From Eledone cirrhosa (taxonomy: Eukaryota): DNA of 64,000 nt. The position numbers and the translations under genes are program-made. This document shows positions 1-64,000 of this stretch, one piece after another; position 1 is the first letter of the stretch; each line of letters begins with the position of its first letter. The notes under the pieces are model-generated. The model made no database searches and was not told the DNA's origin. It saw only the letters and a program-made list of their open reading frames with translations. The DNA is taken from NCBI GenBank assembly GCA_964016885.1, contig OZ024756.1:42718001-42782000 (forward strand), given 5' to 3'.

Positions 1-770
1 TGTGGTGAGTTCTTTTGGTTGTGACTCCTACATGACCACTTTATAGTGTGGTGGGTACCTTTTGGCTGTGGCTCCTACATGACCACTTTACAGTGTGGTG
101 GGTACCTTTTGTTGTGGCTCCTACATGACCACTTTACAGTGTGGTAAGTACCTTTTGTTGTGGCTCCTACATGACCACTTTACAGTGTGGTGAGTACTTT
201 TGGTTGTGACTCCTACATGACCACTTTATAGTGTGGTGGGTACCTTTTGGTTGTGACTCCTACATGACCACTTTATAGTGTGGTGGGTACCTTTTGGTTG
301 TGACTCCTACATGACCACTTTATAGTGTGGTGGGTACCTTTTGGTTGTGACTCCTACATGACCACTTTATAGTGTGGTGGGTACCTTTTGGTTGTGACTC
401 CTACATGACCACTTTATAGTGTGGTGGGTACCTTTTGGTTGTGGCTCCTACATGACCACTTTACAGTGTGGTAAGTACCTTTTGTTGTGGCTCCTACATG
501 ACCACTTTATAGTGTGGTGAGTTCTTTTGGTTGTGACTGCTACATGACCACTTTACAGTGTGGTTGGTACCTTTTGGTTGTGACTCCTACATGACCACTT
601 TACAGTGTGGTGGGTACCTTTTGGTTGTGACTCCTACATGACCACTTTACAGTGTGGTGGGTACCTTTTGGTTGTGTCTGCTACATGACCACTTTACAGT
701 GTAGTGGGTACCTTTTGGTTGTGTCTGCTACATGACCACTTTACAGTGTGTACTTGAAGAGTGTTGTTGT
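1..770. repeat. 46-47 bp minisatellite (~16 units, continues left of window), unit TGTGGTGGGTACCTTTTGGTTGTGACTCCTACATGACCACTTTAYAG
   Basis: Direct periodicity (e.g. TACCTTTTGG at 241 and 288). Lies in the intron 3' of the copy A C-type Ig exon. Confidence 0.95.
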
Positions 771-1220
771 GTCACCTACAGCACCACATTGTTTTGAGTG
801 GATGGTTGTGTATATGTAAGATGGGGAATGGAGAGCTGGCTCTAAGGTGAGACCTTAATTGTAGCTGTGATAATGAAGGTAGTAGAGTGGTTACAATGAT
901 GATGATGATGAACATGGTTGTAGTGGCAGTCATAGTGATAGTAGTTAAACTGATCAAGATTGTGAAAGTATAAATCCAAACACAAACACAGCAGTACAGG
1001 AATATGTACACACTTAATCAAATATATGAATAATTATGTATTTCAAACATATACATATTCTCACATGGAAACATACAATCATGCATATATACACACATGC
1101 ATGTATTGATAGAGGCAGACATGTATATAAAAATAGGGAACCCCTCTCATCTATACATGCACACACATTCAGATATATATACACAGAAATGTAATACATA
1201 AAAGAAAATAATTTGCTTAC

Positions 1221-1528
1221 TTTTTTCTGTAGGATAGACTAGAAAGGCTAGTTTCATTTTAAATGCTGAACAGGTGATGGTTATATTGGGGTAGTCATCA
1301 ATTGTTACGTTGTAGTCAAACTGTGACTCTAATGAAACATAACAATTGTTAATTTTTGGAACATTCACAGTTTTTTTACTGACTTCTGTTTCGTTCCTTT
1401 GATGTGTTACACTCCATTTAAACTGGACAGACTTTTGCGAATTTGTGGCAACATTTGCACTACATCTGAAGGTAGATATCTGATTAAGTTGCAATTGTCA
1501 GACCACAGATTTTTCAGAGCAGATTTCA
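1221..1528 (-). pseudogene. C-type Ig-domain exon, copy A (7-bp deletion, frameshift)
   Basis: AG acceptor at 1529-1530, GTAAGC donor at 1220. FRC..FKW..NCY..ITC homology to copies B and C. The phase-1 frame reads KSALKNLWSDNCNL.. and stops at TAA 1407-1409. Confidence 0.8.
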
Positions 1529-1569
1529 CTGAAAAGATAAAATGTAAATCTTAGTAAAATAAATAATTG

Positions 1570-1670
1570 TTTCTACTTTTGACACAAGGCCAGCAATTAC
1601 ACAGTACATTACTGGTACTTTATTTTATCGACCCCGTAAGGATGAAAGGCAAAGTTGACCTCGGCGGGAT
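1570..1670 (-). mobile_element. tRNA-derived SINE fragment
   Basis: Core ACTGGTACTTTATTTTATCGACCCCGTAAGGATGAAAGGCAAAG, repeated >10 times in the window. Confidence 0.8.
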
Positions 1671-1877
1671 AATTTTCACATATATTGCAATACAATTTAG
1701 GAAATAAGGACACCAGTAGATAAAAATCAAGCTAATACAACCATGTACACTTTCATATATTTTACATACACACATCTAATGGTAACAAGAGCGAATGTAT
1801 AAAAATACATGATTCGATCTCTTAACCCCTCCACACTTACATCTAACGTAAAACTGATACACATATATATATTTATG

Positions 1878-1913
<36 letters not shown>

Positions 1914-3549
1914 CCAAAATCAGTTCTGTGAGAGCAAAACACGATCCTCCAACCTGGCTGTCTCACAACAGGATAGCACGTCCTACCCATGCTAGAGTGG
2001 AATATGGACCTTAAACAATGATAATGATGAGGATGATGGATGGAGCTTATATGGTCCAACAAGAGTGCTAAACATCGCTCCTTGTTTGGTCAATCACACA
2101 CACACACACATATGTATATATTTTTTCAATACCTTTGCTAACCTAAACCTTAAAATTACTATAGATACGAATCTTACTAATACTAACTTTCTTGATATTA
2201 ATCTTGATCTACATAATGCCTCTTTTAAACCTTATCATAAACCTAACGAGAATTTAAGATATATACACAAAGAGTCTTGCCACCCCCCTATAGTCTTTAA
2301 AAATCCTATTCCTAACATTAGCCGTAGGATTTCCACATTATCTTCGTCTCTAGACATTTTTAACAAATCCGCCCTCAGTAACAGCGGCTTCACTGAACGT
2401 ATTAAATATTTACCTACTCCTCCCTCTAACACTAAACATAATAACAGGAAAAGAAAAATTATTTGGTTTACACCCCCTTCTCTCTAACTGCCAAAACTAA
2501 TGTAGGAAGGAAATTCCTCGACCTCCTAGACAAACATTTTCCCCCTAATCATAGATATCATAAGATATTTAATAGAAATATAGTCAAAATCAGTTACTCT
2601 TGCTGTCCATCAATGAAGACTAAAATTACCAACTCTAATCGTACGAGAGTAAGTCCAAGATGCAGTTGCAGGAAGCCGGAAGAATGCCCATTACAGGGTA
2701 AATGTAATACCAAATCCATTGTGTATGAGGCCAAATTGACACCGATGATTAATAACCAGCCACACAGGAGTGAACGATATGTTGGCACGACTCAGGACAG
2801 ATTCAAAACCAGGTATTATGTACATGTCACTTCTTTTAAACACCCTGAAAAAAGAACAGCAACGGCGCTTGCAAATAAAGTGTGGGAATTCAAAGACAAA
2901 AATATTCCGTACACTATTGATTGGTCTATTTTAGATCATTCAAGAGAATACCAAAGGGACACAAAGAAATGTTCTTTGTGCACCACGGAAAAATTTAGAA
3001 TTCTCCAAAACTTGAAAGCCACTTGCTCAACTCCAAGACCGATATCTTCAGATGTTGTCCACATCTGAAAACGCATCTACTTTTTAACTGGATTGATATT
3101 CCTACGATGACTCAACCACCTTGAGCTTCTTCTTTACTCCTTACGCCTTCCACTCACCACGAATATCATTACCCTATGAACTCATACTTCTTACCCATAT
3201 ATACTTTTTCTCCCTCATCTCCTTCTATACCTCTTTATATTTATTTTTTTCCTATTATTTAAAAAAATTTTCAGTTGACTTATAATCCCCCTACTTTCTA
3301 CCTTACCCTTTACACATACACACCCACCACCTTTATCCTTTACTCAGTTCACTCTTTAACCAGATACTCTTATCTAGATCTCATTGCAAACCTTTTACAA
3401 CACTTTTCCCTTATCTATTCTTAATAATTGTGTTTATTATTTCAAATTTACTTCCCCTTTGTCTTTACTTACCCACTAGGTTTTTATGTTCTCACATAGG
3501 GCTGTGTGCGGGCGCATTTGCAGACAGGCAGGCTCATGTGTACATACAT

Positions 3550-3627
3550 TTATAGTATTTTGGTTATTTATTTGTACGTGTGTATGTATGTGTGTATGTG
3601 TGCGTGTATGTATATGTATGTATATAT

Positions 3628-3681
<54 letters not shown>

Positions 3682-3790
3682 ATATATATATATGTATGTG
3701 TACGTATGTATGTGTGTGTGCGTGTGTATATATGTATATATGTATATACATATGTATGTATATATATATGTATATATATATGTATGTATA

Positions 3791-3869
<79 letters not shown>

Positions 3870-4280
3870 GCGTGTGTATGTATTTGTATGTGTGTGTGTA
3901 TATAATTATTTATGTGTATTGGTTTGTATATATATATTTATGTGTGAGTTTATTTATGTTTATATTATACCTAATTATGGTTCTATGTATGTGTTTACGT
4001 ATATAGTTGTGTGTATGCGGTTGTATATATGCTTTGTTTTTTTCCATATAATCTTACGTATGGTTTTGTATGCGTGTGTTGATTTCTCATTACGTGCGAG
4101 TGCGCGCACGCATGTGTATACGTTTGTACGTAGGGTTTGTACCAATGCTCTTTTTTGTAGGGTTTATGTGTGTGTTACTATATTTGGTTGTATGCATGTT
4201 TTTATATACGTGTATATGCGTGTGTATGTGTACGTATGTTTATTTTATATTTTATATTTTTGTTTATGTATATATGTGTA

Positions 4281-4333
<53 letters not shown>

Positions 4334-4620
4334 ATGTATATACACATACATTTGCGTATGTGTTTTTATACGTGTGGATGAGTATGTGCTTTTTTTTGTG
4401 TGTGCGTGTGTATTTACGTATGTTTGTATACATATATATATATATATATATATGTATACACACATACGTACATACACACGCATACACACACACACAAAAA
4501 AATGCATTTGTGTGTGTGTGCGTGTGTACGTACATATGTATATATATATATATATCTGTGTAGACGTTAAACGATGATGTATATATATACTTTATATATA
4601 TATATTTATGTTTATGCAGA
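3550..4620. repeat. Compound (TA)n/(TG)n microsatellite field
   Basis: Direct inspection. Produces spurious YIYI/CVCV ORFs. Confidence 0.95.
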
Positions 4621-5015
4621 CCTAGTGTATTTGTTAATTTTAATTGTTTTTCCCCCTCCTCTCACTGATCGTTGTTAAAACGTATCCTTTGTTTTTATTT
4701 TTTATTTTTGACTTTATATTTTTTTGTTCTTATTCATTTATTTATTTATTCTTATTACTTCATGTATATGTATGTGTACGTATTTTGTCCATGTAGGTAG
4801 ATACATATACGTTTATGTGATAATGTTTACGTCTACGTACTTTTTAAGTATATGCGCATGGTTGAGTGTGTGTATGTTTATATATTTATTGTTTTTTTTA
4901 TATATATATATGTATTCTTTTTCTTCTACTTCGCCCGTTGTTTCCTCAGCCTCACTTTCATATTTCTTATATTTTGTTTTCAAATCCATATTTAATAAAA
5001 ACACCATGTTTTATT

Positions 5016-5068
5016 CATTCTGACGACTGGTAAATGAAACCACTGGTAAATGAAATAATTATCTTATG
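5016..5068 (+). ncRNA. Degenerate minimal hammerhead ribozyme remnant at the 3' end of the Penelope element
   Basis: CTGACGA...GAAAT-AATT-ATC (palindromic tetraloop, AUC site). Stem II is disrupted by a 13-bp duplication (CTGGTAAATGAAA x2) and stem I is imperfect. Confidence 0.4.
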
Positions 5069-5151
5069 TTGTTTATTACATAACTAATAAGCTCTGTAGC
5101 CTACATAGAGCACTCTTTTTTCCTGTACCTTTCCGACGAAATTACTTCATT

Positions 5152-5183
<32 letters not shown>

Positions 5184-5945
5184 CATATGTATAGATTGAA
5201 GGATAGATAGATAGACATACACTTATGTTTCGTATTTCGACAATGTAGAACTTGTCATTCTGTTTAATTAACCATGATCTAATATTTTGTAGGAAAAACT
5301 CTCTACATTATGTAAGATGAATTGTCACAACAATAACTCTGATATCGTGGGCCATCTCCGAATCAAATATTTTCTCTATTATCTGTGTTTGCCGTAATTC
5401 CTTTATTAATTAACTAATTATGCAATCTGAACCTGATGATGTCGCCAGTGTCCTACGTAACCTGGCCATTGAAATATATACAGTATTTGGGGGTGGGAGG
5501 AAAGTGGGGGAGAATACTGGGGCGGTGGAAGCATTTCTTAATTGGGGGAGGGGGTCAATTTAGTTCTAGTGATTAGTTTAGCTGTTATCAAATATCAACC
5601 AGGATATAAAAAAAAAACTTAACAAAACTTAATAAAACTCCAATAAACACAACATGTATATAAAGTGTAGCCCATATACAAATAGATGTGTGTTTTGTAG
5701 TTTGGGGAGAAAAATATAATAATGGGGTAATTTTGTCTTACTTTGCTGGCTACTCCAACACATTCTCCATTCCATTCTATGGAACCGTAAAGTTACCTGT
5801 GCCTGGGCTACTACACTCCAGAGAAGGCTACCCCACATTGTCAGGGCCCGTATTATTGGGGGTAGTGATGTTATTACTGCACTAAATCATTTATTTTTCT
5901 AAATTTTCTCTCATTTTGAAAGTCATCTTAAATCTAAAGTAACTA

Positions 5946-6125
5946 CTAGGGAGAGCTAGAGGGGGGAGGAGAGCTGGGGTGAGCTAGAGGGGGTAGGAGA
6001 GCTAGAGGGGGAGGAGAGCTAGAGGGAGGAGGAGAGCTAGGGGGAAGGAGAGCTAGAGGGGGGAGGAGAGCTAGAGGGGGAAGGAGAGCTGGGGGAGAGC
6101 AAGAGAGTGGGGGTAGAGGGGGAAG
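5946..6125 (+). repeat. G-rich ~18-21 bp tandem repeat (GGAGAGCTAGAGGGGG)
   Basis: Direct inspection; multiple G4-G6 runs. Confidence 0.85.
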
Positions 6126-6359
6126 GAAAGAATGAATGGAAATAAGTGGGCGTGTGTTAGTGAAAGGTATACCGATAGTAAACTGCAATTAGAGAAGTGG
6201 ACGAAAGGGAGTTTCTGAGGTGAGGTGGAGGGAATAAATGGAAATAAGTGGTTGCTATGCTCTGTTGTAGAACCTTGTGAGACATTTTAGTTGGATGTTC
6301 CCAACACCTACCTGACCTGATATGTACTTAACCCCTTTCTGAACAATATGACAATATAA

Positions 6360-7119
6360 AGATTTTTAGGTGTTTCCACGAGGGAATAACCTAGATATAA
6401 CTGTCCATGGGTAAAATACGATTCTCTTGTATTCAATTCTACAACTTTGAAACTGAGTCTGAGCTTTATGTACGTTCATAGCAAAACTCTCTGACAGGGA
6501 ACTGAAGTGTTGAGAATTGCAGCTCGGCAGAGGAAGGGATAAGAGAAATCTTGGGAATAAATGTATTTTCTCCTTGATGATTGCCTCCAAGAATGGTGAC
6601 CTCTAGGAGATGGTTCGTCATCCCCTAGCTGTAAAACGTGTGCCATTGCTTAGAAGTAGTAGGTCCACATTTCTCAAAAGGATGAGGAAGTTCCAATATT
6701 TTATATTATATGTAGATATAGCTATATAGATATAGATAATTGTATATAAATATGTGTGTGAGTAAACCAACGTCCGAATCGTGTGTCTAATTCTGTATAT
6801 CTGATTAAGTATTTACGTAAAGATTTATGTCTATGTAACTTACTAATGCGTAACGTACATAACGAATGAGAAAACACACATACACTCACAGACACACACT
6901 CATATACAACATGTGACATCGTCGTTATGTTATAAAATATCCATTTATTTATAGTAGATTATTTTAGATAAAGTGTTATATTGTTTTAATCTAAATGAAA
7001 ATAAAATTATATCTTGTTACTCCCGGGGTCTAATACTATGTAAAATTTGATTTGATTTGGTCAAGCCGTTTGGGATTGCATAAAGAAAAGACAGACAAAG
7101 AATTTTATATATATATAGA
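6360..7119 (-). mobile_element. Helitron remnant with degenerate PIF1 helicase C-terminal fragment (copy A)
   Basis: Broken-frame translation LRN..SNGTR..LEVTILGG..GENTFIPKISLIP..QFPVRESFAMNVHKAQ..HGQLY matches the Helitron helicase NGTR/QFP/FAMTINKSQGQ/HGQLY motifs. A|TCTATATATATATAAAATT at 7120 resembles a Helitron 5' end. Confidence 0.75.
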
Positions 7120-7533
7120 TATAAATTAATTATCAAAAAAGTTATTAGGTTTTTTAATGGCTTTGTTACTTTGGGGCCACGCTGTATATGAAAAATTGGA
7201 AATTTTTATAACTTTCAAACTTTTAAAAAGTTTCTTTCGTTCTGTGTGATCTGTAGAATTGACGTGACTTATTAGTGTCTAAGGAAATCTGGGGGAGAAA
7301 ACACCTACAGAAAAACCCACAGAACCTGAAAAAAGACATTCAGACAGATATTTACAGTTATAGTTGACTAATATCGGATATCGCTTGGGACCGGAGGTGT
7401 AACTAGGTAAAATAGCATTTATGGCAAGCAATGAAATTCTGCCAAAACAACTGACACCCATCTTTCTTTTAGATAACCATAAAATCAGCTCAAAAATACC
7501 AATCACGCCGCCGTGCACAAACTCTTTATATAT

Positions 7534-7575
<42 letters not shown>

Positions 7576-7579
7576 AATT

Positions 7580-7762
7580 GTTTCTACTTGTCACATGGCC
7601 AGCAATTATCCCAGTGTATTACTGGTACTTATTTTATCGACCCCGTAAGGATGAAAGGTAAAGTTAACCTCGGCCGGATTTGAATTCAGATCATAAATGG
7701 AGGTAACTCTATGCTTCAAAGCATGGCGCCCGACCCTCTACCGATACTGCCAATCCACCGAA
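7580..7762 (-). mobile_element. tRNA-derived SINE
   Basis: SINE core plus tRNA-like head (B-box-like GAATTCAAATCC on minus strand). Confidence 0.8.
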
Positions 7763-8179
7763 ATGGTTTCTAATTGGATGTAGTGTGTATAAGAGAAGGC
7801 TGTGTTGGTATGAACATGTGATGTCTATGGAAGGTAACAACAGAGAATCTCTTGGAAGAGGTAGATCTAAGGAAACATGGCAGGAAGTAGTGAAGACTGA
7901 CCTTCAAAAGCCAGGACTAAAGGGAGTAGCCATATGCTGTACTGAAGACCTTCCTAATACTTTTTAATGAACAGAGAAGAGGTGTAGCCATTATCTTCAG
8001 ACTAAAGACTTGTCACAAACACATTCAAACTGACTGACATTAATAACACATTATATTTTTAAATTCAGATATTATTTACATGACGAAATCCCACTCTAGT
8101 TAAAGGAAATAGTTAACTGATTTTATCAATATTTTAAAATACAGTTTTCAATGACACAATAACATTACTACTATTGATC

Positions 8180-8345
8180 TGTGGATTGGTAGTATCGGTA
8201 GAGAGTCGGACGCCATGCTTTACAACATAGTTACGTCCCTTTACGGTCTGAGTTCAAATGTAGCCGAGGTTAACTTTGCCTTTCATCCTTACGGGGTCGA
8301 TAAAATAAAGTACCAGTAATGTACTGGGTATTTGCTGGCCTTGTG
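8180..8345 (+). mobile_element. tRNA-derived SINE
   Basis: A-box-like TGGTAGTATCGG, B-box-like GAGTTCAAAT, core CCTTTCATCCTTACGGGGTCGATAAAATAAAGTACCAG. Confidence 0.8.
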
Positions 8346-8579
8346 CTATTGATCTCAAACAGGTATTAATATAGAAAATTAGAAGACTAACAAGGGACGG
8401 AGCTGTTATTGATGAAAACTGTACCACATATATTTGGCTGGTAGGGCGAATATCTTACCTGGGCATATATTGAGAGGGAGGGGGTAGAGTGGGAGTGTGG
8501 GAGAAAGAGAGCGAGAGGGGGTGTAAAAGACAGAAAGAGCAACATGGGGAAAATTAAATTGTCTTTTGTCTTAACTTAC

Positions 8580-8700
8580 CGCCTGAAGTGGAACGAGCCA
8601 TCATCATCATCACCATAACTATTACCATAGTCCTCAACAGGTTGGGCAGAAATAAGCGCCGACTGCCCCCATCAACAGTTGTAATATAACAGCAAGACAT
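8580..8700 (-). CDS. Signal-peptide (leader) exon, IgSF copy A: MSCCYITTVDGGSRRLFLPNLLRTMVIVMVMMMMARSTSG
   Basis: ATG at 8700, 40 codons + 1 nt, G|GTAAGT donor, hydrophobic core and TSG cleavage motif. Identical by inspection to 22979-23099. Confidence 0.75.
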
Positions 8701-8889
8701 ACTTTGATCCAGGTAAAATATGAATTGTAACAGAAATAAAAATATATTTTACAATAGTTTTTCATATCTAATTAATGTCTGTGATGTAATAAAATTAATT
8801 AAAAGAAATGTACAAATTATAAGGTAATAAAACAGGTTAATCTAAACATAAATATTGTGTATATGTGAAGTTATGTGTGTATATATATA

Positions 8890-9582
8890 TTCTAGTGCGG
8901 GTAAAATTCCCGAGATCCATGGACGAGTTCTCTCCAGCGGTCTCTGTCCCTCATTATCGCTGCCAGGTCCTGCGTCTCCAACAGACCAGTGTCTGATGCA
9001 GGAGGTTGAGACTGTCGATGAGTGTGGGGCTGAGAATGAATGAGACTAAAACAAAATATCTGGTAGAGAATGTTGAGAAGCCAGAGGGGATCACTAATGT
9101 ATGCGGGAAGCCGATATAATTGGTTGAGGACTTCCTATATTTGGGAGCAAAGATTGGGAATACGGAAGATGATGTGGTTGAGAGGAAGAGCAAAGCCTGG
9201 GCGGCGTGCCACAGCTTGAGATCGGTGTGGAAGTCGGACCTTCGTAAAGACCTGAAAATCCGCCTCTTCATTGCTGTAGTGGAGTCTGTGCTGCTGTACG
9301 GGTCTGAGACTTGGACACCGACCAAGAAACTCACTCAGAAGGTGGATGGGTGCTACACGAGATTGCTGAGGATGGCTCTGAACATTAATCAGTATACACT
9401 GAGGATAAAAAACGCAGAGCTGTATGGGAGCCGCCCAAAAGTCAGCTCAAAAGTGACACAGAGGAGACTGAGGTTAGCTGGACATGCTCACCGACATCCA
9501 GAGTTAACATTGCACTGTGCTCCTGTGGGAGCCCCAACATGGACACACTGGAAGTGGAAGACCACGGTTAACGTATGTTGAT
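8890..9582 (-). mobile_element. RTE-clade LINE 3' fragment with inverted 5' segment (twin-priming structure)
   Basis: 8890-8996 is the minus-strand 3' end (TDTGLL..RDRDRWRELV). 8996-9582 is the plus-strand RT C-terminus (FLYLG..KAW..VESVLLYGSETW..RLRLAGH..GRPRLTYVD). Flanked by (TA)n. Confidence 0.85.
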
Positions 9583-9584
9583 AT

Positions 9585-9872
9585 ATATATATATCTATCT
9601 ATCTATCTAAGGCGGGTAAAATTCCTGAGATCCATGGACGAGTTCTCTCCAGCGGTCTCTGTCCCTCATTATCGCTGCCATGTCCTGCGTCTCCAACAGA
9701 CCAGTGTCTGTCCTTAGGGCATCAACATACGTTAACCTTGGTCTTCCTCTTTTAGTGTGTCCATGTAGGGGCTCCCAAAGGAGTACTGAGTGCAATGTCA
9801 ACTCTGGATGTCGGTGAGCATGTCCAGCCAACCTCAGTCTCTTCTGTGTCACTTTTGAGCTGACTTTTGGGA
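9585..9872 (-). mobile_element. Second 5'-truncated copy of the same RTE LINE with (ATAG)n/(AT)n tail
   Basis: ORF 9607-9852 RLRLAGHAHRH..GRPRLTYVDALRTDTG..RDRWRELV*. Confidence 0.88.
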
Positions 9873-10228
9873 TATATATATATATGTGTGTGTGTGTAAA
9901 TAGTAAACAGAAAGTAACAACACAATCGGTACAGTATATGGAAGGAATATATTAGGTTAACAAATAAAGTTGATTTTTCTTGTTTTCTTAAATCCCAGAA
10001 TGAAAGTAGTTAAAATAATCCGTATGTGAATAAACAACACATATACCACATATATATTTCTCTAGAGTGGTGAGCGTGTATTAGAGAAAAATATATTTTG
10101 AAATGAAATCTAAAAACAAAAGAAGAACGACCAACTTTTAAAAATGGAACAAGTTGCAGGTAATATAGTAACAGGCTATTTTCCCTCAACTGACTTGACT
10201 TGAAAGTTAGTAGCAGCACAAATACACA

Positions 10229-10330
10229 CTTACGTATGTAGCGTTCCAAATGTTATGATCAAAGAACGCCGTCTCATCATCTAACTCTCTGTAACAGAGT
10301 TTAGTTATTTTTTCTTTTTAAAACCACAAT
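10229..10330 (-). promoter_or_regulatory. Candidate 5'-UTR exon/donor (TAC|GTAAGT) upstream of the copy A leader exon; homolog at ~24509-24610
   Basis: Consensus donor in a non-repetitive block conserved between units. A matching CAG acceptor lies at 8779-8780 (23179-23180 in copy B). No transcript evidence. Confidence 0.3.
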
Positions 10331-11197
10331 AAAATTTTCTCTCTCTTCCTTTCTTTCCCTCTCCTTATTGTCATGTAATTTTCCTTTTCCTCTCTCTCTT
10401 GACATATCTTTCTTTTTCTCCATATTCCCAACCCCCTCTCTCTCGTACACCATCTATTTCTCTTATCTTCGACTTTTACTCAAATTCTTTCTTCTCTCTC
10501 TCTTACATCATCTATTTTTCTCTCTGTCTCTCTCTTTCTCTTTCTCTCTCTCTTTTACTATCTCTTTCTCTCACATCCCCTCTCTTTCTCGTAATCATCC
10601 TCTACGTCCTTCTCTATAGAATGGAAAAAGAGAGATAATTCCAAAACAAAATGGCCAGATTGTTTTTAAATGATAACAGGAAAATAAATAACATTGAATT
10701 CCATATAAATTACTGTTTCGTTTCATTTTTCTTCTTTCATATTTCCACCAAAATTTTCAAAGATATTTATACATCTGTAAATTAATATATTGTCTGTAAT
10801 TTTATGAAATTTTGTAATTACTATGAATTCGTTAGTTTTATATCGAATAATAATAATTGTTTTTACTTTTGGCACAAGACCAACAATTATTCAAGTTTAT
10901 TACTGGTACTTTATTTTATAGACGTCGTAATGATGAAAGGCAAATTTAACCTCGGCGGGATAATAAATGATTCTTTTGCAAGCAAACCTCCCCAATACGC
11001 TATGTTTTTTTAGATGACAATCGTCATCCTTTTTTTTTTTTCTTTTTGTGGCTTGCCTTACTTATATATCAGGTGCTGCGTGTGAGGGTGCTTGGTTGCT
11101 CCAGCGCCTTAGCCACGCCATCACCATATTGTCTTGCCTCAAAAAGTATTAAGGGTGGTTCCGGCACTCCTTGAGGTTGTGACTGATTGACAAACTT

Positions 11198-11580
11198 AAT
11201 GTTTGGGAGGGTCATGCTGCCAATTAAAAACACACACACGCATCTGTTGGTTTTCACTTCAATTTATTATGAATTATAAACACACAAAAACAAGGTGGTA
11301 TAGGACAGAACAAAGGAGAGACACAAAATAACAAATGTTTCACTGAAGAGGTCACAGAATGTGTGACGAAAGACAATGTTTAGCGACTGTGCTTCATTTC
11401 CTTTTTTTTTTCTTTTTTTTTTTTACTTTCTATTATTCTATTATAGAGCTTTGACAATAAACAAATAAACAACCATCTGGTTATTAAACTAACCAATTGG
11501 TAGTTAATAATAAACTGAAGTGAAAACTAACAGGTGCATTTGTTTTTATTCGAAGCACGACTCTCTGAAAGTATAACATG
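11198..11580. mobile_element. MITE-like element with ~70-bp imperfect terminal inverted repeats
   Basis: GTCATGCTGCCAATTAAAAAC..CTGTTGGTTTTCACTTCAATTTATTA versus TAATAAACTGAAGTGAAAACTAACAGG..GTTTTTATT..GCA(C/T)GACTC. Confidence 0.65.
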
Positions 11581-11628
<48 letters not shown>

Positions 11629-11630
<2 letters not shown>

Positions 11631-11704
11631 AAGGCGGGTAAAATTCCCGAGATCCATGGACGAGTTCTCTCCAGCGGTCTCTGTCCCTCATTATCGCTGC
11701 CATG
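11629..11704 (-). mobile_element. Tiny 3'-end fragment of the same RTE LINE in (TA)n
   Basis: Near-identical to 9607-9683. Confidence 0.8.
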
Positions 11705-11735
11705 TATACTTTCAGAGAGTCATGCTTCGAATAAA

Positions 11736-11844
<109 letters not shown>

Positions 11845-13011
11845 AGTGAGAGAGAGAGAGAGAGGGGGGAAGTGAGAGAGAGAATTATAGTATTATTCAA
11901 TTTCCGTTAGTGTAATCAATTAATTGTAGTCGACAGTAATGGTAGTGGTGTTGTAGTTGTTGTTATCGTTGGTAGTGGTGTGGTAGTCAACAGCAGTGGT
12001 GGTGGTAGTGGTGTTGCTGTCGTTGATAGTGTGGTAGTCAACAGTAATGGTGGTGGTGGTGGTGTTGTAGATTTTCTTGTTGTTGTTACCACTGTTGTTC
12101 TTTTTGTTCCTGTATGGGTTTTATCTCAATTGATGCTCAACCCTGTTGGAAAATAAGCAAAACAGTTGTCAGATATGTTGTCTCTACTGCCACACACTGT
12201 AATAAACAACCTTTAATTTAGTCTCTGTCCTATATATATATATATATATATGGGTATCTATGAAAGCATGGAAAAGCCGTCGTAAAAACGATGATGCTGA
12301 ATTCATGACTTTACTCAAATTCATGGTGCTAATAGTTTCATAGACTGAGCTGTTTTTTCACACACACCTTCTATGTATATTTAACATGTGGAGGTTATAA
12401 CACTTTCCTTTGGCTGAATAGCATCTGGATGTTAAAACACCTGCCAAGGGCTGGATATCACATGGATGTTAAGTGTTCAAAAGAGACGACTGTGCTGGTA
12501 TGGACATGTGATATGTATACTATTGGGTGAAAAAGTGCCAAGAAATCCCAGTTGAAGAAAGCTGCAGTAAAGGTAGACCAAGGACAAGCTAAGCAGAGGT
12601 GATGAGAGCTAATGACAATTGAAGAGAAAAATAAAACATACAGCAAGACATGTTTTTAAGGGAACAACTTAAAACAAGAAGTTAAAATTAACAAAATTGT
12701 TTAAGACTAGTGGTTTTAATTATATTTTCTTGTTTTAATGTTCTATATGATGTGGTAAGTGGTAACTAAATAATTGACATCAGGAAGGGCATCTGGATGT
12801 AAAACATTGTCACAAAACATCACATACAAACACTGATAGATGGAAAAGTGAACATAAAAACGATAATGTACTTATATTTCCTCTCTCTTCACAAAACTTC
12901 TAATTAAAAAACTGTAGTTATATTTATATTAAATTAATCTGAAATCATTACAGCTTGTTAGAGAAAAATATTTAAATCTGAAAGTTGTATATTACTAACC
13001 TGTTGACTCCT

Positions 13012-13112
13012 TTAACTGGTAAATAACAAAGAACTAAATAAAAAAAAGACAAGTACGTTAAATGCTATAACTCCAAGGTTGATACCAGCAATAGTTCCAC
13101 GACTTGATTCAC
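13012..13112 (-). CDS. Terminal coding exon, IgSF copy B: (S)ESSRGTIAGINLGVIAFNVLVFFLFSSLLFTS*, GPI-signal-like or tail anchor
   Basis: CAG acceptor at 13113-13115, phase 1. Small-residue cluster then a hydrophobic stretch ending at TAA 13012-13014. CAG|GTTAGT donor 12 nt after the stop. Confidence 0.75.
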
Positions 13113-13639
13113 CTGTTATCAAGATAGAAAACATGAGCAATAAGTTTGTTTCTAATATAGCCACATGATTTCAAATTTGGTGGGAGGGTTATAGTTGATT
13201 ATATGAACCCCAGTATTTCACTGGTACTTTATTTTATCAATCCCAGAAAGGTGAAAAACCAAGTTGTCCTCAACAGGATTTAAACTCAGAAAGTATAGAA
13301 GCAGGACAAATACCACAAAGCATTTTGTCCAACGTTCTAACAACAGTAATAATAATAATTTCTAACATTTTAAATAATTTTTTTATACAAGGCCAACAAT
13401 ATAGAGGAAGAGGAGAGTCTATTTTCAACTCCAATATTTAACTGGGACTTTATTTTATTAATCACAGCTTTGACACTAAGGACATTTCATCAGAATGTCT
13501 CAGGAAATAATCACTGAACAGATTTTATGGGGGCAAAACTAAACGGCAAGAGACCCAAGTGTAGACACCTAGCAAGATGTTTGGATAACATCCATGAGCT
13601 CAGCTGGTCTCACTTGGAGATCCAGCCAAATCAGTTGGA

Positions 13640-14090
13640 GATACAATGTGTCCTGGGTATTTTTTGTTGCGACACTTACATGACCAATTTACAGTGTGGA
13701 TTGGATACTTTTGGTCGTTGCTCCTACACGACCACTTTACAGTGTGTGCTGGAAGCTTTTTGTTGTGACACTTACATTACCACTATACAGTGTAAGCTGA
13801 GAGCTTTTGTTGGGACACCTACATGACCACTTTACAGTGTGGGCTGGGTGCCTTTTACTAGGCACCAAAACACTCAACTAACAGTTTGGACTGGGCGTGT
13901 TTTGTTGTGACACCTATACGACATCTTTACACTGTGGACCTGGTACCTTTTATTATGTGTCACACCCGAACATTTTATAGGGTGGACTTGGTATGATTCT
14001 TCGTGTCATCAACACTACCATTTTCCAGGGTGGACTGTTTGCTTTTTGTCATGTCACCAGCATGACCACATTACTGTGTGGTCTAGGTGC
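13640..14090. repeat. Degenerate 46-bp minisatellite (copy B homolog of 1-770)
   Basis: Recurring CCTACATGACCACTTTACAGTGTG. Confidence 0.8.
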
Positions 14091-14626
14091 TTGACTCGGT
14101 GATTTTTGTCAGGTCCAGCTTAGAGCATGTCCAGCTTTCCATGCTTGTATGAATGGGTTGGACAAGAGAGATGTATCAAATGTGTACAGTTGGGAGGGGA
14201 TGTGTACAGTTGTGTATATGTAAGATGGGGATTGGAGACGTGAGTCTAAGGTGAGACCTTAATTGTGGCAGTGATAATGAAGGTGGTAGAGTGGTTACAA
14301 TGATGATGATGAACATGGTTGTAGTGGCAGTCATAGATAGATTATAAAAGTATAAATCCAAACACAAACACAGCAGTACAGGAATATGTACACACTTAAT
14401 CAAATATATGAATAAGTATGTATTTCAAACATATACATATTCTCACATGGAAACATACAATCATGCATATATACACACATGCATGTATTGATAGAGGCAG
14501 ACATGTATTTAAAAATAGGGAATCCTTCTCATCTATACATACAGACACATGCAGATATAGTGATGCAGTGATATATATATATACACATACAGAAAGGTAA
14601 TACATAAAAGCAAATAATTTACTTAC

Positions 14627-14941
14627 TTTTATCTTTAATGTAGACTACAAAGTCAAGTTCCATTTTCAATACTGAACAGGTGATGGCTATATCGGGGTAG
14701 TCTTCAATTGTTACGTTGTAGTCAAACTGTGACTCTAATGAAACATAACAATTGTTAGTTTTTGGAACAAGCACAGATTTTTGACTGATTTCTGTTTCCT
14801 TACTTCCATGTATTACACTCCATTTAAACAGGACATGCTCTTCAGAATTGGGGACAAAATATAAATTACATCTGAAGGTAGATATCTGGTTAATTTTGTG
14901 GTTCTCAGTGTCAGACGTCAGATCTTTCATAAAAGATTTCA
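14627..14941 (-). CDS. C-type Ig-domain exon, IgSF copy B (315 bp, phase 1-1)
   Basis: TTTTCAG acceptor, GTAAGT donor, open frame; TFRC..FKW..ITC Ig pattern. Confidence 0.85.
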
Positions 14942-15039
14942 CTGAAAAGATAAAATGTAAATCTTAGTAAAATAAATAATGAAATGAAATCTTGGCTGCT
15001 TTCATTGATACAAACAACTAAAATGTTGAATGGGGAGGT

Positions 15040-16300
15040 TGCTTCTGATAGGACACTCTGGAAGGCATGTGTGAGGACTCTGCCCTAACAATACTCTCAT
15101 GTTGAGGAAGAGAAGCAGGGTAAATGCAATGAGGAACAACATCTATATGAAAATAACTACACACCCACTAATGACACTCAATCCAACAAAGGGGCCAACA
15201 AATTAAACCTAAGGGGATTCAGTAAGGGTAAACATACCACTAATGTCCTCTTCTTTGTGAGGGAAATGCAGGTAAAGTACCTAGCTAAACATAAGCCCCT
15301 CTACATGGCATTTGTTGACCTGAAGAAAGTATCTTACAAAGTTCTCTATTTCATAATCTGGTGGGCTGTTAGAAAAATAGGGGTAAGTTTCTTTTTCTAA
15401 CAGCCTTTTTCTTTGCCTAGTTGACTTTATGACCTTTTACTTCTAGAGCATGAATTTGTTCTCTATTTCTGCCATAATTTCAGCTAATGAGGATTAGATA
15501 ATCAGCATATAGGATTTCCCATGGGCAGCCAGTCTTACTATTCCGTTATAGCCTGCAAAATAATAATAAACAGGAGACGGCTATGAACAGACCCTTGAAG
15601 AACCCATATTTACACACTAAATTCCTCACTATAATAATTGTTAATACATGGCTTATACCACCCTCAAATAGAGAACAAATTCATGCTCTAGAAGTAAACG
15701 GTCATAAAGTCAAGTAGGCAAAGACTAACTTACTAGTAATTAGAAAGGAAAGACTAAATTTTTAGTAATTAGAAAGGAAAACAAGGTCCTGATAGCTTCA
15801 GGGAGTAGTCTTGCTTAATGTACAGGAGATGAATGAGTAGAAATTCTATCCTGTGTTCCAAATGATGACTATAGGTATACAAGTGATGTAATATGATCTC
15901 AGACAGCCTAGCAAAGATGTAGGTTTTATAAGTGGTTGATAAATAGGAGCAGTTAACAGTAAGGGCTCACGGACAACAAGCTCTATAGAGGACTCCATAG
16001 AAGTAGTTGATAGATTCTGTTACCTGTATGTGTTTGATGACTGTGTAATAGTAGTGTGCATGCAGGGCAAAGCTGTGAGAAAGACTGGGTATATAGGGTG
16101 CAGGTACAGTGTAGAGGAGAGGAGATTGCAGTGGTATGGACAAGTAAAGTTCATAGTGGCTGACAGCTGCGAAAAATGTGCAGGGTACTCAAAGTTGATG
16201 GCAGTTATGGAAGAGGAAATCTTGGGATGAAGTGATAAAAGCTAACCTTGCACATTTATAACTCTGAAAGGAAATGAAACAGGATCAACATCTCTGATGT
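15040..16300 (+). mobile_element. Degenerate RTE-type LINE RT fragment containing an internal inversion (15400-15665)
   Basis: KYLAKHKPLYMAFVDLKK-type RT motif and RRLQWYG C-terminal motif. Homologous to 28590-30040. Confidence 0.75.
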
Positions 16301-16334
16301 TTTGTTATATAGCAAAAGACCTACCTTCTAATTA

Positions 16335-16700
16335 CACACACACACTAGAGACAGACATTGGACACACAGTAGACAGACATTGAACACACACTAGAGACAG
16401 ACATTGGACACACAGTAGACAGACATTGAACACACACTAGAGACAGACATTGGACACACAGTAGACAGACATTGAACACACACTAGAGACAAACATTGGA
16501 CACACACCAGAGACAGACATTGGACACACACTAGAGACAGACATTGGACACACACTAGAGACAGACATTGGACACACACACTAGAGAGAAACATAACACT
16601 GACACAAAGACTCATACACACACTATAGAGAAACATTACATTACACACACACACTAGAGAGAGATATTACACATACACTGGAGAGAGACGTTACATACAA
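16335..16700. repeat. Short array (~10 good units plus degenerate tail) of the 24-bp CTAGAGACAGACATTGGACACACA minisatellite
   Basis: Same unit and same left flank (GACCTACCTT..AATTACACAC) as the 30061 array. Confidence 0.95.
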
Positions 16701-16860
16701 ACAATCATACATACACATACACATACACACAGATACATACATGTGCACACATATATATATATATAATATAGATAACATTAAAAAACAATAATAAGTATTT
16801 CTAACTGAAATGAAACAACAACAAAAGTGATGACTAATGAGAAAATGGAATAAAACTTAC

Positions 16861-17187
16861 TTTTTACAGACTTTGGTGGGGATTTACTCATATTTGTGGC
16901 ACATTGAAAATATGTTGCATCTTCGCAATTAGGGTTATTTTTCCAACACTGATACTCTCCATTCCATCCGTTAACTGCTGGTATTTTACAGCCAAAACCA
17001 GGTTTAGCTAGTCCTTTCTGAAATACTTTTGTATCTTTGTCGTAATCCAATATTAAAACCTCAGTTTCATTTCGTAGGATTTTCAAGACAATTACAAAAT
17101 TTAAGTCACCAATTACCTTACATGTTATCAATATTCTAGCTGATGATCCAACTTCAAATTCAGGTGTTATAGATTGGATATATACAT
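16861..17187 (-). CDS. V-like Ig-domain exon, IgSF copy B (327 bp, phase 1-1)
   Basis: TATACAG acceptor, GTAAGT donor, open frame DVYIQSIT..ILITCKV..NCEDATYFQC. B-strand Cys and D-x-x-x-F-x-C F-strand motif present. Confidence 0.85.
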
Positions 17188-17289
17188 CTGTATATAAAAT
17201 ATGGAAGAGGAGAAAATGATTAGACAAAGATTTATTAAAAAAATAACATATATAATGGCAAGTAGAGAAAAACTAAGACAGAGAAGAAA

Positions 17290-17450
17290 ATAATAATAGA
17301 AAGAGAAGAGGAGGAAGAAAAAGAAAAAGAAAAAGAAAAAGAAAAAGAAAAAGAAAAAGAAAAAGAAAAAGAAAAAGAAAAAGAAAAAGAAAAAGAAAAA
17401 AGAAGAAGAAGAAGAAGAAGAAGAAGAAGAAGAAGAAGAAGAAGAAGAAA
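17290..17450. repeat. (GAAAAA)n + (GAA)n homopurine tract
   Basis: Direct inspection. Confidence 0.95.
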
Positions 17451-17629
17451 CATGTAGACTGATGGAGAGAAACATGGAGAATGTGACAGTAAAATGTGTA
17501 TCTTCTTTGTTAGATTGGTTGCCCCATTAGAGGTAAGTCGGGTCAGATGACCATGCCTTGCATATATAGAACTATTTCTGGCTTGGTTTCTACAACTGGA
17601 TGCCCTTCCTAATGCCCACCATATTTGTA

Positions 17630-17812
17630 GTGTGGTGGGTACTTTTGGTTGTGACTCCTACATGACCACTTTACAGTGTGGTGGGTACTTTTGGTTGTGA
17701 CTCCTACATGACCACTTTACAGTGTGTACTTGAAGAGTTTTGTTGTGACACCTACACAACCACTTTACAGTGTTGGCTGGGTGTTTTTTGTTGTGACACC
17801 TACATGACCACT
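17630..17812. repeat. 46-bp minisatellite, ~4 units, in the leader-V intron
   Basis: Same unit as 1-770. Confidence 0.9.
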
Positions 17813-18282
17813 GTAGTTATATATACAAGGTTGACTGGTAACTCTGAAGATATGTGCTAACATTTATTGCATTTATAGAAAATGTTTAATGTTTTATGTT
17901 GGCAATTGAAGATTCAATTATGCTAGGAATTTTGTAGATCCTTTCCAGTTATGACTTTTAGCATTAACACCAAACATCCTGCAAACATTAATATATGCTG
18001 TATGATACCTACATTACACATATAAATTGAACATAGCCGATATACGAATGTTCCTGTCGTACACACCCAACCATTATGGAACACATATTGCATTACAATT
18101 TAGGAAATAAGAACACCAATAGATAAAAATCAAGCTAATACAACCATGTACACTTTCATATATTTTACATACACACATCTAATGGTAACAAGAGCGAATG
18201 TATAAAAATACATGATTCGGTCCCTTAAAACCTCAACACTTACATCTAATGTAAAACTGATACACATATATATATATTTATG

Positions 18283-18346
<64 letters not shown>

Positions 18347-18543
18347 CCAAAATCAGTTCTGTGAGAGCAAAACACGATCCTCCAACCTGGCTGTCTCACA
18401 ACAGGATAGCACGTCCTACCCATGCTAGAGTGGAATATGGACGTTAAACAATGATAATGATGAGGATGATGGATGGAGCTTATATGGTCCAACAAGAGTG
18501 CTAAACATCGCTCCTTGTTTGGTCAAACACACACACACACACA

Positions 18544-18616
<73 letters not shown>

Positions 18617-18624
18617 ATATATAT

Positions 18625-18680
<56 letters not shown>

Positions 18681-19702
18681 GGATAGATAGTTAGACATAC
18701 ATTTATGTTTCGTGTTTCAACAATGAAGAACTTGTCATTCTGTTTAATTAACCATGATATAATATTTTGTAGGAAAAACTCTCTACATTATGCAGGATGA
18801 ATTGTCACAACAATAACTGATATCGTGGGCCATCTCCGAATCAAATATTTTCTCTATTCTCTGTTTGCCGTACTTTCTTTATTGATTAACAAATTATGCA
18901 ATCTGAACCTGATGATGTCGCCAGTGTCCTACGTAACCTGGCCATTGAAATATATATAGTATTTTTTTTTTTTTTTGCAACAATAAAACTCTAAAGGGAT
19001 ATCACCAGCCCAGCCTCCTGTAGCTTTAATCAAATTAATATATAGAGACAGTTGTAGTTTGCTTGAAGGATTGTTGAATAGGAAATGTAAACTGAAATAA
19101 GTTTGAAAGCCTTACAATGCATTGAAAATTAAAGGTGCCAAGATAGCGATAGTATTTTACCATAGCAAATTTAATTATACTAAATATTTTCGGGCTTAAA
19201 AACCCATTATCAAGGGAGGATCCGTATGAAGGTCTTCAAAGATCAGTCGGAGTTGAGCTGCTGTTTGGCTGGCAGATTTAATTTAAATGTAAGGAAAAGA
19301 CGTTAAAAGTTCGAGTGTGCACGTTGTGAAATATGTGTGATAAAAAGTGTTTGATATATGCATGTGTGTGCGTGAATCTAAGTGTGTATGCTTAACGAGG
19401 ACGTAGATTTAATTTAAAAGAATGAATCACATTATTTTGTGTCTCTTCTTTATTCTGCCCTACACCATCTGTTTTGTGAGTTGTGGCACATATATATATA
19501 TTTGTACATTCATATGTACATGCATGTGCACATTTATATTTACATGCACAAAAAACTTCTTTTAACAACCTTAAACTTTTAACATCATTTCCCACTGGAT
19601 TTTCTCTCTAGAGTTACGTTGAGTCATAACAAGTAGTGTAGAATGATGTAATAATGTAGATTTCATAGTCTGACTACGTAATGCATTGATCTCTCACGGG
19701 TA

Positions 19703-19868
19703 GAGTCGGATTTACCATTGTGCTTAGGTGTGCTTAAGCACGGGGCCCTGTTGGCCAGTGGGACCTTTCTTGCCTATGTAGGCCTACCGAGCCTACCTCT
19801 TTAAGGACCTAAGTAAGGGGCGTAATAACTTAACTAGCACAGGGCCACATTTGTCTTAAATCTGGTAT
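19703..19868. mobile_element. Degenerate hAT-like MITE
   Basis: Ends GTCGGATTTA..TAAATCTGGT form an imperfect inverted repeat; internal GCACGGGGCCC/GCACAGGGCC motifs. Confidence 0.4.
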
Positions 19869-20215
19869 GCGAAGTCTAAACGGCGATATAATCAAGCAAG
19901 TTGACGACTTCAAATACCTGGGTAGCTATATCGCCTCCACAGAATATGATGTTAACATCAGACTAGGAAAAGCCTGGGGAGCATTGAATGCAATGGAAAA
20001 GATATGGAAATCAAACCTGCCGGCCAAACTGAAAAGGAATTCCTTCAGAGCTGCTGTGGAGTCTGTGCTTGTTTATGGCTCTATCGTTTGGACGCTAACG
20101 TCGAAACTGGAGAAAAAGCTAGACGGGGCATACACACGTATGCTCCGCGCTGCTTTAAAAGTGTCTTGGATGGAACACCCAACAAATAAGGATCTCTATA
20201 AGGATCACCTATCAG
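19867..20215 (+). mobile_element. RTE-clade LINE RT C-terminal fragment
   Basis: [45 protein letters not shown]. Confidence 0.88.
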
Positions 20216-20551
20216 CAGGTCAAATCTGGCACCAACAAGTATTAGTACACAAATTTAAAAGACTAACAACTTAGGAAAAAAAACAGAAATAGAGGCTTGC
20301 ACTGTTACTGTAGAGATTGAACCACATATGTTTAGCTGATAAGGCATAAATTGAGGAGAGAGGGAGAGAATGTAGGGAGACAGGGAGAAGGGGAAAACAG
20401 AGAGAGTGTGTCTAGGAGAGAAAGAGGGTGAGAATACTGGGGCATTTCTGAATGGGGCGAGGGGTAAAGTTGGTCAATTTAGTTGTAGTGATTAGTTTAG
20501 CTGTTATCTAACTGATCTGATATTTTTGTACATCCCCGCCCAAACCTATGA

Positions 20552-21314
20552 AGATTTCTAGGTGTTTCCACGAGGGAATAACCTAGATATAACTGTCCAT
20601 GGGTAAAATACGATTCTCTTGTATTCAATTCTACAACTTTGAAACTGAGTCTGAGCTTTATGTACGTTCATAGCAAAACTCTCTGACAGGGAACTGAAGT
20701 GTTGAGAATTGCAGCTCGGCAGAGGAAGAGATAAGAGAAATCTTGGGAATAAATGCATTTTCTCCTTGATGATTGCCTCCAAGAATGGTGACCTCTAGGA
20801 GATGGTTCGTCATCCCCTAGCTGTAAAACGTGTGCCATTGCTTAGAAGTAGCAGGTCCACATTTCTCAAAAGGATGAGGAAGTTCCAATATTTTATATTA
20901 TATGTAGATATAGCTATATAGATATAGATAATTGTATATAAATATGTGTGTGAGTAAACCAACGTCCGAATCGTGTGTCTAATTCTGTATATCTGATTAA
21001 GTATTTACGTAAAGATTTGTGTCTATGTAACTTACTAATGCGTAACGTACATAACGAGCGAGCAAACACACATACACTCACAGACACACACTCATATACA
21101 ACATGTGACATCGTCGTCGTGTTATAAAATATCCGTTTATTCATAGTAGATTATTTTAGATAAAGTGTTATATTGTTTTAATCTAAATAAAAATAAAAAT
21201 TATATCTTGTTAATCCCGGGGTCTAATACTATGTAAAATTTGATTTGATTTGGTCAAGCCGTTTGGGATTGCATAAGGAAAAGACAGACAGACAAAGAAT
21301 TTTATATATATAGA
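20552..21314 (-). mobile_element. Helitron helicase remnant (copy B homolog of 6360-7119)
   Basis: Near-identical to 6360-7119. Confidence 0.75.
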
Positions 21315-21710
21315 TATAAATTAATTATCAAAAAGATTATTAGATTTTTAAATGGCTTTGTTACTTTGGGACCACGCTGTATATTGGAAATTGGAAATTT
21401 TCAAACTTTTTAAAAGTTTCTTTCGTTCTGTGTGATCTGTAGAATTGACGTGACTTATTAGCGTCTAAGGAAATCTGGGGGAGAAAACCCCTACAGAAAA
21501 ATCCAGAGAGTCAGAAAAAAGGACAATCAGGCAGATATGTACTGTGATAGTTGACTAATATCTGACATCCCTTGGGACCGGGGGTGTAACTAGGTAAAAT
21601 AGCATTTATGGCATGCAACGAAATTCTGCCAAAACAACTGACACCCATCTTTCTTTTAGATAACCATAAAATCAGCTCAAAAATACCAATCACGCCGCCG
21701 TGCACAAACT

Positions 21711-21769
<59 letters not shown>

Positions 21770-21789
21770 CTATATATATATATGTATAA

Positions 21790-22390
21790 TTGCTTCTACT
21801 TTTGGCACAAGGCCAGCAATTATCCCAGTGTATTACTGGTACTTTATTTTATCGACCCCGTAAGGATGAAAGGCAAAGTTAACCTCGGCGGGATTTGAAC
21901 TCAGTCCGTAAAGGGACGTAACTGTGCTAATGGTTTCTAATTGGATATAGAGTGTATAAGAGAAGACTGTGTTGGTATGAACATGTGATATCTATGGAAG
22001 GTAACAACAGAGAATCTCCTGGAAGAGGTAGATCTAAGGAAACATGGCAGGAAGTAGTGAAGACTGACCTTCAAAAGCCACGACTGAAGGGAGTAGCCAT
22101 ATGCTGTACTGAAGACCTTCCTAATACTTTTTAATGAGCAGAAGAGGTGTAGCCATTATCTTCCGACTGAAGACTTGTCACAAACACATACAAACTGACT
22201 GACATTTATAACACACTACATTCTTAAATTCAAGCGTCAGACATCATGCTTTGCAACATAGAGTTATGACCCTTTATGTTCAAATACCGCCGAGCTTGGC
22301 TTTGCCTTTCATCCTTACGGGGTCGATAAAATAAGGTACCAGTAATGCACTGGGATAATTGCTGGCCTTGTGCCAAAAGTAAAAGCAATT
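21790..22390. mobile_element. Inverted pair of tRNA-SINE copies (21790-21925 minus, 22235-22390 plus)
   Basis: SINE core in opposite orientations; homologous to the 7580/8180 pair. Confidence 0.75.
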
Positions 22391-22614
22391 ATTACTATTG
22401 ATCTCAAACAGGTATTAATATACAAAGTTAGAAGACTAACAAGGGACGGAACTGTAACTGATGAAAGCTGAACCATGTATATTTGGCTGGTAGGGCTAAT
22501 GTCTTACCTGGGCATATATTGAGGGGGGAGGGATGAGGGGGGAGAGAGAGGTAGAGATGAGGGGGAGAGAGGAAGAAAGGAAAATAAAAGGGGGAAACAG
22601 AGTAATAATCGTTT

Positions 22615-22825
22615 CTGATTAAGGAACAAAGCCAGCAATTTTAGGGGTGAGGAAAATTTAATTAAATCGACCACAGGGCGTGACTGATACTTTATTTTAT
22701 CGACCCTGTAAGGAGGAAAGGCAAAGCTAACCACGGCTGGATTTGAACTGAGAATGTAAAGGGTTATAACTCTATGTCGCGAAGTAGGGTGCCCGTCACT
22801 CTACCGATTACTGCTACTCCACTAC
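22615..22825 (-). mobile_element. tRNA-derived SINE (copy-B-specific insertion)
   Basis: SINE core and head; absent at the copy A homologous site (~8500). Confidence 0.75.
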
Positions 22826-22855
22826 CTGCGTGTAAGAGAGGAGGAAAGTGTATAT

Positions 22856-22915
<60 letters not shown>

Positions 22916-22978
22916 GAGTGTGTAAAAGACAGAGAGAGCAACATGGGGAAAATTAAATTGTCTTTTGTCTTAACTTAC

Positions 22979-23099
22979 CGCCTGAAGTGGAACGAGCCAT
23001 CATCATCATCACCATAACTATTACCATAGTCCTCAACAGGTTGGGCAGAAATAAGCGCCGACTGCCCCCATCAACAGTTGTAATATAACAGCAAGACAT
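22979..23099 (-). CDS. Signal-peptide (leader) exon, IgSF copy B
   Basis: ATG at 23099, phase-1 G|GTAAGT donor. Splices in frame to the V exon giving TSG|DVYIQ. Confidence 0.8.
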
Positions 23100-23268
23100 A
23101 CTTTGATCCACGTAAAATATGAATTGTAACAGAAATAAAAAAAATATTTTACAATAGATTTTCTTGTCTAATTAATGTCTGTGGTGTAATAAAATTAATT
23201 AAAAGAAATGTACAAATTATAAGGTAATTAAACAGGTTAATCTAAACATAAATATTGTGTATATGTGA

Positions 23269-23304
<36 letters not shown>

Positions 23305-23388
23305 TGTGTGTGTGTGTGTGTGTGCAAAAAGTAAACAGAAGTAACATCACAATCGGTACAGTATATGGAAGGTATATATTAGGTTAAC

Positions 23389-24245
23389 GATTGAAATAGC
23401 AGGAAGAGGGTCTTAACGTTTCGGATGCTAGTCCTTCATCAGAAGAAAGAAAGACAAATAAGATAGATTGAAGGGACGGGCGGGTTGGAATTGAAAAAAT
23501 GTCTTTACATAAAAATAATAGGTCCATTCATGTTGACATCCCTTCGAAAATTGTTGATACTGGCGTTTTGTGTATGATTTAATTTTTTAGAAAAGTGGAT
23601 GATGGAGCGCGTCTACCTGAAATGAAAAAACAACCGTTTTGGAGAAAGAGCTATACTTGTGCGCGTGCGTATGCATGTGTGTTCGTACGAAGCTAAGAGG
23701 AAATGTGTGTGTATATGTAAGTAAAAGTGTGTGTGTGTGCTTGTAAGTGCGAAGCTATCAGTAAAACTATGTTAATATAAGGGCGGTGGATTGGCAGTAT
23801 CGGTAGAGAGTCTGACACCATGCTTTGAAGCATAGAGTTACGTCCCTTTATGATCTGATTTCAAATTCCGCCGAGGTTAACTTTGCCTTTCATCCTTACG
23901 GGGTCGATAAAATAAAGTACCAGTAATGTACTGCGTAATTGCTGGCCTTGTGCCAAAAGTAAAAGCAAATATAAGAGCGTGTATGTGAAGGGAAAAGTGG
24001 AGTTTGCATATTTTGTCGGTCTGTATTAGTTGTCAGAGAATATGTTTCTGCACATAAGAGAGCCATAGGAATCTAGGGGTGAGTGTACAAGCCCGTGTGA
24101 TAATGGACGGGGTATTAAAGAAATTGGGGACGTGAGTTGAGTCCATGAGGGAAATAGAACCCAAGGCGGTGAATCAGATAGAATTGTGTGGTTTGTTAAA
24201 TCGTGACGTTCTTTCTTGCAAATATCGAAAAATGCATAATATGAG
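23389..24245 (-). mobile_element. Penelope-like (Neptune-like) element 3' end with nested SINE (23782-23968, +)
   Basis: Insertion relative to copy A (~9960). Minus-strand remnant YLIHRLGFYFPHGLN resembles the GIY-YIG C-terminal I..L....P.GLN motif. Hammerhead motif at its 3' end. Confidence 0.7.
23411..23446 (-). ncRNA. Minimal type I hammerhead ribozyme
   Basis: UCUU-CUGAUGA-A-GGA(CUAGCA)UCC-GAAAC-GUU-AAGA: core boxes, stem II, palindromic ACGU stem III, 4-bp stem I. Confidence 0.7.
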
Positions 24246-24719
24246 AAAGTTAGTTTTCCTTGTTTTCTTAAATCCCAGAATGAAAGTAGTTAAAATAATC
24301 CGTATGTGAATAAACAACACATATACCCCATATATATTTCTCTAGAGTGGTGAGCGTGTATTAGAGCAAAATATATTTTGAAATGAAATCTAAAAACAAA
24401 AGAAGAACGACCAACTTTTAAAAATGGAACAAGTTGAAGGTAATATAGTAACAGGTTATTTTCCCTCAACTGATTTGTCTTGTAAATTAGTAGCAGCACA
24501 AATACACACTTACGTATGTAGCGTTCCAAATGTTATGATCAAAGAACGCCGTCTTATCATGTAACTCTCTGTAACAGAGTTTAGTTATTTTTTCTTCTTA
24601 AAATCCCAATAAAATTTTCTCTCTCCTTATTGACATGTATTTCTTTTTCTCCCCCTGTCTAGACATGTCTTTCTTTCTCTCCCACTCACTTCCCTGGTCT
24701 TTAGTTCTCTCTATCGATT

Positions 24720-26070
24720 TCTCTCACATTCTTTCATCTCTCCGTCTCTCTATTTCTCTTTCTCTCACATCCTCTATGTCCTTCTCTATAGAATGGAGAA
24801 AGAGAGATAATTCCAAAACAAAATGGCTTGATTGTTTTCAAATGATAACAGGAAAATAAATAACATTGAATTCCATATAAATTACTGTTTCGTTTCATTT
24901 TTCTTCTTTCATATTTCCACCCATATTTGCAAAGTTAACCTTGGCGGGATAATAAATGATTCTTTTGCAAGCAAACCTCAATACGCTATGTTTTTTTTAG
25001 AAGACTATCGGCATCGTTTTGTTCTAGCAGTGAAACAGAAACAAAATGATATTTGTTTTTTTTTTATGGCTTGCCTTACTGATGAATAACGGTTTGCTTG
25101 TGAGGGTGCTTGGTTGCTCCAGCGCCTTAGCCTCGCTACCACCAGTAATAATGCTGCCAGCATATTGGCTTGCCTCAAAAAGTATTAGAGGGCGGTTCCG
25201 GCACCCATTGAGGTGTGTGACTGATTGACAAACTTAATGTTGAATTAATATTTTTTCCGATTTGTATGTGAAATAGTTATGTAATTAAGCAGTATATATA
25301 TTATTTGTGTGTATAGTTTCATTCTGCGAAAGTGCATGGAATAGTGGTTAGAGCGTTGGGCTAACTTCGTTATTCTACTCTCACATTCTTTCATCTCTCT
25401 GTCTCTCTCTCTCTATCGATTTCTCTCACATTCTTTCATCTCTCTGTCTCTCTAATTCTCTTTTACTATCTCTTTCTCTCACATCCTCTCTGTCCTTCTC
25501 TATAGAATGGAGAAAGAGAGATAATTCCAAAACACAATGGCCAGATTGTTTTAAATGATAACAGGAAAATAAATAATTCCATATAAATTACTGTTTCGTT
25601 TCATTTTTCTATCATATTTCCACCAATATTTGCAATGTTATTTATACATCTGTAAATTAATATATTGTCTGTAATTTTATGAAATTTTGTAATTACAATG
25701 AATTCGTTAGTTTTATATCGAATAATAATAATTGTTTTTACTTTTGGCACAAGGTCAGCAATTATTTAAGTTTATTACTGGTACTTTATTTTATAGACGT
25801 CGTAATGATGAAAGGCAAATTTAACCTTGGCGGGATAATAAATGATTCTTTTGCAAGCAAACCTCCTCAATACGCTATTTTTTTAGATGACTATCGTCAT
25901 TCTTTTTTTTTTTGTGGCTTGCCTTACTTTTATATCAGGTGTTGCGTGTGAGGGTGCTTGGTTGCTCCAGCGCCTTAGCCACGCCATCACCATATTGTCT
26001 TGCCTCAAAAAGTATTAGAGGGTAGTTCCGGCACTCCTTGAGGTTGTGACTGATTGACAAACTTAATGTT
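24720..26070. repeat. Local tandem duplication (24720-25240 vs 25380-26070) in the spacer between copies C and B
   Basis: Two copies of CTATAGAATGGAGAAAGAGAGATAATTCC..GACTGATTGACAAACTTAATGTT; single copy at 10600-11200. Confidence 0.85.
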
Positions 26071-26370
26071 TGGGAGGGTCATGCTGCCAATTAAAAACAC
26101 ACACACGCATCTGTTGGTTTTCACTTCAATTTATTATGAATTATAAACACAAAAACAAGGTGGTATAGGACAGAACAAAGGAGAGACACAAAATAACAAA
26201 TGTTTCACTGAGGAAGTCACAGAATGTGTGACGAAAGAGCTTTGACAATAAACAAATAAACAACCATCTGGTTATTAAACTAACCGATTGGTAGTTTATA
26301 ATAAACTGAAGTGAAAACTAACAGGTGCATTTGTTTTTATTGGCAGCATGACTCTCAAACTATAACATTA
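26066..26370. mobile_element. MITE-like element (homolog of 11198-11580)
   Basis: TIRs GTCATGCTGCCAAT.. / ..ATTGGCAGCATGACTC. Confidence 0.7.
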
Positions 26371-26799
26371 TATATGGATAAAGAGAGAGAGTGAGAGAGA
26401 GAATTATAGTATTATTCAATTTCCGTTAGTGTAATCAATTAATTGTAGTCGACAGTAATGGTAGTGGTGTTGTAGTTGTTGTTGTCGTTGGTAGTGGTGT
26501 GGTAGTCAACAGCAGTGGTGGTGGTAGTGGTGTTGTTGTCGTTGATAGTGTGGTAGTCAACAGTAATGGTGGTGGTGGTGGTGTTGTAGATTTTCTTGTT
26601 GTTACCACTGTTGTTCTTTTTGTTCCTGTATGGGTTTTATCTCAATTGATGCTCAACCCTGTTGGAAAATAAGCAAAACAGTTGTCAGATATGTTGTCTC
26701 TACTGCCACACACTGTAATAAACAACCTTTAATTTAGCCTCTCTCTGTATATATATAGTAATAATAATAATAAATTTGAAGACTAACCTGTTGACTCCT

Positions 26800-26903
26800 T
26801 TAACTGGTAAATAACAAAGAACTAAATAAAAAAAAGACAAGTACGTTAAATGCTATAACTCCAAGTTTGATACCAGCAATAGTTCCACGACTTGATTCAC
26901 CAA
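26800..26903 (-). CDS. Terminal coding exon, IgSF copy C: (I)GESSRGTIAGIKLGVIAFNVLVFFLFSSLLFTS*
   Basis: TAG acceptor at 26904-26906 (3 nt upstream of the copy B site, in frame). Stop at 26800-26802. Confidence 0.72.
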
Positions 26904-27429
26904 CTATCAAGATAGAAAACAGGAGCAATAAGTTTGCTTCTAATATAGCCACATGATTTCAAATTTGGTGGGAGGGTTATAGTTGATTATATGAACCCCA
27001 GTATTTCACTGGTACTTTATTTTATCAATCCCAGAAAGGTGAAAAACCAAGTTGTCCTCAACAGGATTTAAAGTCAGAAAGTATAGAAGCAGGATAAATA
27101 CCACAAAGCATTTTGTCCAACGTTCTAACAACACTAATAATAATAATTTCTAACATTTTAAATAATTTTTTATACAAGGCCAACAATATAGAGGAAGAGG
27201 AAAGTCTATTTTATACCCCAATATTTATATGGTACTTTATTTTATTAATCACAGCTTTGACACTACAGACATCTCATCAGAATGTCTCAAGAACTAATCA
27301 CCGGACTGATTTTATGGGGGCAAAACTAAACGGCAAGAGACCCAAGTGTAGACACCTAGCAAGATGTTTGGATAACATCCATGAGCTTAGCTGGTCTCAC
27401 TTGGAGATCCAGCCAAATCAGTTGGAGAT

Positions 27430-27675
27430 ACAGTGTGTGCTGGGTATTTTTGTTACGACACCTACATGACTAATTTACAGTGTGGATTGGGTACTTTTGG
27501 TCGTGGCTCCTACATGACCACTTTACAGTGTGGGCTGGGAGCTTTTGTTGGGACACCTACATGACCACTTTACAGTGCGGGCTGGGTGCCTTTTACTAGG
27601 CTAGGCACCAAAACACTCAACTGACAGTTTGGACTGGGCGCGTTTCGTTGTGACACCTATATGACAACTTTACAC
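27430..27675. repeat. Degenerate 46-bp minisatellite (copy C)
   Basis: Recurring CCTACATGACCACTTTACAGTG. Confidence 0.8.
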
Positions 27676-28006
27676 CATAGACGTGGGTCTAAGGTGAGAC
27701 CTTAATTGTGTCAGTGATAATGAAGGTAGTAGAGTGGTTACAATGATGATGATGATGATGAACATGGTTGTAGTGGCAGTCATAGTGATAGTAGTTAAAC
27801 TGATCAAGATTATGAAAGTATAAATCCAAACACAAACACAGCAGTACAGAAATATGTACACACTTAATCAAATATATGAATAATTATGTATTTTAAACAT
27901 ATACATACCTCACATGGAAACATACAATCATGCATATATACACACATGCATGTATTGATAGAGGCAGACATGTATATAAAAATATGGAGTGATGCAGTGA
28001 CATGTG

Positions 28007-28062
<56 letters not shown>

Positions 28063-28134
28063 GGTTTGAGGTTTATATATATATATATATATATACACAC
28101 AAATGTAATACATAAAAGAAAATGATTTGCTTAC

Positions 28135-28449
28135 TTTTATCTGGAAGGAAGACTACAAAGTCAAGTTTCATTTTCAATACTGAACAGGTGATGGTTATAT
28201 TGGGGTAGTCTTCAATTGTTACGTTGTAGTAAAACCGTGACTCTAATGAAACATAACATTTGTTAATTTTTGGAAGAATCACAGTTTTTAGACTGACTTC
28301 TGTTTCGTTACTTCCATGTGTTACATTCCATTTAAACAGGACATTCTCGTCAGAATTTTGGACAAAATTTAAATGACATCTGAAGGTAGATATCTGGTTA
28401 ATTTTGTGGTTCTTAGTGTCAGACGTCAGATCTTTCAGAGCTGATTTCA
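28135..28449 (-). CDS. C-type Ig-domain exon, IgSF copy C (315 bp, phase 1-1)
   Basis: TTTTCAG acceptor, GTAAGC donor, open frame, ~75% aa identity to the copy B exon. Confidence 0.85.
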
Positions 28450-28477
28450 CTGAAAATATAAAATGTAAAATAAATAA

Positions 28478-28592
28478 TTGTTTCTACTTTTTGGCACAAG
28501 GCCGGCAATGACCCAGTGCATTACTGGTACTTTATTTTATCGACCCCATAAGGATGAAAGGCAAAGTTAACCTCGGCGGGATTTGAACTCAG
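28478..28592 (-). mobile_element. tRNA-derived SINE fragment
   Basis: SINE core; same position as the copy A SINE at 1570. Confidence 0.8.
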
Positions 28593-30040
28593 AAGCAGGG
28601 TAAATGCAATGAGGAACAATATCTATATGACAATAACTACACACCCACTAATGACACCGAATCCAACAAAGGGGTCAGCTCTACAACTCAGCAGTGACAT
28701 AGTAAGACAATTAAGGATACGAAGACAGACAAATCAAGTGGACTACCGGGCCTAGTTGAGATGCTGCAAGCATCTGGGATGGTAGGTCACATCATAACTA
28801 ATTGTATCATAAACCAAGTAATACAAAGTAATGTCATACCCAATGACTGGTGTAGCTGGAGCATTGACAACTACTACATAAGCAAAGGAGGGGCTGTAGA
28901 CAGAGAACAACATAGAGGTAACAAGTTGAGGAACCAGGTCATGAAACTTACAGAAAGAGTTATCATGTAGCTGATTAGGGACCAAATTAAACCAAAGGGG
29001 ATACAGCTCAGATTTATGCCAGGTAACACATACCACTGATGTCCTCTTCTTTGTGAGGCAAATGCAGGTAAAGTACCTAGCTAAACATAAGCCCCTCTAC
29101 ATGGCATTTGTTGACCTGAAGAAAGTATTTTGCAAAGTCCTCCATTCCATAATCTGGTGGGCTGTTAGAAAACTAGGGGTAAATGAGAGACTGAGGGTGG
29201 TATAAGCCATGTATTCACAATTATTATAGTGAGGAATTTAGTGTGTAAATGTGGGTTCTTCAAGGGTCTGTTCATAGTCCTCTCCTCGTTTATTATTATC
29301 TTGCAGGCTATAACAGAATAGTAGTAGACTGGCTGCCCATGGGAAATCCTATATGCTGATTATCTAACCCTCATTAGCTGAAATTATGGTGGAAATAGAG
29401 AACAAATTCATGCTCTAGAAGTAAAAGGTCATAAAGTCAACTAGGCAAAGACTAACTTACTAGTAATTAGAAAGGAAAGACGACTAAACTTTTAGTAATT
29501 AGAAAGGAAAACAAGGCCCTGATAGCTTCAGGGAGTAGTCTTGTTTAATGTACAGGAGATGAATGAGTAGAAATTCTATCCTGTGTTCCAAATGATGACT
29601 ATAGGTATACAAGTGATGTAATATGATCTCAGACAGCCTAACAAAATGTAGGTTTTATAAGTGGTTGATAAATAGGAGCAGTTAACAGTAAGGGCTCACG
29701 GAAAATAAGCTGTATTATATAGTCAGAAGTCTTCATAGAAGTAGTTGATAGATTCTGTTACCTGCATGTGTTTGATAGCTGTGTAATAGTAGTGTGCATA
29801 CAGGGCAAAGCTGTGAGAAAGACTGGGTATATAGGGTTCAGGTACAGTGTAGAGGAGAGGATATTGCAGTGGTATGAACAGGTAAAGTGCATAGTGGCTG
29901 ACAGCTGTGAAAAATGTGCAGGGTGCTCAAAGTTGATGGAAGTTATGGAAGAGGAAATCTTAGGATGAAGTGATAAAAGCTAACCTTGGACATTTATAAC
30001 TCTGAAAGGAAATGAAACAGGATCAACATCTCTGACGTAG
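28593..30040 (+). mobile_element. Degenerate RTE-type LINE RT region
   Basis: IPNDW..KGGAVDREQHRGNKL..MKLTERV, AFVDLKK, QGS and YAD remnants. Confidence 0.8.
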
Positions 30041-30060
30041 CAGAAGACCTACCTTACAAT

Positions 30061-33000
30061 TACACACACTAGAGACAGACATTGGTCACACACTAGAGAC
30101 AGACATTGGACACACACACTAGTGACAGACATTGGACACACACTAGAGACAGACATTGGTCACACCCTAGAGACAGACATTGGACACACACTAGAGACAG
30201 ACATTGGACACACACTAGAGACAGACATTGGACACACACCAGAGACAGACATTGGACACACACTAGAGACAGACATTGGACACACACTAGAGACAGACAT
30301 TGGACACACACTAGAGACAGACATTGGACACACACTAGAGACAGACATTGGACACAAACTAGAGACAGACATTGGACACACACTAGAGACAGACATTGGA
30401 CACACACTAGAGACAGACATTGGACACACACTAGAGACAGACATTGGACACACACTAGAGACAGACATTGGACACACACTAGAGACAGACATTGGACACA
30501 AACTAGAGACAGACATTGGACACACACTAGAGACAGACATTGGACACACACTAGAGACAGACATTGGACACACACTAGAGACAGACATTGGTCACACACA
30601 CTAGTGACAGACATTGGACACACACTAGAGACAGACATTGGTCACACCCTAGAGACAGACATTGGACACACACTAGAGACAGACATTGGACACACACTAG
30701 AGACAGACATTGGACACACACTAGAGACAGACATTGGACACACACTAGAGACAGACATTGGACACACACTAGAGACAGACATTGGACACAAACTAGAGAC
30801 AGACATTGGACACACACTAGAGACAGACATTGGACACACACTAGAGACAGACATTGGACACACATTAGAGACAGACATTGGACACACATTAGAGACAGAC
30901 ATTGGACACACACTAGAGACAGACATTGGACACACATTAGAGACAGACATTGGACACACATTAGAGACAGACATTGGACACACACACTAGAGACAAACAT
31001 TGGACACACACTAGAGACAGACATTGGACACACTAGAGACAGACATTGGACACACTAGAGACAGACATTGGACATACACACTAGTGACAGACATTGGACA
31101 CACACTAGAGACAGACATTGGACACACTAGAGACAGACATTGGACACACTAGAGACAGGCATTGGACATACACACTAGTGACAGACATTGGACACACACT
31201 AGAGACAGACATTGGACACACAGTAGAGACAGACAATGGACACACACCAGAGACAGACATTGTACACACACCAGAGACAGACATTGGACACACATTAGAG
31301 ACAGACATTGGACACACACTAGAGACAGACATTGGACACACACCAGAGATAGACATTGGACACACACACTAGAGACAGACATTGGACACACACACTAGAG
31401 ACAGACATTGGACACACACTAGAGACAGACATTGGATACACACTAGAGACAGACATTGGACACACTAGAGACAGACATTGGGCACACACTAGAGACTGAC
31501 ATTGGAGACACTAGAGACAGACATTGGACACACACTAGACAGACATTGGACACACAATAGAGACAGACATTGGACACACACTAGAGACAGACATTGGACA
31601 CACACTAGAGACAGAAATTGGACACACACCATAGTCAGACATTGGACACACATTAGAGACAGACATTGGACACACTAGAGACAGACATTGGACACACACT
31701 AGAGACAGACATTGGACACACACATTAGAGACAGACATTGGACACACACACTAGAGACAGACATTGGACACACACCAGAGACAGACGTTGGACACACACT
31801 AGAGACAGACATTTGAGACACACTAGAGACAGACATTGGACACACACTAGAGACAGACATTGGACACACACTAGAGACAGACATTGGACACACACTAGAG
31901 AGAGACATTGGACACACATTAGAGACAGACATTGGACACACATTAGAGACAGACATAGGACACACACTAGAGACAGACATTGGACACACTAGAGACAGAC
32001 ATTGGACACACTAGAGACAGACATTGGTCACACACTAGAGACAGACATTGGACACACACTAGAGACAGACATTAGACACACACTAGAGACAGACATTGGA
32101 CACACACTAGGGACAGACATTGGATACACACTAGAGACAGACATTGGACACACATTAGAGACAGACATTGGACACACACTAGAGACAGACATTGGACACA
32201 CACTAGAGACAGACATTGGACACACACCAGAGACAGACATTGGACACACACTAGAGACAGACATTGGACACACACCAGAGACAGACATTGGACACACACT
32301 AGAGACAGACATTGGACACACACTAGAGACAGACATTGGACACACACCAGAGACAGACATTGGACACACACTAGAGACAGACATTGGACACACACACTAG
32401 AGACTGACATTGGACACACACTAGAGACAGACATTGGAGACACTAGAGACAGACATTGGACACACACACTAGTGACAGACATTGGACACACACTAGAGAC
32501 AGACATTGGACACACACTAGAGACAGACATTGGACACACACTAGAGACAGACATTGGACACACTAGAGACAGACATTGGACACACACTAGAGACAGACAT
32601 TGGACACACACACTAGAGACTGACATTGGACACACACTAGAGACAGACATTGGAGACACTAGAGACAGACATTGGACACACACACTAGATACAGACATTG
32701 GACACACACTAGAGACAGACATTGGACACACACTAGAGACAGACATTGGAGACACACTAGAGACAGACATTGGACACACTAGAGACAGACTTTGGACACA
32801 CACTAGAGACAGACATTGGACACACACTAGAGACAGACATTGGACACACATTAGAGACAGAGATTAGACACACACTAGAGACAGACATTGGACACACACT
32901 AGAGACAGACATTGGACACACACTAGAGACAGACATTGGACACACACCATAGTCAGACATTGGACACACACACTAGAGAAAGACATTGGACACACAATAG

Positions 33001-36000
33001 AGACAGACATTAGACACACACCAGAGACAGACATTGGACACACACTAGAGACAGACATTGGACACACACCAGAGACAGACATTGGTCACACACTAGAGAC
33101 AGACATTGGACACACACTAGAGACAGACATTGGACACACACTAGAGACAGACATTGGACACACACTAGAGAAAAACATTTGACACACACTAGAGACAAAC
33201 GTTGGACACACACACTAGAGACAAACGTTGGACACGCACACTAGAGACAGACATTGGACACACACTAGAGACAGACATTGGACACACTAGAGACAGACAT
33301 TGGACACACACATTAGAGACAGACATTGAACACACACACTAGAGACAGACATTGGACACACACTAGAGACAGACGTTGGATACACACTAGAGACAGACAT
33401 TGGAGACACTAGAGACAGACATTGGACACACACACTAGTGACAGGCATTGGACACACACTAGAGACAGACATTGGACACACACTAGAGACAGACATTGGA
33501 CACACACTAGAGACAGACATTGGACACACTAGAGACAGACATTGGACACACACTAGAGACAGACATTGGAGACACTAGAGACAGACATTGGACACACACA
33601 CTAGTGACAGACATTGGACACACACTAGAGACAGACACTGGACACACACTAGAGACAGACATTGGACACACACTAGAGACAGACATTGGACACACTAGAG
33701 ACAGACATTGGACACACACTAGAGACAGACATTGGACACACACTAGAGACAGACATTGGACACACATTAGAGACAGAGATTAGACACACACTAGAGACAG
33801 ACATTGGAAACACACTAGAGACAGACATTGGACACACACTAGAGACAGAAATTGGACACACACCATAGTCAGACATTGGACACACATTAGAGACAGACAT
33901 TGGACACACACTAGAGACAGACATTGGACACACACTAGAGACAGACATTGGACACACACATTAGAGACAGACATTGGACACACACACTAGAGACAGACAT
34001 TGGACACACACTAGAGACAGACGTTGGATACACACTAGAGACAGACATTGGAGACACTAGAGACAGACATTGGACACACACACTAGTGACAGGCATTGGA
34101 CACACACTAGAGACAGACATTGGACACACACTAGAGACAGACATTGGACACACACTAGAGACAGACATTGGACACACTAGAGACAGACATTGGACACACA
34201 CTAGAGACAGACATTGGAGAAACTAGAGACAGACATTGGACACACACACTAGTGACAGACATTGGACACACACTAGAGACAGACACTGGACACACACTAG
34301 AGACAGACATTGGACACACACTAGAGACAGACATTGGACACACTAGAGACAGACATTGGACACACACTAGAGACAGACATTGGACACACACTAGAGACAG
34401 ACATTGGACACACATTAGAGACAGAGATTAGACACACACTAGAGACAGACATTGGAGACACACTAGAGACAGACATTGGACACACTAGAGACAGACTTTG
34501 GACACACACTAGAGACAGACATTGGACACACACTAGAGACAGACATTGGACACACATTAGAGACAGAGATTAGACACACACTAGAGACAGACATTGGACA
34601 CACACTAGAGACAGACATTGGACACACACTAGAGACAGACATTGGACACACACCATAGTCAGACATTGGACACACACACTAGAGAAAGACATTGGACACA
34701 CAATAGAGACAGACATTAGACACACACCAGAGACAGACATTGGACACACACTAGAGACAGACATTGGACACACACCAGAGACAGACATTGGTCACACACT
34801 AGAGACAGACATTGGACACACACTAGAGACAGACATTGGACACACACTAGAGACAGACATTGGACACACACTAGAGAAAAACATTTGACACACACTAGAG
34901 ACAAACGTTGGACACACACACTAGAGACAAACGTTGGACACACACACTAGAGACAGACATTGGACACACACTAGAGACAGACATTGGACACACTAGAGAC
35001 AGACATTGGACACACACATTAGAGACAGACATTGAACACACACACTAGAGACAGACATTGGACACACACTAGAGACAGACGTTGGATACACACTAGAGAC
35101 AGACATTGGAGACACTAGAGACAGACATTGGACACACACACTAGTGACAGGCATTGGACACACACTAGAGACAGACATTGGACACACACTAGAGACAGAC
35201 ATTGGACACACACTAGAGACAGACATTGGACACACTAGAGACAGACATTGGACACACACTAGAGACAGACATTGGAGACACTAGAGACAGACATTGGACA
35301 CACACACTAGTGACAGACATTGGACACGCACTAGAGACAGACACTGGACACACACTAGAGACAGACATTGGACACACACTAGAGACAGACATTGGACACA
35401 CTAGAGACAGACATTGGACACACACTAGAGACAGACATTGGACACACACTAGAGACAGACATTGGACACACATTAGAGACAGAGATTAGACACACACTAG
35501 AGACAGACATTGGAAACACACTAGAGACAGACATTGGACACACACTAGAGACAGAAATTGGACACACACCATAGTCAGACATTGGACACACATTAGAGAC
35601 AGACATTGGACACACACTAGAGACAGACATTGGACACACACTAGAGACAGACATTGGACACACACATTAGAGACAGACATTGGACACACACACTAGAGAC
35701 AGACATTGGACACACACTAGAGACAGACGTTGGATACACACTAGAGACAGACATTGGACACACTAGAGACAGACATTGGGCACACACTAGAGACTGACAT
35801 TGGACACACACTAGAGACAGACATTGGAGACACTAGAGACAGACATTGGACACACACACTAGTGACAGACATTGGACACACACTAGAGACAGACATTGGA
35901 CACACACTAGAGACAGACATTGGACACACACTAGAGACAGACATTGGACACACTAGAGACAGACATTCGACACACACTAGAGACAGACATTGGACACACA

Positions 36001-39000
36001 CTAGAGACTGACATTGGACACACACTAGAGACAGACATTGGAGAAACTAGAGACAGACATTGGACACACACACTAGTGACAGACATTGGACATACACTAG
36101 AGACAGACATTGGACACACACACTAGAGACAGACATTGGACACACACTAGAGACAGACATTGGACACACTAGAGACAGACATTGGGCACACACTAGAGAC
36201 AGATATTGGAGACACTAGAGACAGACATTGGACACACACACTAGTGACAGACATTGGACACACACTAGAGACAGACATTGGACACACTCTAGAGACAGAC
36301 ATTGGACACACTAGAGACAGACATTGGACACACACTAGAGACAGACATTGGACACACACTAGAGACTGACATTGGACACACACTAGAGACAGACATTGGA
36401 GACACTAGAGACAGACATTGGACACACTAGAGACAGACATTGGGCAAACACTAGAGACTGACATTGGACACACACTAGAGACAGACATTGGAGACACTAG
36501 AGACAGACATTGGACACACACACTAGTGACAGACATTGGACACACACTAGAGACATACATTAGACACACACTAGAGACAGACATTGGACACACACTAGAG
36601 ACAGACATTGGACACACTAGAGACAGACATTGGACACACACTAGAGACAGACATTGGACACACACTAGAGACAGACATTGGACACACACTAGAGACAGAC
36701 ATTGGACACACTAGAGACAGACATTGGACACACACTAGAGACAGACATTGGACACACACTAGAGACAGACATTGGACACACATTAGAGACAGAGATTAGA
36801 CACACACTAGAGACAGACATTGGACACACACTAGAGACAGACATTGGACACACACTAGAGACAGACATTGGACACACACCATAGTCAGACATTGGACACA
36901 CACACTAGAGAAAGACATTGGACACACAATAGAGACAGACATTAGACACACACCAGAGACAGACATTGGACACACACTAGAGACAGACATTGTGCACACA
37001 CCAAAGACAGACATTGGGAACACACTAGAGACAGACATTGGACACACACTAGAGACAGACATTGGGCACACACTAGAGACAGACATTGGACACACACTAG
37101 AGAAAAACATTTGACACACACTAGAGACAGACGTTGGACACACACACTAGAGACAGACATTGGACACACACTAGAGACAGACATTGGACAGACTAGAGAC
37201 AGACATTGGACACACACTAGAGACAGACATTGGACACACACACAAGGGACAGTCATTGGAGACACACTAGATAGAGACATTGGAGACACTAGAGACAGAC
37301 ATTGGACACACTAGAGACAGACATTGGGCACACACTAGAGACTGACATTGGACACACACTAGAGACAGACATTGGAGACACTAGAGACAGACATTGGACA
37401 CACACACTAGTGACAGACATTGGACACACACTAGAGACAGACATTGGACACACACTAGAGACAGACATTGGACACAAACTAGAGACAGACATTGGACACA
37501 CACTAGATACAGACATTGGACACACACCAGAGACAGACATTGGACACACACTAGAGACAGACATTGGAGACACACTAGAAAGAGACATTGGACTTACACT
37601 AGAGACAGACATTGGAGACACACTAGAGACAGACATTGGACACACACTATAGACAGACATTGGACACACACTAGAGACAGACATTGGACACACACTAGAT
37701 ACAGACATTGGACACACACCAGAGACAGACGTTGGACACACACAAGAGACAGACATTGGAGACACACTAGAGACAGACATTGGACACACACTAGAGACAG
37801 ACATTGGACACACACTAGAGACAGACATTGGACACACACTAGAGACAGACATTGGACACACATTAGAGACAGACATTGGACACACATTAGAGACAGACAT
37901 AGGACACACACTAGAGACAGACATTGGACACACTAGAGACAGACATTGGACACACTAGAGACAGACATTGGTCACACACTAGAGACAGACATTGGACACA
38001 CACTAGAGACAGACATTAGACACACACTAGAGACAGACATTGGACACACACTAGGGACAGACATTGGATACACACTAGAGACAGACATTGGACACACATT
38101 AGAGACAGACATTGGACACACACTAGAGACAGACATTGGACACACACTAGAGACAGACATTGGACACACACCAGAGACAGACATTGGACACACACTAGAG
38201 ACAGACATTGGACACACACCAGAGACAGACATTGGACACACACTAGAGACAGACATTGGACACACACTAGAGACAGACATTGGACACACACCAGAGACAG
38301 ACATTGGACACACACTAGAGACAGACATTGGACACACACACTAGAGACTGACATTGGACACACACTAGAGACAGACATTGGAGACACTAGAGACAGACAT
38401 TGGACACACACACTAGTGACAGACATTGGACACACACTAGAGACAGACATTGGACACACACTAGAGACAGACATTGGACACACTAGAGACAGACTTTGGA
38501 CACACACTAGAGACAGACATTGGACACACACTAGAGACAGACATTGGACACACATTAGAGACAGAGATTAGACACACACTAGAGACAGACATTGGACACA
38601 CACTAGAGACAGACATTGGACACACACTAGAGACAGACATTGGACACACACCATAGTCAGACATTGGACACACACACTAGAGAAAGACATTGGACACACA
38701 ATAGAGACAGACATTAGACACACACCAGAGACAGACATTGGACACACACTAGAGACAGACATTGGACACACACCAGAGACAGACATTGGTCACACACTAG
38801 AGACAGACATTGGACACACATTAGAAACAGACATTGGACACACACTAGAGACAGACATTGGACACACACTAGAGAAAAACATTTGACACACACTAGAGAC
38901 AGACGTTGGACACACACACTAGCGACAGACATTGGACACACACTAGAGACAGACATTGGACACACTAGAGACAGACATTGGACACACACATTAGAGACAG

Positions 39001-42000
39001 ACATTGAACACACACACTAGAGACAGACATTGCACACACACTAGAGACAGACGTTGGATACACACTAGAGACAGACATTGGAGACACTAGAGACAGACAT
39101 TGGGCACACACTAGAGACTGACATTGGACACACACTAGAGACAGACATTGGAGACACTAGAGACAGACATCGGACACACACACTAGTGACAGACATTGGA
39201 CACACACTAGAGACAGACATTGGACACACACTAGAGACAGACATTGGACACACACTAGAGACAGACATTGGACACACTAGAGACAGACATTCGACACACA
39301 CTAGAGACAGACATTGGACACACACTAGAGACTGACATTGCACACACACTAGAGACAGACATTGGAGAAACTAGAGACAGACATTGGACACACACACTAG
39401 TGACAGACATTGGACATACTCTAGAGACAGACATTGGACACACACACTAGAGACAGACATTGGACACACACTAGAGACAGACATTGGACACACTAGAGAC
39501 AGACATTGGGCACACACTAGAGACAGATATTGGAGACACTAGAGACAGACATTGGACACACACACTAGTGACAGACATTGGACACACACTAGAGACAGAC
39601 ATTGGACACACTCTAGAGACAGACATTGGACACACTAGAGACAGACATTGGACACACACTAGAGACAGACATTGGACACACACTAGAGACTGACATTGGA
39701 CACACACTAGAGACAGACATTGGAGACACTAGAGACAGACATTGGACACACTAGAGACAGACATTGGGCAAACACTAGAGACTGACATTGGACACACACT
39801 AGAGACAGACATTGGAGACACTAGAGACAGACATTGGACACACACACTAGTGACAGACATTGGACACACACTAGAGACATACATTAGACACACACTAGAG
39901 ACAGACATTGGACACACACTAGAGACAGACATTGGACACACTAGAGACAGACATTGGACACACACTAGAGACAGACATTGGACACACACTAGAGACAGAC
40001 ATTGGACACACACTAGAGACAGACATTGGACACACTAGAGACAGACATTGGACACACACTAGAGACAGACATTGGACACACACTAGAGACAGACATTGGA
40101 CACACATTAGAGACAGAGATTAGACACACACTAGAGACAGACATTGGACACACACTAGAGACAGACATTGGACACACACTAGAGACAGACATTGGACACA
40201 CACCATAGTCAGACATTGGACACACACACTAGAGAAAGACATTGGACACACAATAGAGACAGACATTAGACACACACCAGAGACAGACATTGGACACACA
40301 CTAGAGACAGACATTGTGCACACACCAAAGACAGACATTGGGCACACACTAGAGACAGACATTGGACACACACTAGAGACAGACATTGGGCACACACTAG
40401 AGACAGACATTGGACACACACTAGAGAAAAACATTTGACACACACTAGAGACAGACGTTGGACACACACACTAGAGACAGACATTGGACACACACTAGAG
40501 ACAGACATTGGACACACTAGAGACAGACATTGGACACACACACTAGAGACAGACACTAGACACACACTAGAGACAGACATTGGACACACACACAAGGGAC
40601 AGTCATTGGAGACACACTAGATAGAGACATTGGAGACACTAGAGACAGACATTGGACACACTAGAGACAGACATTGGGCACACACTAGAGACTGACATTG
40701 GACACACACTAGAGACAGACATTGGAGACACTAGAGACAGACATTGGACACACACACTAGTGACAGACATTGGACACACACTAGAGACAGACATTGGACA
40801 CACACTAGAGACAGACATTGGACACAAACTAGAGACAGACATTGGACACACACTAGATACAGACATTGGACACACACCAGAGACAGACATTGGACACACA
40901 CTAGAGACAGACATTGGAGACACACTAGAAAGAGACATTGGACTTACACTAGAGACAGACATTGGAGACACACTAGAGACAGACATTGGACACACACTAT
41001 AGACAGACATTGGACACACACTAGAGACAGACATTGGACACACACTAGATACAGACATTGGACACACACCAGAGACAGACGTTGGACACACACTAGAGAC
41101 AGACATTGGAGACACACTAGAGACAGACATTGGACACACACTAGAGACAGACATTGGACACACACTAGAGACAGACATTGGACACACACTAGAGACAGAC
41201 ATTGGACACACATTAGAGACAGACATTGGACACACATTAGAGACAGACATAGGACACACACTAGAGACAGACATTGGACACACTAGAGACAGACATTGGA
41301 CACACTAGAGACAGACATTGGTCACACACTAGAGACAGACATTGGACACACACTAGAGACAGACATTAGACACACACTAGAGACAGACATTGGACACACA
41401 TTAGGGACAGACATTGGATACACACTAGAGACAGACATTGGACACACATTAGAGACAGACATTGGACACACACTAGAGACAGACATTGGACACACACTAG
41501 AGACAGACATTGGACACACACCAGAGACAGACATTGGACACACACTAGAGACAGACATTGGACACACACCAGAGACAGACATTGGACACACACTAGAGAC
41601 AGACATTGGACACACACTAGAGACAGACATTGGACACACACCAGAGACAGACATTGGACACACACTAGAGACAGACATTGGACACACACACTAGAGACTG
41701 ACATTGGACACACACTAGAGACAGACATTGGAGACACTAGAGACAGACATTGGACACACACACTAGTGACAGACATTGGACACACACTAGAGACAGACAT
41801 TGGACACACACTAGAGACAGACATTGGACACACTAGAGACAGACTTTGGACACACACTAGAGACAGACATTGGACACACACTAGAGACAGACATTGGACA
41901 CACATTAGAGACAGAGATTAGACACACACTAGAGACAGACATTGGACACACACTAGAGACAGACATTGGACACACACTAGAGACAGACATTGGACACACA

Positions 42001-45000
42001 CCATAGTCAGACATTGGACACACACACTAGAGAAAGACATTGGACACACAATAGAGACAGACATTAGACACACACCAGAGACAGACATTGGACACACACT
42101 AGAGACAGACATTGGACACACACCAGAGACAGACATTGGTCACACACTAGAGACAGACATTGGACACACATTAGAAACAGACATTGGACACACACTAGAG
42201 ACAGACATTGGACACACACTAGAGAAAAACATTTGACACACACTAGAGACAGACGTTGGACACACACACTAGAGACAGACATTGGACACACACTAGAGAC
42301 AGACATTGGACACACTAGAGACAGACATTGGACACACACATTAGAGACAGACATTGAACACACACACTAGAGACAGACATTGCTCACACACTAGAGACAG
42401 ACGTTGGATACACACTAGAGACAGACATTGGAGACACTAGAGACAGACATTGGACACACACACTAGTCACAGGCATTGGACACACACTAGAGACAGACAT
42501 TGGACACGCACTAGAGACAGACATTGGACACACACTAGAGACAGACATTGGACACACTAGAGACAGACATTGGACACACACTAGAGACAGACATTGGAGA
42601 CACTAGAGACAGACATTGGACACACACACTAGTGACAGACATTGAACACACACACTAGAGACAGACATTGGACACACACTAGAGACAGACGTTGGATACA
42701 CACTAGAGACAGACATTGGAGACACTAGAGACAGACATTGGACACACACACTAGTGACAGGCATTGGACACACACTAGAGACAGACATTGGACACACACT
42801 AGAGACAGACATTGGACACACACTAGAGACAGACATTGGACACACTAGAGACAGACATTGGACACACACTAGAGACAGACATTGGAGACACTAGAGACAG
42901 ACATTGGACACACACACTAGTGACAGACATTGGACACACACTAGAGACAGACACTGGACACACACTAGAGACAGACATTGGACACACACTAGAGACAGAC
43001 ATTGGACACACTAGAGACAGACATTGGACACACACTAGAGACAGACATTGGACACACACTAGAGACAGACATTGGACACACATTAGAGACAGAGATTAGA
43101 CACACACTAGAGACAGACATTGGAAACACACTAGAGACAGACATTGGACACACACTAGAGACAGAAATTGGACACACACCATAGTCAGACATTGGACACA
43201 CATTAGAGACAGACATTGGACACACACTAGAGACAGACATTGGACACACACATTAGAGACAGACATTGGACACACACACTAGAGACAGACATTGGACACA
43301 CACTAGAGACAGACGTTGGATACACACTAGAGACAGACATTGGACACACTAGAGACAGACATTGGGCACACACTAGAGACTGACATTGGACACACACTAG
43401 AGACAGACATTGGAGACACTAGAGACAGACATTGGACACACACACTAGTGACAGACATTGGACACACACTAGAGACAGACATTGGACACACACTAGAGAC
43501 AGACATTGGACACACACTAGAGACAGACATTGGACACACTAGAGACAGACATTCGACACACACTAGAGACAGACATTGGACACACACTAGAGACTGACAT
43601 TGGACACACACTAGAGACAGACATTGGAGAAACTAGAGACAGACATTGGACACACACACTAGTGACAGACATTGGACATACACTAGAGACAGACATTGGA
43701 CACACACACTAGAGACAGACATTGGACACACACTAGAGACAGACATTGGACACACTAGAGACAGACATTGGGCACACACTAGAGACAGATATTGGAGACA
43801 CTAGAGACAGACATTGGACACACACACTAGTGACAGACATTGGACACACACTAGAGACAGACATTGGACACACTCTAGAGACAGACATTGGACACACTAG
43901 AGACAGACATTGGACACACACTAGAGACAGACATTGGACACACACTAGAGACTGACATTGGACACACACTAGAGACAGACATTGGAGACACTAGAGACAG
44001 ACATTGGACACACTAGAGACAGACATTGGGCAAACACTAGAGACTGACATTGGACACACACTAGAGACAGACATTGGAGACACTAGAGACAGACATTGGA
44101 CACACACACTAGTGACAGACATTGGACACACACTAGAGACATACATTAGACACACACTAGAGACAGACATTGGACACACACTAGAGACAGACATTGGACA
44201 CACTAGAGACAGACATTGGACACACACTAGAGACAGACATTGGACACACACTAGAGACAGACATTGGACACACACTAGAGACAGACATTGGACACACTAG
44301 AGACAGACATTGGACACACACTAGAGACAGACATTGGACACACACTAGAGACAGACATTGGACACACATTAGAGACAGAGATTAGACACACACTAGAGAC
44401 AGACATTGGACACACACTAGAGACAGACATTGGACACACACTAGAGACAGACATTGGACACACACCATAGTCAGACATTGGACACACACACTAGAGAAAG
44501 ACATTGGACACACAATAGAGACAGACATTAGACACACACCAGAGACAGACATTGGACACACACTAGAGACAGACATTGTGCACACACCAAAGACAGACAT
44601 TGGGCACACACTAGAGACAGACATTGGACACACACTAGAGACAGACATTGGGCACACACTAGAGACAGACATTGGACACACACTAGAGAAAAACATTTGA
44701 CACACACTAGAGACAGACGTTGGACACACACACTAGAGACAGACATTGGACACACACTAGAGACAGACATTGGACACACTAGAGACAGACATTGGACACA
44801 CACACTAGAGACAGACACTAGACACACACTAGAGACAGACATTGGACACACACACAAGGGACAGTCATTGGAGACACACTAGATAGAGACATTGGAGACA
44901 CTAGAGACAGACATTGGACACACACACTAGTGACAGACATTGGACACACACTAGAGACAGACATTGGACACATACTAGAGACAGACATTGGACACAAACT

Positions 45001-48000
45001 AGAGACAGACATTGGACACACACTAGATACAGACATTGGACACACACCAGAGACAGACATTGGACACACACTAGAGACAGACATTGGAGACACACTAGAA
45101 AGAGACATTGGACTTAGACTAGAGACAGACATTGGAGACACACTAGAGACAGACATTGGACACACACTATAGACAGACATTTGACACACACTAGAGACAG
45201 ACATTGGACACACACTAGATACAGACATTGGACACACACCAGAGACAGACGTTGGACACACACTAGAGACAGACATTGGAGACACACTAGAGACAGACAT
45301 TGGACACACACTAGAGACAGACATTGGACACACACTAGAGACAGATATTGGACACACACTAGAGACAGACATTGGACACACATTAGAGACAGACATTGGA
45401 CACACATTAGAGACAGACATAGGACACACACTAGAGACAGACATTGGACACACTAGAGACAGACATTGGACACACTAGAGACAGACATTGGTCACACACT
45501 AGAGACAGACATTGGACACACACTAGAGACAGACATTAGACACACACTAGAGACAGACATTGGACACACACTAGGGACAGACATTGGATACACACTAGAG
45601 ACAGACATTGGACACACATTAGAGACAGACATTGGACACACACTAGAGACAGACATTGGACACACACTAGAGACAGACATTGGACACACACCAGAGACAG
45701 ACATTGGACACACACTAGAGACAGACATTGGACACACACCAGAGACAGACATTGGACACACACTAGAGACAGACATTGGACACACACTAGAGACAGACAT
45801 TGGACACACACCAGAGACAGACATTGGACACACACTAGAGACAGACATTGGACACACACACTAGAGACTGACATTGGACACACACTAGAGACAGACATTG
45901 GAGACACTAGAGACAGACATTGGACACACACACTAGTGACAGACATTGGACACACACTAGAGACAGACATTGGACACACACTAGAGACAGACATTGGACA
46001 CACTAGAGACAGACTTTGGACACACACTAGAGACAGACATTGGACACACACTAGAGACAGACATTGGACACACATTAGAGACAGAGATTAGACACACACT
46101 AGAGACAGACATTGGACACACACTAGAGACAGACATTGGACACACACTAGAGACAGACATTGGACACACACCATAGTCAGACATTGGACACACACACTAG
46201 AGAAAGATATTGGACACACAATAGAGACAGACATTAGACACACACCAGAGACAGACATTGGACACACACTAGAGACAGACATTGGACACACACCAGAGAC
46301 AGACATTGGTCACACACTAGAGACAGACATTGGACACACATTAGAAACAGACATTGGACACACACTAGAGACAGACATTGGACACACACTAGAGAAAAAC
46401 ATTTGACACACACTAGAGACAGACGTTGGACACACACACTAGAGACAGACATTGGACACACACTAGAGACAGACATTGGACACACTAGAGACAGACTTTG
46501 GACACACACATTAGAGACAGACATTGAACACACACACTAGAGACAGACATTGCACACACACTAGAGACAGACGTTGGATACACACTAGAGACAGACATTG
46601 GAGACACTAGAGACAGACATTGGACACACACACTAGTCACAGGCATTGGACACACACTAGAGACAGACATTGGACACACACTAGAGACACATTGGACACA
46701 CACTAGAGACAGACATTGGACACACTAGAGACAGACATTGGACACACACTAGAGACAGACATTGGAGACACTAGAGACAGACATTGGACACACACACTAG
46801 TGACAGACATTGGACACACACTAGAGACAGACACTGGACACACACTAGAGACAGACATTGGACACACACACTAGTGACAGACATTGGACACACACTAGAG
46901 ACAGACACTGGACACACACTAGAGACAGACATTGGACACACTAGAGACAGACATTGGACACACACTAGAGACAGACATTGGACACACACTAGAGACAGAC
47001 ATTGGACACACATTAGAGACAGAGATTAGACACACACTAGAGACAGACATTGGAAACACACTAGAGACAGACATTGGACACACACTAGAGACAGAAATTG
47101 GACACACACCATAGTCAGACATTGGACACACATTAGAGACAGACATTGGACACACTAGAGACAGACATTGGACACACACTAGAGACAGACATTGGACACA
47201 CACATTAGAGACAGACATTGGACACACACACTAGAGACAGACATTGGACACACACTAGAGACAGACGTTGGATACACACTAGAGACAGACATTGGACACA
47301 CTAGAGACAGACATTGGGCACACACTAGAGACTGACATTGGACACACACTAGAGACAGACATTGGAGACACTAGAGACAGACATTGGACACACACACTAG
47401 TGACAGACATTGGACACACACTAGAGACAGACATTGGACACACACTAGAGACAGACATTGGACACACACTAGAGACAGACATTGGACACACTAGAAACAG
47501 ACATTCGACACACACTAGAGACAGACATTGGACACACACTAGAGACTGACATTGGACACACACACTAGTGACAGACATTGGACACACACTAGAGACAGAC
47601 ATTGGACACACTCTAGAGACAGACATTGGACACACTAGAGACAGACATTGGACACACACTAGAGACAGACATTGGACACACACTAGAGACTGACATTGGA
47701 CACACACTAGAGACAGACATTGGAGACACTAGAGACAGACATTGGACACACTAGAGACAGACATTGGGCAAACACTAGAGACAGACATTGGACACACACT
47801 AGAGACAGACATTGGAGACACTAGAGACAGACATTGGACACACACACTAGTGACAGACATTGGACACACACTAGAGACAGACATTGGACACACACTAGAG
47901 ACAGACATTGGACACAAACTAGAGACAGACATTAGACACACACTAGAGACAGACATTAGACACACACTAGAGACAGACATTGGACACACACTAGAGACAG

Positions 48001-51000
48001 ACATTGGACACATTAGAGACAGACATTGGACACACACTAGAGACAGACATTGGACACACACTAGAGACAGACATTGGACACACACTAGAGACAGACATTG
48101 GACACACACTAGAGACAGACATTGGACACACTAGAGACAGACATTGGACACACACTAGAGACAGACATTGGACACACACTAGAGACAGACATTGGACACA
48201 CATTAGAGACAGAGATTAGACACACACTAGAGACAGACATTGGACACACACTAGAGACAGACATTGGACACACACTAGAGACAGACATTGGACACACACC
48301 ATAGTCAGACATTGGACACACACACTAGAGAAAGACATTGGACACACAATAGAGACAGACGTTAGACACACACCAGAGACAGACATTGTGCACACACCAA
48401 AGACAGACATTGGGCACACACTAGAGACAGACATTGGACACACACTAGAGACAGACATTGGGCACACACTAGAGACAGACATTGGACACACACTAGAGAA
48501 AAACATTTGACACACACTAGAGACAGACGTTGGACACACACACTAGAGACAGACATTGGACACACACTAGAGACAGACATTGGACACACTAGAGACAGAC
48601 ATTGGACACACACACTAGAGACAGACACTAGACACACACTAGAGACAGACATTGGACACACACCATAGTCAGACATTGGACACACACACTAGAGAAAGAC
48701 ATTGGACACACAATAGAGACAGACATTAGACACACACCAGAGACAGACATTGGACACTCACTAGAGACAGACATTGTGCACACACCAAAGACAGACATTG
48801 GGCACACACTAGAGACAGACATTGGACACACACTAGAGACAGACATTGGGCACACACTAGAGACAGACATTGGACATACGCTAGAGACAGACATTGGACA
48901 CACTAGATACAGACATTGGACACACACACTAGAGACAGACACTAGACACACACTAGAGACAGACATTGGACACACACACAAGGGACATTCATTGGAGACA
49001 CACTAGATAGAGACATTGGACATACACTAGAGACAGACATTGGACACACACTAGATACAGACATTGGACACACACTAGATACAGACATTGGACACACACC
49101 AGAGACAGACATTGGACACACACTAGAGACAGACATTGGAGACACACTAGAGACAGACATTGGACACACACTAGAGACAGACATTGGACACACACGAGAG
49201 ACAGACATTGGACACACACCAGAGACAGACATTGGACACACACTAGAGACAGACATTGGACACACACTAGAGACAGACATTGGACACACACCAGAGACAG
49301 ACATTGGACACACACTAGTGACAGACATTGGACACACACCAGAGACAGACATTGGACACACACCAGAGACAGACATTGGACACACACCAGAGACAGACAT
49401 TGGACACACACTAGAGACAGACATTGGACACACACTAGAGACAGACATTGGACACACACGAGAGACAGACATTGGACACACACCAGAGACAGACATTGGA
49501 CACACACTAGAGACAGACATTGGACACACACTAGAGACAGACATTGGACACACACCAGAGACAGACATTGGACACACACTAGAGACAGACATTGGACACA
49601 CACCAGAGACAGACATTGGACACACACCAGAGACAGACATTGGACACACACCAGAGACAGACATTGGACACACACTAGAGACAGAGATTGGACACACACC
49701 AGAGACAGACATTGGACACACACTAGAGACAGACATTGGACACACACTAGAGACAGACATTGGACACACACTAGAGACAGACATTGGACACACACTAGAG
49801 ACAGACATTGGACACACACCAGAGACAGACATTGGACACACACCAGAGACAGACATTGGACACACACTAGAGACAGACATTGGAGACACACTAGAAAGAG
49901 ACATTGGACTTACACTAGAGACAGACATTGGAGACACACTAGAGACAGACATTGGACACACACTATAGACAGACATTGGACACACACTAGAGACAGACAT
50001 TGGACACACACTAGAGACAGACATTGGACACACACCAGAGACAGACATTGGACACACACCAGAGACAGACATTGGACACACACTAGAGACAGACATTGGA
50101 CACACACCAGAGACAGACATTGGACACACACTAGAGACAGACATTGGACACACACTAGAGACAGACATTGGACACACACTAGAGACAGACATTGGACACA
50201 CACTAGAGACAGACATTGGACACACACCAGAGACAGACATTGGACACACACCAGAGACAGACATTGGACACACACTAGAGACAGACATTGTACACACACT
50301 AGAGACAGACATTGGACACACACTAGAGACAGACATTGGACACACACTAGAAACAGACATTGGACACACACCAGAGACAGACATTGGACACACACCAGAG
50401 ACAGACATTGGACACACACCAGAGACAGACATTGGACACACACTAGAGACAGACATTGGACACACACCAGAGACAGACATTGGACACACACTAGAGACAG
50501 ACATTGGACACACACCAGAGACAGACATTGGACACACACCAGAGACAGACATTGGACACACACCAGAGACAGACATTGGACACACACTAGAGACAGACAT
50601 TGGACACACACCAGAGACAGACATTGGACACACACTAGAGACAGACATTGGACACACACTAGAGACAGACATTGGACACACACTAGAGACAGACATTGGA
50701 CACACACTAGAGACAGACATTGGACACACACCAGAGACAGACATTGGACACAAACCAGAGACAGACATTGGACACACACCAGAGACAGACATTGGACACA
50801 CACTAGAGACAGACATTGGACACACACCAGAGACAGACATTGGACACACACCAGAGACAGACATTGGCCACACACTAGAGACAGACATTGGACACACACT
50901 AGAGACAGACATTGGACACACACTAGAGACAGACATTGGACACACACCATAGTCAGACATTGGACACACACACTAGAGAAAGACATTGGACACACAATAG

Positions 51001-54000
51001 AGACAGACATTAGACACACACCAGAGACAGACATTGGACACACACTAGAGACAGACATTGTGCACACACCAAAGACAGACATTGGGCACACACTAGAGAC
51101 AGACATTGGACACACACTAGAGACAGACATTGGGCACACACTAGAGACAGACATTGGACACACGCTAGAGACAGACATTGGACACACTAGATACAGACAT
51201 TGGACACACACACTAGAGACAGACACTAGACACACACTAGAGACAGACATTGGACACACACACAAGGGACATTCATTGGAGACACACTAGATAGAGACAT
51301 TGGACATACACTAGAGACAGACATTGGACACACACTAGATACAGACATTGGACACACACTAGATACAGACATTGGACACACACCAGAGACAGACATTGGA
51401 CACACACTAGAGACAGACATTGGACACACACCAGAGACAGACATTGGACACACACCAGAGACAGACATTGGACACACACTAGAGACAGACATTGGACACA
51501 CACTAGAGACAGACATTGGAGACACACTAGAGACAGACATTGGAGACACACTAGAGACAGACATTGGACACACACTAGAGGCAGACATTGGACACACACC
51601 AGAGACAGATATTGGACACACACCAGAGACAGACATTGGACACACACTAGAGACAGACATTGGACACACACTAGAGACAGACATTGGACAAACACCAGAG
51701 ACAAAAATTGGACACACACTAGAGACAGACATTGGACACACTAGAGACAGATATTGGACACACTAGAGACAGACATTGGTCACACACTAGAGACAGACAT
51801 TGGACACACACTAGAGACAGACATTAGACACACACTAGAGACAGACATTGGACACACACTAGAGACAGACATTGGACACACATTAGAGACAGACGTTGGA
51901 CACACACTAGAGACAGACATTGGACACACACTAGAGACAGACATTGGACACACTAGAGACAGACATTGGACACACTAGAGACAGACATTGGACATACACA
52001 CTAGTGACAAACATTGGACACACACTAGAAACAGACATTGGACACACACCAGAGACAGACATTGGACACACACCAGAGACAGACATTGGACACACGCTAG
52101 AGACAGACATTGGACACACACTAGAGACAGACATTGGACACACACCAGAGACAGACATTGGACACACACTAGAGACAGACATTGGAGACACTAGAGACAG
52201 ACATTGGGCACACACTAGAGACTGACATTGGACACACACTAGAGACAGACATTGGAGACACTAGAGACAGACATTGGACACACACACTAGTGACAGACAT
52301 TGGACACACACTAGAGACAGACATTAGACACACACTAGAGACAGACATTGGACACACACTAGAGACAGACATTGGACACACTAGAGACAGACATTGGACA
52401 CACACTAGAGACAGACATTGGACACACACTAGAGACAGACATTGGACACACACTAGAGACAGACATTGGACACACTAGAGACAGACATTGGACACACACT
52501 AGAGACAGACATTGGACACACACCAGAGACAGACATTGGACACACACTAGAGACAGACATTGGACACACACTAGAGACAGACATTGGACACACACTAGAG
52601 ACAGACATTGGACACACACTAGAGACAGACATTGGACACACACCAGAGACAGACATTGGACACACACCAGAGACAGACATTGGACACACACTAGAGACAG
52701 ACATTGGAGACACACTAGAAAGAGACATTGGACTTACACTAGAGACAGACATTGGAGACACACTAGAGACAGACATTGGACACACACTATAGACAGACAT
52801 TGGACACACACTAGAGACAGACATTGGACACACACTAGAGACAGACATTGGACACACACCAGAGACAGACATTGGACACACACTAGAGACAGACATTGGA
52901 CACACACCAGAGACAGACATTGGACACACACCAGAGACAGACATTGGACACACACTAGAGACAGACATTGGACACACACCAGAGACAGACATTGGACACA
53001 CACTAGAGACAGACATTGGACACACACTAGAGACAGACATTGGACACACACTAGAGACAGACATTGGACACACACTAGAGACAGACATTGGACACACACC
53101 AGAGACAGACATTGGACACACACCAGAGACAGACATTGGACACACACTAGAGACAGACATTGTACACACACTAGAGACAGACATTGGACACACACTAGAG
53201 ACAAACATTGGACACACACTAGAAACAGACATTGGACACACACCAGAGACAGACATTGGACACACACCAGAGACAGACATTGGACACACACCAGAGACAG
53301 ACATTGGACACACACTAGAGACAGACATTGGACACACACCAGAGACAGACATTGGACACACACTAGAGACAGACATTGGACACACACCAGAGACAGACAT
53401 TGGACACACACCAGAGACAGACATTGGACACACACCAGAGACAGACATTGGACACACACTAGAGACAGACATTGGACACACACCAGAGACAGACATTGGA
53501 CACACACTAGAGACAGACATTGGACACACACTAGAGACAGACATTGGACACACACTAGAGACAGACATTGGACACACACTAGAGACAGACATTGGACACA
53601 CACCAGAGACAGACATTGGACACAAACCAGAGACAGACATTGGACACACACCAGAGACAGACATTGGACACACACTAGAGACAGACATTGGACACACACC
53701 AGAGACAGACATTGGACACACACCAGAGACAGACATTGGCCACACACTAGAGACAGACATTGGACACACACTAGAGACAGACATTGGACACACACTAGAG
53801 ACAGACATTGGACACACACCATAGTCAGACATTGGACACACACACTAGAGAAAGACATTGGACACACAATAGAGACAGACATTAGACACACACCAGAGAC
53901 AGACATTGGACACACACTAGAGACAGACATTGTGCACACACCAAAGACAGACATTGGGCACACACTAGAGACAGACATTGGACACACACTAGAGACAGAC

Positions 54001-57000
54001 ATTGGGCACACACTAGAGACAGACATTGGACACACGCTAGAGACAGACATTGGACACACTAGATACAGACATTGGACACACACACTAGAGACAGACACTA
54101 GACACACACTAGAGACAGACATTGGACACACACACAAGGGACATTCATTGGAGACACACTAGATAGAGACATTGGACATACACTAGAGACAGACATTGGA
54201 CACACACTAGATACAGACATTGGACACACACTAGATACAGACATTGGACACACACCAGAGACAGACATTGGACACACACTAGAGACAGACATTGGACACA
54301 CACCAGAGACAGACATTGGACACACACCAGAGACAGACATTGGACACACACTAGAGACAGACATTGGACACACACTAGAGACAGACATTGGAGACACACT
54401 AGAGACAGACATTGGAGACACACTAGAGACAGACATTGGACACACACTAGAGGCAGACATTGGACACACACCAGAGACAGATATTGGACACACACCAGAG
54501 ACAGACATTGGACACACACTAGAGACAGACATTGGACACACACTAGAGACAGACATTGGACAAACACCAGAGACAAAAATTGGACACACACTAGAGACAG
54601 ACATTGGACACACTAGAGACAGATATTGGACACACTAGAGACAGACATTGGTCACACACTAGAGACAGACATTGGACACACACTAGAGACAGACATTAGA
54701 CACACACTAGAGACAGACATTGGACACACACCAGAGACAGACATTGGACACACACCAGAGACAGACATTGGACACACACTAGAGACAGACATTGGACACA
54801 CACTAGAGACAGACATTGGAGACACACTAGAGACAGACATTGGAGACACACTAGAGACAGACATTGGACACACACTAGAGGCAGACATTGGACACACACC
54901 AGAGACAGATATTGGACACACACCAGAGACAGACATTGGACACACACTAGAGACAGACATTGGACACACACTAGAGACAGACATTGGACAAACACCAGAG
55001 ACAAAAATTGGACACACACTAGAGACAGACATTGGACACACTAGAGACAGATATTGGACACACTAGAGACAGACATTGGTCACACACTAGAGACAGACAT
55101 TGGACACACACTAGAGACAGACATTAGACACACACTAGAGACAGACATTGGACACACACTAGAGACAGACATTGGACACACATTAGAGACAGACGTTGGA
55201 CACACACTAGAGACAGACATTGGACACACACTAGAGACAGACATTGGACACACTAGAGACAGACATTGGACACACTAGAGACAGACATTGGACATACACA
55301 CTAGTGACAAACATTGGACACACACTAGAAACAGACATTGGACACACACCAGAGACAGACATTGGACACACACCAGAGACAGACATTGGACACACGCTAG
55401 AGACAGACATTGGACACACACTAGAGACAGACATTGGACACACACCAGAGACAGACATTGGACACACACTAGAGACAGACATTGGAGACACTAGAGACAG
55501 ACATTGGGCACACACTAGAGACTGACATTGGACACACACTAGAGACAGACATTGGAGACACTAGAGACAGACATTGGACACACACACTAGTGACTGACAT
55601 TGGACACACACTAGAGACAGACATTAGACACACACTAGAGACAGACATTGGACACACACTAGAGACAGACATTGGACACACTAGAGACAGACATTGGACA
55701 CACACTAGAGACAGACATTGGACACACACTAGAGACAGACATTGGACACACACTAGAGACAGACATTGGACACACTAGAGACAGACATTGGACACACACT
55801 AGAGACAGACATTGGACACACACTAGAGACAGACATTGGACACACATTAGAGACAGAGATTAGACACACACTAGAGACAGACATTGGACACACACTAGAG
55901 ACAGACATTGGACACACACTAGAGACAGACATTGGACACACACCATAGTCAGACATTGGACACACACACTAGAGAAAGACATTGGACACACAATGGAGAC
56001 AGACATTAGACACACACCAGAGACAGACATTGGACACACACTAGAGACAGACATTGTGCACACACCAAAGACAGACATTGGGCACACACTAGTGACAGAC
56101 ATTGGACACACACTAGAGACAGACATTGGGCACACACTAGAGACAGACATTGGACACACACTAGAGAAAAACATTTGACACACACTAGAGACAGACGTTG
56201 GACACACACACTAGAGACAGACATTGGACACACACTAGAGACAGACATTGGACACACTAGAGACAGACATTGGACACACACACTAGAGACAGACACTAGA
56301 CACACACTAGAGACAGACATTGGACACACACTCACAAGGGACAGCCATTGGAGACACACTAGATAGAGACATTGGACATACACTAGAGACAGACATTGGA
56401 CACACACTAGATACAGACATTGGACACACACTAGATACAGACATTGGACACACACCAGAGACAGACATTGGACACACACCAGAGACAGACATTGGACACA
56501 CACCAGAGACAGACATTGGACACACACTAGAGACAGACATTGGACACACACTAGAGACAGACATTGGAGACACACTAGAGACAGACATTGGAGACACACT
56601 AGAGACAGACATTGGACACACACTAGAGACAGACATTGGACACACACCAGAGACAGACATTGGACACACACCAGAGACAGACATTGGACACACACTAGAG
56701 ACAGACATTGGACACACACTAGAGACAGACATTGGACAAACACCAGAGACAAACATTGGACACACACTAGAGACAGACATTGGACACACTAGAGACAGAC
56801 ATTGGACACACTAGAGACAGACATTGGACACACACTAGAGACAGACATTGGGCACACACTAGAGACAGACATTGGACACACACTAGAGAAAAACATTTGA
56901 CACACACTAGAGACAGACGTTGGACACACACACTAGAGACAGACATTGGACACACTAGAGACAGACATTGGACACACACACTAGAGACAGACACTAGACA

Positions 57001-60000
57001 CACACTAGAGACAGACATTGGACACACACACACAAGGGACAGTCATTGGAGACACACTAGATAGAGACATTGGACATACACTAGAGACAGACATTGGACA
57101 CACACTAGATACAGACATTGGACACACACTAGATACAGACATTGGACACACACCAGAGACAGACATTGGACACACACCAGAGACAGACATTGGACACACA
57201 CCAGAGACAGACATTGGACACACACTAGAGACAGACATTGGACACACACTAGAGACAGACATTGGAGACACACTAGAGACAGACATTGGAGACACACTAG
57301 AGACAGACATTGGACACACACTAGAGACAGACATTGGACACACACCAGAGACAGACATTGGACACACACCAGAGACAGACATTGGACACACACTAGAGAC
57401 AGACATTGGACACACACTAGAGACAGACATTGGACAAACACCAGAGACAAACATTGGACACACACTAGAGACAGACATTGGACACACTAGAGACAGACAT
57501 TGGACACACTAGAGACAGACATTGGACACACACTAGAGACAGACATTGGAGACACACTAGAGACAGACATTGGACACACACTATAGACAGACATTGGACA
57601 CACACTAGAGACAGACATTGGACACACACTAGAGACAGACATTGGAGACACACTAGAGACAGACATTGGACACACACTAGAGACAGACATTGGACACACA
57701 CGAGAGACAGACATTGGACACACACCAGAGACAGACATTGGACACACACTAGAGACAGACATTGGACACACACTAGAGACAGACATTGGACACACACCAG
57801 AGACAGACATTGGACACACACTAGAGACAGACATTGGACACACACCAGAGACAGACATTGGAAACACACCAGAGACAGACATTGGACACACACCAGAGAC
57901 AGACATTGGACACACACTAGAGACAGACATTGGACACACACCAGAGACAGACATTGGACACACACTAGAGACAGACATTGGACACACACTAGAGACAGAC
58001 ATTGGACACACACTAGAGACAGACATTGGACACACACTAGAGACAGACATTGGACACACACCAGAGACAGACATTGGACACACACCAGAGACAGACATTG
58101 GACACACACTAGAGACAGACATTGTACACACACTAGAGACAGACATTGGACACACACTAGAGACAGACATTGGACACACACTAGAAACAGACATTGGACA
58201 CACACCAGAGACAGACATTGGACACACACCAGAGACAGACATTGGACACACACCAGAGACGGACATTGGACACACACTAGAGACAGACATTGGACACACA
58301 CCAGAGACAGACATTGGACACACACTAGAGACAGACATTGGACACACACCAGAGACAGACATTGGACATACACCAGAGACAGACATTGGACACACACCAG
58401 AGACAGACATTGGACACACACTAGAGACAGACATTGGACACACACCAGAGAGAGACATTGGACACACACTAGAGACAGACATTGGACACACACTAGAGAC
58501 AGACATTGGACACACACTAGAGACAGACATTGGACACACACTAGAGACAGACATTGGACACACACCAGAGACAGACATTGGACACAAACCAGAGACAGAC
58601 ATTGGACACACACCAGAGACAGACATTGGACACACACTAGAGACAGACATTGGACACACACCAGAGACAGACATTGGACACACACTAGAGACAGACATTG
58701 GACACACACTAGAGACAGACATTGGACACACACTAGAGACAGACATTGGACACACACCATAGTCAGACATTGGACACACACACTAGAGAAAAACATTGGA
58801 CACACAATAGAGACAGACATTAGACACACACCAGAGACAGACATTGGACACACACTAGAGACAGACATTGTGCACACACCAAAGACAGACATTGGGCACA
58901 CACTAGAGACAGACATTGGACACACACTAGAGACAGAGATTGGGCACACACTAGAGACAGACATTGGACACACACTAGAGACAGACATTGGACACACTAG
59001 ATACAGACATTGGACACACACTAGAGGCAGACATTGGACACACACCAGAGACAGACATTGGACACACACCAGAGACAGACATTGGACACACACTAGAGAC
59101 AGACATTGGACACACACTAGAGACAGACATTGGACAAACACTAGAGACAAACATTGGACACACACTAGAGACAGACATTGGACACACTAGAGACAGACAT
59201 TGGACAGACTAGAGACAGACATTGGTCACACACTAGAGACAGACATTGGACACACACTAGAGACAGACATTGGACACACACACAAGGGACATTCATTGGA
59301 GACACACTAGATAGAGACATTGGACATACACTAGAGACAGACATTGGACACACACTAGATACAGACATTGGACACACACTAGATACAGACATTGGACACA
59401 CACCAGAGACAGACATTGGACACACACTAGAGACAGACATTGGACACACACCAGAGACAGACATTGGACACACACCAGAGACAGACATTGGACACACACT
59501 AGAGACAGACATTGGACACACACTAGGGAGAGACATTGGAGACACACTAGACACAGACATTGGAGACACACTAGAGACAGACATTGGACACACACTAGAG
59601 GCAGACATTGGACACACACCAGAGACAGACATTGGACACACATTAGAGACAGACGTTGGACACACACCAGAGACAGACATTGGACACACACTAGAGACAG
59701 ACATTGGACACACACTAGAGACAGACATTGGACACACACTAGGGACAGACATTGGACACACACTAGAGACAGACATTGGACACACACCAGAGACAGACAT
59801 TGGACACAAACCAGAGACAGACATTGGACACACACCAGAGACAGATATTGGACACACACTAGAGACAGACATTGGACACACACCAGAGACAGACATTGGA
59901 CACACACCAGAGACAGACATTGGACACACACTAGAGACAGACATTGGACACACACTAGAGACAGACATTGGACACACACTAGAGACAGACATTGGACACA

Positions 60001-63000
60001 CACCATAGTCAGACATTGGACACACACACTAGAGAAAGACATTGGACACACAATAGAGACAGACATTGGAGACACACTAGAGACAGACATTGGAGACACA
60101 CACAAGGGACATTCATTGGAGACACACTAGATAGAGACATTGGACATACACCAGAGACAGACATTGGACACACACTAGAGACAGACATTGGACACACACT
60201 AGAGACAGACATTGGACACACACCAGAGACAGACATTGGACACACACTAGAGACAGACATTGGACACACACCAGAGACAGACATTGGACACACACTAGAG
60301 ACAGACATTGGACACACGCTAGAGACAGACATTGGACACACACCAGAGACAGACATTGGACACACACTAGAGACAGACATTGGACACACGCTAGAGACAG
60401 ACATTGGACACACACTAGAGACAGACATTGGACACACACTAGAGACAGACATTGGACACACACCAGAGACAGACATTGGACACACACCAGAGACTGACAT
60501 TGGACACACACCAGAGACAGACATTGGACACACACTAGAGACAGACATTGGACACACACCAGAGACAGACATTGGACACACACTAGAGACAGACATTGGA
60601 CACACGCTAGAGACAGACATTGGACACACACTAGAGACAGACATTGGACACACACTAGAGACAGACATTGGACACACACCAGAGACAGACATTGGACACA
60701 CACCAGAGACAGACATTGGACACACACTAGAGACAGACATTGGACACACACTAGAGACAGACATTGGACACACACTAGAGACAGACATTGGACACACTAG
60801 AGACAGACATTGGACAGACTAGAGACAGACATTGGTCACACACTAGAGACAGACATTGGACACACACTAGAGACAGACATTGGACACACACTAGAGACAG
60901 ACATTGGACACACATTAGAGACAGACGTTGGACACACACTAGAGACAGACATTGGACACGCTAGAGACAGACATTGGACACACTAGAGACAGACATTGGA
61001 CATACACACTAGTGACAAACATTGGACACACACTAGAGACAGACATTGGACACACACCAGAGACAGACATTGGACACACACCAGAGACAGACATTGGACA
61101 CACACTAGAGACAGACATTGGACACACACTAGAGACAGACATTGGACACACACCAGAGACAGACATTGGACACACACTAGAGACAGACATTGGAGACACT
61201 AGAGACAGACATTGGACACACTAGAGACAGACATTGGACACACACTAGAGACAGACATTGGACACACACCAGAGACAGACATTGGACACACACTAGAGAC
61301 AGACATTGGACACACACCAGAGACAGACATTGGACATACACCAGAGACAGACATTGGACACACACCAGAGACAGACATTGGACACACACTAGAGACAGAC
61401 ATTGGACACACACACTAGAGACAGACATTGGACACACACTACAGACAGACATTGGACACACACTAGAGACAGACATTGGACACACACTAGAGACAGACAT
61501 TGGACACACACTAGAGACAGACATTGGACACACACGAGAGACAGACATTGGACACAAACCAGAGACAGACATTGGACACACACCAGAGACAGACATTGGA
61601 CACACACTAGAGACAGACATTGGACACACACCAGAGACAGACATTGGACACACACCAGAGACAGACATTGGACACACACTAGAGACAGACATTGGACACA
61701 CACTAGAGACAGACATTGGACACACACTAGAGACAGACATTGGACACACACCATAGTCAGACATTGGACACACACACTAGAGAAAGACATTGGACACACA
61801 ATAGAGACAGACATTAGACACACACCAGAGACACACATTGGACACACACTAGAGACAGACATTGTGCACACACCAAAGACAGACATTGGGCACACACTAG
61901 AGACAGACATTGGACACACACTAGAGACAGACATTGGGCACACACTAGAGACAGACATTGGACACACGCTAGAGACAGACATTGGACACACTAGATACAG
62001 ACATTGGACACACACACCAGAGACAGACACTAGACACACAGACTAGAGACAGACATTAGACACACACTAGAGACAGACATTGGACACACACCATAGTCAG
62101 ACATTGGACACACACACTAGAGAAAAACATTGGACACACAATAGAGACAGACATTAGACACACACCAGAGACAGACATTGGACACACACTAGAGACAGAC
62201 ATTGTGCACACACCAAAGACAGACATTGGGCACACACTAGAGACAGACATTGGACACACACTAGAGACAGACATTGGGCACACACTAGAGACAGACATTG
62301 GACACACGCTAGAGACAGACATTGGACACACTAGATACAGACATTGGACACACACTAGAGGCAGACATTGGACACACACCAGAGACAGACATTGGACACA
62401 CACCAGAGACAGACATTGGACACACACTAGAGACAGACATTGGACACACACTAGAGACAGACATTGGACAAACACTAGAGACAAACATTGGACACACACT
62501 AGAGACAGACATTGGACACACTAGAGACAGACATTGGACAGACTAGAGACAGACATTGGTCACACACTAGAGACAGACATTGGACACACACTAGAGACAG
62601 ACATTGGACACACACACAAGGGACATTCATTGGAGACACACTAGATAGAGACATTGGACATACACTAGAGACAGACATTGGACACACACTAGATACAGAC
62701 ATTGGACACACACTAGATACAGACATTGGACACACACCAGAGACAGACATTGGACACACACTAGAGACAGACATTGGACACACACCAGAGACAGACATTG
62801 GACACACACCAGAGACAGACATTGGACACACACTAGAGACAGACATTGGACACACACTAGAGACAGACATTGGAGACACACTAGACACAGACATTGGAGA
62901 CACACTAGAGACAGACATTGGACACACACTAGAGGCAGACATTGGACACACACCAGAGACAGACATTGGACACACACCAGAGACAGACATTGGACACACA

Positions 63001-64000
63001 CCAGAGACAGACATTGGACACACACTAGAGACAGACATTGGACACACACTAGAGACAGACATTGGACAAACACCAGAGACAAACATTGGACACACACTAG
63101 AGACAGACATTGGACACACACACGAGAGACAGACATTGGACACACACTACAGACAGACATTGGACACACACTAGAGACAGACATTGGACACACACTAGAG
63201 ACAGACATTGGACACACACTAGAGACAGACATTGGACACACACGAGAGACAGACATTGGACACAAACCAGAGACAGACATTGGACACACACCAGAGACAG
63301 ACATTGGACACACACTAGAGACAGACATTGGACAGACTAGAGACAGACATTGGTCACACACTAGAGACAGACATTGGACACACACTAGAGACAGACATTG
63401 GACACACACTAGAGACAGACATTGGACACACATTAGAGACAGACGTTGGACACACACTAGAGACAGACATTGGACACGCTAGAGACAGACATTGGACACA
63501 CTAGAGACAGACATTGGACATACACACTAGTGACAAACATTGGACACACACTAGAGACAGACATTGGACACACACCAGAGACAGACATTGGACACACACC
63601 AGAGACAGACATTGGACACACACTAGAGACAGACATTGGACACACACTAGAGACAGACATTGGACACACACCAGAGACAGACATTGGACACACACTAGAG
63701 ACAGACATTGGAGACACTAGAGACAGACATTGGACACACTAGAGACAGACATTGGACACACACTAGAGACAGACATTGGACACACACCAGAGACAGACAT
63801 TGGACACACACTAGAGACAGACATTGGACACACACCAGAGACAGACATTGGACATACACCAGAGACAGACATTGGACACACACCAGAGACAGACATTGGA
63901 CACACACTAGAGACAGACATTGGACACACACACGAGAGACAGACATTGGACACACACTACAGACAGACATTGGACACACACTAGAGACAGACATTGGACA
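30061..64000. repeat. Giant 24-bp minisatellite (CTAGAGACAGACATTGGACACACA)n, >=34 kb (~1400 units), with 22/26-bp (CA) indel variants and higher-order blocks
   Basis: Continuous to the window end. The LETDIGHT/TRDRHWTH/VCPMSVSS ORFs are simply its reading frames. Confidence 0.98.

Follow-up and report, generated by a model that had tools for sequence, protein, structure and literature searches.

Gene array and features of the window

The DNA analysed here, a window of 64,000 nucleotides from Eledone cirrhosa (contig OZ024756.1, positions 42,718,001 to 42,782,000), lies in a tandem array of about 13 units over 1.2 Mb, which follow the plan leader-(V-C)n-membrane exon, V and C being two types of immunoglobulin (Ig) exon. 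The array contains 17 V matches, 16 C matches plus one frameshifted, and 12 leaders, and all V, C and leader matches fall within C17:42.56-43.72 Mb. From gene to gene the number of Ig domains varies (2, 4 or 6) and N-glycosylation sequons shift. Three units (g8, g10 and g13) are broken, and g1 and g2 adjoin at a 200-N assembly gap, so that their head-to-head order is unsure.

Copies A, B and C of the window are all read on the minus strand. For copy A (g8), which the original prediction had counted as a gene copy, the leader (signal peptide) exon at 8580..8700 is identical to that of B, but the C-type Ig exon at 1221..1528 has 308 nt, being 7 nt short and out of frame, and no V exon lies between the two; the unit looks broken and is likely a pseudogene. 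Copy B (g7) consists of a leader (signal peptide) exon (22979..23099), a V-type Ig exon of 108 codons (16861..17187), a C-type Ig exon of 104 codons (14627..14941) and a tail exon (13000..13112), with a short 24-bp satellite array at 16336..16699 in its V-to-C intron. The tail exon is a degenerate transmembrane (TM) exon, 82% identical in nucleotides to the region of the intact TM exon in g1; it ends in a hydrophobic stretch and a stop at 13012-13014 and is predicted to be GPI-signal-like. A putative last exon, a Thr/Asn-type simple repeat untranslated in B, is placed at 11916..12142 by its shared acceptor at 12142, its other end being approximate. The string VDYHTI in this repeat was considered as an ITIM and rejected, since a stop precedes it in all phases and the simple repeat around it is variable. 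Upstream of B, a non-coding block at 24290..24560 (minus strand) is common to nine genes and is possibly a promoter or 5' UTR exon; its mean divergence is 2.5% over genes whose Ig dS reaches 0.3-0.6. Likewise, the leader of B is the same in six cluster genes, and an old paralog differs from it by a single base.

Copy C (g6) is represented by a C-type Ig exon (28135..28449) and the same degenerate TM exon with a stop (26788..26903). The exon is as first described, whereas its reading as a copy like B needs revision: it is the last Ig exon of g6, apparently a four-Ig gene that has its 3' end here and its leader about 515 kb away, the remaining exons (leader-V-C-V) lying at C17:43241772-43261165. 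Positions 30062 to 64000, where the window ends, are the first part of an array of a 24-bp satellite that occupies about 495 kb of the V-to-C intron of g6; the satellite was also present in 10 of 10 further 10-kb samples from C17:42.80 to 43.23 Mb.

A full tail with the ITIM consensus is found in one gene only, g1, which we infer to be the ancestral gene. Its tail exons carry ENAVYAKP, LHYAEL and TLYAEV, the last exon ends in YAPGSSV, and each motif is matched in Octopus or Argonauta tails. TLYAEV, which would fit the ITSM consensus, reads TPYAET in O. sinensis. The exon with LHYAEL is single-copy within the fetched region, and this motif meets the ITIM definition as quoted in an excerpt of PMC9546547. 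The ITIM consensus is short, and a chance match is possible. The g1 tail may recruit SH2 phosphatases. In g4-g8 the tails have a polar residue in the helix together with a stop or frameshift, and the youngest copies, B and C among them, have lost the tail owing to a stop or frameshift in the membrane exon. The TM-exon origin and the stop can be seen directly, and the cut tails of these young copies would be GPI signals, with GPI attachment as a hypothesis from the sequence.

Diversifying selection on the V and C exons

The starting observation was the comparison of the C exons of B and C, both of which have 315 nt on the minus strand and AG/GT ends. As had been claimed, they differ by 30 nt and 26 of 104 amino acids, the single fully silent codon is Ser TCT/TCA, and C24, W40, C64 and C88 are retained in both. 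The pair CCC/CAA adds half a silent step, giving Sd 1.5 and Nd 28.5 (dN 0.126, dS 0.023), and this pair alone yields a one-sided Fisher p of 0.024 (kappa 1) or 0.009 (kappa 2). The other comparisons made at the outset also stand: leader exons A and B have 0 differences in 121 nt, tail exons B and C differ by 1 substitution and one extra codon, and the B/C introns are highly similar, with 73 of 1635 positions differing (4.5%). Over all B/C non-coding DNA, 137 of 3189 gap-free columns differ (4.3%). Nonsynonymous sites lie above the intron rate (p = 4e-5) and synonymous sites show no difference from the non-coding rate (p = 1.0); since the introns differ by 4.5%, it is dN that is raised and not dS that is lowered. 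Thus exon divergence does exceed that of the flanking introns in dN, while dS matches it. A divergence of 9.5% in the exon-adjacent intron piece was discarded, as it came from a misaligned (AT)n tract in the alignment, without which it is 3.8%. The near-identical leaders, which had been offered as a control, are indeed identical but fail as a neutral yardstick: leader and upstream block are near-identical even between old paralogs and hence unfit for this use, unlike the introns and dS, which are the neutral yardsticks here. A short-read contig agrees with part of the B exon (14598-14723) without difference.

The tests were then extended to 10 to 16 paralogous exons, with the ten youngest exons of each type as main sets, by use of codon models, a tree-free count, an intron-derived mutation spectrum and neutral simulations. 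With three frequency models, M0 omega for C is 2.9-3.1, with p from 1e-4 to 5e-4, and V gives 1.7-2.4, with p from 0.04 to 3e-4, so that the ratio stays above 1 with more paralogs. Site models run on the paralogs support omega > 1 in both exons, with 2dL of 38.8 (M2a vs M1a) and 38.5 (M8 vs M8a) for C and of 47.2 and 46.8 for V; about 30% of sites are placed at omega 6-8, and selected sites are hit repeatedly. The tree-free count gives 9 silent and 81 replacement distinct variants for C (p 4e-4) and 12 and 98 for V (p 1e-3), whereas the mutation spectrum of the local introns predicts that 22-24% would be silent. Of the neutral runs simulated with conversion tracts, 0/1000 and 1/1000 were as extreme as the data. 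At both old and recent depths the pattern is the same, with dN above dS in 102 of 105 pairs of C exons and in 118 of 120 pairs of V exons. With codons hit more than once dropped, M0 omega stays at 3.26 for C and is 1.57 for V (p = 0.14; M2a vs M1a 2dL 11.5), and the tree-free p becomes 0.009 for C and 0.085 for V, both with a spectrum that included the non-homologous g8 intron (32% apart). For all 16 V exons M0 omega is 1.31. There is a recombination signal (V p = 0.009, C p = 0.058), read as gene conversion among the V exons, and M2a assigns almost no sites of the young C exons to a purifying class. As codon models, count, spectrum and simulations agree, the diversifying selection first proposed is borne out, and positive selection on the outer Ig domains is well supported. 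The excess at old and recent depths with the same sites hit repeatedly suggests that it has been recurrent and not one-off.

Domain structure and relatives

The V exon encodes an atypical V domain. Its model has nine strands (pLDDT 83) in V topology, and its best matches are V domains: nanobodies, nectin-2 D1, Siglec-15 and PD-1, of which nectin-2 D1 (Z 10.8, rmsd 2.5, 93 aligned) is tied for best with antibody V domains. It has five invariant cysteines; C22 and C95, invariant in 16 of 16 V exons, sit in strands 16-25 and 91-97 and would form the B-F disulfide bond. The canonical C-strand Trp is absent from strand 33-38, and the V exons gave no V-set Pfam match, only PF00047 (E 0.025) in 2 of 16. 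When the variable residues were mapped on the model, as had been suggested, 8 of the 13 top V sites fell at the N-terminus or in the BC, C'C'', DE and FG loops, a concentration at the loop tips (8/33 vs 5/74, p = 0.015) with loop limits read off the strands of the predicted model. A homodimer prediction for the V domain, run with no use of the alignment, scored 0.00 and counts neither way. The C model is a seven-strand sandwich (pLDDT 91) with C24, W40 and C88 invariant in all 15 C exons aligned; its atlas neighbours are C1-set/C2-set at 0.92, and in structure it is closest to a bacterial Ig-like domain (Z 13.0), with VCAM-1 D2 and the second domain region of SIRP-gamma at Z 10.5 and 9.7. At curated cut-offs Pfam has 0 matches for the V or C domain, and a PDB sequence search gave no match below E 0.55.

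A profile search of 1.84 billion proteins found 36 matches, to E 7e-50, and of the 30 looked up 28 were named Octopus or Argonauta and 2 were unnamed; the named relatives are solely uncharacterised proteins of these two genera, including O. sinensis LOC115221679 and LOC118766816, O. bimaculoides LOC106878948-54 and LOC106880708-15, O. vulgaris CAI9737727-38 and Argonauta GAB1601880. They share the leader type, a V domain with the CWK..C.D...C motif, the C domain, TM and tail, and judged by these sequences the cluster genes are true homologs of the octopod LOC115221679-like family, whose members carry automatic names only, with no function attached. The Octopus relatives are mostly on one long contig per species, and several end in a different hydrophobic tail. 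The TM of g1 is 91% identical to the Argonauta protein, as against 38% for V and 30% for C. In the V-domain tree a single branch (93/99) separates all 16 V domains of the cluster from 30 other octopod V domains, and the expansion is thus lineage-specific. The founders of O. vulgaris and O. sinensis agree at 64/103 positions in V and 101/103 in C; this was dropped as allele-level evidence, because O. vulgaris has another V exon with 93% identity to that of O. sinensis, so that the V exons compared are not the same exon, although the C exons that follow them are similar. A word-indexed homolog search with the C exon for longer proteins found none, a result of little weight. No published description of the family was found, supplementary tables and most subscription journals being outside this search and the genes perhaps hidden under other identifiers, and no diversified receptor family for immunity or self-recognition in a cephalopod turned up in the literature searches. 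No RNA run in the index searched held the C exon; two matching runs, from one sample, had genomic-type cover of introns and repeats, with no splice joints among the matches listed. The cluster genes are presumably expressed.

Among known systems the likeness is to CEACAM/PSG, for which excerpts of PMC2832619 and PMC8860441 describe V and C-type Ig domains, a single ITIM/ITSM founder, gene conversion and positive selection on microbe-bound surfaces, and the former also GPI-anchored forms that arose more than once via stop codons in TM exons. The g1 tail with LHYAEL and TLYAEV is a shared feature of this kind, its signalling role being putative, and no homology to CEACAM N or A/B domains appeared among the 36 matches from 1.84 billion proteins. 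The CEACAM N domain is not known to have the disulfide, unlike the octopus V domain with its five cysteines, and the present cluster differs further in that V and C form a joint repeat unit and selection acts on the C domain too; no ITAM partner was noticed in passing. In the paired receptors SIRP, CD33-related Siglec and LILR the ectodomain is V + C, the tail has tandem tyrosine motifs and variation lies at the loop tips; here the octopus C model matches at fold level only, SIRP-gamma ranking below bacterial Ig-like domains. The squid protein Sgp-1 is a GPI-anchored Ig protein. The Alr genes of Hydractinia, an invertebrate, form a cluster that includes pseudogenes and encodes divergent V-set IgSF receptors whose tails have ITIM/ITAM motifs (excerpt of PMC9546547); the octopus cluster resembles it in its divergent V-type domains, pseudogenes and ITIM-consensus tail, but its tails are mostly lost, no homology was found, no allorecognition phenotype is linked to it, and the Fn3-like spacer of Alr is absent, as in annotated relatives a short linker joins the C domain to TM or tail. 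Diversified molluscan IgSF immune proteins are also represented by gastropod FREPs (IgSF + fibrinogen; excerpt of PMC11999971). Neither the gene models here nor 25 relatives have the C-terminal fibrinogen or lectin domain of FREP/VIgL, and the tail here is of membrane type.

Possible roles of the family

The explanation to which we give an even chance is that these octopod V-C receptors, tandem-expanded and positively selected, are likely tail-less and probably GPI-anchored decoys of an ITIM founder against a pathogen or parasite adhesin. One ITIM-bearing signalling receptor, a g1-like founder, would have stood at the start and duplicated in tandem, its copies losing the tail by stop or frameshift at the membrane exon; the tail-less copies may then act as decoys for a changing ligand such as an adhesin, and an arms race with it would be what drives amino-acid change in the outer domains, which runs at two to three times the neutral rate. 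The receptor-ligand or host-pathogen reading of the original prediction fits the ITIM-consensus founder, the tail-less copies and the loop-tip V sites; the ligand itself is conjectural, and the driver of selection is presumably a pathogen. A point against a simple tip-binding decoy is that the C domain, membrane-proximal in B and C, is as selected as V. More tentatively, octopods may have independently evolved a CEACAM-like system, in which an ITIM inhibitory receptor would be accompanied by a fast-diversifying array of tail-less decoys or identity tags, with near-identical promoter-leader cassettes and satellite introns of 100-500 kb.

Another reading, to which we assign perhaps a chance in five, is a self/non-self or cell-identity code in which isoforms bind like with like and new specificities are favoured, as in Hydractinia Alr1/Alr2 and the clustered protocadherins. 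Selection on both V and C, the joint-best match of the V model to nectin-2 D1 and the V-set clusters with ITIM/ITAM tails in the Alr excerpt all speak for it, and the near-identical leaders and upstream blocks, conserved in spite of the Ig dS, would permit interchangeable or stochastic expression; yet most young copies have no signalling tail and annotated relatives have no Fn3-like segment. Reproductive surface proteins also typically show whole-domain omega > 1, and this, with the lineage-specific expansion, would suit recognition molecules of gametes or the reproductive tract that sexual conflict or sperm competition has diversified. We consider this unlikely, as the conserved tyrosine-motif tail of the founder and repeated tail loss better fit immune receptor families.

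The varying domain number and shifting sequons would agree with an adhesion or surface-coat family whose copies adapt to new endogenous partners (neofunctionalisation) with no outside antagonist, but the excess at old and recent depths, with the same sites repeatedly hit, makes it somewhat less probable still. Least probable is an absence of selection, with pseudogenes, mutation bias, gene conversion or assembly error producing the pattern as an artefact. The three broken units, the near-lack of a purifying class and the recombination signal would be expected of it, but neutral decay leads to omega near 1 and not 3, dN is above and dS equal to the intron divergence, neither the intron-derived spectrum nor the simulations with conversion reproduce the data, Cys and Trp are invariant in the aligned C exons, and the short-read contig agrees with part of the B exon; this reading is already largely refuted.

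The locus combines omega well above 1, a single signalling-tail founder and repeated tail loss, which is the design of vertebrate CEACAM, and routine immune-gene surveys would miss the family because it has no Pfam match at curated cut-offs. It is a concrete, testable candidate for cephalopod diversified immune or self-recognition receptors. If the CEACAM-like reading is true, it would be a candidate octopus pathogen-decoy or self-recognition locus; if its genes are decoys, the CEACAM strategy would have arisen twice, from unrelated Ig genes, and if they form an identity code, they would provide a molecular handle on octopus self-recognition.

Divergence and selection in the Ig exons

Three tandem Ig units, copies A, B and C, occupy, in part, the first 30 kb of the window on the minus strand. 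Between copies B and C, the C exons (exons of the C-type Ig domain; 14627-14941 vs 28135-28449) differ at 30 nucleotides and 26 of 104 residues, just as the original prediction had counted (Sd 1.5, Nd 28.5; dS 0.023, dN 0.126), and the Fisher p goes from 0.024 at kappa 1 down to 0.005 at kappa 3. Its description of the neighbouring sequence is borne out as well: the leader exons of A and B, claimed to be identical, show no differences, a single substitution and one codon separate the tail exons of B and C, and the B/C introns, claimed to be highly similar, have 73 mismatches in 1635 gap-free columns (4.5%). Nonsynonymous-site divergence exceeds this intron rate (p 4e-5) and synonymous-site divergence is not different from the non-coding rate, thus the B/C excess reflects raised dN and not suppressed dS.

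Among the ten youngest paralogs, dN exceeds dS in 42 of 45 C-exon pairs (means 0.109 vs 0.044) and in all 45 pairs of V exons, which encode the V-type domain (0.128 vs 0.066), where the flanking introns diverge by 4.0%. Because exon pairs are not independent, we used likelihood models, implemented in in-house codeml-type code with NEB posteriors, and excluded the frameshifted exons g8C, g13C and g10V from every codon test. Under three frequency schemes, M0 gives omega of 2.9-3.1 for the young C exons (>1, p 1e-4 to 5e-4) and 1.7-2.4 for the young V exons (p 0.04 to 3e-4), so the predicted diversifying selection holds in the young sets when more paralogs are included. M2a is preferred over M1a with 2dL of 38.8 (C) and 47.2 (V), roughly 30% of sites falling in its positive class (omega 8.1 for C, 6.4 for V) and the young C set having almost no purifying class; M8 against M7 and against M8a agrees with M2a in the same code. 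When every intact exon is used (15 C, 16 V), M0 omega comes to 2.41 for C and 1.31 for V, and the M2a versus M1a statistic to 54.9 and 69.2.

Since a recombination signal is present in V (p 0.009; C p 0.058), each distinct variant was also counted once, which gave 9 silent and 81 replacement variants in C and 12 and 98 in V, the silent share expected from the local intron mutation spectrum being 24% and 22% (p 4e-4 and 1e-3). In neutral simulations that included conversion tracts, 0 of 1000 runs for C and 1 of 1000 for V attained the observed fraction. When multi-hit codons are dropped, the C signal is kept (omega 3.26, p 8e-4), and for V the M0 estimate falls to 1.57 (p 0.14), with M2a versus M1a at 11.5. 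We are highly confident that positive selection on the Ig domains is real.

The model of the V exon (pLDDT 83) shows a V-domain fold of nine strands, and among its matches are antibody V domains and nectin-2 D1, at Z about 10.5; five cysteines are invariant and the canonical Trp is absent. When the variable residues are mapped, the N-terminus and the BC, C'C'', DE and FG loops together hold 8 of the 13 top V sites (p 0.015); the loop-tip end of a V domain is the binding end of antibodies and SIRP-alpha. The C exon is predicted to form a seven-strand Ig-like sandwich (pLDDT 91), whose match to VCAM-1 D2 at Z 10.5 ranks below bacterial Ig-like domains. Judged by secondary structure, the C-domain sites H35, Q53, S55, L57 and Y100 have the strand parity expected of one exposed face.

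Layout of the array and its tails

Own-genome searches returned 16 C-exon matches, 17 V-exon matches and 12 leaders, all at C17 (contig OZ024756.1) 42.56-43.72 Mb, and outside the array one weak leader match, on C13. From 80 stretches of 10 kb, with the satellite-filled parts sampled only, we mapped 13 units, g1-g13, numbered from high to low coordinate, all gene models being inferred from splice signals and homology. The unit g1, on the plus strand, is V-C with a full tail; g2 is V-C-V-C, adjoins an assembly gap and has no leader found; g3 is V-C, g4 has three V-C pairs, and g5 and g6 have two each. Copy B is g7 (V-C, 287 aa predicted), and copy A is g8, which lacks a V exon and whose C exon is frameshifted; g9, g11 and g12 appear intact, and g10 and g13 are frameshifted.

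Copy C is the final Ig exon of g6, whose leader and V-C-V lie beyond ~495 kb of sampled 24-bp satellite (C17:42748062-43241771; window 30062-64000), a stretch that holds one 200-N gap. The g6 model is supported by the equivalent V-to-C introns, which are also satellite-bearing: satellite-rich at sampled points over ~117 kb in g5 (C17:43271886-43389268) and ~109 kb in g4 (C17:43441531-43550500), and in B containing a satellite stretch of 0.36 kb. An internal duplication of 39 nt, in frame, is shared by g5 and g6 in their first V exon (C17:43424891-43425256 and C17:43258533-43258898; L021, L023). The g1/g2 pair (C17:43653399-43702695; L012, L013) is inverted, joins at a 200-N gap at 43664041 and has near-identical C exons (dN 0.017, dS 0.015); either paired-receptor conversion or an effect of scaffolding could explain this. 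The leader exon (window 22979-23099 in B) is identical across six genes, with one base different in old g12, and a 270-bp upstream block (window 24290-24560) diverges by only 2.5% over nine genes, some of them old paralogs whose Ig dS is 0.3-0.6, a pattern suggestive of homogenisation among promoter-leader cassettes or of constraint at the nucleotide level. In the last exon of copy A (C17:42713400-42715407), a short Asn/Thr-type repeat is expanded to ~1.9 kb, against ~0.2 kb in B. Fragments at window 2235-3068, 9120-9950, 19834-20274 and 28698-29360 look, from their translations, like parts of a GIY-YIG-type element and of LINE reverse transcriptases; what are probably minisatellites of 47 bp and a SINE-like repeat that recurs belong to the same set.

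Identity between g1 and Argonauta protein is 91% in the transmembrane (TM) segment, 38% in V and 30% in C. The g1 tail exons match Octopus and Argonauta proteins: one has ENAVYAKP, another is proline-rich and contains both LHYAEL and TLYAEV, and the last finishes with YAPGSSV; LHYAEL is conserved in O. sinensis and matches the ITIM, a tyrosine-motif consensus, as defined in the available part of PMC9546547. In the fetched part of the array, the second tail exon and the ITIM exon were found in no unit besides g1. The TM is kept in g9, g11, g12 and g13, with short, unrelated tails; in g3 and one g2 exon the frame shifts directly after the TM helix; and the TM exons of g4-g8, like a second one in g2, are degenerate, the helix containing a polar residue and the original frame a stop. 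These degenerate exons carry a poly-T of 7, 8 or 9, each length of which removes the tail; this length may be partly sequencing error, because two short-read contigs, whose flanking letters are of g8 type and g4/g5 type, have no indel relative to B, although such contigs can be mosaics. In g2 (C17:43639719-43640163), the TM exon and the degenerate tail exon lie ~230 nt apart, possibly an alternative-splicing switch between anchor types.

Relatives and the candidate driver

A V profile search of 1.84 billion proteins gave 36 matches; 28 of the 30 looked up belong to O. vulgaris, O. sinensis, O. bimaculoides or Argonauta, the other two being unnamed. The named relatives are all uncharacterised or automatically named, and those of each Octopus species lie mostly on a single contig. 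All 16 V domains of E. cirrhosa form one group against 30 others (support 93/99), a grouping indicative of either concerted evolution or gene birth and death specific to the lineage. In Octopus proteins (P0006, P0045, P0046), different V exons (62% identical) precede near-identical C, TM and tail, and this suggests that V-exon shuffling or repeated V-C units occur in Octopus too.

We propose that the founder, for which g1 is the candidate, would have been an inhibitory-type receptor that was duplicated repeatedly, that copies dropped the signalling tail and probably became GPI-anchored, and that a shifting ligand would have driven change in both Ig domains. As to the driver, a pathogen-decoy role has, in our judgement, an even chance of being the explanation. 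An identity code is an unlikely candidate, a role in reproduction is more doubtful, and endogenous neofunctionalisation of the copies is more doubtful again; that the pattern is an artefact we consider very improbable.

According to the available part of PMC2832619, CEACAMs acquired GPI signals through TM-exon stops more than once, have decoy roles and undergo gene conversion, and the steps proposed for our array are the same as those described there; in the accessible text of PMC8860441, CEACAM selection sits at adhesin-bound surfaces. Our literature search, limited to main article texts, found no account of the family; octopus, cephalopod and squid do not occur in the available portion of a 2025 invertebrate IgSF review (PMC11999971), and the O. 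vulgaris haemocyte transcriptome, in its accessible part, mentions Ig members only together with LRRs (PMC4199593). The octopod family is CEACAM-like in design and not itself a CEACAM and, since rapidly evolving Ig clusters are already known, the array, described here from sequence, adds to them a new, convergent variant whose selection statistics are strong.
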